Source: Nocardioides sp. (GTDB lineage: Bacteria; Actinomycetota; Actinomycetes; Propionibacteriales; Nocardioidaceae). From it: a stretch of 64,000 nucleotides of DNA. Position numbers and translations under genes: made by a program. Location of the stretch: the NCBI RefSeq assembly GCF_031397825.1, contig NZ_JANNML010000056.1:5225-69224 (forward strand), in the 5' to 3' direction. Shown here in pieces: positions 1-64,000 of the stretch. Every line of letters starts with the position of its first letter. Position 1 is the stretch's first letter. A model generated the notes under the pieces. The model worked only from the letters and a program-made list of their open reading frames with translations. It did not search any database and was not told where the DNA came from.

Positions 1-63
1 GGTGAGGGCGGCAAGCGCGCGGGAGCGGAGCAGGCTCTGCAACGGGCTGGCGGTGAGGCTCAT
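1..63 (-). CDS. 5' end of an unidentified gene that runs off the window (MSLTASPLQSLLRSRALAALT...)
   Basis: ATG at 63-61 on the minus strand, open to the window edge. It is divergent from the TetR gene, with two palindromes in between. Only 21 codons are visible. Confidence 0.3.
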   Translation of the reverse strand, partial: MSLTASPLQSLLRSRALAALT

Positions 64-87
64 CCAGGGCTCCTTGGCGGACGTTTG

Positions 88-105
88 AGTGTACGTTCGT
101 ACACT
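88..105. promoter_or_regulatory. Perfect 8-2-8 palindrome AGTGTACG-TT-CGTACACT, candidate TetR operator 1
   Basis: Read directly. It lies in the divergent intergenic region upstream of the TetR gene. Its half-site is related to the second palindrome at 155-174. Confidence 0.6.
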
Positions 106-154
106 GAAAACTCTCGCAGCGCCGACCGACCGGGTCAACCGTCGTCAGCCGTGA

Positions 155-174
155 CAGTGCACACATGTGCACTG
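155..174. promoter_or_regulatory. Perfect 9-2-9 palindrome CAGTGCACA-CA-TGTGCACTG, candidate TetR operator 2
   Basis: Read directly. It shares an AGTG.AC core with operator 1 and sits 16 nt upstream of the GTG at 190. Confidence 0.6.
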
Positions 175-189
175 ATAAACTCGGCGCTT

Positions 190-807
190 GTGACCGAGAC
201 CCGTGGCGAGCGCAAGGAGCGCACCCGCCGCGCCATCCTCGATGCGGCGCTCCGACTCTGCGAGGACAGCAGCCTGGTGGCCCTGTCCCTGCGGCAGGTG
301 GCCAAGGAGGTCGGCGTCGTCCCGACCGCGTTCTACCGGCACTTCGACTCGATCGAGGCCCTCGGCCTCGAGCTGGTCGACGAGTCGTTCGTCTCGCTGC
401 GCGCGATGCTGCTCGACGTGCGGCGCAGCGACCCCGCCTTCGACGACATCATCGACTCCTCGATCGGCATCCTGGTCGAGCACGTCCACCAGCAGCGGGC
501 GCACTTCCAGTTCATCGTGCGCGAGCGCGCTGCCGGGCCGCTGCGCGTGCGCGAGGCGATCAACACCGCCATCGAGCAGTTCGAGAAGGAGCTGGCCACC
601 GACCTGGTCCGCCTCACGGGCACGACCACCTGGTCGCCCCAGGACCTGCAGATCCTGTCGGGCCTCATCGTGACGGCGATGGTCGGGCTGGCCGAGGCGA
701 TCCTGCGCACTCCCGACCCCGGCGCCGAGAGGGCCATCGTCGAGGGCGCCCGGGTGCAGCTGCGCATGGTGGTGGTCGGCGCCCTCAACTGGCGCTCGAA
801 GCTCTAG
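190..807 (+). CDS. TetR/AcrR family transcriptional regulator
   Basis: N-terminal HTH RTRRAILDAALRLCEDSSLVALSLRQVAKEVGVVPTAFYRHF. The ORF-track start at 85 lies on the operators and that stretch has low GC3. The first plausible in-frame start is GTG at 190. Confidence 0.85.
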   Translation: MTETRGERKERTRRAILDAALRLCEDSSLVALSLRQVAKEVGVVPTAFYRHFDSIEALGLELVDESFVSLRAMLLDVRRSDPAFDDIIDSSIGILVEHVHQQRAHFQFIVRERAAGPLRVREAINTAIEQFEKELATDLVRLTGTTTWSPQDLQILSGLIVTAMVGLAEAILRTPDPGAERAIVEGARVQLRMVVVGALNWRSKL

Positions 808-831
808 GCAGGTCGGTGAGGTCCGGTCCCG

Positions 832-1524
832 TCAGGTCGCCCGGGGCAGCACGGGACGCACGGTGACCTCGGGGATCGTCGCGTCGTCGGGCAGGTCGAG
901 AACGTGCAGGATGGTCTCGACCACGGTCGAGGGTGCGATCCAGCGCGAGGCGTCGTAGGTGCGCCCCTCCTGCTCGTGGACCTTCTCCTGCATCGGGGTC
1001 GCGGTGCGGCTGGGGAAGATCGTGGTCACGCGCACGCCGTGCTCGACCTCCTCGGCCCGCAACGCGTCCGCGAAGCCGCGCAGCCCGAACTTCGAGGCGG
1101 CGTAGGCCGACCAGTCGGCGTTGGCGCTCAGGCCCGCGGAGGAGTTGACGAAGACGACCATGCCGCGAGTGCGGCGCAGAGCCGGCAGGCACAGCCGCGT
1201 CAGGATCGCCGGGGCCAGGAGGTTGACGTCGAGCTGGTGGCGGAGCACGTCGGCCCGCTGGTCCTCCACCGGGCCCAGGTCGACCACGCCGGCGACGTGG
1301 TGGAGGGAGTCGAGCTCGTCGGGCAGCCCGCTGAGCTCCTCCAGCGCGGTCGCATCGGCCAGGTCGGCGACGACCACCTCGCTGCCGGGATAGCGCTCCT
1401 GGAGCACGCCGGCGCGGGCCGTGGTCCTCGCCAGGAGGACCAGGTGGTCGCCGCGCGCGTGCAGCCGGTCGGCGAGGGCGGCCCCGATGCCGGAGCCCGC
1501 CCCCGTCACCAGGTGGGTGGTCAT
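832..1524 (-). CDS. Short-chain dehydrogenase/reductase (SDR)
   Basis: TGAGSGIG Rossmann motif at the N-terminus and a YAASK (YxxxK) catalytic motif. ATGA start/stop overlap with the upstream gene. Confidence 0.85.
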   Translation of the reverse strand: MTTHLVTGAGSGIGAALADRLHARGDHLVLLARTTARAGVLQERYPGSEVVVADLADATALEELSGLPDELDSLHHVAGVVDLGPVEDQRADVLRHQLDVNLLAPAILTRLCLPALRRTRGMVVFVNSSAGLSANADWSAYAASKFGLRGFADALRAEEVEHGVRVTTIFPSRTATPMQEKVHEQEGRTYDASRWIAPSTVVETILHVLDLPDDATIPEVTVRPVLPRAT

Positions 1525-2498
1525 CGGGTGAAGACGACCTTGCCGAAGATGTCGCCCTGCGCCATGGCGGCGAAGCCGTCGCGGGCGTCGGTCATCGGGA
1601 TCGCCCGGTCGATGAGGGGCCGGGCCCCCGTCGCGTCGAGCAGGGCGACGAGCGAGGCGAGCTCACCGCTCGTGCCCATGGTCGAGCCGATGACGCTCAG
1701 CTGGAGGAAGAAGATGCGCGTCAGCTCGGCGTCGTCGAGGGTCGGGCCGGACGTCGTGCCGCTGATGACGATCTTGCCGCCGGGACGCAGCGCGCGCACC
1801 GAGTGCGACCAGGTCGCCCGGCCGACGGTCTCCATGACGGCGTCGACCTTCACCGGCAGACGGGCACCGGACTCGAAGACCTCGTGGGCGCCGAGCTCCA
1901 GCGCCTTGGCCCGCTTGGCCTCGTCACGCGAGGTGGCCAGCACCTTGAGCCCGCCGGCGCGGGCGAGCGTGATGAGCGCCGTGGCCACTCCCCCGCCGGC
2001 GCCCTGCACGAGCACGGTGTCGCCGGCCTTGAGGTCACCCTGGGTGTAGAGCATCCGGTAGGCGGTCAGCCAGGCGGTCGGCAGGCAGGCGGCCTCCTCG
2101 AAGGAGAGCGAGGCGGGCTTGGCGATGACGTTGGAGGTCGGGACGACCACCTTGTCGGCGAAGGTGCCCTGGTGGCGCTCGGAGAGCAGCGAGCGGCGGG
2201 GGTCGAACGTCTCGTCCCCGCGCCAGCTCGGGTCGGAGATGACCGCGTGCACGACGACCTCGTTGCCCTCCTCGTCGAGCCCCGCGGCGTCACAGCCCAG
2301 GATCATCGGCAGCGCCTCCTCGCGCAGCCCCACGCCGCGCAGCGACCAGAGGTCGTGGTGGTTGAGCGAGGCGGCCTTGACGGTGACGGTGGTCCACCCG
2401 TCCGGGGCGACCGGGTCGGGTCGTTCGCCGATCACCAAGCCCGCGAAGGGGTCCTCGGAGTCGGCGGCGGCAAAGGAATCGGCGTAGACGGCGAACAT
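1521..2498 (-). CDS. Zinc-type alcohol dehydrogenase / quinone oxidoreductase family (MDR) protein
   Basis: MDR-like sequence (VKAASLNHHDLW, VLVQGAGGGVATALITLA) from the MFAVY start at 2498. An in-frame upstream extension to ATG 2663/2669 has coding-like GC3 and a GGAAGG RBS, so the start is uncertain. Confidence 0.8.
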   Translation of the reverse strand: MFAVYADSFAAADSEDPFAGLVIGERPDPVAPDGWTTVTVKAASLNHHDLWSLRGVGLREEALPMILGCDAAGLDEEGNEVVVHAVISDPSWRGDETFDPRRSLLSERHQGTFADKVVVPTSNVIAKPASLSFEEAACLPTAWLTAYRMLYTQGDLKAGDTVLVQGAGGGVATALITLARAGGLKVLATSRDEAKRAKALELGAHEVFESGARLPVKVDAVMETVGRATWSHSVRALRPGGKIVISGTTSGPTLDDAELTRIFFLQLSVIGSTMGTSGELASLVALLDATGARPLIDRAIPMTDARDGFAAMAQGDIFGKVVFTR

Positions 2499-2725
2499 GT
2501 CTCGGAGCCTAGTAGGACGGCCAGGAGGCGCGGCCCGCAGGCAACCCGGCTGGACGACGTCCTCGACATGGAGCACCCCCATGTCGTCGTCCTCGTCGAA
2601 GCCATCGGCGACTCGCCCGGCGTACGCTGCTGGCAAGAAGCTGGCCGAGGGGGCCCGGATCATCTCCATCGCCTTCCAGGAGCCGCCGCTGTCGCTGTCC
2701 CCCGCCGCCGCCGCGCAGCAGCCGA

Positions 2726-3685
2726 TCAGCGCAGCCCCGCGGACGCGGCCCCGAGCAGCTCGAGGATCGCCCGGGCCTCGGCCACAGCGTCCTCGCTCTC
2801 CTCGTCAGGCGTGACCTGGTAGGTCGCGTCCTGCGTGGCGGCCCAGGCGGTGACCCGGCTGGGGTCGTCGTCACGGACACCGATGAACCCCTCGACGAGA
2901 CCGGGCGCAGTGATGTCCTCGACGGTGCCGGAGCGCTCGTCGAGGCTCCGGGCAGCGTCCAGGGACGGGCGGTCGGCGAAGTCGGAGACGCTGAGGTAGG
3001 AGAACGTGTCCTCGGGCGACGTGCGGAAGAGGCACTGGCGCAGACCCTCCACCGCATCGTTGCGCTCCGAGACCACCGCCTGCCCCAGCGCCTGGGCGAC
3101 GGCCGCGTCGCCGAGCAGGTCGCAGGGATGAGGGACCGTCACGGGCGTGACGACGGCATCGGCCGGCAGGTCCCCGCCGACGAGCATCGTCATGGCCGCC
3201 ACCATCACCCGCCTCTCGTCGTCGCGCGTGGCGCCGACGAACGGCGTGATGGCGTACCACCCGCCCTCGACCGTCGCGATCAGCGAGCGCGACGAGATGC
3301 CGGACATCGTGTCCTCGAGCTCGACCGCCTCGACGGTGCCCTCGATCTCCAGCGGCTCGGTGGCGTGGTCGTCGGAGGACGACGTCAGCTCGGCGACGAT
3401 CTCGTCCAGGGGCGTCTCCCGGCTCTCCGAGATGATGGCCAGGATCGGGAGGTCCTCCTCCCCGGTGACGCTGCAGCTGCCCGCGCCGAGGAAGCGCTTC
3501 TCCTCGATCGTCACCGGCTCGCCGACGAGCTTCTCCACCTCCGCGGCGTCCAACGCACCACAGATCGGCAGTGACGGGCCCTCGTCGCGTTCGGTACGTT
3601 CCTGCTCACCGCCGCCTGAGCAGGCGGTGAGGGCCACCAGGAGCGTCGTGAGAGAGCAGGTCAGGGCGAGGGAGGCGCGGCGCAT
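2726..3685 (-). CDS. Secreted lipoprotein of unknown function with two tandem Cys-pair modules (DUF3558-like)
   Basis: Signal peptide plus lipobox LVALTAC. Two repeated modules each begin with C..L...V..LG and carry a second Cys (PICGALDAAEVEKLVG...SCSV and HPCDLLGDAAVAQALG...QCLF). Confidence 0.7.
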   Translation of the reverse strand: MRRASLALTCSLTTLLVALTACSGGGEQERTERDEGPSLPICGALDAAEVEKLVGEPVTIEEKRFLGAGSCSVTGEEDLPILAIISESRETPLDEIVAELTSSSDDHATEPLEIEGTVEAVELEDTMSGISSRSLIATVEGGWYAITPFVGATRDDERRVMVAAMTMLVGGDLPADAVVTPVTVPHPCDLLGDAAVAQALGQAVVSERNDAVEGLRQCLFRTSPEDTFSYLSVSDFADRPSLDAARSLDERSGTVEDITAPGLVEGFIGVRDDDPSRVTAWAATQDATYQVTPDEESEDAVAEARAILELLGAASAGLR

Positions 3686-3729
3686 GCCGGGTCTCTTCCC
3701 CCGCCGGGGTCATGCCAACCGTCGACGGG

Positions 3730-4974
3730 TCAGCGGCGCGCGACGCCGTCGCGGCGGGCCGCCGCTGCCACCGCGCTGGAGACGGCGGGGCCCACCCGAG
3801 GGTCGAACGGCGAGGGGATGATCATCTCCTCGGTCAGCTCGTCGCCGACCAGCTCGGCCAGCGCTTCTGCCGCGGCCAGCTTCATGCCCTCGGTGATCGC
3901 GGTGGCATGGACGTCGAAGGCGCCCCGGAAGATCCCGGGGAAGGCCAGCACGTTGTTGATCTGGTTGGGGAAGTCCGAGCGACCGGTGGCGACCACGCGG
4001 GCGTGGCGGCGGGCCACGTCGGGGTGGACCTCCGGCGTCGGGTTGGCCAGGCCGAAGACGATCGAGTCGGGCGCCATGGTGGCGACGTGCTCCTCCGGCA
4101 CGGTGCCACCGGAGAGGCCGATGTAGACGTCGGCGCCGTCCAGCGCGTCGGCCAGGGTGCCGCTGCGGCCGTAGCGGTCGGCGGTGTCGACGGCGAGCGC
4201 GCGCTTGACCGGGGTCAGGTCGGCACGCTGCGAGTTGAGCACGCCCTTGCGGTCGGTCACGGCGAGGTCGGTGATGCCGGCCTCGAGCAGGATCCGGGCC
4301 ACGGCGACACCGGCCGCTCCGGCGCCGGAGATGACGACGCGAGTCGTGCCCGGGTCGCGGCCGGTCAGCTTGAGGGCGTTGGTGAGCGCGGCCAGCACCA
4401 CGACGGCGGTGCCGTGCTGGTCGTCGTGGAAGACCGGGATGTCGAGCATCGCCTTGAGCCGGTCCTCGATCTCGAAGCAGCGGGGCGCCGAGATGTCCTC
4501 CAGGTTGATGCCGCCGAAGCTCGGGGCCATGCGGGCGACGGTCTCGATGATCTCCTCGACGTCGGTGGTGTCCAGGCAGATCGGGACCGCGTCGACGCCG
4601 CCGAACTGCTTGAAGAGCACCGCCTTGCCCTCCATCACCGGCATCGCCGCTGCGGGGCCGATGTCGCCCAGCCCGAGCACCGCGGTGCCGTCGCTGACCA
4701 CGGCGACCACGTTGGGGACCCACGTGTAGTGCTGGGTCATCGAGGGGTCCGCGGCGATCGCCTCGCACACCAGGGCGACGCCCGGCGTGTAGGCGAGCGA
4801 GAGGTCGTCAGCACCGTCCAGCGGCGCCGTGGACACGATCTGCATCTTGCCTCCGACATGGAGGTCGAAGACCGGGTCGCCGGCGTGCGGGTGCGAGGGG
4901 GAATCAGCAACAGCCACGATCGGGGATCCTCCCACAACCGCACCGACCCCCTCGGGCCGTCCCAGATGAGTCAT
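3730..4974 (-). CDS. NAD(P)-dependent malic enzyme (short MaeB-type, no PTA domain)
   Basis: DLSLAYTPGVA, VSDGTAVLGLGDIGP..AMPVMEGKAVLFK and ISGAGAAGVA motifs typical of bacterial malic enzymes. Confidence 0.9.
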   Translation of the reverse strand: MTHLGRPEGVGAVVGGSPIVAVADSPSHPHAGDPVFDLHVGGKMQIVSTAPLDGADDLSLAYTPGVALVCEAIAADPSMTQHYTWVPNVVAVVSDGTAVLGLGDIGPAAAMPVMEGKAVLFKQFGGVDAVPICLDTTDVEEIIETVARMAPSFGGINLEDISAPRCFEIEDRLKAMLDIPVFHDDQHGTAVVVLAALTNALKLTGRDPGTTRVVISGAGAAGVAVARILLEAGITDLAVTDRKGVLNSQRADLTPVKRALAVDTADRYGRSGTLADALDGADVYIGLSGGTVPEEHVATMAPDSIVFGLANPTPEVHPDVARRHARVVATGRSDFPNQINNVLAFPGIFRGAFDVHATAITEGMKLAAAEALAELVGDELTEEMIIPSPFDPRVGPAVSSAVAAAARRDGVARR

Positions 4975-4975
4975 C

Positions 4976-5290
4976 TCACAGCCGACGCGGACGCGGCCAG
5001 ACCCGCGCCAGCACGACCGCGACCACGGCCTCGTCGCGCACCGGCCCGCGGTGGCGCGAGTCGACCCCCACGTCAGGCGCGTCGCTGAGCAGCCACCACC
5101 CCGTCGTACGACGCTCCGCCGCGCGCTTGACCGCGAGGGTCCCGTCCGGGAAGCGCGCCACGACCACCTCCCCGGGTCGTGGCCGGCGTCGGTGGCTGAC
5201 CAGGAGGCGGTCGCCGGCTGTCAGCGTCGGCTCCATCGACGCGCCCTTCACGCGGGCCCATCCATAGGGAGGTCGTCGTGTCTCAGCCAT
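4976..5290 (-). CDS. sodX: Nickel-type superoxide dismutase maturation protease (S26 signal-peptidase-like)
   Basis: GASMEPTL catalytic Ser motif, small size, and divergent position 50 bp from sodN. Start taken at MAETRR. Confidence 0.8.
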   Translation of the reverse strand: MAETRRPPYGWARVKGASMEPTLTAGDRLLVSHRRRPRPGEVVVARFPDGTLAVKRAAERRTTGWWLLSDAPDVGVDSRHRGPVRDEAVVAVVLARVWPRPRRL

Positions 5291-5339
5291 GCGGAGTAGT
5301 GTCCCAACGGCAAGCTCTGTTGACGACGAGAGGACACGC

Positions 5340-5738
5340 ATGTTCGCGCGACTGTTCGCCCCCACTGTCGAGGTCTCCGCCCACTGCGACCTGCCCTGTG
5401 GTGTCTACGACCCCGCTCAGGCACGCATCGAGGCCGAGTCCATCAAGGCCCTGATCGGGAAGGTGGCCGACAACGACGACCCCGACTTCCGCACGCGGGC
5501 GGTGCTGATCAAGGAGGAGCGCTCCGAGCTGGTCAAGCACCACCTCTGGGTGCTGTGGACCGACTACTTCAAGCCCCCGCACTTCGAGAAGTACCCGCAG
5601 CTCCACACGCTGGTCAACGAGGCCACCAAGCTCGCCGGCGCCTCGGGCACCAAGGGCACGCTCGACGCCGACGTGGCCGACCAGCTGCTCGCGAAGATCG
5701 ACGAGATCGCCGAGATCTTCTGGGAGACCAAGAAGTGA
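5340..5738 (+). CDS. sodN: Nickel superoxide dismutase precursor
   Basis: 14-residue leader MFARLFAPTVEVSA followed by the Ni-hook HCDLPCGVYDP. The ORF-track start at 5289 is trimmed to ATG 5340. Confidence 0.95.
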   Translation: MFARLFAPTVEVSAHCDLPCGVYDPAQARIEAESIKALIGKVADNDDPDFRTRAVLIKEERSELVKHHLWVLWTDYFKPPHFEKYPQLHTLVNEATKLAGASGTKGTLDADVADQLLAKIDEIAEIFWETKK

Positions 5739-5741
5739 GCC

Positions 5742-5768
5742 CGAGGGGCGAGCTTGCTCGTCCCCTCG
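5742..5768 (+). terminator. GC-rich hairpin 3 nt after the sodN stop codon
   Basis: CGAGGGGCGA...TCGTCCCCTCG stem with one bulge. No U-tract follows, which is common for actinobacterial I-shaped terminators. Confidence 0.5.
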
Positions 5769-6196
5769 TGGCGAGCGCCGCGGGTGCCGGCGCGCAGCGA
5801 CCGCAGACCAAGAAGGCCTGAGTCGTACCGCAGGTCACCGACCTTCGCACTGACGCTGTTGGCGCCGCCCCGGTCCGCAGGGAGTCCACGCGGGCTCCGG
5901 GTGGGTCCGGGGCGGCGTCGCTGTTCGGGCTGCGCTGGCTTCGAGCCGTCGTGCTGGGAGTCGTGCTGCTCCTCGTTGCCTGGCCTGGGACGCCGACACG
6001 TGGACCGGCTCGTGGCAACATCTGCTCGTCGTTCCCCCCGCGGGTGCGCGCGCTCGATCTCAGCGCTGCCGCCGTCACCGGCGCGCTCAGCAAGTCGTCG
6101 GGCACGCCGGCCGCGGGCGGCACCGGTGAACCACCCCCGAGGGCGGAGACGCCGAGGGCGATGACGAGTCGGCTCCTGACGACTGCGGAGGACAGA

Positions 6197-6910
6197 TCAG
6201 CGTAGGGCGTACGTCGCCAGCGAGACCGCCACGTAGTGCGCGATGAAGGCCAGGATCGTGAAGGCGTGGAAGACCTCGTGGAAGCCGAACCACGCGGGAC
6301 TGGGGTTCGGCCTCTTGAGTCCGTAGACGACGCCACCGAGGGTGTAGAAGAGGCCGCCGACCACGAGCAGCACGACCACCGACACGGCTGTGGAGCTGCT
6401 CAGGCGGGCGGCGCCCTCGACGAAGTCCGGGATGAAGAACACCGCGAACCAGCCCAGTCCGATGTAGATCGGTGTGTAGAGCCAGCGTGGGGCGCCCGTC
6501 CAGAAGACCCGGAAGAGCACACCGAGCAGGGCGCCGCTCCAGATGCCGACGAGGAGGTGCACTCGGGCATCTCCCTGCAGGAGCAGCATCGCGAAGGCGG
6601 TGTAGGTGCCGGCGATGAGGATGAAGATGTTGGAGTGGTCGAGCCGACGCAACAGCGCCCAGACGGCCGGCTGCCAGGTGCCGCGGTGATAGATCGCGGA
6701 CACGCCGAACAACAGCAGCGCCGAGCCAGTGAAGATCCCCGCACCGACCTTGGTCCCCGTGCTCGGCGACAGCACGATCAGCACGACACCCGCCGCGATC
6801 ACGAACGGCACCGAGCCCGCATGCAGCCCGCCGCGCAGCCTCGGCTTCAGCTCGGCCATCTTGTCGGCCATCACCACGAGGGCCGCCTCGTGATCGAGGA
6901 ACTTCTTCAC
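6197..6910 (-). CDS. Hemolysin III / PAQR family membrane protein
   Basis: KPRLRGGLHAG... and SAIYHRG...RLDHSNIFILIAGTYT motifs; seven predicted TM segments. Confidence 0.9.
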   Translation of the reverse strand: MKKFLDHEAALVVMADKMAELKPRLRGGLHAGSVPFVIAAGVVLIVLSPSTGTKVGAGIFTGSALLLFGVSAIYHRGTWQPAVWALLRRLDHSNIFILIAGTYTAFAMLLLQGDARVHLLVGIWSGALLGVLFRVFWTGAPRWLYTPIYIGLGWFAVFFIPDFVEGAARLSSSTAVSVVVLLVVGGLFYTLGGVVYGLKRPNPSPAWFGFHEVFHAFTILAFIAHYVAVSLATYALR

Positions 6911-7194
6911 GACGGGACCCGCAGGGCCGCGGGCCGGACCTCGACCACGGCCGGGGTGGTCGCCGACGTCGGCAGTGCGCCGAGCGGCTCACGGGCACCA
7001 CCCATCGGCACCGATGGGGACCCGCTGATCTCGACCTTGGCTCCGCGCAACACCGTCACCTGCTCCCGTTCGATTTGCCCGCCGACGTAGAACGTGGGCA
7101 ACGCACTCATCATGGCGCGTGGTGTGGCGGCCTCGAACACCACCACGCCGGCAAGGCCATCGGGCACCGACGGCGGAGCGTGCCTCCCCAGCAC
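6907..7194 (-). CDS. Small hypothetical protein (68-95 aa)
   Basis: Very high GC3 across the whole ORF. Its TGA overlaps the ATG of the downstream hemolysin-III gene (ATGA). No recognisable domain. The start (GTG 7194 or ATG 7113) is unresolved and no clear RBS is present. Confidence 0.4.
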   Translation of the reverse strand: MLGRHAPPSVPDGLAGVVVFEAATPRAMMSALPTFYVGGQIEREQVTVLRGAKVEISGSPSVPMGGAREPLGALPTSATTPAVVEVRPAALRVPS

Positions 7195-7217
7195 AGGAGC
7201 CGGGTTCGAGGTGCGTC

Positions 7218-9602
<2,385 letters not shown>

Positions 9603-9634
9603 GGTGACGACGCTACGGCGTGCGCGGAGAGCCG

Positions 9635-11026
9635 TCACCGGGTCCGGCGACCGCGACAGGTGTAGCCCACCAGGGCGCTGTCGTGGACCGAGCCGGGGCG
9701 CAGCACCGTCAGCACCGCGGCCCCTTCCAGCGGACGAGACCCCCGCATGGTGAACTCCAGTCGTGCGGACACCCGCTCCTGTCCCGCCGCCACCTGCACG
9801 GTGCGCTCCGCGTTCGGCACACCGTCGGGTCGGGTCCACTGCAGGGTCAGCGTGCCCGCCTCTCCGTTCGTGCGCACCAGGCCGGTGAAGACGAACGCGG
9901 CGCGCGGGCAGGTCCCCTGCCGCGTCGAGGCCTCCACCTCCACCGAGGTCACCTCCAGCGGGGAGTCCCACGGCGAGACCAGGACGACGACGGCGACCAG
10001 GGCGGCGACGGCCGCGGCGGCGACGGCGGCGCCCAAGGCCCGCAGCCGCTCCTTGCTGGACCGCGACCTGGCCGACGACGCCCTCCGCGCAGGGGCCGGG
10101 TCGTCCCCTGCCCGCGTCGCGGGCTGAGCGACCGCCGCGACGGTCGGGTCGCTCCTGGCGGAGTCCGCTGCAGGCTCCCGCCAGGCAGCGGGCGGCCACG
10201 CATCAGCGGGGACCGCCGCCAACCGGTCGACGAGCGCGAGGGGGAGCAACCGCTGGCCCGGATCCTTGTCCAGCCCAGCCAGGAGGGCGTCGGCTGCAGC
10301 CGCCGGGATGCCGGGCAGGACGTCGCGCGGTGGCACCGGGGGGTGCTCCCAGTGAGCGATCACGAGAGCCACGGCATCACCGGCATCGAACGGCCGTCGA
10401 CCGAGCAGCGTCTCGTAGGCCATCACGGCGAACGAGTAGGCGTCCGAAGCGGGACTCGGCTCCGCGATGCCCTGGCTCACCTCCGGAGGGAAGTACGCCG
10501 GTGTCCCCGACGGCGCCCCGCCGCCCGTGCGGAAGCCGGACGCGTCCGCGACGGCCCGGGCCAGACCGAAGTCGCCCAACCGTGCATGGCCGTCGGGCAG
10601 CACGAACACGTTGCCCGGCTTGACGTCGCGGTGCACGACCCCCTGCTCGGCCATGGCAGCGAGCGCCTCAGCGACGTCGCGCAGGACCACCATCGCCTGG
10701 TCGACCGGGAGCCGCTCGCCGTCGAGCAGGTCGAGGAGGTTGGCCCCGGGGACGTACTCCATGACGAGCAGCGCACCGCCGTCGCCGGTGATGAGGTCGT
10801 ACACCTTCACCACCGACCGGCAGCGCGTGCTCGCCAGGATCCTGGCCTCACGGCGGAACCGCTCCAGGTTGTCGGTGTCGGCCAGGGCGTGGGGCAGGAT
10901 CCGCTTGATCGCGACGAGCCGCCCGATCGCCGGCTGCCGGGCGAGGAACACCTCGCCGAACCCCCCGGCCCCGAGCCGTCGGACGAGCTCGTAGCCGGGC
11001 GGCAGGTCGAGCGCCGCATCTGCCAT
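9635..11026 (-). CDS. Ser/Thr protein kinase, single-pass membrane protein with a small extracellular Cys-pair domain
   Basis: GAGGFGEV, VAIK, HRDVKPGN, DFG and GTPAYFPPE motifs. These are followed by a Pro/Ala linker, the TM segment LGAAVAAAAVAALVAVVVLV and a roughly 110-aa ectodomain. Start at MADAALDL. Confidence 0.9.
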   Translation of the reverse strand: MADAALDLPPGYELVRRLGAGGFGEVFLARQPAIGRLVAIKRILPHALADTDNLERFRREARILASTRCRSVVKVYDLITGDGGALLVMEYVPGANLLDLLDGERLPVDQAMVVLRDVAEALAAMAEQGVVHRDVKPGNVFVLPDGHARLGDFGLARAVADASGFRTGGGAPSGTPAYFPPEVSQGIAEPSPASDAYSFAVMAYETLLGRRPFDAGDAVALVIAHWEHPPVPPRDVLPGIPAAAADALLAGLDKDPGQRLLPLALVDRLAAVPADAWPPAAWREPAADSARSDPTVAAVAQPATRAGDDPAPARRASSARSRSSKERLRALGAAVAAAAVAALVAVVVLVSPWDSPLEVTSVEVEASTRQGTCPRAAFVFTGLVRTNGEAGTLTLQWTRPDGVPNAERTVQVAAGQERVSARLEFTMRGSRPLEGAAVLTVLRPGSVHDSALVGYTCRGRRTR

Positions 11027-11207
11027 GGAGCGCAGTATCGAGCAGCCCTCGCTGGTTGGCCAGACGCCCCATTTTGGGTGGTGCTGACCGGGGACGTCCA
11101 GGCGTAGCGTCGACGGGGCATCCTCCTCCCGCCTCGGGGGGCAGCACGACGGCGGACGGTCGCTGCATCCGCACGTGCCCACTCTCGGGGTAGCCCAGGG
11201 AGTCAGC

Positions 11208-12926
11208 ATGGAGAAGTTCGGTGCCTACGAGGTCGTCGCAGTGGCCGGCTCGGGAGTCTTGGGCAGCGTCTACCGCGCCCGTCACACGGAGCTCGGTCGC
11301 GAGGCGGCCATCAAGGAGCTGTCGGCAGCGGTGCGCGGCGCTCCCGGCCAGGCTGCGCGGCTCCGCGCGGAGGCGCACACACTGGCCGCACTGTCGCACC
11401 CCAACATCGTGGAGCTCTACGACTACGTCGAGGAGCCCGGTCGAGCCTGGTTGGCCGAGCAGTGGGTCGACGGCACGACCCTCGAGGAGATCCTGGCGGA
11501 GCACGGTCGCCTGCGCGCAGAGCAGGCGGTCGGCGTGATGCGCGGTGCGCTGCTCGGCCTGGCCCACGCCCACGAGCACGGCGTCCTGCACCGCGACATC
11601 TCGGCGACCAACATCCTCGTCGACCGGGCCGGGACCTCCATGCTCCTGGACTTCGGTCTCGCCGCGCCGGCCACGACCGGGGTCCCCGACGGGAGCGCGG
11701 GGACCGAGACCGTCGTGGGCACCCTGGCGCCCACGGGGTCGACCGCGCCCATGGTCCTCGGCACCCCCGCCTACCTGTCGCCCGAGGCAGCACGCGGGAC
11801 GGCGCTGTCGACCAGGAGCGACGTCTACTCGGCCGCTGCGCTGCTCCACCACCTGCTCGCCGGAGCACCACTCTTCTCCGGCTCCTCGCTGGACATGGTG
11901 CGTCAGCACCTCGAGGCGCCGGCACCCCACCTCACGAGCGAGGGGGCCGAGATGGAGCAGCTGCTCGTCGACGCCCTCTCGAAGGATCCCTCCGACCGGC
12001 CCGCTGACGCCTCCGCCCTGCTGCACCGGCTCGAGCAGGCCGCCGAACGTCGCTACGGCTCCGGCTGGCTGGGTCGCGCCTCGATCGCCGGCCTGGTCGG
12101 AGGCACCGGCACGGCCTTGGGCATGGTCACGGTCCTGGGCAGCACCGGCACCGGGGTGCGTGCGGCGGAGCAGGTCCTCGACACCGCCGTCGGCGGCCAG
12201 GTGGCTCGCCAGGTCGCCTCGTCCGCCGGCCGGAGCACACGCAAGCTCGCGATGACGCTCGGCGCGACGGCGGCCGCCTTCGTCGTCGTGGCGGTGACGA
12301 CCGTCGTGCTGACCAACGGTGACGGCGAGACCGCTGTGAGCGCGGACATCAGCCAGGTGAACGACGTCTCATCGCGTGAACCGGAGCCCAGCGAGCCGGT
12401 CGAGCCCCCGCCCGACCCGGTCGTCACCTCGGTGCCCGATGGCAGGTACCGGCTGGTCGTGACCGTGTCGAAGACCGACAACCCCGGCTACGGCAAGGTC
12501 GGCCAGGTGGCGGCCCGGGTGACCTGGACGCTGCGACCGTCCTGCCCTGATGCCGCGTCCTGCTCAGGCGCCATCAAGTCCAGCAGCGGCAACAGGTTCG
12601 ACTACGCGTGGAACGGGTCGGTGCTCCGGGTGTCGGCACCCGAGCCTCGGGTCGAGGAGGGGCTCTGCTTCGACTCGGAGACCGGTGAGGATGTGCCGGG
12701 CACGCACTTCAAGACGACCAGCACGACGAGTCGGATCGTGCTGCGCGCCGTCGGCTCGGCCCGCGAGGGGCAGGTCCCGCGTCGCTTCGTCGGCGACGCC
12801 AGGGAGCACGCGGTGGTCAGCGAGCTCCGTGGCGACTGCACCAACAGCTACGCGGACACCGGGGCGCCGGACCCGACTGTCACCCTCCGCTACGTGGCGA
12901 CGCTCCAGGGCACGTCCACGCGCTGA
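11208..12926 (+). CDS. Ser/Thr protein kinase-like membrane protein with a variant catalytic loop
   Basis: GSGVLGSV, AIKEL, DFG and GTPAYLSPE are present, but the catalytic loop reads HRDISATN instead of HRDxKxxN. A TM segment and a roughly 190-aa Cys-containing ectodomain follow. Start at MEKFGAY. Confidence 0.85.
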   Translation: MEKFGAYEVVAVAGSGVLGSVYRARHTELGREAAIKELSAAVRGAPGQAARLRAEAHTLAALSHPNIVELYDYVEEPGRAWLAEQWVDGTTLEEILAEHGRLRAEQAVGVMRGALLGLAHAHEHGVLHRDISATNILVDRAGTSMLLDFGLAAPATTGVPDGSAGTETVVGTLAPTGSTAPMVLGTPAYLSPEAARGTALSTRSDVYSAAALLHHLLAGAPLFSGSSLDMVRQHLEAPAPHLTSEGAEMEQLLVDALSKDPSDRPADASALLHRLEQAAERRYGSGWLGRASIAGLVGGTGTALGMVTVLGSTGTGVRAAEQVLDTAVGGQVARQVASSAGRSTRKLAMTLGATAAAFVVVAVTTVVLTNGDGETAVSADISQVNDVSSREPEPSEPVEPPPDPVVTSVPDGRYRLVVTVSKTDNPGYGKVGQVAARVTWTLRPSCPDAASCSGAIKSSSGNRFDYAWNGSVLRVSAPEPRVEEGLCFDSETGEDVPGTHFKTTSTTSRIVLRAVGSAREGQVPRRFVGDAREHAVVSELRGDCTNSYADTGAPDPTVTLRYVATLQGTSTR

Positions 12927-12933
12927 CGTCTGC

Positions 12934-12958
12934 GTTTGTCCGGACCGGTCACGGGGTA
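12934..12958 (+). promoter_or_regulatory. SigF/SigB-type promoter GTTT-N16-GGGTA upstream of rsbW-sigF
   Basis: GTTT at 12934-37, a 16-nt spacer, and GGGTA at 12954-58. It sits about 100 nt upstream of the rsbW start. It matches the actinobacterial SigF consensus (GTTT-N15-17-GGGTA). Confidence 0.6.
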
Positions 12959-13059
12959 CAGCCCCGTCGTCCCTCCGCTGTCTCCTCCGTCCTCCCCTGC
13001 GACGACGGCGGCGGGCAGTAGGGTCAGCCGACCGCTTCGCACCAACGAAGGACGTAGAC

Positions 13060-13485
13060 ATGTCTGTGACGGGCACCGCTCACCCGGGCGGCCACCAGAG
13101 CGATCGAGCCGACGTCGAGCTGCGCCTCCCCGCCGACAGCGCCTACGCCTCGGTGCTGCGCACGACCGCGGCCGGCCTCGCGGCACGGTTGGACTTCACC
13201 ATCGACGACATCGAGGACCTGCGCATCGCGGTGGGCGAGGCCAACGCGATGGTGCTGCCGGAGGCAGACCCCGGCTCGGACCTCAACTGCCGCTTCTACC
13301 TCGCGCCCGGCACGCTCACGATCGCGGTGAGCGTGACCTCGCTCGGTGCGGCCGCACCCGATCGAGACAGCTTCGCCTGGCAGGTGCTGACCACGCTGGC
13401 CACCAGCGCGACGGCCGAGTCGGTCGACGACCAGTTCGTGGTGACGATGACGATGCACTCCTCCATCGCCGGAGTCGGCCTCTGA
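13060..13485 (+). CDS. rsbW: Anti-sigma factor (RsbW/UsfX-like, HATPase_c_2)
   Basis: VELRLPADSAYASVLRTTAAGLAARLDFTIDDIEDLRIAVGEA resembles the mycobacterial UsfX/RsbW N-terminus. The gene ends 1 nt before the sigma gene start. Confidence 0.8.
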   Translation: MSVTGTAHPGGHQSDRADVELRLPADSAYASVLRTTAAGLAARLDFTIDDIEDLRIAVGEANAMVLPEADPGSDLNCRFYLAPGTLTIAVSVTSLGAAAPDRDSFAWQVLTTLATSATAESVDDQFVVTMTMHSSIAGVGL

Positions 13486-13486
13486 C

Positions 13487-14305
13487 ATGGACCGTCACCC
13501 CTCCCGGGACGACCTCCCGGACGACGAGGCGCAGCTGACCGGGGTCGAGCTGACCCGCAAGCGCAGTGCCGCTCTCTTCGTCGTCTTCCACGACGAGGAC
13601 GAGTCGCAGGCAACACGCGACGGCGCGCGTGACGGGCTGGTGCACCTGCACCTGCCGCTCGTCGAGCACTGCGCGCGACGCTTCCGCAACCGCGGGGAGC
13701 CCTTCGAGGACCTCGTCCAGGTCGGCACCATCGGTCTCATCAAGTCGATCGACCGCTTCGACTCCTTCCGCGGCGTGGAGTTCTCGACCTATGCCACCCC
13801 CACCATCATCGGCGAGATCAAGCGCTACTTCCGCGACAAGGGCTGGGCCATCCGCGTCCCGCGGCGACTCCAGGAGCTGCGGATGCAGATCGGCGCCGCC
13901 ACCGCCGAGCTCACCCAGTCCCTCGGACGCTCCCCCACGGTCCGCGAGCTCGCCGAGAACATCGGGTGCAGCGTCGAGGAGATCGTCGAGGGGATCGAGT
14001 CCAGCAACGCCTACTCCACGCTCTCCCTCGATGCCTCCGACGACTCCGACGACTCGGCCGCGTCCATGCTCGACGCCATCGGCGTCGACGACGCCGGGCT
14101 CGAGCACGTCGAGATCCGCGAGTCGATCAAGCCGTTGCTCGACCGTCTGGAGCCGCGCGAGAAGAAGATCCTGCTGCTGCGCTTCTTCAAGAACATGACG
14201 CAATCGCAGATCGCGGAGGAGATCGGGGTGTCCCAGATGCACGTCTCACGCCTGCTGACGCGCACGCTCGAGCAGCTGCGCACGTCGCTGGAGCAGCAGG
14301 ACTGA
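13487..14305 (+). CDS. sigF: Group 3 RNA polymerase sigma factor, SigF/SigB family
   Basis: Region 2 (LVQVGTIGLIKSIDRFD, YATPTIIGEIKRYFRDKGW) and region 4.2 HTH (TQSQIAEEIGVSQMHVSRLL). Tightly coupled to rsbW. Confidence 0.9.
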   Translation: MDRHPSRDDLPDDEAQLTGVELTRKRSAALFVVFHDEDESQATRDGARDGLVHLHLPLVEHCARRFRNRGEPFEDLVQVGTIGLIKSIDRFDSFRGVEFSTYATPTIIGEIKRYFRDKGWAIRVPRRLQELRMQIGAATAELTQSLGRSPTVRELAENIGCSVEEIVEGIESSNAYSTLSLDASDDSDDSAASMLDAIGVDDAGLEHVEIRESIKPLLDRLEPREKKILLLRFFKNMTQSQIAEEIGVSQMHVSRLLTRTLEQLRTSLEQQD

Positions 14306-14321
14306 CCTCCGCTGCCCCCGG

Positions 14322-14813
14322 TCACTCCCCGGTGGTGCCGCGCTCCCCGGTCGGGTCGTCGGCGAGCACGTCGGTCGTGGCCGGGTGGATCATCCCGGCG
14401 ATCACGACGAGTGCTGTCACGGCCATCAGGCCGGCGACCGGCCAGAACTCGCGCAGGTTCCATGCCAGCCCCAGCTGGATGAGCTGGGTCAGCAGCACCG
14501 GACCCCGCGCCCAGCCCTGTTGACGGGTGAGGGCGACGGCGCAGCCGACCAGGGCGAGGCCGTAGACCCCGAAGAAGACACTGGTCGTGACGCCCAGCGA
14601 CATGCGCTGCGAGGACAGGTGGGCGAGCTCCAGCACGGCGAGCAGCACCAGGAGCCCACCCTGGACGGCAGCCAACGACGCCGCCACGGTCAGGGGGGGC
14701 GGGTTGCCGGGCCGCTGGTGGGGACCCTCGTGGGGAGCAGGTGTCGACACCCTGGCAGCGTACGGGGCATCCCTGGGCTGTGCCTCTGACATTGCTGTGA
14801 TCCAACGAACCAC
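14322..14813 (-). CDS. Hypothetical integral membrane protein (4 TM)
   Basis: Hydrophobic segments with coding GC3. No recognised domain. The start (14813 or MSEAQ at 14792) is uncertain. Confidence 0.6.
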   Translation of the reverse strand: MVRWITAMSEAQPRDAPYAARVSTPAPHEGPHQRPGNPPPLTVAASLAAVQGGLLVLLAVLELAHLSSQRMSLGVTTSVFFGVYGLALVGCAVALTRQQGWARGPVLLTQLIQLGLAWNLREFWPVAGLMAVTALVVIAGMIHPATTDVLADDPTGERGTTGE

Positions 14814-14862
14814 CCGAAAGGCTTGATCCGGGAAGCAAATGTTGCCAGTCTGTTCGTGCGCT

Positions 14863-14878
14863 CGTGATCACGTTCACT
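14863..14878. promoter_or_regulatory. CRP/FNR-type site CGTGA-N6-TCACT upstream of whiB1
   Basis: Inverted GTGA/TCAC half-sites with a 6-nt spacer, about 83 nt upstream of the whiB1 ATG. A perfect TGTGA half-site is also present at 14796-14800. Confidence 0.45.
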
Positions 14879-14953
14879 ACTGCACCCATCCGCGCGCCCG
14901 CAGGCCTGAGAACCCCTGCCTGCACTCAATGCGAAAGAGAGATCCACCACCCC

Positions 14954-15205
14954 ATGGATTGGCGTCACCGTTCCGCGTGCCTCGATGAGGATCCGGAGCT
15001 GTTCTTTCCGATCGGCAACACCGGTCCGGCCATCCTCCAGATCGAGGAGGCCAAGCAGGTCTGCCGACGCTGCGACGTGCGCGAGCTCTGTCTCTCGTGG
15101 GCGATCGAGGCCGGGCAGGACCACGGTGTGTGGGGCGGGCTCAGCGAGGACGAGCGCCGCGCGCTCAAGCGTCGCAACGCCCGGTCGCGCGTCCGCACCG
15201 CCTGA
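14954..15205 (+). CDS. whiB1: WhiB-family Fe-S transcription factor, WhiB1 ortholog
   Basis: MDWRHRSACLDEDPELFFP...CRRC..ELCLSWA...GVWGGLSEDERRALKRRNAR is nearly collinear with mycobacterial WhiB1. The ORF-track start is trimmed to ATG 14954. Confidence 0.95.
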   Translation: MDWRHRSACLDEDPELFFPIGNTGPAILQIEEAKQVCRRCDVRELCLSWAIEAGQDHGVWGGLSEDERRALKRRNARSRVRTA

Positions 15206-15208
15206 GCG

Positions 15209-16684
15209 TCACTCCAGGGGTACGTCGATCCCTGCCCGGGTGCCGGCGCCGGCGGAGCGCGGCCCCACCGTGAGCTGACCGCCCAGCTCCGACTCCACGA
15301 GCGTTCGCACGATCGACAGACCCAGGTTCGTCGACCGGTCGAGGTCGAAGCCCTCGGGCAGACCCCGGCCGTCGTCGTCCACGACCATGGTCAGCCGCCC
15401 GACCAGGCGCTGCACCGTGACCGTGATCAGGCCGCTGGTCGCCGCATCCTCGGCGTCGTAGCCGTGCTCGACGGCGTTCTGGAGGACCTCGGTGAGCACC
15501 ATGGCCAGGGCCGTGGCGGACTCGGACGGCAGCACCCCGAACGACCCTTCACGGCGAACGCGGACCCGGCCACCGGACGAGCCGACGTCGGTCACCATGC
15601 TGCCCAGGCGGTCGGCGATCTCGTCGAACGCCACGGTCTCCTCGACGGCCTGGCTCAGCGTCTCGTGCACGATCGCGATCGACCCGACCCGGCGTACGGC
15701 CTCCTCGAGGGCCAGCTTGGCCTCCTCGGAGTCGATCCGCCGCGCCTGGAGCCGCAGGAGCGCCGCGACGGTCTGCAGGTTGTTCTTCACGCGGTGGTGG
15801 ATCTCGCGGATGGTGGCGTCCTTGGTGATCAGCTCGCGATCGCGACGGCGCAGGTCGGTGACGTCGCGGACCAGGATCACGCCGCCGATGTGCTCCCCCT
15901 GGGGTCGCAGCGGGATGGCGCGCACGATCAGGGAGACCTGGTCGCTGCCGATCTCGGTGTCGCGGTGCGCGCGACCGCCGAGCACCGCGCTGAGCGTCTC
16001 CTCGTCGGGGCGACGTCGGGGCGGCACCAGCTGGCGGGTGAGGTCGGCCAGGCTCAGGCCGGAGAGGTCGCCCGACAGCCCCAGCCGGCGATAGACCGAC
16101 AGCGCGTTGGGGCTGGCATAGACGACCATCCCCGCGGCGTCCACCCGGAGGAACCCGTCGCCGACCCGCGGTGAGTCCGCATGGTCGCTGCGCTGGCCGA
16201 CCTCGGGGAAGAACCCGCCGGAGATCATCTGGGTGAGGTCGGCAGCCGTCTGGAGGTAGGACAGCTCCAGACGGCTCGGGGTGCGTACGCCGAGCAGGTT
16301 GGTGTTGCGGGCGATCACCGCGATCACGCGGCCAGAGCGTCGCACGGGGATGGCCTCGACCCGCACCGGCACGTCATCGCGCCACTCGGGGTCACCCTCC
16401 CGCACCAGCCGGCCGTGAGCCCACGCCTCGTCGAGCATCGGCCGGCGCCCCACGGGGACGAACGTGCCGACGATGTCATCGATGTAGGCCGTGGGGCCGG
16501 TCGTCGGGCGCATCTGGGCCGCCGCCCAGAAGCCGTGACCGCGCTCGTCGGGCAGCCACAGCACCAGGTCGGCGAAGGAGAGGTCGGCGATGATCTGCCA
16601 GTCGGCCATGATCAGCTGCAGCCAGGCCACGTCCTCCTCGCCGAGGTCGGTGTGGCTGCGCACGAGCTCGATCATCGAAGGCAC
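15209..16684 (-). CDS. pdtaS: Cytoplasmic sensor histidine kinase PdtaS (GAF-PAS-HisKA_2-HATPase)
   Basis: N-terminus DLGEEDVAWLQLIMADWQIIADLSFADLVLW, H-box EIHHRVKNNLQTVAALLRLQ, and a C-terminal ATPase. No TM segment. The position next to whiB1 matches mycobacteria. Confidence 0.9.
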   Translation of the reverse strand: MPSMIELVRSHTDLGEEDVAWLQLIMADWQIIADLSFADLVLWLPDERGHGFWAAAQMRPTTGPTAYIDDIVGTFVPVGRRPMLDEAWAHGRLVREGDPEWRDDVPVRVEAIPVRRSGRVIAVIARNTNLLGVRTPSRLELSYLQTAADLTQMISGGFFPEVGQRSDHADSPRVGDGFLRVDAAGMVVYASPNALSVYRRLGLSGDLSGLSLADLTRQLVPPRRRPDEETLSAVLGGRAHRDTEIGSDQVSLIVRAIPLRPQGEHIGGVILVRDVTDLRRRDRELITKDATIREIHHRVKNNLQTVAALLRLQARRIDSEEAKLALEEAVRRVGSIAIVHETLSQAVEETVAFDEIADRLGSMVTDVGSSGGRVRVRREGSFGVLPSESATALAMVLTEVLQNAVEHGYDAEDAATSGLITVTVQRLVGRLTMVVDDDGRGLPEGFDLDRSTNLGLSIVRTLVESELGGQLTVGPRSAGAGTRAGIDVPLE

Positions 16685-16742
16685 ACCCCTGAGCGTAGGT
16701 GTTCACGACCCCGACATCCCCGCGGTCGCGACCTTTGGCAGG

Positions 16743-17621
16743 ATGGTCGACATGTCGGCGGCGTACTGGAAGCAGGTTCACGACGACGACTTCGCCGTCC
16801 CCACCGACCGGTCGCTCTCGGACCTCACCGCGGAGCTGACCCGACTGCTCGGTGACGCCGACCCCGACCTGCGTGACGGCCTGGCACTGCCGGCCCTGGC
16901 GACCTGGGTGGAGCGGGGCGTCTACGACGACCTGCTGCCCGGCCTCGGGGACGGCATGGCCGCCGGCCTGCGGGTCGGTCTCGGGGAGACCGGCACCGAC
17001 TCGGTCTTCCGCCGCAGCTTCTCCGTGCTGGTCCTCGCCTGCTGCATCGAGCGCGACAACGACCGGCCGCTGGTTCCGGGCGGCAAGGTGCTCGAGTGGG
17101 GCGACCGGATCGCGACCTGGATGCTCACCGAGCAGGACCTGCGCGGCTACGTCCCCGGCAGGGGCTGGGCGCACGCCGTGGCCCACGGCGCCGACGCCCT
17201 GGGCGCCCTCGCCTCCTCGCCCCACGTCGGGGTCGGCGAGCTGACCGTACTGCTCGACGTCATCGCCGAGCGGCTCGTCGCGCCGGTGGACGGGCTCTTC
17301 AGCGCCGGTGAGCCCGACCGGCTGGCGCTGGCAGCCATGAGCGTCCTGCGACGCAACCACGTGCCCCTCGACCTGATCGAGATCTGGGTCGACACGATCG
17401 CCGCGGCCGCCCGCCACCCGCACGACGGCACCGACCGGGACCCCTACCTGCGCGCCGGCAACGCCGAGGCGTTCCTGAGGGCGCTCTACCTCCAGCTCGC
17501 GCTCGGGCAGCGACCACCCGCCGTCCGCGCGGACCTGCTGCTGCTGCTCGTGGAGGCCCTGCGCTCGACCAACCCGCACTACATCGGAGCCAGGGTGGCT
17601 GCTCCGGCCGGGGAGTCCTGA
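16743..17621 (+). CDS. DUF2785 domain-containing protein
   Basis: AYWKQVHDDDFAVPTDRSLSDLTAELTRLLGDADPDLRDGLALPALATWV matches my recollection of DUF2785 proteins. Start at MVDMSAAY. Confidence 0.7.
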   Translation: MVDMSAAYWKQVHDDDFAVPTDRSLSDLTAELTRLLGDADPDLRDGLALPALATWVERGVYDDLLPGLGDGMAAGLRVGLGETGTDSVFRRSFSVLVLACCIERDNDRPLVPGGKVLEWGDRIATWMLTEQDLRGYVPGRGWAHAVAHGADALGALASSPHVGVGELTVLLDVIAERLVAPVDGLFSAGEPDRLALAAMSVLRRNHVPLDLIEIWVDTIAAAARHPHDGTDRDPYLRAGNAEAFLRALYLQLALGQRPPAVRADLLLLLVEALRSTNPHYIGARVAAPAGES

Positions 17622-17634
17622 GTAGCCTGCGGGC

Positions 17635-19305
17635 ATGACTCAGGAAGAGACCACCGACGCCGTCCTCGAGGGACACTCCGGCGAGCTCGCCGTGGCCGTC
17701 GCCCGCGCCTACGGCGTGGAGACCATGTTCACGCTGTCGGGGGCCCACGTGTTCCCGATGTACGACGGGGCCGTCAAGGCCGATCCGCCCATGCGCCTGC
17801 TCGACGTGCGCCACGAGCAGACCGCCGCCTTCGCGGCGGAGGCCACGGGCAAGCTGACCCGCGTGCCCGGCCTCGCGGTGCTGACCGCCGGACCCGGCGT
17901 GACCAACGGCGTGAGCGCGATCGCGCAGGCACAGTTCGCCGGCTCCCCGATGGTGGTCGTCGGTGGTCGCGCCCCCGCCAACCGCTGGGGCAGCGGCAGC
18001 CTCCAGGAGCTCGACCAGCCGCCCATCGTCGCCTCGGTGTCCAAGCTGGCGACCACGCTCCACACCGCCGGCGACATCCTCGGAGGGATGGACCAGGCCT
18101 TCGCTGCCGCAGGCTCCTCGCACCGTGGGCCGGTCTTCGTGGACGTCCCGATGGACGAGTTCTTCAACGCCTCCTCCGGCCCGGCCCCGGTGCGCTCCTC
18201 CGCCCGGGGGGCCGAGCCGGACGGCGACGCCGTCGCGACGATCGCCGGGCTGCTGTCCGCGGCCACGCGCCCGGTCCTGATCCTCGGCACCGACGTCTGG
18301 GCCGACGGCGCCGAGGTGGCCGCGCTACGCTTCGTCGAGGCGATCGGCATCCCCACGATCACCAATGGCATGGGCCGCGGCGTCATCCCCGGCGGTCACG
18401 CCCTGTTGGCGACCAAGGCCCGCGGCCAGGCGCTGGGCGGCGCCGACCTCGTCGTCGTGGTCGGCACCCCGCTCGACTTCCGTCTCGGCTACGGCATCTT
18501 CGGCGGCAAGGACGGCGCGACGCCCGCTCAGGTCGTGCACGTCGCGGACTCCCCCGGCCAGGTCTCCGGTCACGCCACCTTGGCGGCGTCGGTCTCCGGC
18601 GACCTCACGTCGATCCTCGACGGACTCCAGGCTGCGTTGGAGCGCGGGGCCAAGCCCGACTGGAGCTCCTGGGTCTCCTCGCTGCAGGACACCGTCGCCG
18701 CCACCACGGCTCGCGACCTCGAGCTGCTGCGCGCCGAGGCCGACCCGATCCACCCGGCCCGCATCTACGGCGAGCTGGTCCCCCGGCTGGCCGAGGACGC
18801 GGTCGTCATCGGCGACGGCGGCGACTTCGTGTCCTTCGCCGGCAAGTTCGTCGAGCCGAAACGCCCCGGTGGCTGGCTCGACCCCGGCCCCTACGGCTGC
18901 CTCGGCGCCGGCCTGGGCGCGGCCATCGCGGCCCGCCTGGCGCGGCCGTCCTCGCAGGTGGTGCTGCTGCTCGGGGACGGCGCGGCCGGCTTCTCCCTGA
19001 TGGACGTCGACACGCTGGTGCGCCACAACCTGCCGGTCGTGATGATCATGGGCAACAACTCCGCCTGGGGCCTGGAGAAGGGCCCCATGCAGATGCTCTA
19101 CGGCTACGACGGGGTCGCGGACCTCGCCCCCCGCACGGCCTACCACGAGGTCGTCAAGGCGCTCGGCGGGGCCGGCGAGATCGTCACCGACCCCCGCCAG
19201 ATCGGGGCGGCGATCGACCGCGCCTTCGCGTCCGACGTCCCCTACCTGGTCAACGTCATCACCGACGTGGACGCGGCCTACCCGCGTGCCACCTTCGGCA
19301 TCTGA
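17635..19305 (+). CDS. Thiamine-diphosphate-dependent enzyme (acetolactate synthase large subunit-like)
   Basis: N-terminal PYR domain (RHEQTAAFAAEATGKLTRVPGLAVLTAGPGVTNG) and C-terminal PP domain (GDGAAGFSLMDVDTLVRHNLPV..NNSAWG). Confidence 0.85.
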   Translation: MTQEETTDAVLEGHSGELAVAVARAYGVETMFTLSGAHVFPMYDGAVKADPPMRLLDVRHEQTAAFAAEATGKLTRVPGLAVLTAGPGVTNGVSAIAQAQFAGSPMVVVGGRAPANRWGSGSLQELDQPPIVASVSKLATTLHTAGDILGGMDQAFAAAGSSHRGPVFVDVPMDEFFNASSGPAPVRSSARGAEPDGDAVATIAGLLSAATRPVLILGTDVWADGAEVAALRFVEAIGIPTITNGMGRGVIPGGHALLATKARGQALGGADLVVVVGTPLDFRLGYGIFGGKDGATPAQVVHVADSPGQVSGHATLAASVSGDLTSILDGLQAALERGAKPDWSSWVSSLQDTVAATTARDLELLRAEADPIHPARIYGELVPRLAEDAVVIGDGGDFVSFAGKFVEPKRPGGWLDPGPYGCLGAGLGAAIAARLARPSSQVVLLLGDGAAGFSLMDVDTLVRHNLPVVMIMGNNSAWGLEKGPMQMLYGYDGVADLAPRTAYHEVVKALGGAGEIVTDPRQIGAAIDRAFASDVPYLVNVITDVDAAYPRATFGI

Positions 19306-19808
19306 TGCGGCTGCGCCTCGCGACGCCCGACGACCACGAGGTCGTCGGGCGCGCCACGGTGGCCGCCTACGCCCCCTTCCTCGGCGGCGACCGGCCCGAC
19401 ACGGGCTACGTCGAGCACCTGCGCGACGCCGCGCGTCGGGCCGAGGAGGCCGAGCTGTGGGTGGCCTGCTCCGAGGCGGGCGACGTGCTGGGCTCGGTCA
19501 CGATCTGCCCCGAGGGCTCACCGTGGCGCGAGCTGGCCCGACCGGGCGAGGGCGAGTTCCGGATGCTCGCCGTCGACCCGGCGGCCCAGGGGCAGGGAGT
19601 CGGGCGGGCGCTCGTGGAGCATGCCCTGGCCCACTTCCGCTCGGGTGGCGCCACTGGCGTGGTGCTGTGCAGCATGGCCGAGATGACCGCGGCCCACGCG
19701 CTCTACGGGCGACTGGGGTTCGTGCGTGACCCGGCGCTCGACTGGTCACCCGCGCCCGGCGTCGCGCTGCTGTCCTTCCGTCTCACCTTCGCCATGCAGG
19801 AGTCCTGA
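19305..19808 (+). CDS. GNAT family N-acetyltransferase
   Basis: Acetyl-CoA motif RMLAVDPAAQGQGVGRALVEHAL. TGATG overlap with the upstream gene. Confidence 0.85.
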   Translation: MRLRLATPDDHEVVGRATVAAYAPFLGGDRPDTGYVEHLRDAARRAEEAELWVACSEAGDVLGSVTICPEGSPWRELARPGEGEFRMLAVDPAAQGQGVGRALVEHALAHFRSGGATGVVLCSMAEMTAAHALYGRLGFVRDPALDWSPAPGVALLSFRLTFAMQES

Positions 19809-20203
19809 TGACCGATCCCGCCACGGCCACCCTCACCTTCGTCGTCGGCGAGGCCGACACCGCGCTCGCCGTGGGGTCGGGCTCGCTGCCCGTCCTGGGC
19901 ACCCCGCGCCTCCTGGCCTGGCTGGAGGCGGCGACCTGTGCGGCGATCGAGTCTGCGCTCCCCGAGGGTTCGACCAGCGTCGGCACGCGCATGACGCTGG
20001 AGCACCTCGTCGCGAGCCCCGTGGGCCAGGAGGTGGAGGTGACCGCCTCGTCGTCGTACGTCGACGGACGGCTGCACCGTTTCACCGTGGCCGCGCGGCA
20101 CGTGAGCGGCGGTGCCGCGGGGAAGGTCGTCGGCACCGGTGAGGTGACGCGGGTCGTGGTCGACGCCGAGAGGTTCCTGGGGCGGATTTCGCCTCCGTCG
20201 TGA
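19808..20203 (+). CDS. Hotdog-fold thioesterase (FlK-like family)
   Basis: 131 aa; the pattern GSGSLPVLGTPRLLAWLEAA...GTRMTLEHLVASPVG is typical of small acyl-CoA thioesterases. TGATG overlap with the GNAT gene. Confidence 0.7.
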   Translation: MTDPATATLTFVVGEADTALAVGSGSLPVLGTPRLLAWLEAATCAAIESALPEGSTSVGTRMTLEHLVASPVGQEVEVTASSSYVDGRLHRFTVAARHVSGGAAGKVVGTGEVTRVVVDAERFLGRISPPS

Positions 20204-20264
20204 AGTTTGGGAGACTGTGGTCTGAATGGCCCTCGATGGGTCGCTGAGATTCCAGGAGGACACC

Positions 20265-20339
20265 ATGGGCAAGACCGGACGCAAGCGCCGCGCTCGCAAG
20301 AAGAAGGCCGCCAACCACGGCAAGCGCCCCAACGCCTGA
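20265..20339 (+). CDS. 24-aa basic micro-protein MGKTGRKRRARKKKAANHGKRPNA, probable ribosomal protein bL37
   Basis: Not in the ORF track because it is too short. AGGAGGA RBS at 20254-60, 4 nt before the ATG. The ...ANHGKRPN. tail matches my recollection of actinobacterial bL37. A strong hairpin follows the gene. Confidence 0.7.
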   Translation: MGKTGRKRRARKKKAANHGKRPNA

Positions 20340-20366
20340 GCACACGCTCGGCAGTTGATGCACTGG

Positions 20367-20391
20367 ACCCCCGCCCCTCAGGGCCGGGGGT
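20367..20391 (+). terminator. Hairpin ACCCCCGCCCC-TCA-GGGCCGGGGGT downstream of the micro-ORF
   Basis: Stem of 10/11 bp with a 3-nt loop, extendable by flanking TGATGCA/TGCATTG pairing. Confidence 0.6.
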
Positions 20392-20406
20392 TCGTTGCAT
20401 TGAGGG

Positions 20407-20898
20407 GTGCGGGTCGCCGCGGGTGTGGGGCAGGCTGACCCGGTGACGTCCTCCCCGCTGCCGGTCCTCGTCGCCGCCGGTGTGCTCGTGCGCCGCGACG
20501 ACCTCCTGCTGCTGCAGCGCCGGGGTGACGACGGCACCTGGGGTGTCCCCGGCGGCGCGCTGGAGCCCGGCGAGACCCTGGAGCAGACGGCGCGACGCGA
20601 GCTGCTCGAGGAGACCGGGCTCACGGCCGGTGGCCTGACCCTGCTGGACACCTACTCCGGGCCGGAGTTCCGGGTGCGCTACCCGGACGGTTTCGAGGCC
20701 TACGTCGTCGGCGCGACCTTCGAGACCACCGAGGTCACCGGAACGCTGGTGGTCGACGGCGAGGAGACCCTGGAGCTCGGGTGGTTCCCCGTCTCATCAC
20801 TGCCGGTGACCACGAGCGCCTACACGCGCGCGCTGCTGGCGCGGGTCGGCATCAGCTCGCCGCCGGTGACCTCCGAGGGGCCGGGTCCCGTCGAGTGA
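20407..20898 (+). CDS. NUDIX hydrolase
   Basis: Nudix box GGALEPGETLEQTARRELLEETG. Start at GTG 20407 or GTG 20443. Confidence 0.9.
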   Translation: MRVAAGVGQADPVTSSPLPVLVAAGVLVRRDDLLLLQRRGDDGTWGVPGGALEPGETLEQTARRELLEETGLTAGGLTLLDTYSGPEFRVRYPDGFEAYVVGATFETTEVTGTLVVDGEETLELGWFPVSSLPVTTSAYTRALLARVGISSPPVTSEGPGPVE

Positions 20899-21079
20899 CT
20901 CACTCGATGCTCACCCGAGACGTCGCGGCCGCCGCAGCAGCTCGCCGGCGCAGGTGGGGCGGATCTCCAGCACCGTCCCAGGGTGGCGCCGTCGACGACC
21001 TGTCACCAGCAGGATCGCTGCTCTCCGCCCGCGAGATCCGGCCCAGTTGCCGGCGGGCGCGCCACGGCGCCGCGCTCGG

Positions 21080-21128
21080 GTCGTGTGCCGCACGACGCGC
21101 CAGGCCGCCGTCTCCGACACACGACCCC
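21080..21128 (+). repeat. Copy 1 of a 49-nt direct repeat (GTCGTGTGCCGCACGACGCGCCAGGCCGCCGTCTCCGACACACGACCCC)
   Basis: Read directly; 48/49 identical to copy 2, which lies 83 bp downstream. Confidence 0.95.
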
Positions 21129-21162
21129 GGGAGGGCCTAGGACCCATAGGAGCGACGCGCCA

Positions 21163-21211
21163 GTCGTGTGCCGCACGACGCGCCAGGCCGCCGTCTCCGG
21201 CACACGACCCC
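21163..21211 (+). repeat. Copy 2 of the 49-nt direct repeat (single A->G difference)
   Basis: Read directly. It ends 16 nt before the ATG of the second Nudix gene. A TAGCGT -10-like hexamer lies at 21216-21. Confidence 0.95.
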
Positions 21212-21227
21212 CGGCTAGCGTGCACCC

Positions 21228-21716
21228 ATGCCCCAGCCCGTACGACGGTTCGCCGGCGTCGTCGCGCGCCACGGGGGTCGCGTGGCGCTCGTCCTGGAGC
21301 ACCAGTCGCGGTGGGAGCGGGCGCACTGGACGGTCCCCAGCGGAGAGGTCGAGCCCCACGAGACTCCTGAGCAGGGCGCGGCTCGTGAGCTGGCCGAGGA
21401 GACCGGTCTGGTGGTGGCTCACGACGAGCTCCGGCTGGTCAGCACCTCGGAGACGTCGAGCACCAGCTGGGTGTCCCGGGCGTGGAACTTCACCGCCGAG
21501 GTCGAGGACCCCAGGCTGTGCGTCGACGACCCGGACCGCCAGGTGCACGAGGCGCGCTGGTTCACGCCCCACGAGGCGATCACCCTGCTCGCGTCACTGC
21601 CCTACGCGCCGATGGCCGAGCCGATCCTGGCCCACCTGCGTTGGGGAGCACGACACGGTGCGGCACTGGGCCTACGCGCTCTGACCGGGACGGTTGCTGC
21701 GATCAGCTCTCGGTGA
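21228..21716 (+). CDS. NUDIX hydrolase (second copy)
   Basis: Nudix box SGEVEPHETPEQGAARELAEETG. Confidence 0.9.
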   Translation: MPQPVRRFAGVVARHGGRVALVLEHQSRWERAHWTVPSGEVEPHETPEQGAARELAEETGLVVAHDELRLVSTSETSSTSWVSRAWNFTAEVEDPRLCVDDPDRQVHEARWFTPHEAITLLASLPYAPMAEPILAHLRWGARHGAALGLRALTGTVAAISSR

Positions 21717-21987
21717 TCTGGACCTGCACGGCTCGCAGCTTGAAGAGCACCCGCTCACGCAGGTCGCTCGGCGCGGTCTCCGAGCACGAGCGCGCGACGA
21801 CGGACTTCACCGTGCGCTGCAGGTCGTACTTGACCAGGCAGGGGTTGCAGGTGTCGAGGTGGAGCTGCACGGCGGCACAGTCGGCCTCGTCGAGCTCGTT
21901 GTCGATGAAGTAGACGATGCGCTCGAGGTAGTCGACGCACTCCTCCTTCGACATCTCGCCGTGGGTGTGGTCCTGGCCGTGGCTCAT
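21703..21987 (-). CDS. rshA: Redox-sensing zinc anti-sigma factor (ZAS) RshA/RsrA
   Basis: 94 aa. The C..H...C..C signature (ECVDYL...[26 protein letters not shown]) is collinear with RsrA/RshA. ATGA overlap with sigH. Confidence 0.9.
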
Positions 21988-22646
21988 GACGCGCCTCCCT
22001 CGGTGCCGACCCGGAGCAGGTCGTTGCTGCGGACGTAGTCGGAGAGCATGTCGCGCAGCTGGCGGCGACCGCGGTGCAGCCGCGACATCACCGTGCCGAT
22101 GGGGGTGTCCATGATCTCGGCGATCTCCTTGTAGGCGAAGCCCTCGACGTCGGCGAGGTAGACCGCGAGGCGGAACTCCTCGGGCAGGCGCTGGAGCGCG
22201 TCCTTGACCTGCGAGTCGGGCAGGTGCTCGAGCGCCTCCATCTCGGCGGACTTCAGCCCGGTCGAGGTGTGCGACTCGGCACGCGCCAGCTGCCAGTCCT
22301 CGACGTCCTCGGACATCGACTGCTGCGGCTGGCGCTGCTTCTTGCGGTAGGTGTTGATGAACGTGTTGGTGAGGATCCGGTAGAGCCACGCCTTGAGGTT
22401 GGTGCCGGGGCGGAACTGGTGGAACGAGGAGTAGGCCTTGGCGAACGTCTCCTGCACCAGGTCCTCGGCGTCGGCGGGGTTGCGGGTCATCCGCATCGCG
22501 GCCGAGTAGAGCTGGTCGAGGAAGGGCAGGGCGTCCCGCTCGAAGCGCGCGCCGCGGTCGGCCTCGGTCTCCGTGGCCACGTCGATGTCGAGGTCCGGGT
22601 GCGGGGCTGCGAGGTCGACGTCAGGGTCGACAGGAGTGTCAGTCAT
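21984..22646 (-). CDS. sigH: ECF sigma factor SigH/SigR
   Basis: Region 2 ([40 protein letters not shown]) and region 4 ([30 protein letters not shown]). An in-frame upstream ATG at 22703 would add 19 residues (possible long isoform). Confidence 0.9.
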
Positions 22647-22712
22647 CGCCCCCCAGCCTAGCGGGGACGTGACCACGGGCGGTCGTTCCAGCAAGTCCAT
22701 CACGTCAGGCAG

Positions 22713-22738
22713 AACACGTCATCGCGCAGATGAATTCC
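22713..22738 (-). promoter_or_regulatory. SigH/SigR-dependent promoter GGAAT-N18-GTT
   Basis: The minus strand reads GGAAT TCATCTGCGCGATGACGT GTT, a perfect match to the published SigR/SigH consensus. The GTT ends 9 nt upstream of the ATG at 22703. Confidence 0.75.
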
Positions 22739-23366
22739 CGGTGACCTCTCGCACGATCCACTCCAGCGTCGCCTCGACGACGATCCCCATCGCCTCCTCC
22801 TGGCTGATCTCGGCCCGAGCGAGGACCTTCAGGCCGTGGTCAGCGGCCGGCACCACGCAGAGCTCCGTGCTGCTCGGGAACTCGTCAGGACCGCCCATCG
22901 CGTCCCGCTCCCCCTGGATCACGAGGGTCGGCAGCCGCGAGGCACGCAGCTCCTCGACGCGGCTCTTCTCGGGACGTCCCGGCGGGTGCAGGGGGAAGGA
23001 CAGGGCCAGGCAGCCGACGGCGCCCAGCAGGTGCGCCGTGCGTACGGCGGAGCGCGCGCCGGCCGAGCGCCCACCGACGACCAGGGGCACCCGTCCGCGC
23101 AGGTTGTCGGCCGCCGATCGCAGGCCGGCGTCGAGCGTGGCCGGTGGCGTGGCGATCTTGCGACCGGCCCGACGCCAGGGCTGCTCGAAGCGGACGACCG
23201 TGATGCCGTGACGCGGCAGGTGTCGCGCCAGCGCCTCGAGGTCTCGCGACTCGATGCCACCACCGGCACCGTGGCTCACCAGCAGCGTGGCCAGCGTGTG
23301 GCGAGCCCGGTCCGTGACCAGCCTCCCCTCGCCGTGGGGGGTGGGGATGATCCGCTCGGTGCTCAC
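22719..23366 (-). CDS. Alpha/beta hydrolase (dienelactone hydrolase / KANL3-Tex30-like)
   Basis: HGAGGG oxyanion region, GGRSAGAR nucleophile elbow, and a late ADH. GTG start at 23366 in a GTGA overlap with the upstream SRAP gene. Confidence 0.75.
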   Translation of the reverse strand: MSTERIIPTPHGEGRLVTDRARHTLATLLVSHGAGGGIESRDLEALARHLPRHGITVVRFEQPWRRAGRKIATPPATLDAGLRSAADNLRGRVPLVVGGRSAGARSAVRTAHLLGAVGCLALSFPLHPPGRPEKSRVEELRASRLPTLVIQGERDAMGGPDEFPSSTELCVVPAADHGLKVLARAEISQEEAMGIVVEATLEWIVREVTGNSSAR

Positions 23367-24127
23367 CCGAGGACCTCGCCGTCCACCTCGTCGAGCGGCA
23401 GGGGTTCGATCAGCTCGGGGCCGTTGTTGCGGACGTTGGAGACGAGCGTGGACACGGGGTAGGCCTCCAGGTTGCCGGGTGCTGCGGGGACGAGCAGGTC
23501 GAGCAGCGAGCCCTGCGGCGCGGTCGGGTCGAGCCAGGCCGACCACCGGTCCGGCTCGACCATCAGCGGCATCCGGTCGTGGATGTGGCCCACCGCGTCC
23601 TCGGCCTGTGTCGTGAGGACCGTGCACGTCCACCGGAAGCGCTCGGGGTCGTCGTCCGCGCGGGTCGGGTCGCGCCAGATCTCGTAGAGACCCGCCATGG
23701 CCAGCGTCGCGTGGTCCTGCGGCCGGATGAAGAAGGGCTGCTTGCGCGGCTTGCCGGCCTTGGTCAGCTGCGAGGTGGGGTACCACTCGAAGTAGCCGTC
23801 GGCCGGGAGCAGGCACCGGCGCTTGGCGAACGCCCGCTTGTAGGCCGGTTTCTCGGCCACCGTCTCCATGCGCGCGTTGATCATCTTGTTGCCGATGGAC
23901 GGGTCCTTGGCCCAGGAGGGCACCAGCCCCCAGCGCAGCACCCGCAGCTGACGCTCCGGGGGCTCCTCGCTCTGCTTCGACGGAGGTCGCTCCAGCACGG
24001 CGTAGACCTCCTTGGTCGGAGCCACGTTGAAGTCCGGCGCCAGCGGGGTGTCGACCCGGCTCTGGGCGATCTCGAACTCCTCGACCAGGTCCTCAGGTCG
24101 GCGGCTGGAGGCGTAGCGACCACACAT
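23363..24127 (-). CDS. SOS response-associated peptidase (SRAP / YedK-HMCES family)
   Basis: Diagnostic N-terminus MCGRY (catalytic Cys2), plus FNVAPT and RMETV..KPAYKRAF motifs. Confidence 0.9.
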   Translation of the reverse strand: MCGRYASSRRPEDLVEEFEIAQSRVDTPLAPDFNVAPTKEVYAVLERPPSKQSEEPPERQLRVLRWGLVPSWAKDPSIGNKMINARMETVAEKPAYKRAFAKRRCLLPADGYFEWYPTSQLTKAGKPRKQPFFIRPQDHATLAMAGLYEIWRDPTRADDDPERFRWTCTVLTTQAEDAVGHIHDRMPLMVEPDRWSAWLDPTAPQGSLLDLLVPAAPGNLEAYPVSTLVSNVRNNGPELIEPLPLDEVDGEVLG

Positions 24128-24235
24128 GCCAGCAATCTAGTGCCCCTGACGCCCCCTGCGCCGCGCCTGGTCGGCCGTCGTGGTCTCACCCCCTCAGGTG
24201 GGTGTGGGTGCCGGGACGTCGGGTAGGAATGAGGC

Positions 24236-24766
24236 ATGACCGTCAGCCGACTCATCGCCCGTCCCATGCTCGCCTCGATCTTCGTCGTCGGAGGCGTCGC
24301 CGCGCTCCGCAACGCTCCGGCCCTGGCCTCGAAGGCCGCGCCGGTCACCGACAAGATTGTGCCGGCGGCCAAGAAGGCGGCGCCGTCGCTGCCGCTGACC
24401 GAGGACCCCGCCACCCTGGTGCGCATCAACGCGGTCGCCCAGATCGTCGCCGCCGGCGCCCTCGCGACCGGCCGGGCGCCGCGTCTCTCCGCCGCGGTCC
24501 TGGCAGCCTCGCTGGTGCCCACCACCGTCGCCGGCCACCGCTTCTGGGAGGTCGACGACGCCCAGACCAAGAGCCAGCAGCAGCTGCACTTCTTCAAGAA
24601 CGTCTCGATCGTGGGCGGGCTCGTGATCGCCGCCGGCGACACCGACGGCAAGCCGGGCGTGGCCTGGCGGGCACGGCGGGCCGCCAAGGACGCCCGGCGT
24701 GAGGCCAAGCACCTGGCCGGCTCTGCGCGCCGCGAGGCCAAGCTGGCGAAGGCGCAGCTCTCCTGA
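24236..24766 (+). CDS. DoxX family membrane protein with a basic C-terminal tail
   Basis: RPMLASIFVVGG...HRFWE...FKNVSIVGGL pattern of DoxX. Confidence 0.8.
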   Translation: MTVSRLIARPMLASIFVVGGVAALRNAPALASKAAPVTDKIVPAAKKAAPSLPLTEDPATLVRINAVAQIVAAGALATGRAPRLSAAVLAASLVPTTVAGHRFWEVDDAQTKSQQQLHFFKNVSIVGGLVIAAGDTDGKPGVAWRARRAAKDARREAKHLAGSARREAKLAKAQLS

Positions 24767-24787
24767 GCACGCCCTAGAGTTCGGGCT

Positions 24788-26056
24788 GTGACCGTCGCCG
24801 ACCCGTGGCCCGCCCCGCGCTGCACCGAGCCCGTGGAGGCCGTCGTCTCCCTGCCCGGCAGCAAGTCGCTCACCAACCGTGCGCTCGTCCTGGCATCGAT
24901 CGCCGACCGGCCCTCCGTCGTACGCCGTGCCCTGCGGTCGCGGGACACCTCGCTCATGGCGTCGGCCCTGACCGCCCTGGGGTCGTCGGTCGACACCTCG
25001 ACCGACGACTGGGTGGTCACGCCGGGCCCCTTCACCCGTGACGCGGCCGTCGACTGCGGGCTCGCGGGCACCGTCATGCGCTTCGTGCCTCCCGTGGCGG
25101 GGCTCGCCAACGGCAGGGTGAGCTTCGACGGCGACCCCCACATGCGCAGGCGGCCGGTCGGCGAGGTCCTCAACGCCCTCACCACGCTGGGCATCCGCGT
25201 CGAGGACGAGGGTCGTGGAGCGCTGCCCTTCGCCCTCCACGGCGACGGCCACGTCAAGGGCGGGACCGTGGTGGTCGACGCCTCCGCCTCGTCCCAGTTC
25301 ATCTCGGCACTGCTGCTCGCGGGCGCACGCTACGAGCACGGCGTCGACGTCCGCCACGACGGCAAGCCGGTGCCGTCCCTGCCCCACATCGACATGACGG
25401 TCGCGATGCTGCGCCAGCACGGCGTGGAGGTCGACGACAGCGACGCCGACCGCTGGACGGTGGCCCCGGGCCCGGTCCACGGCGTCGACCACCTGATCGA
25501 GCCCGACCTGTCCAACGCCGCGCCGTTCCTGGGGCTGGCCGCACTGTCGGGGGGCTCGGTGACGGTGCGCGACTGGCCCCGCGAGACCACCCAGGCCGGG
25601 GACGCGCTGCGCGAGATCCTCACGCTCATGGGCTGCACGGTCGACTTCGTCCCCGACGGCCTGCGGGTCACCGGTCCGACCGAGCTCCAGGGCATCGACC
25701 ACGACCTCCACGACGTCGGTGAGCTGGCCCCGGCGGTCGCCGCCCTGTGCGCCCTGGCGACCACGCCGTCGCACCTGCGCGGCATCGCGCACATCCGCGG
25801 CCACGAGACCGACCGGCTCGCCGCGCTCGCCGCCGAGCTCAACGCCCTCGGCGCCGACGTCACCGAGCACCCCGACGGCCTGTCGATCACTCCGGCGCCC
25901 CTCCACGGCGGGGTGTTCCACACCTACGCCGACCACCGCATGGCCCACGCCGGCGTGCTAGTCGCGGCCGCGGTCGACGGAGTCCTGGTCGAGGACGTCG
26001 CGACCACGAGCAAGACCTTCCCGGACTTCGCCGACTTCTGGGCGAGCCTGCTGTGA
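24788..26056 (+). CDS. aroA: 3-phosphoshikimate 1-carboxyvinyltransferase (EPSP synthase)
   Basis: [12 protein letters not shown] motif, length 422 aa, GTG start. The aroA-rsgA order matches mycobacteria. Confidence 0.95.
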
Positions 26057-26066
26057 GCGGCCTGCC

Positions 26067-27065
26067 GTGAACCGCGTCCGGGGTCGCTACGACGAGTTCG
26101 ACCACGAGCACTACGAGCGACCCCGCCGCCGCACCCGCCCCCGCACCAAGGAGCGCCCGACCTACGACGACGCCGTCGACGGGGTCGTCGTCACCGTCGA
26201 CCGCGGCCGTTACACGTTGCTCGTCGACGGGCGCAAGGTCATGGCGATGAAGGCCCGCCCCCTGGGCCGCAAGGGCGTCGTCGTGGGTGACCGGGTGCGG
26301 GTCGTCGGCGACGTCTCCGGCGACGACGGTGCGCTGAGCCGCATCGTCGAGGTGACCGAGCGGGTCACCACCCTGCGTCGCACCGCCGACGACGACGACC
26401 CGGTCGAGCGCATCATCGTGGCCAACGCCGAGCAGCTGGTCATCGTCACGGCCCTCGCCGATCCCGAGCCCCAGCCGCGTCTCATCGACCGGGCGCTCGT
26501 GGCGGCCTTCGTCTCCGGCATGCAGCCGCTGCTCTGCCTGACCAAGGCCGACCTCGCCGATCCCGAGACGCTGCTCTCGACCTACCGGTCCCTGGGCGTG
26601 CACTGGGTCGTCACCCAGCGCGGTGGCGAGCTCGAGGCGGTGCGTGAGCGCCTCAGCGGCAAGACCAGCGTGCTGATCGGCTCCAGCGGGGTCGGCAAGT
26701 CCACCCTGGTCAACGCCCTGGTGCCCGACGCGCACCGCGACGTCGGTGTCGTCAACGCGGTCACCGGGCGCGGTCGGCACACCTCGACGTCGGCCTACAT
26801 GCTCGAGCTGCCCGGGGGCGACGGTTGGATCATCGACACCCCCGGCATCCGCTCCTTCGGGCTCGCGCACGTGCGCCCCGAGGACCTCATCGAGGCCTTC
26901 CCCGACCTCGACGAGATGACGGAGGAGTGCCCGCGCGGCTGCACCCACGGCACCGACGAGCCCGAGTGCGGGCTCGACATCGCGGTGGCAGCCAGCAACA
27001 CCGACCCGGAGCGGGTGGAGTCGTTCCGCCGGCTGCTCACCGCGCGGAGCATCTCCGACTACTGA
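26067..27065 (+). CDS. rsgA: Ribosome small-subunit-dependent GTPase A
   Basis: Circularly permuted GTPase motifs (LTKADL, GSSGVGKSTLVNAL, DTPGIRSF) and a C-terminal zinc knuckle CPRGCTHGTDEPEC. Confidence 0.95.
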   Translation: MNRVRGRYDEFDHEHYERPRRRTRPRTKERPTYDDAVDGVVVTVDRGRYTLLVDGRKVMAMKARPLGRKGVVVGDRVRVVGDVSGDDGALSRIVEVTERVTTLRRTADDDDPVERIIVANAEQLVIVTALADPEPQPRLIDRALVAAFVSGMQPLLCLTKADLADPETLLSTYRSLGVHWVVTQRGGELEAVRERLSGKTSVLIGSSGVGKSTLVNALVPDAHRDVGVVNAVTGRGRHTSTSAYMLELPGGDGWIIDTPGIRSFGLAHVRPEDLIEAFPDLDEMTEECPRGCTHGTDEPECGLDIAVAASNTDPERVESFRRLLTARSISDY

Positions 27066-27068
27066 TCG

Positions 27069-27518
27069 TCAGCCGTTGGTGCCGTACCACGCGATCTGCG
27101 CCCCCGCGTCGCCCGTGAGCACGACGTAGACGAGGGTGAGGATCGCGCTCGCACCGAGCAACAGGCGCAGCACGGTGCGCAGGACCCCGGTGCGGGTGTG
27201 CCACCACGCCGCGGCGAACGAGGCGATCGCGAAGGTGGTCATCGAGAGGCGCAGGACCTCGGCGCGCTCCTCGTGCACCTCGAGCAGGGGCTCCAGCGGG
27301 CCGCCGTAGGTGTTGGCCTCCTCGACCTGCTCACCGGAGAGGTAGGCGACCCAGATGGACACCAGCGCGACGGCCGCGAGGCCCACGAGCGGCCAGCGCA
27401 ACCAGTCGCGCCAGCGCGGGACGGCGGCGTGGAGGAGGCCGGCGAGGGCGGCCAGGGGACCGAGGACGACGGCGGCATGGACCACCAGGGCATGAAGGGG
27501 CAGACCGTTGATCTCCAT
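27069..27518 (-). CDS. DUF2231-like integral membrane protein
   Basis: Start at MEINGLPLHALVVHAAVVL; four TM segments. The rest of the 449-aa ORF is shadow of hisN. Confidence 0.7.
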   Translation of the reverse strand: MEINGLPLHALVVHAAVVLGPLAALAGLLHAAVPRWRDWLRWPLVGLAAVALVSIWVAYLSGEQVEEANTYGGPLEPLLEVHEERAEVLRLSMTTFAIASFAAAWWHTRTGVLRTVLRLLLGASAILTLVYVVLTGDAGAQIAWYGTNG

Positions 27519-27554
27519 GCGGAAAAACCTAGGGGACGCACATGAAAGTAGCCT

Positions 27555-28454
27555 GTGCGCGTGGCGACCGATTACACCGACGACCTCAGGCTCGCGCACG
27601 TGCTCGCTGACGATGCCGACTCCCTGACCACCGCTCGGTTCAAGGCACTCGACCTGCACGTGATGAGCAAGCCCGACCTGACCCCGGTGACCGATGCCGA
27701 CCAGGCCGTCGAGGAGGGCATCCGGCGCACCCTCTCGCGGGTCCGCTCGCGTGACGCGGTGACCGGCGAGGAGACCGGCTCGACGGGGCACAGCCAGCGC
27801 CGCTGGATCGTCGACCCGATCGACGGCACCAAGAACTTCGTGCGCGGCGTGCCCGTGTGGGCGACCCTGATCTCGCTCGTCGTCGACGAGGAGGTCGTGC
27901 TGGGGGTCGTGTCGGCGCCGATGCTGCAGCGTCGGTGGTGGGCCTCGGTCGGCAACGGCGCGTGGACCGGCCGGTCGCTGCTCAAGGCGACCCAGTGCCA
28001 GGTCTCCGACGTACGACGCCTCGAGGACGCCTCCCTCTCCTACGCCTCGCTCCACGGCTGGGACGAGCGCGGCCGCCTCGACGACTTCGTCTCGCTCATG
28101 CGGCGCTGCTGGCGCACCCGCGCCTACGGCGACTTCTGGTCCTACATGCTCCTCGCCGAGGGTGCCGTGGACCTGGCGGCCGAGCCGGAGCTGGCGGTCT
28201 ACGACATGGCCGCCCTCGACATCATCGTGCGCGAGGCCGGGGGCCGCTTCACCTCCCTCGACGGCTCCGACGGCCCCTGGGGCGGCAACGCGATCGCCTC
28301 CAACGGCCACCTGCACGACGCAGCCCTGTCGTTCCTCGGCGCCTCCGCCGGCGGCGGTGACGACGACCCCGACTGGCGCCAGCCCGGCTCCGCGTCGGTC
28401 TCCGACCTCAGCGCCCACCGGCGCCCACGGCCCGACGCCCCGCTCGCCGACTGA
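27555..28454 (+). CDS. hisN: Histidinol-phosphatase, inositol monophosphatase family
   Basis: DLTPVTDAD, GEE and WIVDPIDGTKNF motifs; N-terminus DDLRLAHVLADDADSLTTARF is typical of actinobacterial HisN. Confidence 0.85.
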   Translation: MRVATDYTDDLRLAHVLADDADSLTTARFKALDLHVMSKPDLTPVTDADQAVEEGIRRTLSRVRSRDAVTGEETGSTGHSQRRWIVDPIDGTKNFVRGVPVWATLISLVVDEEVVLGVVSAPMLQRRWWASVGNGAWTGRSLLKATQCQVSDVRRLEDASLSYASLHGWDERGRLDDFVSLMRRCWRTRAYGDFWSYMLLAEGAVDLAAEPELAVYDMAALDIIVREAGGRFTSLDGSDGPWGGNAIASNGHLHDAALSFLGASAGGGDDDPDWRQPGSASVSDLSAHRRPRPDAPLAD

Positions 28455-28507
28455 CCAGCAGCGGACGACCCTGGTCAGGGTGACGCCCCACGAGTAGCGT
28501 GCCTCGC

Positions 28508-28939
28508 ATGCACATCGGCGACATCCTCCAGGCCAAGTCCTCCCAGGACGTCGTGACGATCGCGCCCGGGGCGGGGGTGCGCGAGCTGCTGGCCAGTCTC
28601 GCCGAGCACAACATCGGCGCGCTGATCGTCAGCGCCGACGGCACCAGTCTCGACGGGATCGTCAGCGAGCGCGACGTCGTGCGCCACCTGCACAGCGACG
28701 GCACGGTCATCAACAACACCGTCGACGCGATCATGACCTCGGTGGTCGAGACGTGCTCGTCGGGCGACGACCTCGACGGGGTCATGCAGACCATGACCGA
28801 GCGCCGCTTCCGCCACATCCCCGTCGTCGACGACGGCACCCTGGTCGGCATCATCAGCATCGGCGACGTCGTCAAGCACAAGATCGGCCAGCTCACCTTC
28901 GAGCGCGACCAGCTCGACCACTACGTCCACCAGACCTGA
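28508..28939 (+). CDS. CBS-pair domain protein
   Basis: Two CBS motifs (HNIGALIVS...GIVSERDVVRHL and RRFRHIPVVDDGTLVGIISIGDVV). An alternative GTG start lies at 28499. Confidence 0.85.
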   Translation: MHIGDILQAKSSQDVVTIAPGAGVRELLASLAEHNIGALIVSADGTSLDGIVSERDVVRHLHSDGTVINNTVDAIMTSVVETCSSGDDLDGVMQTMTERRFRHIPVVDDGTLVGIISIGDVVKHKIGQLTFERDQLDHYVHQT

Positions 28940-28947
28940 CCGCCACC

Positions 28948-29874
28948 GTGCCGGGCCACTCCCTCGCGAACCGCGTCGTGCTGGTCGCCGGCGCCACGCG
29001 CGGTGCCGGCCGGGCTATCGCGGTCGAGGCGGCCCGGTCCGGCGCGTTCGTCTACGCGACCGGACGCAGCAGCCGGCGCGAGGGTCCCTCCGAGATGGAG
29101 CGTCCCGAGACCATCGAGGAGACCGGCGACCTGATCGAGGCCGCCGGGGGCCGGGGCGAGGCCCTGGTCGTCGACCATTTGGACCAGGCCGCCGTCCGCG
29201 ACCTCGTGGACCAGATCCGCAGCGACCGGGGTCGCCTCGACGTCCTGGTCAACGACATCTTCGGCGGAGACCGCTACGCCCAGTGGGGCACGCCCCTGTG
29301 GGAGCACGACCTCGCGGGCGGCCTCCGGATGCTGCGGATGGGCATCGAGACGCACCTGCTCACGACCACGCTCGCCATGCCGCTCCTGCTGGAGACCGGT
29401 GACGCGCTGCTCGTCGAGGTCACCGACGGGACCTCGGAGGTCAACGCGGTCCGGCGCCCCGGCGTGGGGTTCTACTACGACCTGGTCAAGGCCACCGTCG
29501 ACCGCATCGTCACGGGTCTCGCCGACGAGACGGCAGCACTTCCCGTGACCGCGCTCGGTGTCACGCCCGGCTGGCTGCGCTCGGAGCAGATGCTCGACGG
29601 CTTCGGCGTCACCGAGGCCACCTGGCGCGATGCCTGCGCCCAGGAGCCCGGCTTCGCGATCTCCGAGTCGCCGACCTACGTCGCCCGTGGGCTCGTCGCG
29701 CTCGCCGCCGACCCCGACCATGGCCGCTTCGCCGGCCAGGTGCTCACCGCCCGGCAGCTTGCCGAGACCTACGACGTCACCGACACCGACGGCTCCCGGC
29801 CCGACTGCTGGGGCCTGATCGCCGAGCACGGTTGGTCAGAGGACTCCCCCGAAGTGATCGCCGGCTTCCGCTGA
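28948..29874 (+). CDS. SDR family oxidoreductase
   Basis: VAGATRGAGRAIA cofactor motif. GTG start at 28948; the upstream part of the 373-aa ORF overlaps the CBS gene out of frame. Confidence 0.8.
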   Translation: MPGHSLANRVVLVAGATRGAGRAIAVEAARSGAFVYATGRSSRREGPSEMERPETIEETGDLIEAAGGRGEALVVDHLDQAAVRDLVDQIRSDRGRLDVLVNDIFGGDRYAQWGTPLWEHDLAGGLRMLRMGIETHLLTTTLAMPLLLETGDALLVEVTDGTSEVNAVRRPGVGFYYDLVKATVDRIVTGLADETAALPVTALGVTPGWLRSEQMLDGFGVTEATWRDACAQEPGFAISESPTYVARGLVALAADPDHGRFAGQVLTARQLAETYDVTDTDGSRPDCWGLIAEHGWSEDSPEVIAGFR

Positions 29875-30147
29875 CGTGACAAGGCTCTCCCCGTGGAACA
29901 GCACCGTCCTCGAGACCACCCCCGACGACCTCCTCGACCCGGTCGAGTTCCCGATCTACGGCGGGCGGATCATCGAGGCAACCCCGAGAAGGACCCGGCC
30001 GTGCTCGCCGGTCACCTCTGTGACCTGCACAGCAGCGCGACCGCTTCCGCCACCAGGTCACCGCCGACTGAGGATCCGCCCGGGGCTTGGTTAGTCTCGA
30101 CCGACCACATCGCCAGCTCCACCACCAGCACCACCGAGAGGACCTCC

Positions 30148-30516
30148 ATGGACAAGCCTGAGATCGACTTCTTCGACCCCGAGCCGCCGACCGACCTGGT
30201 CATCACCGACGTCACCGTGGGCGAGGGCGCCGAGGCCGCCGCCGGCAACACCGTGTCGGTGCACTACGTCGGCGTGGCGCACTCGACCGGCGAGGAGTTC
30301 GACGCGTCCTACAACCGCGGCGAGCCGCTGCAGTTCCGCCTCGGCATCGGCCAGGTCATCTCCGGCTGGGACACCGGCGTCCAGGGCATGAAGGTCGGCG
30401 GCCGTCGCCAGCTCGTCATCCCGCCGCACCTCGGCTACGGCGACCGTGGCGCCGGTGGCGTCATCAAGCCGGGCGAGACGCTGATCTTCGTCGTGGACCT
30501 GCTCGAGGTCCGCTGA
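30148..30516 (+). CDS. FKBP-type peptidyl-prolyl cis-trans isomerase
   Basis: VHYVGVAHSTGEEFDASYNRGEPLQFRLGIGQVISGWDTGVQGMKVGGRRQLVIPPHLGYG is a classical FKBP core. Start at MDKPEIDF. Confidence 0.95.
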   Translation: MDKPEIDFFDPEPPTDLVITDVTVGEGAEAAAGNTVSVHYVGVAHSTGEEFDASYNRGEPLQFRLGIGQVISGWDTGVQGMKVGGRRQLVIPPHLGYGDRGAGGVIKPGETLIFVVDLLEVR

Positions 30517-30558
30517 CCCCCGGGTCACGCACACCGCACCACGACGCACGACACCGCT

Positions 30559-30587
30559 GAGGCCGGTCCCCGCTGGGGGCCGGCCTC
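30559..30587. terminator. Bidirectional GC hairpin between the convergent FKBP and S4-domain genes
   Basis: GAGGCCGGTCCCC-GCT-GGGGGCCGGCCTC, nearly perfect 13-bp arms. Confidence 0.6.
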
Positions 30588-30592
30588 GCGTG

Positions 30593-30838
30593 TCACCAGG
30601 GCAGGTTGTCCGGCACGTCCCCGCTGGCGACGCGGGCGGACTGGCCCGCGAGGGCGACCACGTCGCCCTGGGCGAGCTGGCGACCACGACGGGTCTCGAC
30701 CTCGCCGTTGACCCGCACCTGCCCCGACGCGATGAGCGGCTTGGCCTCCGCGCCGCTCTCGACGAGGTTGGCGAGCTTGAGGAACTGCCCGAGCCGGATC
30801 GACTCGTCACTGATCGGGACGTCCAGGGGCTCGCTCAT
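30593..30838 (-). CDS. RNA-binding S4 domain protein (YbcJ-like)
   Basis: 81 aa; IRLGQFLKLANLVESGAEAKPLIASGQVRVNGEVETRRGRQL is S4-like. Confidence 0.8.
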   Translation of the reverse strand: MSEPLDVPISDESIRLGQFLKLANLVESGAEAKPLIASGQVRVNGEVETRRGRQLAQGDVVALAGQSARVASGDVPDNLPW

Positions 30839-30843
30839 GACCG

Positions 30844-32142
30844 CTAGTGAACCAGCAGCGAGACCGCGTGGATGAGGACCCCCACGAGGCCACCCACGAT
30901 GGTGCCGTTGATCCGGATGAACTGCAGGTCACGACCGACGTGGAGCTCGATCCGCTCGGCTGCCTCCTTGCCGTCCCAGCGCTCGATCGTGTGGGTGATG
31001 ACCGCGGTGACCTCCTCGCCATAGCGCTCGACGGCGAACACCGCGATGTCGCTGGCCCGGGTGTCGATCCGCTCGCGCAGCGCCGCGTCGGCGGAGAGCC
31101 GCTCGGCGAGCGAGGAGACCTCCAGCATCAGGCGTCGTCGTACGGCGCCCTCGGGGTCCTGCAGGGAGGCGGTCATGGCACGACGCAGGGCGTTCCACAG
31201 CGACACGCTCGAGGCGAGGACGGAGGGGTGGTCCAGGAGGCGGTCCTTGAGCCGCTCGGTGCGGGCCTGGGTGCTGGGGTTGTCGAGCAGGTCGCGCGCC
31301 AGCTGGGTGAGCATCGAGTCGAGGGCCTGGCGTGCATGGTGGCGCGGGTCGGAGCGGATGTCGGCCACCCACTTCACCATCTCCAGGTGGACGCGGGCGG
31401 TGACCCGGAGGTTGAGCCCCGGCGGCGCCCACCAGGGCGCGCGCTCCCCCAGCACCTCCTGGACGGTGTCGGGATTGTCCTGGAGCCAGCCGTGGAGCTC
31501 GGCGAGCGCGAGGTCGACGAGGCCGTGGTGCAGGTCGTCGTGGAGCGCCTCGGCGAGCAGGCCGCCCAGCAGCGGCGAGATCGGCTCCTCACGGAAGCGG
31601 GGCACGAGCGCGTCGTGGACCAGGCTCTCGATGTGGTCGTCGCGCACCTTGGAGAGCGCGATGGCGGCGACCTCGGCCACCTCGTCGACCACGCGGCGGG
31701 CGTTGTCGGTGTCGGAGAGCCAGACCCCCACCCGCTCGGCGACCCGCGCCGAGTCGATGCGCTCACGGATGATGTCCTCCTGGAGGAAGTTCTCCCCCAC
31801 GAACTCCTCCAGGCCCTTGCCCAGCTCGTCCTTGCGACGTGGGATCAGGGCCGTGTGCGGGATGGGGAGCCCCAACGGGTGCCGGAAGAGTGCCGTCACG
31901 GCGAACCAGTCGGCGATCGCCCCGACCATGGAGGCCTCGGCCCCGGCGTTGACGAAGCCCCAGAAGCCCTCGTCACCGATGGTGAGCACGTAGACGGCCG
32001 CGGCGAGCAGCAGCAGCGACACCGCGACGGTCCGCATGCGCCGCAGTGCGCTGCGGCGCAGGGCGTCGGCGGCGGGGTCACCGGCCGCGAGGGCGCTGGG
32101 ACGCGGGGGCGAGGACGGCGCGGTCGTGGACATCGACGCCAT
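30844..32142 (-). CDS. DUF445 family membrane-associated protein
   Basis: GAIADWFAVTALFRHPLGLPIPHTALIPRRKDELG motif and a C-terminal TM segment GTIVGGLVGVLIHAV. Confidence 0.8.
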   Translation of the reverse strand: MASMSTTAPSSPPRPSALAAGDPAADALRRSALRRMRTVAVSLLLLAAAVYVLTIGDEGFWGFVNAGAEASMVGAIADWFAVTALFRHPLGLPIPHTALIPRRKDELGKGLEEFVGENFLQEDIIRERIDSARVAERVGVWLSDTDNARRVVDEVAEVAAIALSKVRDDHIESLVHDALVPRFREEPISPLLGGLLAEALHDDLHHGLVDLALAELHGWLQDNPDTVQEVLGERAPWWAPPGLNLRVTARVHLEMVKWVADIRSDPRHHARQALDSMLTQLARDLLDNPSTQARTERLKDRLLDHPSVLASSVSLWNALRRAMTASLQDPEGAVRRRLMLEVSSLAERLSADAALRERIDTRASDIAVFAVERYGEEVTAVITHTIERWDGKEAAERIELHVGRDLQFIRINGTIVGGLVGVLIHAVSLLVH

Positions 32143-32201
32143 CCTTGCCTACCCGACCACGTGCGCGGCTCCCCCTCACGGGCGTGCGAGAATCTGGCCC
32201 C

Positions 32202-32612
32202 ATGTCCACCGACGGGCCGCGCACGGTCATCACCTTCGGCACCTTCGACGTCTTCCACGTCGGACACCTCCGCGTGATCGAGCGCGCCGCCGCGCTCGGC
32301 GACCGCCTCGTCGTGGGGGTCTCGGCCGACGAGCTCAACCTGCGCAAGAAGGGCCGCGAGCCGGTCTTCAGCCAGCGCGAGCGGCTCGAGATTGTGGCCG
32401 CCCTCAAGCCGGTCACCGAGGTCTTCGTCGAGGAGAGCCTCGAGCTCAAGCGTCACTACATCGAGCACTACGGCGCCGACGTCCTCGTGATGGGGGACGA
32501 CTGGGCCGGCAAGTTCGACGAGTTCGGCGACATCTGCGAGGTCGTCTACCTCACCCGCACTCCCGCCATCTCCACCACTGCCCTGATCGAGAAGATCTCC
32601 GCGGGCAGCTGA
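32202..32612 (+). CDS. Glycerol-3-phosphate cytidylyltransferase-like (TagD family)
   Basis: TFGTFDVFHVGHLRVIERA...VMGDDWAGKFD...CEVVYLTRTPAISTTALIEKI is collinear with B. subtilis TagD. Confidence 0.85.
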   Translation: MSTDGPRTVITFGTFDVFHVGHLRVIERAAALGDRLVVGVSADELNLRKKGREPVFSQRERLEIVAALKPVTEVFVEESLELKRHYIEHYGADVLVMGDDWAGKFDEFGDICEVVYLTRTPAISTTALIEKISAGS

Positions 32613-32623
32613 GAGGGCGTTTG

Positions 32624-32642
32624 TCCCCCCACGTCGGGGGGA
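32624..32642 (+). terminator. Hairpin TCCCCCC-ACGTC-GGGGGGA after the cytidylyltransferase gene
   Basis: 7-bp G/C stem, 12 nt after the stop codon. Confidence 0.5.
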
Positions 32643-32710
32643 GGCTCCGCACGAACCCGGACCGCCGCTCCCGCGGCCGGGGCATCTCGAGATCGAGGGG
32701 AACCACCTCC

Positions 32711-34279
32711 ATGCGTCGCACCATCGCCGCCGTCGTCGTGGCCATGAGCACGGCGGTCACCGTCCTGCCCGTGGTGTCCAGCCAGGCGGCCACGACCACC
32801 GCCACCCCCACGGCCACCACCCGGACCGCCGCACCGATCGCCCCGGCGGTCGTCGACGACTCGCCGGGCGCCGTGCTCGACCGCGCGGTCCGCGCCCTGC
32901 GGGGCACCGGCTCCGAACGCGCCGCCTCCCCGCGCCCGGACGCCACGCTCGCGCTCACCGACCTCTACGCCGTCCGCTCGCGACTCAGCGGCGACGACCG
33001 GCTCCGGGCCGACGCGCTGCTGGCCCGGCCCACCGACGGCGGAGGTGACCCCTTCGGCGACGGCTACAGCACCCGCTCCACCCAGAAGTGCTCCCCCGTC
33101 GTCTGCCTGCACTGGGTGCGCTCCTCGGCAGACGCTCCGCCCAGCGACCGATGGGCGAAGAAGTCGCTCGCGACGATGAACAAGGTCTGGAAGCTCGAGG
33201 TCGGCAAGCTCGGCTACCGCCGCCCCGTGGCCGACCGCGGGGTCGGGGGGAACAAGAAGTTCGACGTCTACCTCAAGGAGCTCGGCAGCCGCGGCGTCTA
33301 CGGCTACTGCGCCCCCGAGTACCGCGCACCGGGCAGCAAGTTCGTCGCCTCTGGCTTCTGCGTCCTCGACGACGACTTCGCCAAGGCCCAGTTCGGCGCC
33401 CCGCCGGCGCAGAGCCTCAAGGTGACCGCGGCCCACGAGTTCTTCCACGCGATCCAGTTCGCCTACGACTACCACGAGGACAAGTGGCTCCTGGAGTCCA
33501 CCGCCACGTGGATGGAGGAGCGCTTCGCCGACGCCGTCGACGACAACCGTCAGTACCTCGCGGCCGGGCAGGTCCGCAACCCCGGCATCCCGCTCGACGT
33601 CTTCAACCCCGACGGCCTGACCCACTACGGCAACTGGTCCTTCTGGGAGTACCTCACCCAGCGCTACGGCAACGCCCTGGTCAAGAGCGTGTGGGTGCAG
33701 GCCGGAGCCTTCCAGGGCGCCGGCAACCTCTACTCCACCAAGGCGCTCAAGAAGGTGCTCGCTCGTCGGGGCGGCTTCACCGGCGTGTTCCGCTCCTACG
33801 CCGCCGCCAACGCGATCGCGTCCAAGGCCTACCGTGAGGGCAGGGCGTGGCCGTCGGCCCGGATCAAGAAGACCTTCATCCTGGGCAAGGCCTCGCGTCG
33901 CGGCGTCACCTCCACCCGCATCGACCACATGGCCGCCAACCACGTGGTCTTCCGACCGGGCTCCTCCCTCAAGGGCAAGCGCTGGAAGCTGCGGGTCGTC
34001 GTGGACGCCCCCAACCGCGCCTCCGGCAGCGCGGCCTACCTCATCGTCAAGAAGCGGAAGGGTGCCTGGACGAAGAAGCCGATCACGCTGACCCGCAAGG
34101 GCGTCGGCTCGGCGAGCTTCACCTTCAGCCGCAACGCCGTGCAGAGCGCGATCGTGACGCTGGTCAACGCCAACACCAGCTTCCGCTGCTTCAAGCGGCA
34201 GCCGTTCTTCTCCTGCCAGGGCGTCCCCACGGGGGACAACCGCAAGTTCGTCGTCAAGGGCCAGGTCCTACGCCGCTGA
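32711..34279 (+). CDS. Secreted putative zinc metalloprotease (HExxH)
   Basis: Signal peptide MRRTIAAVVVAMSTAVTVLPVVSSQA and the motif AAHEFFHAIQFAYD. The C-terminal roughly 150 aa is beta-rich. Start at ATG 32711; the upstream part of the 747-aa ORF is shadow. Confidence 0.75.
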   Translation: MRRTIAAVVVAMSTAVTVLPVVSSQAATTTATPTATTRTAAPIAPAVVDDSPGAVLDRAVRALRGTGSERAASPRPDATLALTDLYAVRSRLSGDDRLRADALLARPTDGGGDPFGDGYSTRSTQKCSPVVCLHWVRSSADAPPSDRWAKKSLATMNKVWKLEVGKLGYRRPVADRGVGGNKKFDVYLKELGSRGVYGYCAPEYRAPGSKFVASGFCVLDDDFAKAQFGAPPAQSLKVTAAHEFFHAIQFAYDYHEDKWLLESTATWMEERFADAVDDNRQYLAAGQVRNPGIPLDVFNPDGLTHYGNWSFWEYLTQRYGNALVKSVWVQAGAFQGAGNLYSTKALKKVLARRGGFTGVFRSYAAANAIASKAYREGRAWPSARIKKTFILGKASRRGVTSTRIDHMAANHVVFRPGSSLKGKRWKLRVVVDAPNRASGSAAYLIVKKRKGAWTKKPITLTRKGVGSASFTFSRNAVQSAIVTLVNANTSFRCFKRQPFFSCQGVPTGDNRKFVVKGQVLRR

Positions 34280-34412
34280 GGACACCCCCCAGGCGCATCG
34301 ACGCCGCTCGGGGCAGGTCTGGACCACCGCGAGGCCTGGCCGATCATCCGATCGGTCAGGCTTCGTTGTTTTCCCCAACATAGGGGATGCGGGTCCGGTA
34401 ACTTGCTCCGCT

Positions 34413-35039
34413 GTGATGGTGATCCACCCGCCCCGGAAGCGACCGCTCTCGCGCTACCAGCGCGACGCGCGGATCGGCTACGGCGCCCTGTGCGTCAGCG
34501 CCGTCGCCTTCGTGATGGTGCTGGTCGCCTCCTTCGTGGTCATCAAGGTGGCGCCCGACCTGGACCTCGGTGTGCCGTCGGCCCTGGCGCCGGCCCAGGC
34601 GGTCGTCAAGCACCCGGCGCTGACCCCGGTCGCCGCGCGCACTCCCCCGAGCCAGGAGACCGCCAGCCCGGCGGTCGACCCGGCCATCATCTCGGCCGCG
34701 ACCGGCGACCAGGCTCCCGTGACCCCCGGCGGCACCGACCCGGGCACGGTCGAGCCGGGACCGGTCGACCCCGTGGACCCCGTGGACCCGGGCCCGGTCG
34801 ACCCCGTGGACCCCGTCGACCCCGAGCCGGTCGATCCCGGCCCCGAGCCCGACCGACCCGGCCCCACCTCCGGCCTCGTGGACCCCGTGGTCGAGGGCGT
34901 CACCGGGACGCTCGACCAGGTCACGGGGGGCGCGACGGAGCCCGTCACCGGTCCGGTGGGCGGGCTGACCGACGACGTCACCGACACCGTCGACGGTCTC
35001 GTCGGCGGCCTGGCCGGCGGATTGCTCGGCACCCCCTGA
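34413..35039 (+). CDS. Membrane-anchored Pro/Val/Asp-repeat protein
   Basis: N-terminal TM segment GALCVSAVAFVMVLVASFVVI, then a low-complexity region (PVDPVDPVDPGPVDPVDPVDPEPVDPGP) and a G/T/D-rich tail. Coding GC3. Confidence 0.6.
   Translation: MMVIHPPRKRPLSRYQRDARIGYGALCVSAVAFVMVLVASFVVIKVAPDLDLGVPSALAPAQAVVKHPALTPVAARTPPSQETASPAVDPAIISAATGDQAPVTPGGTDPGTVEPGPVDPVDPVDPGPVDPVDPVDPEPVDPGPEPDRPGPTSGLVDPVVEGVTGTLDQVTGGATEPVTGPVGGLTDDVTDTVDGLVGGLAGGLLGTP
34761..34841 (+). repeat. In-frame tandem repeat, 33-nt unit x about 2.5 (encodes PVDPVDPVDPG)
   Basis: Units start at 34761, 34794 and 34827 (CCGGTCGACCCCGTGGACCCCGT.GACCC...). Confidence 0.85.
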
Positions 35040-35105
35040 CCCTCAGGTAGGCGCCCTCGCGGCCGATGAGGTCCTCACGGACACACCGGAGACGGGGAGG
35101 CACCC

Positions 35106-35912
35106 ATGAGGCACCACGACGTCCCGCGAGCAGCGGGACCGGCACTCGCCGCCCCTCTCGCCCCGCTCGCGATGGTCTACGGCGGAGGCGGGGTCTTCGG
35201 GATCAGCTACACCGCCGGGGTCGCGGCCGGGCTGGCCGCAGCGGGTGTGCCGGTCGCCACAGCGCCCGCCCTGGGCACCTCGGCCGGGTCGTGGACGGCG
35301 TCGGCGATGGCGCTCGGCCTCACCTACGACGACCTGGCTGCGCTGGAGGTGCCGTCCCTGCCGACGCGGCGACCCGGCGTCCTGGCCGACATCGCGCGTG
35401 AGGCCTTCGGGGAGGCCCGGCACTCCCTGGTGTCGGCCTCTGCCCTGTGCCTGCGCACCGCGCGCCGCCACCTCCTCGACGGCGGCCGCCACGCCCTGGC
35501 CGACCTGGTCGCCGCCTCGTCGGCCGTGCCGGGGCTGCTGCCGCCGCACCGTGTCGACGGCCGGCTCTACCTCGACGGCGGGATGTGGTCCGCCACGTCC
35601 GTCGACGCCGCGGCCCACGCGGCCCACGTCATCGTGGTGGCCCCGCTGTCAGGCGTCGTCCTCGGCCCTCTGGGGCGCACGACGGGCTTCCTGCTGGAGC
35701 GCGAGATGCGGCGCTGGCGGGTGCGCCACCCCGAGAGCGAGACCACGCTGATCCGCCCGTCGCGCGACATGGCACGGATCGCCGGCATCTTGCCGACCGG
35801 CCTGTTCGACAAGGCGCGGGCGACCGACCTCTACCCCGTGGCCTTCGAGCAGGGGCTGCGGCGCGGACACCTGCTGATGGGCACGACCGCCGTGGCCCGG
35901 CCGGCCGCCTGA
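35106..35912 (+). CDS. Patatin-like phospholipase
   Basis: GGGGVFG oxyanion motif, GTSAG (GxSxG) and LYLDGG (DGG). An alternative start lies at MVYGGGG (35172). Confidence 0.85.
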   Translation: MRHHDVPRAAGPALAAPLAPLAMVYGGGGVFGISYTAGVAAGLAAAGVPVATAPALGTSAGSWTASAMALGLTYDDLAALEVPSLPTRRPGVLADIAREAFGEARHSLVSASALCLRTARRHLLDGGRHALADLVAASSAVPGLLPPHRVDGRLYLDGGMWSATSVDAAAHAAHVIVVAPLSGVVLGPLGRTTGFLLEREMRRWRVRHPESETTLIRPSRDMARIAGILPTGLFDKARATDLYPVAFEQGLRRGHLLMGTTAVARPAA

Positions 35913-35916
35913 CGGG

Positions 35917-37626
35917 TCAGCCGCCCGGCACCGGCCCGGGCTCGCCACCGGGCAGCCCCACGTCCACCCGGTCCGAGAGCCTGCACGTCGCGTCCACCTC
36001 GCACACGAGCGAGGCGTAGCCGGTCTGGAGGCCGGAGGTCACGTCGACGTACTGCAGGCGCACGGAGACCGGCTTGAGAGGCACCGAGACCGGCGTGCTG
36101 AAGCGGTTGAAGGTGGGGGCGTTCTCCACGCCCCCCGAGGTGCCGAGCTGGTCGACCACGGTCCAGGTGACCTCGTCGCCCTCGGTGTTCCAGATGACCC
36201 AGGGCCCGGCGGTCTCGTGGAGGTGCCCGATGCTCACCGTGCCGGGCAGCTGGTCGGGGATCCCGTCGTCGACGGGGGTCGTCAGGCTCGGGGGCAGCTC
36301 GCGGACCGCGTCGAGATCCTCGAGCCCGAGGAAGCCGGCGGCGGCATCGGGCTGGTGCAGGAGCACCACGGACGGGTCGTCGCCCACGGCCTCGCGCAGC
36401 TGGGCGCCGAGCTCCTGCTCGCTGATGCCGGCAGTGTTCTCCACCAGGGCTCCGAACAGCGCCTTGTGCTCGCGGTCGTGGGCTCCGGCGACGCGCAGGT
36501 CGCCGACGTCGACGGAGTCCAGGTCGGGGGTCTCCATCCCGGCGTCCTCCATCTGCTGCCAGGTGGCCTCGGTGTCGTGGTCGCCGGCGACCGCGACCAC
36601 CGGGAGGTCGCCTGCTGCCCGGGCCTCGTCCTCCACGAAGGCCTTCTCGGCGACGGTGCCGTTGGACGTGATGTCGCCCGAGATCGTGCGCACGGTGACC
36701 GCGTCAGGTCCGAGGTAGTCCAGGAGGTCGGCGTAGATCGCGGTCCGCGCGCGGGTGCCGACGAGGCTGCCCTGCGGGTCGCCCTCGGCGAGCACCAGCG
36801 TCTCCCCCTCCCGGGGTCGCAGCGCCTCGCCTCGGACCGCGAGCGTCGCGGCGAAGCTCTCCTGCGAGGCGGCGACGTAGGCAGCACCCCGCTGCTCGAT
36901 GCGCTGGGTGTTCTTCTCGATGAAGGGCTGCACCTGGCGGGCCACCTCGAGGGTCTCAGGACTGTCGAAGCTGAGCCGGTCCACCCCGGGAAGCCTCAGG
37001 TCACCCGTCACCGGCGCGCTCCCCTCCCAGGCGTCGAAGCGCAGCACGGCGGCACCGGCCGAGAGCCCGGTCGCCGCCACGGCCAGCACGCCCACCACCA
37101 CGACGGTGCCGGTGCGCGAGGTGCGCCGGAGCCGACGCCACGGGACGATCAGGAGCAGCACCCCGCCCCCGAGCAGCCCGGCGACCAGCTCGCCCTTGAC
37201 GATCTCGTCCCGCAGCTCCGCCGAGAGCTGGGCGGCGTAGGCGTCGACGACCACGTCGGGGTCGTTGATCAGGGCGACGTTGGTGCTGATGAAGCGGCTG
37301 TCGGCGTAGGACGCGAGCGTGCCGCCGGCCTCCGGCGGCCCGGTGACGCGCGCCTGCGCACCGATGCCGAAGGGGCCGGTCTCGCGCCAGTAGACCTTCC
37401 CGAAGATCCCGGTGTCGAGGGTCGACCGACCGTTGCGGGTCAGGGACACCTCGACCGGCAGGGTGCCCAGCCGGTCGTCGAAGCGGGTGGCCTCGACGGC
37501 ACGGACGACGACCACGGGGGCCGCACCGATCGCCACGACGAGGGTGCAGGCGGCGTAGTGCCCGAGCAACCCGCCCCAGCGGCGCCAGGGCGCGCGGTGG
37601 AGGAGGTCACGTCGCAGGATGGACAT
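35917..37626 (-). CDS. Membrane-anchored metallophosphoesterase
   Basis: Two N-terminal-region TM segments, then calcineurin-like motifs GDPQG, SGDITSNG, VAGDHD and IGHLH. Start at MSILRR. Confidence 0.75.
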   Translation of the reverse strand: MSILRRDLLHRAPWRRWGGLLGHYAACTLVVAIGAAPVVVVRAVEATRFDDRLGTLPVEVSLTRNGRSTLDTGIFGKVYWRETGPFGIGAQARVTGPPEAGGTLASYADSRFISTNVALINDPDVVVDAYAAQLSAELRDEIVKGELVAGLLGGGVLLLIVPWRRLRRTSRTGTVVVVGVLAVAATGLSAGAAVLRFDAWEGSAPVTGDLRLPGVDRLSFDSPETLEVARQVQPFIEKNTQRIEQRGAAYVAASQESFAATLAVRGEALRPREGETLVLAEGDPQGSLVGTRARTAIYADLLDYLGPDAVTVRTISGDITSNGTVAEKAFVEDEARAAGDLPVVAVAGDHDTEATWQQMEDAGMETPDLDSVDVGDLRVAGAHDREHKALFGALVENTAGISEQELGAQLREAVGDDPSVVLLHQPDAAAGFLGLEDLDAVRELPPSLTTPVDDGIPDQLPGTVSIGHLHETAGPWVIWNTEGDEVTWTVVDQLGTSGGVENAPTFNRFSTPVSVPLKPVSVRLQYVDVTSGLQTGYASLVCEVDATCRLSDRVDVGLPGGEPGPVPGG

Positions 37627-37750
37627 GTCGTCGACGCTACAAGGGCGTCGCGGGTGTCGGGCGACACGGCCTGTGCAAGTTCGCTCCGCCTCCCCTGCGT
37701 CGCGGAGCACCCGCCGACCTGAGGCCCGGGGCCGGCGGGTGGGCGACCCG

Positions 37751-39619
37751 TCAGCCGACCGTCGAGGCCAGCGTCAGCTGGTGGTCGCCAGCGATCATCT
37801 CGGCGGCCCGCTCGCCGATCATGATCGTCGCCGCGTTGGTGTTGCCGCTGACCACCGTCGGCATGACGCTCGCGTCGGCCACGCGCAGTCCGGCCACGCC
37901 CATGACGCGCAGCTCGGCGTCGACCACGCTGCCCATCCGGCACGTCGACGTCTCGTGGTAGACCGTGAGCGCGTAGTGGCGCGCGAGGTCCTCCAGCAAC
38001 GCGTCGCTCGGCGCCTCGCCCGTCGTGTGTCCGTGGGCCTGCGCCAGCGCGGGCGGCACCATCAGCGCGCCGATGCCCGCGCCCGGCCAGTTGTCCACGA
38101 TCTCCAGCGCTCGCCGCATGACGGCGACCATGACGGTCACGTCGTGCGGGTCGTCGAGGTAGTTGAGGTCGATCCGCGGCGCGTCGGCCACGTCGGAGCT
38201 GACCAGGCGCACCTCGCCCTCGGAGTGCGGCTGCACCGGATTGGGCAGGACCACCACGGTCTCGGCGTCGGCCGACAGCGCCGTGTCGGGATCGGCGAAG
38301 TAGTCGGCCGGTTCCACCCGGAAGAGGTGGCGCCAGATGTCGGGCGTGTAGCCGCACGCCAGCAGCCCGATCTGCGCGTCGTGCGTGTGCTCGTCGCCGA
38401 GACCGGTGGAGAAGAACGCGACCGCGTCGTAGAACGAGGACGAGGCCAGGCCCTTGCCGGTCGTCGCCCACTCCGTCACGCGTCGCTCCGCCTCGGCCTT
38501 GAGGGCCGCCAGCTCCGGCGGCAGACCCGCGTCGTCGGCCGGATCGGCGGGCAACGGACCCGCGGGCGCGCGCAGCGCGTCAGGACCCAGCGAGATGGCG
38601 ATCTCGGTCATCGTGAGCGCTACCCCCGGCGCCGGGAAGGCCAGCGGGACGTGCAGGTGGTCCTTGAGGTGCTTGCCGACGTGGGCGTTGTCGAGCAGGC
38701 ACTCGACGCCCACCGCGGCCAGCTCCGCGCTCGGACCGATCCCGGAGAGCAGCAGCAGCTGCGGCGAGCCGATGGCACCGGCGCTGACCACGACCTCACG
38801 GTCGGCGTGGATGGTCGTCGTACGCCCGTCCGAGCGGTAGCGGACGCCCGTCGCGCGCAGGCCACCTCCGTCGGGCTCGAGCAGGACCTGCTCGACCTGG
38901 GCGTGCGTGATGATCGTGAGGTTGGGTCGGTCCAGGGCCGGCTCCAGGAAGGCGTGATAGGTCGAGGACCGCTTGCCGTCGCGGGTCGTGGTCTGGAAGA
39001 GCGAGGCACACCCCCTCGGACCGCCTCGGTCGCGACCGTTGTAGTCGCCCATCGGGATCCCGCTCGCCACCGCCGCCTGGACGAACTGCTCCGCCGCGAC
39101 CGTGCGCGGCGACCGCACCGAGACACCCAGCGGGCCTCCCACGCCATGGGCCTCGTCGTCGACGACCACCCCGTCGGGCGGCTCGGGTGCCGCCAGGTCC
39201 TCGCTCTTCAGGAAGTAGGGCAGCACGTCGTCGTAGGACCAGCCCTTGCCGCCGTCAGCGGCCCAGCCGTCGAAGTCACCCGGGTGGCCCCGCACGTAAG
39301 CCATGTAGTTGAGACCCGATGAGCCACCGAGCATCTTGCCGCGCGGCACCATCATCCGACCGTCCGTCAGGCCCTTCCCGGCCCCACCGGGGTCCCCGGT
39401 GTACATCCAGTCGACCTCCGGATCGAGCTGGAGCGACGCGACGGCCGCGGGCATGGCCTCGTGGGCCGGCGGGGTCCCGCCGGCTTCCACCAGGGCGACC
39501 CGCACCGACGGGTCCTCGGTCAGCCGGGCTGCGATGACCGCTCCCGCGGACCCGCCCCCGACGACGATGAAGTCGAAGCTACCCGTGCTGCTCTCGGACG
39601 GGGTCGTGGCATCAGGCAT
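37751..39619 (-). CDS. GMC family FAD oxidoreductase (choline dehydrogenase-like paralog)
   Basis: FDFIVVGGGSAGAVIAARL, GKMLGGSSGLNYM and a C-terminal active-site region HETSTCRMG. Start at MPDATT. Confidence 0.9.
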   Translation of the reverse strand: MPDATTPSESSTGSFDFIVVGGGSAGAVIAARLTEDPSVRVALVEAGGTPPAHEAMPAAVASLQLDPEVDWMYTGDPGGAGKGLTDGRMMVPRGKMLGGSSGLNYMAYVRGHPGDFDGWAADGGKGWSYDDVLPYFLKSEDLAAPEPPDGVVVDDEAHGVGGPLGVSVRSPRTVAAEQFVQAAVASGIPMGDYNGRDRGGPRGCASLFQTTTRDGKRSSTYHAFLEPALDRPNLTIITHAQVEQVLLEPDGGGLRATGVRYRSDGRTTTIHADREVVVSAGAIGSPQLLLLSGIGPSAELAAVGVECLLDNAHVGKHLKDHLHVPLAFPAPGVALTMTEIAISLGPDALRAPAGPLPADPADDAGLPPELAALKAEAERRVTEWATTGKGLASSSFYDAVAFFSTGLGDEHTHDAQIGLLACGYTPDIWRHLFRVEPADYFADPDTALSADAETVVVLPNPVQPHSEGEVRLVSSDVADAPRIDLNYLDDPHDVTVMVAVMRRALEIVDNWPGAGIGALMVPPALAQAHGHTTGEAPSDALLEDLARHYALTVYHETSTCRMGSVVDAELRVMGVAGLRVADASVMPTVVSGNTNAATIMIGERAAEMIAGDHQLTLASTVG

Positions 39620-39694
39620 GGATGGCACCTCTCTGATCAGTCGATGTGACGCCGGCCACACGAGAGTGCCTCACAGAGGTTGGTCAACGGCTGC

Positions 39695-39898
39695 TCACGT
39701 GATGTCCGCACCCCCCGCTGGGCCCGGCCCGCAGGCCCGGCACACCATCCGGATCGGCACCTCGGCGGACACCACCGGCATGACATCCGCTCGACCTGAC
39801 TCGCCGGGCAGCAGCACCGGCACCAGCTTCTCTCCGCACGTCGGGCACGACGTCGCCCAGGAACCCTCCACCACAGCGCTTGCCTCAGTTCTCCCCAT
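39695..39898 (-). CDS. Small zinc-ribbon protein (CPTCG...CRACG)
   Basis: 67 aa from MGRTEAS with good GC3. An in-frame ATG at 39976, inside the palindrome arm, would give 93 aa. No family recognised. Confidence 0.45.
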   Translation of the reverse strand: MGRTEASAVVEGSWATSCPTCGEKLVPVLLPGESGRADVMPVVSAEVPIRMVCRACGPGPAGGADIT

Positions 39899-39940
39899 GC
39901 GCTCGACCCTCCGGTGCCCACTCACCGGAGACGCACACCT

Positions 39941-39980
39941 TGAGATGAAGACTTCTTCACTTCGTGTAGTCTTCATCTCA
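39941..39980. promoter_or_regulatory. Perfect 13-14-13 inverted repeat TGAGATGAAGACT-N14-AGTCTTCATCTCA, candidate ArsR operator
   Basis: Read directly. It is locally AT-rich, and the last base of the right arm is the A of the ArsR ATG. Confidence 0.7.
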
Positions 39981-40312
39981 TGACAGTGCCGCTCTACCAA
40001 GCCAAGGCCGAGTTCTTCAAGACGCTCGGTCACCCCGCGAGGATCCGGATCCTCGAGCTCCTCGCGGAGCGCGACCACGCCGTCCACGAGCTGCTGGAGC
40101 TGATCGCGATCGAGCCGAGCAACCTCTCCCAGCAGCTCGCCGTGCTGCGCCGCACGTCCCTGGTGGTCTCGCGACGCGAGGGCGGCGAGGTCGTCTACTC
40201 CGTCAGCGTCCCCGAGGTGCGCGACCTGCTCCTCGCGGCGCGGAGCATCCTGTCCGGGATCATCGCCGCACAGGGCGAGCTGGGCGACGAGCTCTCCGTT
40301 CGCCGGGCATGA
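39980..40312 (+). CDS. ArsR/SmtB family transcriptional regulator
   Basis: FKTLGHPARIRILELLAERDHAVHELLELIAIEPSNLSQQLAVLR winged-HTH. ATGA overlap with the SulP gene. Confidence 0.9.
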   Translation: MTVPLYQAKAEFFKTLGHPARIRILELLAERDHAVHELLELIAIEPSNLSQQLAVLRRTSLVVSRREGGEVVYSVSVPEVRDLLLAARSILSGIIAAQGELGDELSVRRA

Positions 40313-41979
40313 GGAGGGCGGGCCTCGCGGCCCTTGCCCGCACCCGACAGCTGCTGCCCCGACGGGACGACTGGAGCCACGGCCGACCTCTGCGCGACCT
40401 GGTCGCCGGCGTCATGGTCGGCCTCGTCGCGCTCCCTCTCGCGCTCGGCTTCGGCGTCAGCTCCGGCATGGGCGCGACCGCCGGACTGGTGACCGCGATC
40501 GTGGCCGGCGCGGTCGCCGCGGTCTTCGGCGGCAGCCGCTTCCAGGTGAGCGGACCGACGGGCGCCATGACCGTCGTCCTCGTGCCGATCGTCGCCAGCC
40601 ACGGACCCGACGGGGTGCTGGTCGTCGGTCTGCTGGCGGGGGTCCTCCTGGTGGGTCTCGGGGCCGCCGGCGCCGGGCGCTTCATCCGCTACGTGCCGGT
40701 GCCCGTCGTGGAGGGCTTCACCCTCGGGATCGCGGCGATCATCGCCTTGCAGCAGCTGCCCGGGGCCTTGGGGGTCGACGTACGCGCCGAGAAGGTGCTC
40801 GTCCTCTGCTGGCGAGCGGTCACCGCCTTCGCGAGAGATCCCCAGTGGGTGCCGCTGGCGATCACCGTCGGCGTGATCGCCCTGGTCCTCGCCCTGTCCC
40901 GAAGGCTGCCCCTGGTCCCCGGCTCGCTGGTCGCCGTGGTGGTCGCCACGGTCGCGACCTCCGTCCTCGGCTGGGACGCCGCGACCATCGGCCACGTCCC
41001 CTCCAGCCTGCCGAGCCCGTCGCTCCCCCGGATCCCCTGGGGCGACCTGGACGCGTTGCTGCTGGCCGCCGTGGCTGTCGCCGCCCTGGCCTCCCTGGAG
41101 AGCTTGCTGTCCGCCACGGTGGCCGATGCCATGAGCGTCGGTCAGCGCCACGACTCCGATCGGGAGCTCACCGGGCAGGGCCTGGCCAACCTGGTCGCCC
41201 CGCTCTTCGGCGGCATCCCCGCGACCGCGGCCATCGCCCGCACGGCCGTCAACGTCCGCTCGGGTGCCACGACCAGGCTCGCGGCGCTGACGCACGCCCT
41301 GGTGCTGCTCGTCATCGTGCTGGTCGCCGCCCGCTGGGTCGGCGAGATCCCCCGCGCTGCGCTCGCCGGGGTGCTGGTGGCGACCGCGATCCAGATGGTG
41401 CGCGTCTCCAGCACGGCCGCCCTGCTGCGCTCGACGCGCGGTGATGCCGTGGTGCTGGCGATCACCACGGTCGCGACCATCACCTTCGACCTGGTGACCG
41501 CGGTCCTGATCGGCCTCGTGCTGGCCGGGTTCTTCGCCGTGCGGGAGACCGCACGGTCGGCGCGGCTCCAGGAGGTGCCGCTCGAGGACACCGACCACGT
41601 CGACGAGGAGCTGGCCCTGCTGGACGAGCACATCGTCGCCTACCGGCTCGACGGACCGCTCTTCTTCGCCGCCGCGCACGACTTCCTGCTGGAGCTCACC
41701 GACGTGACCCGGGTGCACGTGGTCGTGCTGCGCATGTCGCGCGTCACCGCCATCGACGCGACCGGCGCCCACGTCCTCGCCGACACCATCAGCAGACTCG
41801 AGGGACGCCACGTCACCGTCCTGCTCTCCGGCGTCCGGCCCGAGCACGAGCAGGTGCTGCGCGAGCTCGGCGTCCACGACCAGCTCGCCCATCGCCGGCA
41901 CCTGTTCACCAGCACGCCGGACGCGATCGCCCACGCCCGCGAGCACGCCGCGAGGGTGGCGCACCCGGTGGACGGCTGA
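40309..41979 (+). CDS. SulP family anion transporter with a C-terminal STAS domain
   Basis: Multi-TM N-terminal region (GVMVGLVALPLALGFGVSSG, QVSGPTGAMTVV) and a STAS-like tail (IVAYRLDGPLFFAAAHDF...VVVLRMSRVTAIDATGA). Confidence 0.9.
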   Translation: MRRAGLAALARTRQLLPRRDDWSHGRPLRDLVAGVMVGLVALPLALGFGVSSGMGATAGLVTAIVAGAVAAVFGGSRFQVSGPTGAMTVVLVPIVASHGPDGVLVVGLLAGVLLVGLGAAGAGRFIRYVPVPVVEGFTLGIAAIIALQQLPGALGVDVRAEKVLVLCWRAVTAFARDPQWVPLAITVGVIALVLALSRRLPLVPGSLVAVVVATVATSVLGWDAATIGHVPSSLPSPSLPRIPWGDLDALLLAAVAVAALASLESLLSATVADAMSVGQRHDSDRELTGQGLANLVAPLFGGIPATAAIARTAVNVRSGATTRLAALTHALVLLVIVLVAARWVGEIPRAALAGVLVATAIQMVRVSSTAALLRSTRGDAVVLAITTVATITFDLVTAVLIGLVLAGFFAVRETARSARLQEVPLEDTDHVDEELALLDEHIVAYRLDGPLFFAAAHDFLLELTDVTRVHVVVLRMSRVTAIDATGAHVLADTISRLEGRHVTVLLSGVRPEHEQVLRELGVHDQLAHRRHLFTSTPDAIAHAREHAARVAHPVDG

Positions 41980-41982
41980 CGA

Positions 41983-43176
41983 CTACCAGGTGCGTGCCCA
42001 CAGGCAGTGCTCGGAGGCCAGGAGCTGCTCCATCGCGTGCCCGGACAAGGGTGCCGAGGCGTCGGTGACGACATAACCCAACGCGTCTCGCGTGGACAGC
42101 TGCTGCCCGACGACGTTGTCGCCGTCGGCGGCGAAGAGCGCGTTGAAACCGGCGAGCACCCCGGGGACGTTGTGGTGCAGGAAACCCAGGCGGTGGCCCT
42201 GGTTGAGCGGTGGGGTCACGACGGCCGGCAGGTTGACCGAGAGCGCCGTGCTGCCCTCGAGCGCGAAGCCCGTGAGCTTGCCCGCCACGAACCAGCCGAT
42301 CTCCGCCTGCGCCTCCTGCGTGGAGCCCCCGATGTGGGGCGTGAGGATGACGTTGTCGAGCCCGCGCAGGACGGACTCGAAGGTGTCGCCCTGCACCTTC
42401 GGCTCCACCGGGAAGACGTCCAGCGCGGCGCCGGCGATGTGGCCCGAGACCAGGTGGTCACGCAGGGACTCGTTGTCGACCACCATGCCACGCGAGGCGT
42501 TGATGAACATCGACCGCGGCTTCATCAGCGCGAACTCACGGGCGCCGAAGAAGCCGGCGTTGCCCGGCCGCCCGTCGACGTGCAGGGTGACCACGTCGGA
42601 GATCTCGAGGAGCTCGTCCAGCGAGCGCATCCTGCGCGCGTTGCCGTGAGCCGGACGGTCGGAGGTGTCGAAGAAGACCACCCGCATGCCCATAGCCTCG
42701 GCGAGCGTCGACAGCTGGGTGCCGATGTTGCCGTAGCCGACGATGCCGATCGTGCGGCCGCGCACCTCGTGGCTGCCCTGTGCCGACTTGTCCCACACCC
42801 CGTCGTGCATCCGCAGGGTCTTCTCGGGCAGTCGACGCGCGAGCGCGATGATCTCGCCGATGACCAGCTCCACCACACTGCGCGTGTTGGAGTAGGGCGC
42901 GTTGAAGACCCCGATCCCGCGGGCCGACGCCGCGGCGAGGTCGACCTGGTTGGTGCCGATGCAGAAGCAGCCGATCGCGAGGAGGTCCGGTGCGGCTTCG
43001 AGCACGCGAGACGTGACCGTGGTGTTGGAGCGGATCCCCAGCAGGCTCACGCCGTCGAGCGAGTCGACCAGCTCCGACTCGGAGAGCGCGCCGGAGCGCA
43101 GGTCCACGTCGTAGCCCCTGCTCTCGAGCACCTCGACCGCCGTGGGGTGGATGTTCTCCAGAACCAAAGCCTTCAT
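41983..43176 (-). CDS. serA: D-3-phosphoglycerate dehydrogenase (E. coli SerA-type with ACT domain)
   Basis: AIGCFCIGTNQVDL..FNAPYSNTRSVVELVIGEII, GIVGYGNIGTQL, and LTPHIGGSTQEAQ are collinear with E. coli SerA. Confidence 0.85.
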   Translation of the reverse strand: MKALVLENIHPTAVEVLESRGYDVDLRSGALSESELVDSLDGVSLLGIRSNTTVTSRVLEAAPDLLAIGCFCIGTNQVDLAAASARGIGVFNAPYSNTRSVVELVIGEIIALARRLPEKTLRMHDGVWDKSAQGSHEVRGRTIGIVGYGNIGTQLSTLAEAMGMRVVFFDTSDRPAHGNARRMRSLDELLEISDVVTLHVDGRPGNAGFFGAREFALMKPRSMFINASRGMVVDNESLRDHLVSGHIAGAALDVFPVEPKVQGDTFESVLRGLDNVILTPHIGGSTQEAQAEIGWFVAGKLTGFALEGSTALSVNLPAVVTPPLNQGHRLGFLHHNVPGVLAGFNALFAADGDNVVGQQLSTRDALGYVVTDASAPLSGHAMEQLLASEHCLWARTW

Positions 43177-43245
43177 GGGCCAACCGTAGAGGCAGCATCA
43201 CCGCGGCCCGCAACCAGCGCGGAACCGTCCGTCAGCCGGTCGCCC

Positions 43246-43764
43246 TCACAGGTCCTCGATGGCCGCGTCCATGAGCCACGTGGCGAGGTGACGGGCGAAG
43301 GCCGACCGCACGTAGACGCGGAGCTCGTCGTCGCCGGTGCGTCCGATCGCGACCTGGGCGCCGACCAGCAGGCCCTGCACGCAGCCGCCCACCGGGAGCC
43401 TCGACAGGTCGAGCGGACAACCGTGGGCGAGCACCCGCAGGGCGTTCTCCCCGGCGACGACCACCGTGGTGCGCTGAGCCGACACGTCCGCCACGTGGGA
43501 GCCCCCGCCGCCGGAGGCGCGCACCAGCCCGGCCAGCGGGACCTCGAGGCACGGCTCGGTCGGCGGGGGTCCGTCGACCAGCCACCAGGTCGCCCCCAGC
43601 TGCCAGACGTGTGGCGCGACCACCGCGGCGGTCGCGGGGCGAGCCACCGAGCGGACCTCCACGAGCGAGCGGAACGGCTCCTCGGCCATCCTCAGCCGCG
43701 GGCCGTCGACCCCGAAGCCGAGCCCGGCCAACGGGGAGCGGCGCAGGTGCAGGGCCTCAACCAT
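43246..43764 (-). CDS. soxG: Sarcosine oxidase gamma subunit
   Basis: 172 aa immediately after soxA with an 8-nt overlap, completing the soxBDAG order. Start at MVEALHL. Confidence 0.8.
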   Translation of the reverse strand: MVEALHLRRSPLAGLGFGVDGPRLRMAEEPFRSLVEVRSVARPATAAVVAPHVWQLGATWWLVDGPPPTEPCLEVPLAGLVRASGGGGSHVADVSAQRTTVVVAGENALRVLAHGCPLDLSRLPVGGCVQGLLVGAQVAIGRTGDDELRVYVRSAFARHLATWLMDAAIEDL

Positions 43765-46498
43765 CGCGGCGGGCTCCGTCCTCGTCGTAGGAAACCGGGC
43801 CGGTGACGCGGACGGCCAGCGGGACCAGGTCGTCGACCGCGTCGAGGACCTCCCCGACCCGGTCCCGTCCCCCGTCGAGCAGCGCCAGCGCGAACGGCCG
43901 ACCGTCATGGCCAGCCGGGTAGGCACTGGTGACGTGCCCGGCCATCGCGACCGGGAACGTCGTGAGGTCGGCGCCGTGGGCGACCAGCTGGGCACCCTCG
44001 ACGATCCGCGAGGTGCCGTCGAGCGGCACCAGGCCGACCAGGTGGCGACGGTCCGGCCTCCGGGCGTCGTCGCGCGCCAACGACCGCATCCCCATGAAGT
44101 CCGCCTTCGTGCGCGACACCGCCCAGGACATGCCGAGGTCGTGCGGCGTCACCGTGCCGTCGGTGTCCTGACCGACGATCGGGAACCCCTTCTCGGCCCG
44201 CAGGACGTGCATGGTCTCGGTGCCGTAGGGCGTGATGCCGTGCGGCGCGCCGGCCTCGGCCACGGCGTCCCACAGCGCCGCGGCGTACCAGGAGGGCACG
44301 TGCAGCTCGAAGGCCAGCTCGCCGGAGAACGAGATCCTCATGACGCGCGCGGGGATGCCGGCGACCGGGGCCTCGCGCCAGTCCATGAAGCCGAACGCCG
44401 CGGCTGACCAGTCCTGCTGGGGTGCGAGCGCCGCCACGACGTCGCGCGAGCGAGGCCCGGCGACGGCCACCACGGCCCACTGGTCGGTGACCGACGTCAG
44501 GGTGATGTCGAGCCCGGGCCACTCGGTCTGGTGCCACTCCTCGAGGCTGTCGAGGACCGCCGCGGCGTTGCCGGTCGTGGTCGTCATCAACCACTCGGTC
44601 TCGGAGATCCGGGCGGTGGTGCCGTCGTCGACGACCATGCCGTCGGGACCGCACATCACGCCGTACCTGACCTTGCCGACCTTGAGGGTCGAGAAGAGGT
44701 TGGTGTAGACGCGGTCCAGCAGCACTCCGACGTCCGACCCCTGGAGCAGGATCTTGCCGAGCGTGGAGGCATCCATCATCCCGACGCCCGTGCGCACCGC
44801 GCGGACCTCACGCGCCACCGAGGCATCGAGCTCCTCGAGGCCGTCGGCCGTGGTCCCGGGGAAGTACCACGGCCGCTTCCACTGCCCGACGTCCTCCATC
44901 GGGGCGTGTGACACCCGGTCGTGCACCTGGCTGACCCGGACCGGGTCGGACAGCTCGCCGCGGTTGCGCCCGGCGAGGAGGCCGAAGGAGAGCGGGACGT
45001 AGGGCGGGCGGTACGTCGTGGTGCCGACCTCCCCGATCGGGCGGCCCAGCTCCTGGGCAAGGATGCCGACGGCCAGGACCCCGAAGCCCCGGCCCTGGTC
45101 GGCGCCGGTGCCGATCGTGGTGAAGCGCTTGACGTGCTCGACGCTGCTCAGCCCCGCGGCGTGCGCCCGCCGTAGGTCGGCCAGGGTGGCGTCGCGGTGC
45201 GGGTCGAGGAAGACCAGCTCGGGGTCACCGGCGTCTGCGCGGAAGACCGTGGCGGGCGGCTGGAGGGTCTCGCGCCAGTCGGGCACCACGTCCAGGTCAC
45301 CGGCAGCGGCCCCCACGACGACCTCGCGGCCGACCTGGCCGGCAGCGGGGACGTCGGGCACGAACCCGGCGACCTCCTCGGACCAGCGGGTCCGACCTCC
45401 GGGGTGGCTGAAGAGCTCGACGGCGGGGTTGGCTCCCCCGCTGATCGCCAACAGGTCGACGTCGAACGTCCCGACGGTGGTGTGCACCCGGGTCAGTCGA
45501 CCTGTCTCGTCGTCGGACCCGTCGGTCCCGGTGACCTCCGCCCGGAGGTGCAGCGCGATGCCCCGACCGACCAGTGCGGCGGCCAGCGGGCCGGCCATGG
45601 TCTCGCGCACGTCGAGCACGGCCACGACCTCGGTGCCGGCGTCGGCCAGCTCGACGGCCGCGTGCAGACCGGCGTCGTGAGCGGTCCACACGACGGCCCG
45701 CTCGCCCGGCAGCACGGCGTACCTCGTGACGTAGTCGGCGGCCGCGCAGGCCAGCATCACACCCGGACGGTCGTTGTCGGAGAAGACGAGGGGCCGCTCG
45801 TGTGTCCCGGTCGCCAGCACGACCTGGTCGACCTGGACGTGGTGGAGGCGGCGCTTGGCGACGCCGTCCGGACGCTGCTCGAGCGCGACCAGTCGGCCGT
45901 GGCCGTGGGAGCCCGTGACGGTGGTCCGGCTGAGCACCGAGACCTCGTCGAGCCCGGACAGCCTGGCGAGCAGGTCACGCAGCTCCCGCCCGGCCGCAGA
46001 GTCGGCGGGCAGGTCGGCAGCCGCGCCACCGAGGACGGGACCGTCGTCGAGGACCAGCACGCGCGAGCCCTCGGCGTGCTCGGCGGCCGCCACCGCCGCG
46101 CGCAGCCCGGCCAGTCCTCCACCGACGACGGCGACCTCGGCATGGCTGTAGAGGGTGTCGTGGCGTGCGGTGTCGTCATCGGAGGGGAGCCGGCCCCGGC
46201 CCGCGATCCGCTCGATCGCGAGACCGTCGTGGACCTCGAGGGTGGTGGCTGCCACCATCGGCTCTCCCCCGCCGGACAGCACCTGCACGTAGGCGCACGC
46301 GTCCTCGACGCCCACCCCCATCACGCCCCGCGGGCGGCCGGAGTAGATGCCGTGGGAGAGCAACGGGTGGTCGGCGGCGAGCAGCGCCGAGGCGACGGTG
46401 TCGCCGGTGTAGGCAGCGACCTCGCGGCCGTCGACGGTGATCATGACCGGCCGGCTGCGATCGATCCGCGATCCCCCGGTGGTCAGACGACGGCTCAT
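43757..46498 (-). CDS. soxA: Sarcosine oxidase alpha subunit
   Basis: N-terminus ITVDGREVAAYTGDTVASALLA, NAD/FAD Rossmann folds, and a C-terminal GcvT-like folate domain. ATGA overlap with soxD. Start at MSRRLTT. Confidence 0.9.
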   Translation of the reverse strand: MSRRLTTGGSRIDRSRPVMITVDGREVAAYTGDTVASALLAADHPLLSHGIYSGRPRGVMGVGVEDACAYVQVLSGGGEPMVAATTLEVHDGLAIERIAGRGRLPSDDDTARHDTLYSHAEVAVVGGGLAGLRAAVAAAEHAEGSRVLVLDDGPVLGGAAADLPADSAAGRELRDLLARLSGLDEVSVLSRTTVTGSHGHGRLVALEQRPDGVAKRRLHHVQVDQVVLATGTHERPLVFSDNDRPGVMLACAAADYVTRYAVLPGERAVVWTAHDAGLHAAVELADAGTEVVAVLDVRETMAGPLAAALVGRGIALHLRAEVTGTDGSDDETGRLTRVHTTVGTFDVDLLAISGGANPAVELFSHPGGRTRWSEEVAGFVPDVPAAGQVGREVVVGAAAGDLDVVPDWRETLQPPATVFRADAGDPELVFLDPHRDATLADLRRAHAAGLSSVEHVKRFTTIGTGADQGRGFGVLAVGILAQELGRPIGEVGTTTYRPPYVPLSFGLLAGRNRGELSDPVRVSQVHDRVSHAPMEDVGQWKRPWYFPGTTADGLEELDASVAREVRAVRTGVGMMDASTLGKILLQGSDVGVLLDRVYTNLFSTLKVGKVRYGVMCGPDGMVVDDGTTARISETEWLMTTTTGNAAAVLDSLEEWHQTEWPGLDITLTSVTDQWAVVAVAGPRSRDVVAALAPQQDWSAAAFGFMDWREAPVAGIPARVMRISFSGELAFELHVPSWYAAALWDAVAEAGAPHGITPYGTETMHVLRAEKGFPIVGQDTDGTVTPHDLGMSWAVSRTKADFMGMRSLARDDARRPDRRHLVGLVPLDGTSRIVEGAQLVAHGADLTTFPVAMAGHVTSAYPAGHDGRPFALALLDGGRDRVGEVLDAVDDLVPLAVRVTGPVSYDEDGARRDG

Positions 46499-46755
46499 GC
46501 TGCGCCCTCCCGGACGGTCCGGACCTCGTCGGTCACGGTGTGCCGCTCGACCTGGAACCACAGCCGGCACCCGGCCGCGTGGAACCAGCGCTCGCGGAAC
46601 CAGCCCCGCGGGTTGCCCCGCACGAAGAGGTAGGCCGCCCACTCACCGTCGGTGAGCGCGGCCGGGTCGCTCGGGTAGTCCACCCCGGCCTCGCCGCCGT
46701 AGTGGAACTCGGTGGCGTCGCGCTCGCCACAGTGGGGGCACGGGATCCTCAGCAT
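46495..46755 (-). CDS. soxD: Sarcosine oxidase delta subunit
   Basis: 86 aa; MLRIPCPHCGERDATEFHYGGEA is the zinc-finger SoxD signature. Confidence 0.9.
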   Translation of the reverse strand: MLRIPCPHCGERDATEFHYGGEAGVDYPSDPAALTDGEWAAYLFVRGNPRGWFRERWFHAAGCRLWFQVERHTVTDEVRTVREGAA

Positions 46756-46766
46756 CGGCGGGCTCC

Positions 46767-47990
46767 TCAGTGGGCCACGGCAGCGGCGCCGTGCTCGTCG
46801 ATCAGGCGGCCGGTGGTGAACCGGTCGAGGGCGAAGGGGGCGGCCAGGGGGTGCGGGCGCTCCTCGGCGACCGTGTCGGCGAAGACCGATCCGACGCCGG
46901 GGGTGGCCTTGAAGCCACCCGTGCCCCACCCGCAGTTCACGTAGGCGTTGTCGAAGGGCAGGTGCCCGATGATCGGCGAGGCGTCGGGGGTGACGTCGAC
47001 GATGCCCGCCCAGGTGCGCAGCACGTGGGCACGCGCGAAGATCGGGAACAGCTCGACCGCGGCCGCCATCTGCTCCTCGATCACGTGGAAGGAGCCCCGC
47101 TGCCCGTAGCCGACGTGCGCGTCGACCCCGGCGCCCATCACCAGCTCGCCCTTGTGGGCCTGGCTGACGTAGACGTGCACCGCGTTGGACATCACGACCG
47201 TGTCGAGGACCTGCTCGAGGAGCTCGGAGACGAGCGCCTGCAGCGGGTGGCTCTGCAGGGGCAGGCGGACGCCGAGCTGCCCGGCGAGCACGCCGGAGTG
47301 CCCGGCGGCCGACAGGGCGAGCCGGCCGAGCGCGATGTCACCGCGGGTCGTGGAGACGCCCGTGACCCGGTCACCGGAGGTCTGGAAGCCGGTGACCTCG
47401 CAGTGCTGGATGATGTCGACGCCGAGCGCCTGGGCGGCACGTGCGAAGCCCCAGGCGACGTAGTCGTGCTTGGCGATGCCGGCGCGGGGCTGGAAGGTGC
47501 CGCCGAGCACCGGGTGCCGCGGCCGGTCGGTCACGTCGAGGATCGGCACCAGCTTGCCGATCTCCTGGGCATCGAGCCACTGGGCGTCGAGACCGTTGAG
47601 CTGGTTGGCGTTGACCCGGCGCTTCCCCTCCCGGGCGTCGGAGAGGTTGTGCGCGAGGTTGAGCACCCCGCGCTGGCTGAACATCACCTGGGTGTCGAGC
47701 TCCTCCTCGAGGGTCTCCCACAGCCGCAGCGAGTGCTCGTAGATCCCGGCACTCTCGTCCCACAGGTAGTTGGACCGGATGATCGTGGTGTTGCGGGCCA
47801 TGTTGCCGCCGGCCAGCCAGCCCTTCTCGAGGACGGCGACGTTGGTGATGCCGTGGTTCTTGGCCAGGTAGTAGGCAGTGGCGAGGCCGTGCCCTCCGCC
47901 GCCGACCACCACGACGTCGTACGACGCCTTCGGCTCGTCCTCGCGCCAGAGGAACGCGGGGTGGTCGGGGAGCCGCTCGGAGACCGTCAT
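46767..47990 (-). CDS. soxB: Sarcosine oxidase beta subunit
   Basis: [52 protein letters not shown] is the typical SoxB N-terminus. Confidence 0.95.
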
Positions 47991-47996
47991 CGGTCC

Positions 47997-50450
47997 TCAG
48001 CCCCGGAGCCGCGTCATGGCGGGGTCGAAGAGCGGTTCCTCGGTGACGACGTAGGGCAGCCGCTGGTCGAAGTAGCCGATCTCGACCTCGGTGCCCGGCG
48101 CGGCGTGATCCGCAGGGACCCAGGCGTAGGCGATGGCGCGCTCGACGGTGTGGCCCCAGGCGGCGCTGGTGACGTAGCCGACCGGCGCGCCGTCGGCGAG
48201 GACCGGCTCCTTGCCCATCACCACGGCCAGCGGGTCGGTCGAGGTCAGGCAGACCAGCTTCCTGGCGGCAGCGCCGGGATCGAGGTCGACCAGTGCGGCC
48301 TTGCCGACGAAGTCGTCCTTGGCCATCTTGACCGCGAAACCGAGACCGGCCTCGTAGGGGTCGTGGTCCCACGTCATGTCGGCACCGAACGAGCGGTAGC
48401 CCTTCTCCAGCCGCAGGCTGTTGAAGGCGGCGCGGCCGCCCGCGAGGACGTCGTGGTCCTGGCCGGCCCGCCACAGGGTGTCCCAGAGGTTCATGCCCAG
48501 GTCGGCGGTCGTGTAGATCTCCCAGCCCAGCTCACCGACGTAGGAGAGCCGCATCGCGGTCACCGGGACCATGCCGACGTGGGCCTCGACGGCTCGGAAG
48601 TACGTCACCCCGGAGTTGCTGAAGTCGTCGCTGGACACGCTCTGCACCAGGTCCCGGGCCGCCGGTCCCCACAGGCCGATGCAGCAGGTGCCGGCCGTGA
48701 TGTCGTGGACGAACACGTCGGCGGGTGCGAGCGCCTGGAGGTAGGCGAGGTCCAGGTTGCCGTTGGCGCCGATCTGGTAGCGCTGCTGGCCCGGGGCGGC
48801 GCTGAGCCGGGCCACGGTGACGTCGCTGCGGATCCGGCCGCGGGGGTCGAGCATCAGGCAGTAGGTCACGCTGCCGACCGACATCGCGACGTTGCCCGTG
48901 ACCAGGGTCTGGAGGAACGCCGTGGCACCGCGGCCCACGACCTCGATCCGCTTGAGGGCCGTCATGTCGTACATCGCGACCCGCTCCCGGGTCGCCTTGG
49001 CCTCCGCACCCGCGATCGGTGACCAGTGACGGGCGGCCCAGTCGCCGGGGACGGCGACGTCGTAGGTCTCGAGCAGGCCCTTGTTGGCGTCGTACCACTG
49101 CGGGCGCTCCCAGCCGTTGGCCTCGAGGAAGTAGCCGCCCAGCTCGGCCTGCCGCTGGTGGAACGGCGGCAGCCGCAGCGGACGTGGGGACTCCATCGGC
49201 TGGAGCGGGTGCAGCAGGTCGTAGACCTCGACGAAGTTCTGCTGGTCGCGCTCTAGCACGTAGGCCGGGCCCACCTGGTGCCGCTCGAAGCGGTCCAGCG
49301 CGGCCTCGTGCACGTCCGTGGTCGACACCCCGTCGACCAGCAGCTCGGCGACCGCGCGTCCTACGCCGGCGGAGTGGGTCACCCACACGGCCTCGGCGAC
49401 CCAGAAGCCCAGCACATCGGGGCTCTCGCCGATCAACGGACCACCGTCGGTGGTGAAGGAGAACATCCCGTTGATGCCCCACTCCACCTGCGTGTCCGCC
49501 AGCGCGGGCAGCAGGGACTGCGAGTCCTTCCACGGACCCTCGAAGTCGTCGGGTGTGAAGGGCCGCACGCTGGGCATGCCCTGCGCGTCGCCGGGCCGGG
49601 CCCAGTCGTCGAAGTCCTCGACCGCCACGGGGATCGGGCGGTGCGCGTAGGAGCCGACGACCTGGTGGTCGAAGTCGTCGCGGAAGTAGAGGTCCTCACC
49701 CTGGTGTCGCAGGATCGGACGCCGCGCCTCGTCGACCTGGCCGGCCTGGGCCGGCACCGCGGTGGTCCGGACGAGCTGGTGCTCGAGGGGGGTCAGCGGC
49801 AGGGCCAGGCCGACCATCCCCGCGACCTTCTGCCCCCAGATACCGGCGCAGCACACGACGACGTCAGCAGGGATCTCGCCGTCGGTCGTCAAGACGCCGG
49901 TGACCCGTCCGTCCTCGACCAGGACGTCGATGACCTCCGTGCTCGGACGCAGCGTCGCCCCGCGCAGCTCGGCGCGACGGGTCTGCACATCGACCGCACG
50001 GACCGCCTTGGCGAGGCCGTCCGTGGGAGTGAAGAGTCCCCCCAGGACCACGGTCGGGTCGAGCAGGTCGTGCAGCTCGACGCACTCGACCGCGGTGAGC
50101 ACCCGGGCCTCGACGCCGCTGGCGGCCAGCCAGCCGGCCCGGCGGTGCAGGTCGGTCAGGCGCTCGGGGCTGGTGGCGATCTCGAGGCCGCCGACCTGGA
50201 GGAAGCAGGGACCCTCGTCGGAGGCCAGCGAGGCCAGCTTCTCGACCGTGTAGGTCGCCAGCTCGGTCATCATCCGCGACGGGCTGGCCTGGAAGACCAG
50301 CCCCGGCGCGTGCGTCGTGGAGCCCCCGGTGTGCGGGATCGGACCGGCGTCGACCACGGTCACGTCGGTCCAGCCCCGCTGCGTCAGCTCGTCGGCGAGC
50401 GCGGCGCCCACGACGCCCGCCCCGATCACGACCACCCGCGGTCCCGCCAC
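47997..50450 (-). CDS. Dimethylglycine oxidase (FAD domain fused to a GcvT-like folate domain)
   Basis: 817 aa, collinear with my recollection of Arthrobacter DMGO from VVVIGAGVVGAALADEL...HAPGLVFQ to the C-terminal ...TEEPLFDPAMTRLRG. GTG start. Confidence 0.9.
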   Translation of the reverse strand: MAGPRVVVIGAGVVGAALADELTQRGWTDVTVVDAGPIPHTGGSTTHAPGLVFQASPSRMMTELATYTVEKLASLASDEGPCFLQVGGLEIATSPERLTDLHRRAGWLAASGVEARVLTAVECVELHDLLDPTVVLGGLFTPTDGLAKAVRAVDVQTRRAELRGATLRPSTEVIDVLVEDGRVTGVLTTDGEIPADVVVCCAGIWGQKVAGMVGLALPLTPLEHQLVRTTAVPAQAGQVDEARRPILRHQGEDLYFRDDFDHQVVGSYAHRPIPVAVEDFDDWARPGDAQGMPSVRPFTPDDFEGPWKDSQSLLPALADTQVEWGINGMFSFTTDGGPLIGESPDVLGFWVAEAVWVTHSAGVGRAVAELLVDGVSTTDVHEAALDRFERHQVGPAYVLERDQQNFVEVYDLLHPLQPMESPRPLRLPPFHQRQAELGGYFLEANGWERPQWYDANKGLLETYDVAVPGDWAARHWSPIAGAEAKATRERVAMYDMTALKRIEVVGRGATAFLQTLVTGNVAMSVGSVTYCLMLDPRGRIRSDVTVARLSAAPGQQRYQIGANGNLDLAYLQALAPADVFVHDITAGTCCIGLWGPAARDLVQSVSSDDFSNSGVTYFRAVEAHVGMVPVTAMRLSYVGELGWEIYTTADLGMNLWDTLWRAGQDHDVLAGGRAAFNSLRLEKGYRSFGADMTWDHDPYEAGLGFAVKMAKDDFVGKAALVDLDPGAAARKLVCLTSTDPLAVVMGKEPVLADGAPVGYVTSAAWGHTVERAIAYAWVPADHAAPGTEVEIGYFDQRLPYVVTEEPLFDPAMTRLRG

Positions 50451-50465
50451 GTCCGCCTCCTCGGT

Positions 50466-50501
50466 GTTGCGTCTTGCGCAACTCAGTTCGTACTACGCAA
50501 C
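50466..50501. promoter_or_regulatory. Tripartite motif GTTGC-N7-GCAAC-N14-GCAAC, site A (upstream of the dimethylglycine oxidase operon)
   Basis: GTTGC at 50466-70, GCAAC at 50478-82 and GCAAC at 50497-501. It lies 16 nt upstream of the GTG start at 50450. Confidence 0.65.
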
Positions 50502-50583
50502 AGTGTACGCCGATGCCTCGCCGACGTCGTACGACGGTGGGTCACGCGTCTCCTCCGTCGTGCGACGCCCGCGAGGCGGTCGG

Positions 50584-51567
50584 TCAGGACAGCCAGGCCT
50601 CGACCTTGTCGGGGTTCTCCTCGACCCACGTGGCGGCTGCCTCCTCGGCAGACATCCCGTCCACGGAGATGTACTTGGCGACGAGGTTCTGGTCGTCGTT
50701 GGTCCACTGGAAGTTCGCGATCAGGTCGACAGCGGGGCTGTCCGACTCGGCGAACTCGGTGGCGACGACCTTCTTGAGCTGGGTCTCGGGGTAGTCGCAG
50801 GCGACGTCCTGGGCGACGTCCTGGCAGCCGTCGGTGAACTCCGGCAGGTTCACCTTCACCAGCGGCACCTCGGACATGAACCACTGCGGCTCGTAGAAGT
50901 AGCCGATGAGCGGGGTCTTGTTGGCCTCCGCCTTCTCGAAGGCCGCGATCGACGCGGCCTCGCTGCCCGAGAACACCACCTGGAAGTCGAGGCCCAGGTT
51001 GGCCACGATCGCCTCGTCGAACTGGACGTAGGACGGGTCGGCGCCGAGGAACTGCCCCTTGCCGCCCGACTCCGGGGTCTCGAACATGTCGGCGTAGTCG
51101 TTGAGGTTCTCCCAGTCGGTGATGTCGGGGTACTCCTCAGCCATCCACGGCGCGACGTACCAGCCGATGATCCCGACGTTGCCGGTCGGCCCCATCTCCA
51201 TGGCGCTGCCGTCACCACCCTGGTCCTCGAAGTAGAGCTTCTCGAGGTCGGGGTGGCCCCAGTCCTCGATCACGACGTCCACCTCACCCGTGCCGAAGCC
51301 CTGCCAGGAGACCTCCTCCTTGAGGTCCTTGTAGTTGACCGTGCACCCGAGCTCGGTCTCGGCCAGGTGACCGACCACGTAGGCGTCAGCCGCGAAGCCG
51401 ACCCACGGGTTCACGGCCATGTTGAGCTCGCCGCAGTCGCCTGCCGCAGCAGCCTGGCTCTCGTTCTCCTTCTCCTCCGCCGCGATGTCGCCACCGCCAC
51501 AGGCGCTCAGGACGAGCGCGAGCGTGGCGAGCGACCCGGTGATGGCACTGGCTTTCCTCAGCTTCAC
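50584..51567 (-). CDS. Glycine betaine/choline ABC transporter substrate-binding lipoprotein
   Basis: Lipobox LVLSACGGG and a ProX/OpuAC-like body (NPWVGFAADAYV, WGHPDLE, GWYVAPW). GTG start at 51567 with an AAGGAAG RBS. Confidence 0.85.
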   Translation of the reverse strand: MKLRKASAITGSLATLALVLSACGGGDIAAEEKENESQAAAAGDCGELNMAVNPWVGFAADAYVVGHLAETELGCTVNYKDLKEEVSWQGFGTGEVDVVIEDWGHPDLEKLYFEDQGGDGSAMEMGPTGNVGIIGWYVAPWMAEEYPDITDWENLNDYADMFETPESGGKGQFLGADPSYVQFDEAIVANLGLDFQVVFSGSEAASIAAFEKAEANKTPLIGYFYEPQWFMSEVPLVKVNLPEFTDGCQDVAQDVACDYPETQLKKVVATEFAESDSPAVDLIANFQWTNDDQNLVAKYISVDGMSAEEAAATWVEENPDKVEAWLS

Positions 51568-51602
51568 AGGTGTTCTTCCTTCTCTCGGGTGGAACGGTGC
51601 GG

Positions 51603-53681
51603 TCAGGACAGGTGGTGGGCTGGCGTGCGGGTGCGGAGCCGGACCAGGAGGCCGGGCGCGCTGCGGTCGCGCTCGGCAGCGCCTCGGGCGACACGGTCGA
51701 CCATGATCCCGAGCAGGACGATCGCGATGCCGGCAGAGACGCCCTTGCCGAAGAACTCTCCGCGCGAGAAGCCGAGGACCGAGTCGTAGCCCAGCGCCCC
51801 GCCTCCGACGAGGCCGCCGATCACGACCATGGCCAGCACGAAGAGCAGCCCCTGGTTGGCGGCGAGGACCAGGTGGCCGCGGGCCATCGGGAGCTGGACC
51901 TTGGTGATCAGCTGCCACGGCGTGGAGCCGGCAGCAGTGGCAGCCTCGACGGTCGTCTCCGAGACCTGCCTGACCCCGTCGGCCACCAGCTTCGTCGCGA
52001 CCGGCACGGCGTAGATGAACGCCGCCACGATGGCAGTGAACCGGCCGGGGCCGAAGAGCGCCAGCACCGGGATGAGGTAGACGAAGGACGGCATCACCTG
52101 GCCCGCGTCGAGCAGCGGCCGGAGCAGGCGGTCGACGAGCCGCCGTCGGGCCATCCAGACGCCGAGCACGACGGCGACGACCATCACGAAGAGCGTGGCG
52201 ACGAGCACGCTGGTGAGCGTGACCATGGCGTCGTACCAGAGGTCGGTGGCGTAGATCCCGCTGAGGCAGACAGCGCTGATCAGGGCTCCCCGCCACCCGG
52301 CGAGGAGCTGGGAGAGGACGAGGAGCGCCAACCCGGTCACGAACCACGGCGAGCCGGCGACGAGGTCCTGGAGCGGGTTGATGAAGACCGTCGTCACGCT
52401 CTCCTGGATCCCCGTGGTCAGTCCGGAGAAGTTCGAGGTCGTCCAGTCGGTGGCCGACTGGACCGCATCGGCGACCTCGGGGCCGACCTCCGTGTCCGGG
52501 AACTCGGCGAACGAGAAGTAGGTGCGCGAGACGTAGACCGAGACCAGCGCTGCAGCACCGGCCACGGCGAGCACGATCCGCTGGGTGCGCCGGTTGCCGC
52601 CACCTCCTCGGGCGACCAGCTCGGTGCGCTCGCTGGCGGCGGTGGTCACCCGGTCGAGCATGATCGCGATGAGCACGATCGACGCACCCGCGACGAACGC
52701 GACGCCCACCTGGTTGGAGCCCGCGGTCAGCGCGCGGAGCACCGGCTTGCCGAGCCCGGGACCGTTGACGAAGCCCGCGATGACGGAGATCGACAGCGCC
52801 GCCATCATGGTCTGGTTGACACCCACGATGATCGAGGGTCGCGCCATGGGGAGCTGGACCTTGATCAGCCGCTGCCACCCGGTCTGCCCGAGCGACGTGG
52901 TCGCCTCGATCGTGGTCTCGGACACGCTGCGCAGCGCGTGGGCGGAGATCCGCACGGCCGGGGGCAGCGCGTAGAGCACGGTGACGGCGACGGCGATGGC
53001 CGGCCCGAGGCTGAAGAAGAGCGCCATGGGAGCGAGGTAGACGAACGCCGGGAAGGTCTGCAGGACGTCGAGCACCGGGGTGACGACCGCGTTGACGCGA
53101 CGGCTGGTGCCCATCCACACCGCGAGGGGCAGGCCGAGCGCCAAGGACACCGCGACCGAGAAGAACGTGATGATCAGCGTGTCCATGCCGTCGACCCAGT
53201 AGCCGAGGAGCCCGACGGCGGCCAGCGACGCCATGGTCCCGAGGGCGTGGCGCCACCCGGCGATGGCCAGGCTCACCCAGCCGGCGATCCCGAGCACGCC
53301 CAGCCAGCCGATCTGAGGGACCGGGCGCGGCAGGTCCGGGGTGGAGACGAGCCCCTGCAGCTGCTCGACCACCCCGTTGAAGGCGTCGGACACCGCACCG
53401 ACCACCTGCATCAGCACGTTGGTGTCGCGCCCCGCGATCAGGTCGGCCTTGAGGTCGGTGAAGCGGTCGTGGAAGTCGGTGGTCTCCTGCCCCGGCAGGT
53501 AGAGCACCGCCCTGCCGTCACCGATCCTCGATGCCACCCACCAGATCACGACGACGACCAGCAGCCAGCCCCACAGGGGTACGACGCGGCGCGGTCGCGG
53601 CGCTACGGGTCTCGTCGCCTCCCCCGGTGCGTCCGGTGGCGAGGTCACGAGGCCCGGCTCGGTCGTGGGTGCTGACGTCAC
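51603..53681 (-). CDS. Fused double-permease subunit of the betaine ABC transporter
   Basis: Two tandem BPD-type permease domains, each with an EAA-like loop ([24 protein letters not shown] and [24 protein letters not shown]). GTGA overlap with the ATPase gene. Confidence 0.85.
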
Positions 53682-54751
53682 ACTGCCTGCCCGGTGGTCG
53701 AGACTGGGACGGAGACGGGAGCCGACTCCTCGGCCACGACGACCCGCAGGATGGCGTCGTCGTCGACGATGCCGACGAGCTTCCCCTCGCTGACCACCTG
53801 GACGGGGTGCGCGGAGGCCAGCGCTGCCTGGGCCGCCTGACGCACGATGGTGTCCAGCGACATCACCGGCCCCTCGCGGGAGTCCTCCGGCGTCGGGTCG
53901 CGCATGACGTACTCGAGCGTGAGCACGTGCGAGCGGGGCACGTCGCTGACGAAGTCACGGACGTAGTCGTCGACCGGCCGCGCCACCACCTCGGCGGGCT
54001 TGCCGATCTGGACTATCTCCCCGTCGCGCATGATCAGGATCCGGTCGCCGAGCTTGAGGGCTTCCTGGAGGTCGTGGGTGACGAAGAGCATGGTCTTCCT
54101 CAGCTCCGCCTGGAGCCGGACGACCTCGTTCTGCATGTCGCGGCGGATCAGCGGGTCGAGCGCGGAGAACGGCTCGTCGAACAGCAGGATCGCGGGGTCG
54201 TTGGCCAGCGCCCGGGCAAGGCCGACCCGCTGCTGCATGCCACCGGAGAGCTGGTCGGGGTAGGACTCGTCGTAGCCGGTGAGTCCGACCAGGTCGACGA
54301 GGTCCCCCGCTCGCTGGCGGCGCTGGGCCTTCTTGACGCCGCGGACCTCGAGACCGTAGGCAACGTTGTCGATCACCTGGCGGTGCGGCAGCAGGCCGAA
54401 GTGCTGGAAGACCATGGAGACCTTGTGACGACGCAGCTCGCGCAGCTCGGCGCCCGAGGCCTTCGTGACGTCCTCGCCGTCGATCGTGACCTGACCCGCC
54501 GTGGGCTCGATCAGCCGCGTCAGGCAGCGCACCAGCGTCGACTTGCCCGAGCCGGAGAGGCCCATCACGACGAAAACCTCGCCGGGAGCCACGTCGAAGG
54601 ACACGTCCTTGACCGCGGCGACGCAACCGGTCCTGGCCTTGAGGTCGGCCCGGGAGAGGTCGGCATCGGGAGTGCCGATCACCTTGTCGGCACGCTGGCC
54701 GAAGATCTTCCAGAGTCCGTCGACCTGCAGCGCGGGGGCTGACTCGCTCAT
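53678..54751 (-). CDS. Glycine betaine/proline ABC transporter ATPase (ProV/OpuAA-like with a C-terminal CBS region)
   Basis: Walker [10 protein letters not shown], signature LSGGMQQR, and Walker [17 protein letters not shown] overlap with betA. Confidence 0.9.
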
Positions 54752-56478
54752 GGTGTCTCCTCGGTGGCCACCGGCGCGGCCGAGTTGCGGGGGTCCCCTG
54801 GGGGGAAGAGCGGCGATCCGTCACGGTAGCGGTAGTAGGGCGCCGACGACGGGGGCAACGGGGTGTTGCCCCCGATCAGGTCGGCGGCCTTCTCCGCCAG
54901 CATCATGGTCGGTGCGTAGATGTTGCCGTTGGTGACGTAGGGCATCGAGGAGGCGTCCACCACCCGGAGCCCGTCCACGCCGCGCACCCGCATCGAGGCT
55001 GGGTCGAGCACGCTCAGATCGTCGACGCCCATGCGGGCGGTGCAGGAGGGGTGCAGCGCCGTCTCGGCGTCCTCGGCGACCCAGTCCAGGATCTCCTGGT
55101 CGGTCTCGACCCGTGGCCCGGGCGAGATCTCGCCGTCGTTGAAGGCTGCGAACGCCGGCTGGTTCATGATCCGTCGCGCCGCCCGGATCATCTCGATCCA
55201 CTCGCGGCGGTCGTTGTCGGTCGACAGGTAGTTGAACTGCAGCGCCGGGTGCTCGAACGGGTCCCGGCTCTTCAGGGTCAGGGTGCCCCGCACGTCGGAG
55301 TACATCGGCCCGACGTGGACCTGGTAGCCGTGCGCAGCGGCCGGCCGGGACCCGTCGTACCGGATCGCGATCGGCAGGAAGTGGAACATCTGGTTGGGGT
55401 AGTCGACCTGGTCGTTGCTGCGGATGAAGCCGCCGCCCTCGAAGTGGTTGGACGCTCCGACACCGCGCCGCAGGAAGAGCCACTCGGCGCCGATACGAGG
55501 CTTGTGCCGGTGCTTGAGCCAGGGCCCGATCGAGACGGGTTGCTTCGAGGCGTACTGGATGTAGACCTCGAGATGGTCCTGGAGGTTGGCGCCGACGCCG
55601 GGAAGGTCCGCGACCACGGGGATGCCGAGCCGCTCGAGGTCGGCCTTCGGACCGATGCCGGAGAGCAGGAGCAGCTGGGGCGAGTTGATCGCACCACCAC
55701 ACAGGATGACCTCGCCGGCACGGACGCGGCGGCGGGCGCCGCGCCGGCCGATCCCGCGGACGTAGTCGACGCCGGTGACGCGGGCGCCGTCCAGGGTGAG
55801 CCCGGTGACCTGGGCGAGGGTCTCCACCGTGAGGTTGGGCCGGGAGCGGACGGGGTGCAGGTAGGCGCGGCTGGCCGAGAGCCGGCGGCCGCGGTGCAGG
55901 TTGCGGTCGAACGGCGCGAAGCCCTCCTGGCGGTAGCCGTTGACGTCGTCGGTGAGCGGGTAACCCGCCTGCTGGGCCGCCTCGAAGAACGCGCCGAACA
56001 ACGGGTTCGTCGCCGGACCGCGCTCGAGGACCAGCGGGCCGGAGCCGCCGCGCCAGTCGTCGGCACCGGCCAGGCAGTTCTCCATCCGCTTGAAGTAGGG
56101 CAGGCAGTGCGCGTAGTCCCACTCCTTCATGCCCGCGTCGGCGGCCCAGCGCTCGAAGTCGAGCGGGTTGCCGCGCTGGAAGATCATCCCGTTGATGCTG
56201 CTGGACCCGCCGAGCACCTTGCCGCGGGCGTGGTAGACCCGGCGCCCGTTCATGTGCGGCTCCGGCTCGGACTCGTACTTCCAGTCGTAGAGCCGGTTGC
56301 CGATCGGGTAGGGCAGCGCGGCCGGCATGTGGATGAACGGGTCGAGGCGCGAGTCGGAGCGGCCCGCCTCCAGGACCAGGACACTGGTGCCGGGATCGGC
56401 ACTGAGCCGGTTGGCCAGGACCGAGCCGGCCGAGCCGCCGCCGACGATGACGACGTCGAAGGAGCGCACGTCGGTCAT
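54748..56478 (-). CDS. betA: Choline dehydrogenase (GMC family)
   Basis: [33 protein letters not shown] and HPSCTARMG motifs. ATGA overlaps on both sides (betB upstream, ATPase downstream). Start at MTDVRS. Confidence 0.85.
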
Positions 56479-57974
56479 CGGTGCTCCCGCCCGTCGAACC
56501 AGCTCTGCACGGAGGGTCGCACGTTGTGCCAGACGTGCTTGGTCTCGCGGTACTCCTCGAGCCCGGCCGCCCCGAGCTCGCGGCCGATGCCGGACTGCTT
56601 GTAGCCGCCCCACTCCGCCTGCGCGACGTAGGGGTGGAAGTCGTTGATCCACACGGTGCCCATCCTCAGCCGGGCAGCGACCCGTTCGGCGCGACCCGCG
56701 TCGCGCGTCCAGACGGCGCCGGCCAGTCCGTAGATGCTGTCGTTGGCCAGCCGCACCGCGTCGTCCTCGACCGCGTCCTCGGTGTCCCCGGCGAAGGTCT
56801 CGACCGTCAGCACCGGGCCGAAGGACTCCTCCTGCACGACGGTCATCGACGAGGTGCAGCCGTCCAGGATCGTCGGCAGGTAGAAGTACCCCTCGTCGTA
56901 CGCCGCGCCCCGGGGCCGCTCGCCGCCCAGGCGCAGCGTCGCACCCTCGGCGATCCCGGCGGCCACGTAGGCCTCGACCTTCTCGCGGTGCGCGGCGCTG
57001 ATGAGGGCGCCGGTCTCCGCGTCGGGGTCGAAGGGGCCGCCGAGCCGGATCAGCGCCGCCCTCTCGACCAGCCGGTCCACGAAGTCGTCGTGGATCGACT
57101 CCTCGACCAGCAGCCGCGCACCGGCGGAGCACACCTGGCCCGAGTGCAGGAAGACCGCGGTGAGCGCCATGTCGAGCGCCACCTCGAGGTTGGCGTCGGC
57201 GAACACGATGTTGGGGTTCTTGCCGCCGAGCTCGAGGGCGATCTTCTTGACCGTGCCGGCCGCGGCCACCATCACCCGCTTGCCCGACGCGAGCCCGCCG
57301 GTGAACGAGACCAGGTCGACGTCCGCGTGCTCGGTCATCGGCGCGCCGACGCCGGGACCGTCGCCGAGCACCAGGTTGGCGACCCCCGCGGGCAGCCCCG
57401 CCTCGGTGAGCGCGTCCATCAGCCACAGCGCGGTCGACGGGGTCAGCTCGCTCGGCTTGAGCACGAACGTGTTGCCGGTCGCCAGGCAGGGCGCGACCTT
57501 CCAGGCGGTCTGCAGGAGGGGGTAGTTCCACGGGGTGATCAGGGCGCACACACCGACCGGCTCGTGGACGACCCTGCTGACCACGTCGGCGCGGCCGGTG
57601 TCGACGACACGACCCCCCTCGGCGCCGGCGAGCCCAGCGAAGTGACGGAAGACCGAGGTCACGTCGGCGACGTCGTACTCGCTCTCGACCAGGCGCTTGC
57701 CGGTGTCGAGCGACTCCCGCCGGGCGATCTCGGCGGTGTCGCGCTCGAGCAGGTCGGCGAGGCGGTGCAGCAGCGCTGCCCGGTCGGTCGACGAGGTCCG
57801 CGGCCACGGACCGGAGTCGAAGGCGCGACGGGCGGCAGCCACGGCCAGGTCGACGTCGGGGGCGGCGCCGTCACTGACGGTGCGCACCGCGGTGTTGTCG
57901 GCGGGACAGCGGATCTCCCGCGTGCCCCCGCCCAGCGCGTCGCGCCAGGCCCCGTCGACGTAGAGCTCAGCCAT
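56475..57974 (-). CDS. betB: Betaine aldehyde dehydrogenase
   Basis: ALDH superfamily ([28 protein letters not shown]), assigned by its position upstream of betA. Confidence 0.85.
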
Positions 57975-58004
57975 GTCCTGCTGCCCCTGTCCCCGTGCGT
58001 TGAT

Positions 58005-58040
58005 GTTGCGGATGACGCAACAGGCGGCATTCTACGCAAC
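58005..58040. promoter_or_regulatory. Tripartite motif GTTGC-N7-GCAAC-N14-GCAAC, site B (upstream of betB)
   Basis: GTTGC at 58005-09, GCAAC at 58017-21 and GCAAC at 58036-40. It lies 31 nt upstream of the betB ATG. Confidence 0.65.
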
Positions 58041-58089
58041 TCTTCGGATCTCGGGAATGACAACGGGGGAACGATTCCGAGCCCCTGCG

Positions 58090-58848
58090 TCAGGTCAGGT
58101 CCCTCCAGCCGAGCCGCCGCGAGACCTCGACCGCGCAGCGCACCAGCTCGGTCCGAGCCCGGTCGACCAGCTCGGCGGTGAACCGGAAGGTCGGCCCGGA
58201 GACCGACATCGAGGCGATCACGTCACCGTGGATGTTGCGCACCGGAGCCGCCACGGCACTCAACCCGTGCTCGAGCTCGTCGACCACGACGACGTAGCCG
58301 TCGTGGCGTACGCCAGCGAGCTGAGCGACCACGTCGACAACATCGGTCATGGTCCGGGTCGTGTAGGCCGGGAGCTCTTCGGTCAGCACGGCACGAACCT
58401 CGTCGTCGCTCATCCCGGCGAGGAGCACCTTGCCGTTGGACGTGGCGTGCAGCGGGATCCGCTGACCGACCCAGTTGTGCGACTGGACGGCCGAGGCCGC
58501 CTCCACCTGGTCGACGTAGAGCGCGGCCCCCTCGGAGAGGACGGCCAGGTTGACGGTCTCCCCCGTGACTGCCGCCAACGACCTGGACAACGAGCGCGCC
58601 TCCTGCACCACGTCGAGCCGCGCCGTGGTCGCACCGGCCAGGCGCAGGACGCCGACCCCGAGGCGGTACTTGCCACGCGACTCGTGCTGCTCGACCAGGT
58701 CTCGCTCCGCGAGCGAGTCGATCAGCCGGGACACGGTGGACTTGTGGACGTCGAGCTGCCCGGCGATCTCGGTGACCCCGCGCTCGCCGTCACGTGCCAG
58801 GATCTCCAGGATCTGCAGGGCCCGGTTGACCGACTGCACCGTGCCCAT
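58090..58848 (-). CDS. IclR family transcriptional regulator
   Basis: wHTH MGTVQSVNRALQILEILARDGERGVTEIAGQLDVHKSTVSRLI plus an IclR effector domain. Start at ATG 58848, preceded by an AAGGAGG RBS. Confidence 0.9.
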   Translation of the reverse strand: MGTVQSVNRALQILEILARDGERGVTEIAGQLDVHKSTVSRLIDSLAERDLVEQHESRGKYRLGVGVLRLAGATTARLDVVQEARSLSRSLAAVTGETVNLAVLSEGAALYVDQVEAASAVQSHNWVGQRIPLHATSNGKVLLAGMSDDEVRAVLTEELPAYTTRTMTDVVDVVAQLAGVRHDGYVVVVDELEHGLSAVAAPVRNIHGDVIASMSVSGPTFRFTAELVDRARTELVRCAVEVSRRLGWRDLT

Positions 58849-58872
58849 CCGATCCTCCTTCGATCCGTCGTT

Positions 58873-58908
58873 GTTGCTCATTATGCAACTACTTGCGCAT
58901 GAAGCAAC
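58873..58908. promoter_or_regulatory. Tripartite motif GTTGC-N7-GCAAC-N14-GCAAC, site C (IclR/purU divergent region)
   Basis: GTTGC at 58873-77, GCAAC at 58885-89 and GCAAC at 58904-08. It lies 25 nt upstream of the IclR ATG. Confidence 0.65.
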
Positions 58909-58928
58909 ACGTGTCGCAGGCTTTTCCG

Positions 58929-59789
58929 ATGACACCGCGATCCGGACACGTCTACGTGCTGACGCTCGCCTGCGACAACCACCTCGGCCTGGTCCATGCG
59001 GTGTCCACCTGGCTCGTCGCGCACCGAGGCAACATCACCGACTCGCAGCAGTTCGACGACCCTGCCACGCAGCGGTTCTTCATGCGCCTCGAGTTCGAGG
59101 CGCCGGACGTCGCGCTCGAGGCGCTGAGGAACTCGTTCGTCGGCGTCGCACAGGCCCACGCGATGTCGTGGCAGCTCGTCGCGGCCACGGCGCCCTACCG
59201 GACGTTGATCCTGGTCTCCAAGTTCGGTCACTGCCTCAACGACCTGCTGTTCCGCCACAGCACCGGGGTGCTCAACATCGACATCGCAGGCGTCGTGTCC
59301 AACCACCGCGACTACGAGCGGCTCACGGCGACCTACGACGTGCCGTTCCACCACGTCCCGGTGACGGCGTCGACGAAGGCCGAGGCCGAGGCCCGGCTGC
59401 TGTCCCTGGTCGACACCGAGCAGGTCGACCTCGTGGTGCTGGCGCGCTACATGCAGGTGCTCTCCGACGAGACCTGCGCCAAGCTCGACGGCAGGATCAT
59501 CAACATCCACCACTCGTTCCTGCCGAGCTTCAAGGGCGCCAGGCCCTACCACCAGGCCCACGACCGGGGCGTCAAGCTGATCGGCGCCACCGCCCACTAC
59601 GTCACCCCGGCCCTGGACGAGGGACCGATCATCGAGCAGGACGTCGTCCGCATCGACCACCGCACCACCCCCGACGAGATGGTCCAGGCCGGTCGAGACG
59701 TCGAGGCCCGGGTCCTCGCCCAGGCCGTCCGCTGGCACACCGAGTCGCGCCTGTTCCTCGACCGGTCGCGTGTGGTCGTCTTCGACTGA
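58929..59789 (+). CDS. purU: Formyltetrahydrofolate deformylase
   Basis: ACT-like N-terminus (YVLTLACDNHLGLVHAVS) and a formyltransferase core (INIHHSFLPSFKGARPYHQAHDRGVKLIGATAHYV). Start ATG 58929 is preferred because the earlier TTG 58893 and ATG 58899 would place motif site C inside the CDS. Confidence 0.9.
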   Translation: MTPRSGHVYVLTLACDNHLGLVHAVSTWLVAHRGNITDSQQFDDPATQRFFMRLEFEAPDVALEALRNSFVGVAQAHAMSWQLVAATAPYRTLILVSKFGHCLNDLLFRHSTGVLNIDIAGVVSNHRDYERLTATYDVPFHHVPVTASTKAEAEARLLSLVDTEQVDLVVLARYMQVLSDETCAKLDGRIINIHHSFLPSFKGARPYHQAHDRGVKLIGATAHYVTPALDEGPIIEQDVVRIDHRTTPDEMVQAGRDVEARVLAQAVRWHTESRLFLDRSRVVVFD

Positions 59790-60941
59790 TCAGCCGGCGT
59801 CCGGGGCGGTCCGGGCGGTGACCCAGGCGTGGAAGTCGCCGATGTGGTGCTCGCTGGGGACCAGCACACCTCCGTCGCGGTAGAGACGCGACGACATCGC
59901 CGGCTGGGTCCGCTCGCAGGCCTCGAAGTCCTGCTGGTTGACCCGGTGGAAGAGCTCGACGGAGGCCGTCACGTCGCGGCCGGAGGCGACGACGTCGGCG
60001 GTGTAGAGCCAGTCGCACTCGACGATCGTGAGCTGCTCCGAGATGGGGTACATCCGGTGCCAGATCACGTGGTCGGGAACGAGGTTCACGAAGACCTGCG
60101 GCTTGATCGTGATCGCGTAGTACTTGCGGTCGCGATCCTCGTCGAGGCCGGGGAGCACCCCCACGCCCTCGGAGCCGTCGATGGTGAAGCCCCGGACGTC
60201 CTCGCCGAACTCCGCCCCGTGGTCGACGAAGTACTGCGCTGCCAGGCCGTCGGCGAACTCCGGCAGCACCTCGGTGAGCTCGGGGTGGATGGTCGCGCAG
60301 TGGTAGCACTCCATGAAGTTCTCGACGATGAGCTTCCAGTTGGCCTTGACCTCGTAGGTGATCCGCCGACCGACGCTCAGCGAGGCGATGTCGTAGGACG
60401 CGATCTTGTCGACGGTCCCGAGGCGGGCCACCACCTCCGCCTCGACGGTGCCCTCGAAGCTGGGTGGGTCGTCGGCCAGGGACACCCACACGTAGCCCAT
60501 CCAGGAGCGCACGTGCACGCTGCGCAGGCCGTAGTCGACGCGATCGATGTCGGGCATCTTCGTGAGGTTGGGCGCGGCCACCAACCGGCCGTCGAAGTCG
60601 TAGGTCCAGGCGTGGTAAGGACACTGGAAGGAGCGCGCCTTCTCACCGGACTCCTCGAGACAGATCCGCGCACCCCGGTGCCGGCAGATGTTGTAGAAGG
60701 CGCGCAGCTCACCACGGCGCGAGCGGGTGAGCAGGATCGACTCGCGGCCGACCTGGACCGTCCGGAACGCACCCGGCTTGGGCAGGTCGCTCGCGTGCGC
60801 GGCGCAGAACCACATGTCCTCGAAGATCCGCTCGCACTCGCGGGCGAAGACCGCAGGGTCGACGTAGGCCGCCCCGGGCAGCGTCGGGATCAGGCTGGAC
60901 TCCCCAGCCGGGGAGGTGGTGGCGTCGGACGTGGTGGTCAC
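59790..60941 (-). CDS. Rieske non-heme iron oxygenase alpha subunit, choline-monooxygenase/GbcA-like class
   Basis: Rieske motif CRHRG-x17-CPYHAW and catalytic motif NWKLIVENFMECYHCATIHPE. GTG start at 60941 with an AGGAG RBS. Its stop is back to back with the purU stop (TGATCA). Confidence 0.85.
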   Translation of the reverse strand: MTTTSDATTSPAGESSLIPTLPGAAYVDPAVFARECERIFEDMWFCAAHASDLPKPGAFRTVQVGRESILLTRSRRGELRAFYNICRHRGARICLEESGEKARSFQCPYHAWTYDFDGRLVAAPNLTKMPDIDRVDYGLRSVHVRSWMGYVWVSLADDPPSFEGTVEAEVVARLGTVDKIASYDIASLSVGRRITYEVKANWKLIVENFMECYHCATIHPELTEVLPEFADGLAAQYFVDHGAEFGEDVRGFTIDGSEGVGVLPGLDEDRDRKYYAITIKPQVFVNLVPDHVIWHRMYPISEQLTIVECDWLYTADVVASGRDVTASVELFHRVNQQDFEACERTQPAMSSRLYRDGGVLVPSEHHIGDFHAWVTARTAPDAG

Positions 60942-60960
60942 GGGGTCTCCTGGGTGGTCG

Positions 60961-62154
60961 TCATAGGGCAACGGGAAGGGCCGCGAGCGAGCGCCGCAGG
61001 CGACCGAAGAGCCGGGGCTGGTCCATGCCGAGCACGGCGGTGGGCTCGCCGCCGCGGCGGTAGACCACGAGCACGTCGCAGGTCTCCGGGCTGCCCGCCT
61101 CGACCGTGAGGGTCTCGTCACCGAAGCGACGACCGGCGAACTGGATGCGGACGCCGTACTGCTCGCTCCAGAAGTACGGCGCCGGCAGCGGCGGCGCCGG
61201 GCCTGCGCCGCCGAGCAGCGCCTCCACCGTCCGGCGGGGCCGCTCGTGGGAGTCGGTCCAGTGCTCGACCCGGTGCCGGGTGCCGCGCACGGCGTCGTGC
61301 CAGGCGGAGCAGTCGCCGACGCCGTAGACACCGGGAGCGCCGGTGGAGCCCTCGGCGTCGCAGCCGAGCCCACCCGTGGGGCCCGGGGCGAGGTCGAGCC
61401 CCGAGCCGGCCAACCAGTCGACAGCGGCGACCGAGCCGATCCCGAGCACCACGACGTCGGCCGGCAGGTGCCGCCCGTCGGCCAGCTCGACCCCGTCGAC
61501 CCTCGTGCGGCCGGTGAGCCTCCTGACCGGGGTGCCGCACAGGAGCGGGACGCCGTGGGCATCGTGCAGGCGCGCGACCATCGCGCCGACCTCGGGTCCC
61601 AGCGGTCCCGACAGCGGGCTCGCGGACGCCTCCACGAGGGTGACCCCGAGCCCCACAGCGCGGGCGGTGGCCGCGATCTCCGCACCCACGAAGCCGGCAC
61701 CCACCAGCACGAGACGCGCGCCGGGCAGCAGCTCCGTGCGCAGCGCGACCGCGTCGTCGAGCGTGCGCAGCGTGTGGACGCCGCGCAGCCCACCGCCCAG
61801 GGCGGGCGACAGGCCCCGCGCCCGGGAGCCCGTGGCGACCACGACGGCATCACCGGTGAGCATCTGACCGTCGGCCAGCGTCACGGTCCGGGTGCCGGGA
61901 TCCAGCGCGACGGCGCGGACGCCGAGCCGCCAGTCGAGGCCGAGGTCGGTCTCGTGGTCCTCCAGCGAGAGGTCCTCGACGCTGGTGGTGCCGACGAGGA
62001 ATCCCTTGGACAGCGGCGGCCGGTCGTAGGGGCGGTGCGGCTCATCTCCGACCATCACGACGTCCCCGTCGAAGCCGGCGCCGCGCAGCGCCCTGGCGGT
62101 CGCGTGACCGGCCAACGAGGCGCCCACCACGAGGATGCTGCGGGGGTCGGCCAT
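60961..62154 (-). CDS. FAD/NAD(P)H-dependent ferredoxin reductase (glutathione-reductase fold)
   Basis: ILVVGASLAGHATA (FAD), LVLVGAGFVGAEIA (NAD) and GVGDCSAW motifs. Start at MADPRS, sharing one base with the ferredoxin stop (TGATG). Confidence 0.85.
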   Translation of the reverse strand: MADPRSILVVGASLAGHATARALRGAGFDGDVVMVGDEPHRPYDRPPLSKGFLVGTTSVEDLSLEDHETDLGLDWRLGVRAVALDPGTRTVTLADGQMLTGDAVVVATGSRARGLSPALGGGLRGVHTLRTLDDAVALRTELLPGARLVLVGAGFVGAEIAATARAVGLGVTLVEASASPLSGPLGPEVGAMVARLHDAHGVPLLCGTPVRRLTGRTRVDGVELADGRHLPADVVVLGIGSVAAVDWLAGSGLDLAPGPTGGLGCDAEGSTGAPGVYGVGDCSAWHDAVRGTRHRVEHWTDSHERPRRTVEALLGGAGPAPPLPAPYFWSEQYGVRIQFAGRRFGDETLTVEAGSPETCDVLVVYRRGGEPTAVLGMDQPRLFGRLRRSLAALPVAL

Positions 62155-62504
62155 CACCGCGCCTCGAACGTCACACCCGGTGGGAGGTGCGGCACCTCGT
62201 CGGACAGCTCGACCCAGATCCCGTCGTCGCGCACCGTCGCGGCGTGCACCCGCACCGGCCGCTTGGCCGGCGGCTGGTCGACCCGACCCGTGCGGAGGTC
62301 GAACCGTGAGGCGTGCAGCGGGCACTCGACCCAGCAGTCCTCGAGCCAGCCGTCGGCGAGCGAGGCGTCCTGGTGGGTGCAGGTGTCGTCGATGGCGTAG
62401 ACGTCGTCGTCCTCGGTCCGGAACACCGCGATCGGGGGTGTCACCGTCGTGATCCGCACCCCCTCGCCCACCGGGACGTCGGCGAGGGCACACACGAGCT
62501 GCAT
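62154..62504 (-). CDS. Rieske-type [2Fe-2S] ferredoxin
   Basis: 116 aa; CTHQDASL...CPLHASRFDLRTG. Start at MQLVCAL. Confidence 0.85.
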   Translation of the reverse strand: MQLVCALADVPVGEGVRITTVTPPIAVFRTEDDDVYAIDDTCTHQDASLADGWLEDCWVECPLHASRFDLRTGRVDQPPAKRPVRVHAATVRDDGIWVELSDEVPHLPPGVTFEAR

Positions 62505-62675
62505 GAGGACTCCAGGGTGCTGGCGGTGAGGGTCCGAGCCTGTGGCCAAGGGGCCGGACCTGTCAACACATGATGCACCACGACAGGGACTCGAGTTCGA
62601 CAATTCACGTGGTGGAGAAAGCGTCGGTCAAACCCGCTCCCACCTGGGCAGACGTCTGTCTGAGCGATCAGGAAG

Positions 62676-62694
62676 AGTTCCATATTGTGGAACT
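62676..62694. promoter_or_regulatory. Palindrome AGTTCCA-N5-TGGAACT (plus an adjacent TGGTTC half-site), candidate operator
   Basis: Read directly in the AT-richer divergent region between the Rieske operon and the second IclR gene. Confidence 0.5.
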
Positions 62695-62742
62695 GTGGTT
62701 CTATGATGTGACTGCCTGTCCCTCTCGGCCCAGGAGGTCACC

Positions 62743-63489
62743 ATCGCCGGCACCCAGTCCGTCGACCGCACGACCGCGCTGGTGGCGCTCGTGGTGCGCG
62801 CGGAGCAGCCCCTGACCTACTCCGACCTGGTCGCTGCCACCGGGCTCCCCCGCTCCACCGTCTCGCGGCTGCTCGGTGCCCTCGAGGTGGGAGGCCTGCT
62901 CGAGCGGGACGGCGACGGGGCCTACCGGGGCGGTCGCCTGTTCGCCGACTACGCCGCACGCTTCGACCGCGTCGAGGCACTGGTCCGGGTCGCGCACACC
63001 CACCTGGAGGACCTCGCGTCCGAGACCGGGGAGACCGTCAACCTGGCGGTGGCCAGGGGCTCGCACGTGGTCCACGTGGACCAGGTCGATGCCCGGTTCG
63101 TCATCGGCTCTGTCAGCTGGGTGGACCTGGAGGTGCCCAACCACTGCTCGGCGCTCGGCAAGGTGATGCTTGCGTGGGGCGTCGTACGCCCTCCGACCGG
63201 CCGGCTGGAGCGGCGCACGCCCTTCACCGTGGCGACCCACGCCGCGCTGCAGGAGGACCTCGCGGAGACCCTCGAGCGCGGCTACGCCCTCACGCGCGGC
63301 GAGCTCGAGGAGGGCCTGGACGGCATCGCCGTGCCCGTCCGAGGCACCGACGGCAGCGTCGTCGCGGCACTCGGGGTCTCCGGACCGACCTTCCGGATCG
63401 GAGACCGGCGCCCGGCGATCGCCGAGAGCCTGCGGACGCACGCGGCAGCCGTCACCGCTGACCTGGCGCGGCGTGCCCGCCGGGCCTGA
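62743..63489 (+). CDS. IclR family transcriptional regulator (second copy)
   Basis: wHTH ...GTQSVDRTTALVALVVRAEQPLTYSDLVAATGLPRSTVSRLL aligns with the first IclR protein. The frame is open from 62707. The only start signal upstream of the HTH is AGGAGG-N5-ATC at 62743. GTG 62782, the ORF-track start, would truncate helix 1. Confidence 0.8.
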   Translation: MAGTQSVDRTTALVALVVRAEQPLTYSDLVAATGLPRSTVSRLLGALEVGGLLERDGDGAYRGGRLFADYAARFDRVEALVRVAHTHLEDLASETGETVNLAVARGSHVVHVDQVDARFVIGSVSWVDLEVPNHCSALGKVMLAWGVVRPPTGRLERRTPFTVATHAALQEDLAETLERGYALTRGELEEGLDGIAVPVRGTDGSVVAALGVSGPTFRIGDRRPAIAESLRTHAAAVTADLARRARRA

Positions 63490-63816
63490 GCGAGAGGCAC
63501 TGCGGCCACCTCCGTGTTCGGGACGGCCAGGGCACCCGCGAACCGCTCACCGATCGCCCGCCGCACCGCGTCGAGCGAGACGATCCAGGTCAGTGCAGCC
63601 AAGGCCCCGGGAGATCGGTGTGGGGCAACGGTCGGTGCAGCCGGTCGCGGGCCAGCTCGGTCGCGGGCAGGGTGACGACCCGGGTCGAGGGACGAGGGAC
63701 GAGACGAGCGGCGGGAACGCCTGCGCGTGCAGGCCCATGTCGAAGCCCGCCACCGAGAGCATCTCGGCGGCCGTGACGACGCCCTGGCCGCCCCTGCCGT
63801 GGATCCTGACGTTGAC
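63490..63816 (-). pseudogene. Decayed 2-oxoacid:ferredoxin oxidoreductase gamma-subunit gene
   Basis: The N-terminal signature [35 protein letters not shown] is in one frame, [21 protein letters not shown] in a second, and [24 protein letters not shown] in a third. About 90 expected residues are missing in between. Confidence 0.55.
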
Positions 63817-64000
63817 GATGCCGCTCAGCGCCGGCAGGGGTGATGGCAGGGAATCGTCACGCGGCTCGGCCGCCGGCGGCCTCGTCGCACGACCCGCCCG
63901 GACGAGAGCTGCCGAGCCCTCCGCAGTCCTCGTCCGCGCGAGCCGCCGCAGCAACCGACGTGGTCCTCTCGACCGACGCTCCCCTGTGCGTGACCTGGTG

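Follow-up and report, generated by a model that had tools for sequence, protein, structure and literature searches.

A candidate three-component Rieske glycine betaine demethylase beside choline-to-glycine genes in Nocardioides

One step without an enzyme in a choline-to-glycine gene string

A gene string in the window, the whole 64-kb stretch of Nocardioides DNA that was analysed here, raises the question of which enzyme carries out the first demethylation of glycine betaine. On the minus strand, betaine-aldehyde dehydrogenase (betB, 56475-57974; 599 bits on the BADH model TIGR01804, below its cut-off of 668.6 bits) and choline dehydrogenase (betA, 54748-56478; 812 bits on TIGR01810, above the cut-off) are followed by a betaine/choline-type ABC transporter (50584-54751) made up of a ProV ATPase (53678-54751), a fused permease (51603-53507) and an OpuAC-type binding protein (50584-51567). 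On the same strand are a dimethylglycine (DMG) oxidase of 812 aa with FAD and folate-binding GcvT domains (DMGO, 47997-50435), which matched Arthrobacter globiformis DMGO (PDB 1PJ5) with 986 bits, and a heterotetrameric sarcosine oxidase, soxBDAG (43246-47990), encoded by soxB (46767-47990), soxD (46495-46755), soxA (43757-46444) and soxG (43246-43764). The string ends with a serA-type D-3-phosphoglycerate dehydrogenase gene (41983-43167, minus strand; PRK11790 567 bits, cut-off 404). The family-model matches thus confirmed the pathway neighbours that an earlier, sequence-only reading of this DNA had named. Its statement that the window encodes no recognised enzyme from betaine to dimethylglycine also held, since Pfam or NCBIfam scans of 47 window ORFs turned up neither BHMT nor a corrinoid methyltransferase.

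We consider it about 75% probable that a triad of genes next to this string encodes a three-component glycine betaine N-demethylase (monooxygenase), which would yield dimethylglycine and formaldehyde. If this is true, the triad fills the first betaine demethylation, a step without an assigned enzyme in soil actinobacteria. Arthrobacter sp. Rue61a grew on glycine betaine despite the 'incomplete' pathway predicted from its genome (PMC3534580). The introductions of papers from 2022 and 2025 give only GbcAB/BmoAB and BHMT for the demethylation of betaine. Our literature search returned no publication describing a three-component betaine demethylase, and in the searchable literature we found no clade member that had been examined biochemically or genetically.

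Anatomy and family placement of the triad

The three minus-strand ORFs named by the sequence-only reading were all located. They encode a soluble Rieske-type [2Fe-2S] ferredoxin (62154-62504; 116 aa, Rieske/Rieske_2 domains), an FAD/NAD(P)H ferredoxin reductase of the glutathione-reductase (GR) fold (60961-62154; 397 aa, Pyr_redox_2, Pyr_redox and Reductase_C) and an alpha-only Rieske non-haem iron terminal oxygenase (59790-60941; 383 aa, Rieske and Ring_hydroxyl_A). The ferredoxin resembled BphF/TodB/CarAc and passed the HcaC-type model PRK09965 (137 bits, cut-off 113). The reductase was HcaD/AndAa-like in the family-model search and BphA4/TodA-like in its PDB matches (6TUK, BphA4, TodA). The one-base overlap TGATG was also found, with the ferredoxin TGA at 62156-62154 and the reductase ATG at 62154-62152; AGGAGA precedes the GTG start of the oxygenase gene at 60941. 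ORF positions and domains likewise agreed with the claim that an IclR gene is divergent from the operon. The triad is located at the end of the bet–ABC–DMG oxidase–soxBDAG cluster. The plus-strand gene purU, for formyltetrahydrofolate deformylase (58929-59789; NCBIfam PRK06027 402 bits), converges on the oxygenase gene, stop codon directly against stop codon.

The oxygenase is a member of the quaternary-ammonium (group V) Rieske oxygenases, in agreement with its earlier assignment to the CMO/GbcA/CntA/Stc2 class. GbcA was its top NCBIfam match with 224 bits, whereas no aromatic dioxygenase model exceeded 117 bits, and its best PDB sequence matches were Stc2 (175 bits), 3N0Q (165), CntA (141) and biphenyl dioxygenase (113). 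The motifs CRHRG and CPYHAW, which hold the Rieske ligands C86/H88/C107/H110, were present as claimed, but with 16 residues between them and not the 17 counted earlier. Residue mapping placed the bridging residue at E211, the iron ligands at H214/H219/D338 and the Cys pair at C212/C215. The catalytic stretch NWKLIVENFMECYHCATIHPE was found in the oxygenase and was invariant across 121 orthologues, as were the metal ligands, the bridging Glu and the Cys pair typical of group V; 47% of the oxygenase positions were at least 98% conserved. An AF2 model (pLDDT 84.8, pTM 0.86) gave TM scores of 0.77-0.79 with Stc2 and 0.68-0.75 with CntA, and 3N0Q was likewise among the best fold matches.

However, the oxygenase is not an orthologue of GbcA, because its 224 bits, aligned mainly over the N-terminal half, compare with an equivalog cut-off of 670 bits. 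Stc2 lies much nearer to GbcA and scored 496 bits with its model. The clade of Stc2, Stc2-like enzymes and context-defined GbcA demethylases (Vb) had 100% bootstrap support, and the oxygenase fell outside it. The label "GbcA-like" is therefore correct for the group and incorrect in the strict sense, as this is a separate lineage with a Va-type aromatic residue. That residue is F209, a Phe in place of Asn at the position of CntA-Tyr203. This signature site is Asn in all characterised N-demethylases and Tyr or Phe in the enzymes that cleave C-N bonds or oxidise choline (PMC7948474). The NCBI product name for the orthologues is 'aromatic ring-hydroxylating oxygenase subunit alpha'; some are labelled 'glycine betaine catabolism A' ("gbcA") by KEGG-derived annotation.

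Judged from its sequence, the triad is a candidate for a distinct variant of a known enzyme type. GbcAB of Pseudomonas aeruginosa and BmoAB of Chromohalobacter salexigens are glycine betaine monooxygenases with the same reaction and place in the pathway as we infer for the triad, and GbcA/BmoA are, like the triad oxygenase, alpha-only group V proteins with the bridging Glu and the CxxC pair. The triad oxygenase differs from GbcA in its signature residue (Phe for Asn), in its length, which is smaller by about 40 residues, and in having no insertion behind the His motif. A separate Rieske ferredoxin and a GR-type FAD reductase stand in place of GbcB, a single FNR/plant-type-ferredoxin protein, and the regulator is of the IclR family and not of the AraC/GlxA type. 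The closest solved structure by both sequence and fold is that of Stc2 (PDB 3VCA; about 33% identity), which with Stc4 forms the stachydrine (proline betaine) demethylase of Sinorhizobium meliloti and catalyses betaine N-demethylation, the type of reaction proposed for the triad. The signature residue is Asn in Stc2, where the carboxylate of the substrate is bound to iron (PMC7948474), and Phe in the triad oxygenase; Stc4 is a one-protein reductase. CntA of the carnitine monooxygenase CntAB/YeaWX (PDB 6Y8J; 371-374 aa) is similar in size to the triad oxygenase and aligned with it end to end, with an aromatic residue at position 203, the Cys pair and several pocket positions (F238/Y225, Y274/F258, N286/N270 and F331/Y315) matching. 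However, CntA/YeaW has only about 30% identity to the triad oxygenase and clustered with it at low support (8-41%), it cleaves the C4-N bond to release trimethylamine, the triad oxygenase has Cys in place of its Tyr295, the residue that holds the far carboxylate, and CntB/YeaX is again a one-protein reductase. The statement that the known systems are two-component was consistent with a single FNR/2Fe-2S reductase in every proteobacterial relative compared. The triad ferredoxin and reductase are homologous to the class IIB aromatic dioxygenase chains (BphA3/A4, TodB/TodA, HcaC/HcaD, AndAb/AndAa) and have the same operon logic, but those chains supply alpha/beta ring dioxygenases, whereas the oxygenase supplied by the triad chain is of group V, alpha-only and part of a pathway for aliphatic quaternary amines. 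Plant choline monooxygenase (CMO) depends on a separate soluble ferredoxin and is therefore effectively multi-component; it differs from the triad in its plant-type ferredoxin and its product, betaine aldehyde. Its likeness to the triad is by description, as a group Va Rieske oxygenase in choline/betaine metabolism (PMC7948474).

Conserved neighbourhoods and competing readings

Oxygenase orthologues with about 70% identity occur across Actinobacteria, and we counted their neighbours in 60 full 21-kb loci from many genera. The reductase was present in 56 of the 60 and the Rieske ferredoxin in 54, with the order ferredoxin-reductase-oxygenase on one strand in 38. betA was found in 39 loci, betB in 35, purU in 32 and DMGO in 31, and at least one of betA, betB, DMGO, soxB and soxA lay within 10 kb in 56/60. 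DMGO is directly upstream of the oxygenase gene in seven loci; in six of them (L020, L043, L070, L072, L075 and L077) it is the next gene upstream on the same strand, and in a Lentzea locus (L006) its stop overlaps the oxygenase start. Other loci have DMGO and sox genes without betA or betB (e.g. L018, L019, L021, L070 and L073), so that the oxygenase must feed dimethylglycine for the arrangement to make sense. A GbcB/Stc4/YeaX-type reductase occurred in 2/80 loci, adjacent in neither, and tblastn detected none in the window. In a metagenomic relative with 50% identity, OpuAC-ABC, oxygenase, Rieske ferredoxin and GR-type reductase are kept together. Conserved actinobacterial synteny thus ties the triad to choline, betaine, dimethylglycine and sarcosine genes. 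Together with the family placement, it supports the earlier proposal of a betaine N-demethylase with a biphenyl/toluene-style electron chain, betaine and dimethylglycine being the likely substrate and product. Against this reading stand the score below the GbcA cut-off, the position outside the Vb clade, the Phe at the demethylase Asn site and the near neighbours, which are mostly F/Y-type. In addition, DMGO and soxB were both missing within 10 kb in 27 of the 60 loci, and the N. dongkuii and Microbispora clusters are without the reductase gene.

Group Va chemistry, that is, C-N cleavage of betaine or another trimethylammonium compound to trimethylamine and an aldehyde as in CntA, or oxidation of choline to betaine aldehyde as in CMO, would agree with Phe209 at the cation-pi position of CntA-Tyr203, the Va signature. 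It would also agree with the single full-length alignment of the catalytic domain with CntA, the absence of the insertion of about 35 residues found in Stc2-type enzymes, and the nearest neighbours in a library of 1.84 billion proteins, where 98 of the 120 with the motif were F/Y-type. Moreover, betA adjoins the triad in many loci, and the actinobacterial clade joined YeaW in 41% of bootstraps of the catalytic-domain trees, although this grouping had 8% support in the full-length tree. We nevertheless regard such chemistry as unlikely. No trimethylamine-handling genes (Tmm, Tdm, GmaS) were seen in any Pfam-labelled neighbourhood, and the recurrent, often directly adjacent DMG oxidase counts against C-N cleavage because it would be pointless after it. 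As to choline oxidation, betA is already there for that purpose, and loci with the oxygenase, DMGO and sox but without betB do not fit.

It is also quite unlikely that the substrate is a different betaine or quaternary amine (proline betaine, hydroxyproline betaine, carnitine, trigonelline, etc.) and that the triad lies beside the betaine genes only through common uptake and C1 handling. Sequence alone cannot fix the substrate: Stc2 acts on proline betaine and still reaches, with 496 bits, a far higher GbcA-model score than the triad oxygenase. Several betaines are taken up by OpuAC-type transporters, and a relative with 45% identity has an unrelated gene context. However, no genes for proline or hydroxyproline catabolism, N-methylproline demethylase or carnitine were found in the window or the inspected loci, and the recurrent partners are specific to the route through betaine, dimethylglycine and sarcosine.

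Because the visible portion of the genome is 64 kb, and because Sinorhizobium and many marine bacteria use BHMT, a BHMT-type methyltransferase outside the window could be the main betaine demethylase and the triad secondary. We find this very doubtful. The triad forms part of the catabolic cluster, and the two are conserved together across orders; this conservation (about 70% identity, with nearly half of the positions almost invariant) implies strong selection in the catabolic context, and the genome analysis of Arthrobacter Rue61a yielded no complete pathway from known enzymes (PMC3534580). That the triad is simply an aromatic ring-hydroxylating dioxygenase fed by a biphenyl/toluene-type chain, as the NCBI product name and the closeness of the ferredoxin and reductase to HcaC/HcaD, BphF/BphA4 and TodB/TodA would suggest, is scarcely credible, given that a beta-subunit gene is absent, aromatic RHO models reach about half of the GbcA-model score, the bridging Glu and CxxC pair contrast with the Asp of BenA-type enzymes, the fold neighbours are Stc2 and CntA, and no aromatic-pathway genes, such as those for dihydrodiol dehydrogenase or ring-cleavage dioxygenase, occurred in any neighbourhood.

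Proposed reaction and control regions

If the triad is a glycine betaine N-demethylase, NAD(P)H would reduce the FAD of the GR-type reductase, which would pass electrons to the small soluble Rieske ferredoxin and from there to the Rieske cluster of the oxygenase. In the alpha-only oxygenase, probably a trimer, the electron would cross by the bridging Glu211 to the mononuclear iron of the neighbouring subunit. Activation of O2 at this iron would hydroxylate one N-methyl group of glycine betaine, and the hemiaminal would collapse to dimethylglycine and formaldehyde. The invariant Phe209 probably holds the trimethylammonium head by a cation-pi contact, a CntA-style hold that would differ from the carboxylate-to-iron binding of Stc2. 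The neighbouring DMG oxidase and sarcosine oxidase would then convert dimethylglycine to glycine, and PurU would handle folate-bound C1 units.

The divergent IclR-family regulator (IclR2, 62743-63489, plus strand; HTH_IclR and IclR_C domains) has a listed GTG start at 62782; comparison of its N-terminus with that of the N. dongkuii orthologue indicated that the true start is likely ATC at 62743, preceded by AGGAGG. The control region between the ferredoxin and IclR genes (62505-62742) contains TTGACA and a 17-bp palindrome, GTTCCA-N5-TGGAAC (62677-62693), and a consensus scan of it returned no promoter. In N. dongkuii the arms of the palindrome are conserved and the spacer differs. The palindrome may be an operator, through which IclR2 probably controls the triad operon. 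A second IclR-family regulator gene (IclR1, 58090-58881, minus strand) stands at the head of the bet/transport/DMGO/sox string, and another intergenic palindrome, GTTGC-N7-GCAAC, lies beside it.

Gene organization and family of the oxygenase

The triad consists of a Rieske ferredoxin (62154-62504, 116 aa; Pfam Rieske/Rieske_2), a GR-type reductase (60961-62154, 397 aa; Pfam Pyr_redox_2, Pyr_redox and Reductase_C) and an oxygenase (59790-60941, 383 aa; Pfam Rieske and Ring_hydroxyl_A), all on the minus strand of a window with a GC content of about 71% and exactly where the sequence-only reading had placed them. The genes overlap or abut and are co-operonic and translationally coupled: the ferredoxin TGA and the reductase ATG do share one base in TGATG, as had been noticed, and AGGAGA precedes the GTG start of the oxygenase. 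The ferredoxin is homologous to BphF/TodB and the reductase to BphA4/TodA. This is a three-component (class IIB-type) arrangement, in which the oxygenase shares its operon with two separate electron carriers, a Rieske-type ferredoxin and a FAD reductase of the GR type. The closest named relative of the oxygenase is in N. dongkuii (81%) and that of the reductase in N. psychrotolerans (86%), and an exact-sequence look-up found no identical oxygenase on record. In the clusters of N. dongkuii and Microbispora (L001, 9661-11122, and L004, 9687-11131, two of the loci fetched around related oxygenases), the ferredoxin and oxygenase genes overlap each other directly, and there is no reductase gene. 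The reductase is thus dispensable in cis and may come from elsewhere.

The oxygenase has the CxH...CxxH motif and the 2-His-1-carboxylate site of the alpha subunit of a Rieske non-haem iron oxygenase. Its Rieske ligands (C86, H88, C107 and H110) and iron-site residues (H214, H219 and D338) are invariant in 121 sequences. The motifs that had been read from the sequence are present, but 16 residues lie between CRHRG and CPYHAW, instead of the 17 noted earlier. The stretch E211-C212-Y-H214-C215 provides the bridging Glu and the Cys-x-x-Cys pair around the first iron-binding His that are a trait of group V (Quareshy et al.; PMC7948474, PMC10952381); the outgroup BenA has D-G-Y-H-V where the window oxygenase has E-C-Y-H-C. 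Its best NCBIfam model is that of GbcA (NF058607, 224 bits), and the best aromatic dioxygenase model reached 117 bits. The matches to solved structures rank as Stc2 (175 bits), the Ruegeria protein 3N0Q (165), CntA (141) and biphenyl dioxygenase (113). An AlphaFold2 model made with 41 orthologues as input (pLDDT 84.8, pTM 0.86) is nearest in fold to Stc2 (TM 0.77-0.79), 3N0Q and CntA (TM 0.68-0.75). By sequence and by fold, the protein is closer to Stc2, CntA and GbcA than to groups I-IV, and it is of the alpha-only type; no beta-subunit gene was found next to the oxygenase, in the window or in the related loci. Membership of group V is therefore well supported by the family scores, the folds, the Glu/Cys motif and the invariant ligands, and the proposed placement in the CMO/GbcA/CntA group stands. 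The NCBI product name of the orthologues, 'aromatic ring-hydroxylating oxygenase subunit alpha', is uninformative.

Pathway setting and conserved neighbourhood

Family matches agree with the earlier assignment of betA, betB, dimethylglycine (DMG) oxidase and soxBDAG beside the triad. Downstream of the regulator IclR1 (58090-58881, minus strand) and on the same strand, the genes are, in order, betB, betA, those of a ProV/ProW/OpuAC-type ABC transporter, the gene for dimethylglycine oxidase (DMGO), soxB, soxD, soxA, soxG and a serA-type dehydrogenase gene. Between the IclR1 and oxygenase genes lies purU, which is convergent with the oxygenase; their stop codons abut (TGATCA, 59787-59792) with zero spacer, and no terminator-like hairpin was found between them. 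An aerobic choline-to-glycine cluster, with betA, betB, DMGO, sarcosine oxidase and C1-folate genes co-located, is present both in the window and in related loci. Betaine to dimethylglycine is the only choline-to-glycine step in the window to which no enzyme was assigned. Pfam/NCBIfam scans of 30 further ORFs in 1-41979 gave only unrelated functions, with no BHMT or corrinoid methyltransferase among them, and tblastn with Stc4, YeaX, the Ralstonia GbcB and the Cereibacter reductase as queries detected no one-protein FNR/2Fe-2S reductase in the window. The top NCBIfam name of the 812-aa flavoprotein, TMAO demethylase, was rejected, as the match covers the GcvT domain only; the protein scores 986 bits to the DMGO of A. 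globiformis (PDB 1PJ5).

Scanning one genome per species yielded 80 actinobacterial loci with oxygenase orthologues 69-74% identical. The genera include Streptomyces, Arthrobacter (including A. globiformis), Pseudarthrobacter, Kocuria, Sinomonas, Mycolicibacterium, Gordonia, Nakamurella, Geodermatophilus, Actinoplanes, Planosporangium, Microbispora, Kribbella, Lentzea and Terrabacter. When the window proteins were searched by tblastn on the 60 loci with full 10-kb flanks, the reductase was found within 10 kb in 56 loci and the Rieske ferredoxin in 54, and 38 loci had the order ferredoxin-reductase-oxygenase on one strand. Within the same distance were betA (39/60), ProV (38/60), betB (35/60), purU (32/60), DMGO (31/60) and soxB (15/60), and 56 of the 60 loci had at least one of betA, betB, DMGO, soxB and soxA. 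The tie between the triad and the choline/betaine genes is thus a strongly conserved synteny, and it points to a quaternary ammonium compound as the probable substrate of the oxygenase. The DMGO gene of Planosporangium, Actinoplanes and Kribbella is directly upstream of the oxygenase gene and on its strand, the alignments being less than 100 nt apart, and in the Lentzea locus L006 the DMGO stop overlaps the oxygenase start. By their Pfam labels, the neighbourhoods in Terrabacter, Microbispora, Tsukamurella and Lentzea contain folD, sdaA, BCCT, soxBDAG and a formate-dehydrogenase-like molybdoenzyme with FdhD, and no trimethylamine genes or aromatic-pathway genes were found in these four.

A formate-dehydrogenase-like molybdopterin oxidoreductase occurs next to or near the oxygenase in 9 of the 80 loci (L003, 14070-17284, with FdhD; L004, 11128-13512), and a Zn-dependent alcohol dehydrogenase precedes DMGO in Lentzea (L006, 6475-7560). 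These enzymes could dispose of free formaldehyde or formate, as would be expected with a Rieske demethylation. Beside the triad in Tsukamurella, Gordonia and one Streptomyces locus (L005, 6171-8213; L008; L078) is a 680-aa Old-Yellow-Enzyme/TMADH-like flavoprotein resembling DgcA/Stc3, and no DMG oxidase was detected in these three loci. The flavoprotein may be an alternative dimethylglycine demethylase. In L051, from a MAG of an uncultured actinomycetotal organism, its homologue is located further off and DMGO is also present.

Among more distant relatives, a metagenomic one at 50% identity keeps OpuAC-ABC, oxygenase, Rieske ferredoxin and GR-type reductase together. Another at 45% identity, on the metagenome contig P0125, has the motif F-S-E-C-Y-H-C; its gene neighbours encode a 574-aa B12-binding-domain protein and a GntR regulator and are not betaine genes. 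This relative probably has a different substrate and likely marks the edge of the isofunctional group.

Comparison with known demethylases and the proposed reaction

For the GbcA equivalog model NF058607, 670 bits across the whole length is the curated cut-off. The window oxygenase fails it, with 224 bits and a best stretch of residues 20-232 only, mainly the Rieske half, and two actinobacterial orthologues obtained 219-220 bits. Higher scores were found for a Paracoccus protein (528 bits), Stc2 (496), a Cereibacter Stc2-like protein (485) and a Rhizobium HpbB-like protein (414), and lower ones for E. coli YeaW, a CntA orthologue (154), and BenA (124). Judged by these scores, the window oxygenase is not a GbcA orthologue. 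Searches of plasmids and chromids gave two GbcA candidates defined by context, in Ralstonia (L096, 5983-7227; 473 bits) and its counterpart in Burkholderia (L095, 5983-7224; 464 bits). Both sit in textbook dgcAB-etfAB-gbcAB-type clusters, the Ralstonia one reading dgcAB-etfAB-(gbcA)(gbcB)-SBP-purU. As these proteins also fall below 670 bits, the model is narrow and will miss many likely betaine monooxygenases.

Phylogeny was examined in a neighbour-joining tree of 18 sequences with 500 bootstraps, in which only Stc2-like proteins and context-defined GbcA candidates stood for the known demethylases. The actinobacterial oxygenases were monophyletic with 100% bootstrap in this tree, and the clade of Stc2-like and context-defined GbcA proteins, also at 100%, excluded them; they are therefore not members of the clade of group Vb, the N-demethylases GbcA, BmoA and Stc2. 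The actinobacterial clade joined Vb in 51% of the replicates with full-length sequences and in 48% with the catalytic domain. It joined YeaW, the sole reference of group Va, in 8% and 41%, respectively.

The signature residue of the substrate pocket also points away from Vb. In group Va (CntA, plant CMO and OxyBAC), a Tyr or Phe at CntA position 203 makes a cation-pi contact with the ammonium head, and in group Vb an Asn is found at the position of CntA Tyr203 (PMC7948474). This site is occupied by Phe (Phe209) in the window protein and, without exception, in its 120 orthologues, whereas Asn is present in 7/7 Vb-type references. The oxygenase thus carries the aromatic signature of Va and not the Asn of Vb. 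Stc2-type enzymes also have an insertion of about 35 residues after the His motif, but the window oxygenase lacks it, is of CntA size and aligns with CntA in one full-length HMMER stretch. The CntA pocket was mapped by this HMMER pairwise alignment to the CntA chain, because mapping by MAFFT was unreliable for the C-terminal half. CntA Y225, F258, N270, Y295, Y315 and D323 correspond to F238, Y274, N286, C309, F331 and D338, respectively, and the mapped residues are invariant or conservatively substituted across the orthologues. Among the 150 nearest cluster representatives in a library of 1.84 billion proteins, 120 carry the motif; 98 of these have F or Y at the signature site and only 4 have N. 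The clade is therefore part of a large Va-like sequence space, most of which is uncharacterised.

The electron partner also differs from known systems. Each proteobacterial relative examined is followed by a single reductase of the 'hybrid-cluster NAD(P)-dependent oxidoreductase' type, as in Stc2/Stc4 and YeaW/YeaX and also for the Rhizobium, Cereibacter, Paracoccus and Ralstonia proteins. The triad, by contrast, does not have the adjacent FNR-like plus plant-type [2Fe-2S] reductase of the two-component GbcAB, BmoAB and CntAB. A homologue of such a reductase occurs in only 2 of the 80 actinobacterial loci, where it is distant and adjacent in neither.

We suggest that the triad is a three-component glycine betaine N-demethylase, and on the genomic evidence we put the probability at about three in four. 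This interpretation was advanced in the sequence-only reading, and it gains support from the family placement and the strongly conserved synteny. Electrons would pass from NAD(P)H to the FAD reductase, the Rieske ferredoxin and the Rieske cluster of the oxygenase. As in CntA, Glu211 would then hand them on to the mononuclear iron in the neighbouring subunit of an alpha3 trimer. Oxygen would be activated there and an N-methyl group of glycine betaine hydroxylated, and the product would collapse to dimethylglycine and formaldehyde. To judge from Phe209 and the aromatic pocket, the substrate is probably positioned by its ammonium head, in the way of CntA, rather than by ligation of the carboxylate to the iron as in Stc2. 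Because the nitrogen is equally near to the methyl carbons and to the alpha-methylene, the sequence cannot tell which carbon faces the iron; hydroxylation of a methyl group is favoured because DMG oxidase is recurrent and often directly adjacent. In a broader interpretation, to which we lean only slightly, a third group V lineage of independent origin demethylates glycine betaine in soil Actinobacteria (Streptomyces, Arthrobacter, Nocardioides, Mycolicibacterium, Kocuria and others), and it combines a CntA-like Phe cation-pi hold on the trimethylammonium head, N-methyl hydroxylation, and a biphenyl-type Rieske ferredoxin with a GR-type reductase.

In the full-text literature, with subscription journals mostly outside, no glycine betaine monooxygenase from Actinobacteria and none with three components was found, and an earlier report is possible. 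The introductions of two papers, in AEM (2025) and in Environmental Microbiology (2022), give only GbcAB/BmoAB and BHMT for the betaine demethylation step, and the group V papers of 2020 and 2023 deal with two-component enzymes only. Arthrobacter sp. Rue61a grows on betaine with a predicted pathway called 'incomplete' in its 2012 genome paper (PMC3534580), and for betaine-growing Actinobacteria the literature searched identified no enzyme for the first demethylation. KEGG-derived names tag some orthologues as 'glycine betaine catabolism A' (gbcA), so a functional guess for the oxygenase is already implicit in databases; the reductase orthologues have generic names only. In the genome paper of Paenarthrobacter ureafaciens (PMC11945447), automatic KEGG annotation gave adjacent bmoA (K00479) and bmoB (K21832), which were taken as making betaine from choline. 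This biosynthetic interpretation is a misreading, and it shows that automatic labels exist for the oxygenase clade but are not understood. Undescribed in the literature searched are the separate lineage outside the known demethylase clade with its Va-type pocket signature, the dedicated Rieske ferredoxin and GR-type reductase, the probable IclR control and the phylum-wide spread.

Few osmolytes reach soil and water in larger amounts than glycine betaine, and its first demethylation decides the entry of carbon, nitrogen and methyl groups into central metabolism. For this step the triad is a specific candidate, widely conserved and easy to test. It would also be the first member of group V to receive its electrons from a Rieske ferredoxin and a GR-type reductase. 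If the broader interpretation is true, the step left open since the Arthrobacter DMG-oxidase work would gain an enzyme, and surveys restricted to strict gbcA and BHMT would overlook a major soil betaine sink. The prize is limited, in that such chemistry is not new and some orthologues already bear the label gbcA in KEGG-based pipelines. Of most interest is a concrete, testable conflict with the residue rule separating demethylating from C-N-cleaving quaternary-amine oxygenases: the rule that Asn means demethylase and Tyr/Phe means C-N cleavage would break, and such a counter-example would be useful for predicting trimethylamine-forming versus demethylating enzymes in microbiomes.

Regulation and other features of the window

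The regulator IclR2 (62743-63489, plus strand) is indeed divergent from the triad operon, as had been noticed, and between them is a 17-bp palindrome, GTTCCA-N5-TGGAAC (62677-62693). N. dongkuii keeps the GTTCCA/TGGAAC arms with a different spacer. A search of the 80 loci (about 70% identity) for TTCCA-N3-7-TGGAA found no counterpart upstream of their ferredoxin genes and gave two unrelated matches. As the palindrome is missing from these more distant loci, the operator idea draws on two Nocardioides sequences only, and GTTCCA-N5-TGGAAC may be proposed as a weakly supported candidate operator. A second palindrome, GTTGC-N7-GCAAC (58870-58886), is located in the spacer between IclR1 and purU and overlaps the IclR1 start; as it differs from the triad palindrome, two separate regulons are suggested. 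A scan for consensus promoters and terminators in 58800-63600 gave nothing. Rfam at the gathering threshold returned zero RNA families in the window, and thus no riboswitch.

The frame of IclR2 runs upstream of the listed GTG (62782), and its peptide GTQSVDR matches the N-terminus of the N. dongkuii orthologue. No ATG, GTG or TTG is found in this frame upstream of GTQSVDR (62707-62782, plus strand). The ATG of N. dongkuii corresponds to ATC at 62743 in the window, with AGGAGG a few bases upstream. Either translation of IclR2 begins at AUC, a rare start codon, behind a strong Shine-Dalgarno sequence, or its HTH is truncated at the GTG at 62782.

Elsewhere in the window, four ORFs are well supported by GC3, at 32621-34279 (plus strand, 552 aa), 35917-37626 (minus, 569 aa), 34413-35039 (plus, 208 aa) and 2726-3553 (minus, 275 aa), and none of them had a Pfam match at E <= 1e-6. 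A second GMC oxidoreductase of 622 aa is encoded at 37751-39619. ARAGORN called a 99-nt tRNA-Leu(CAA) at 749-847 (plus strand), overlapping the 3' end of a TetR-family ORF (190-807); the call may be spurious, or the tRNA may be a genuine one with a long arm. Finally, the ORF at 63547-63954 (minus strand) contains a peptide of 16 residues that we take to resemble the gamma subunit of 2-oxoacid:ferredoxin oxidoreductases.
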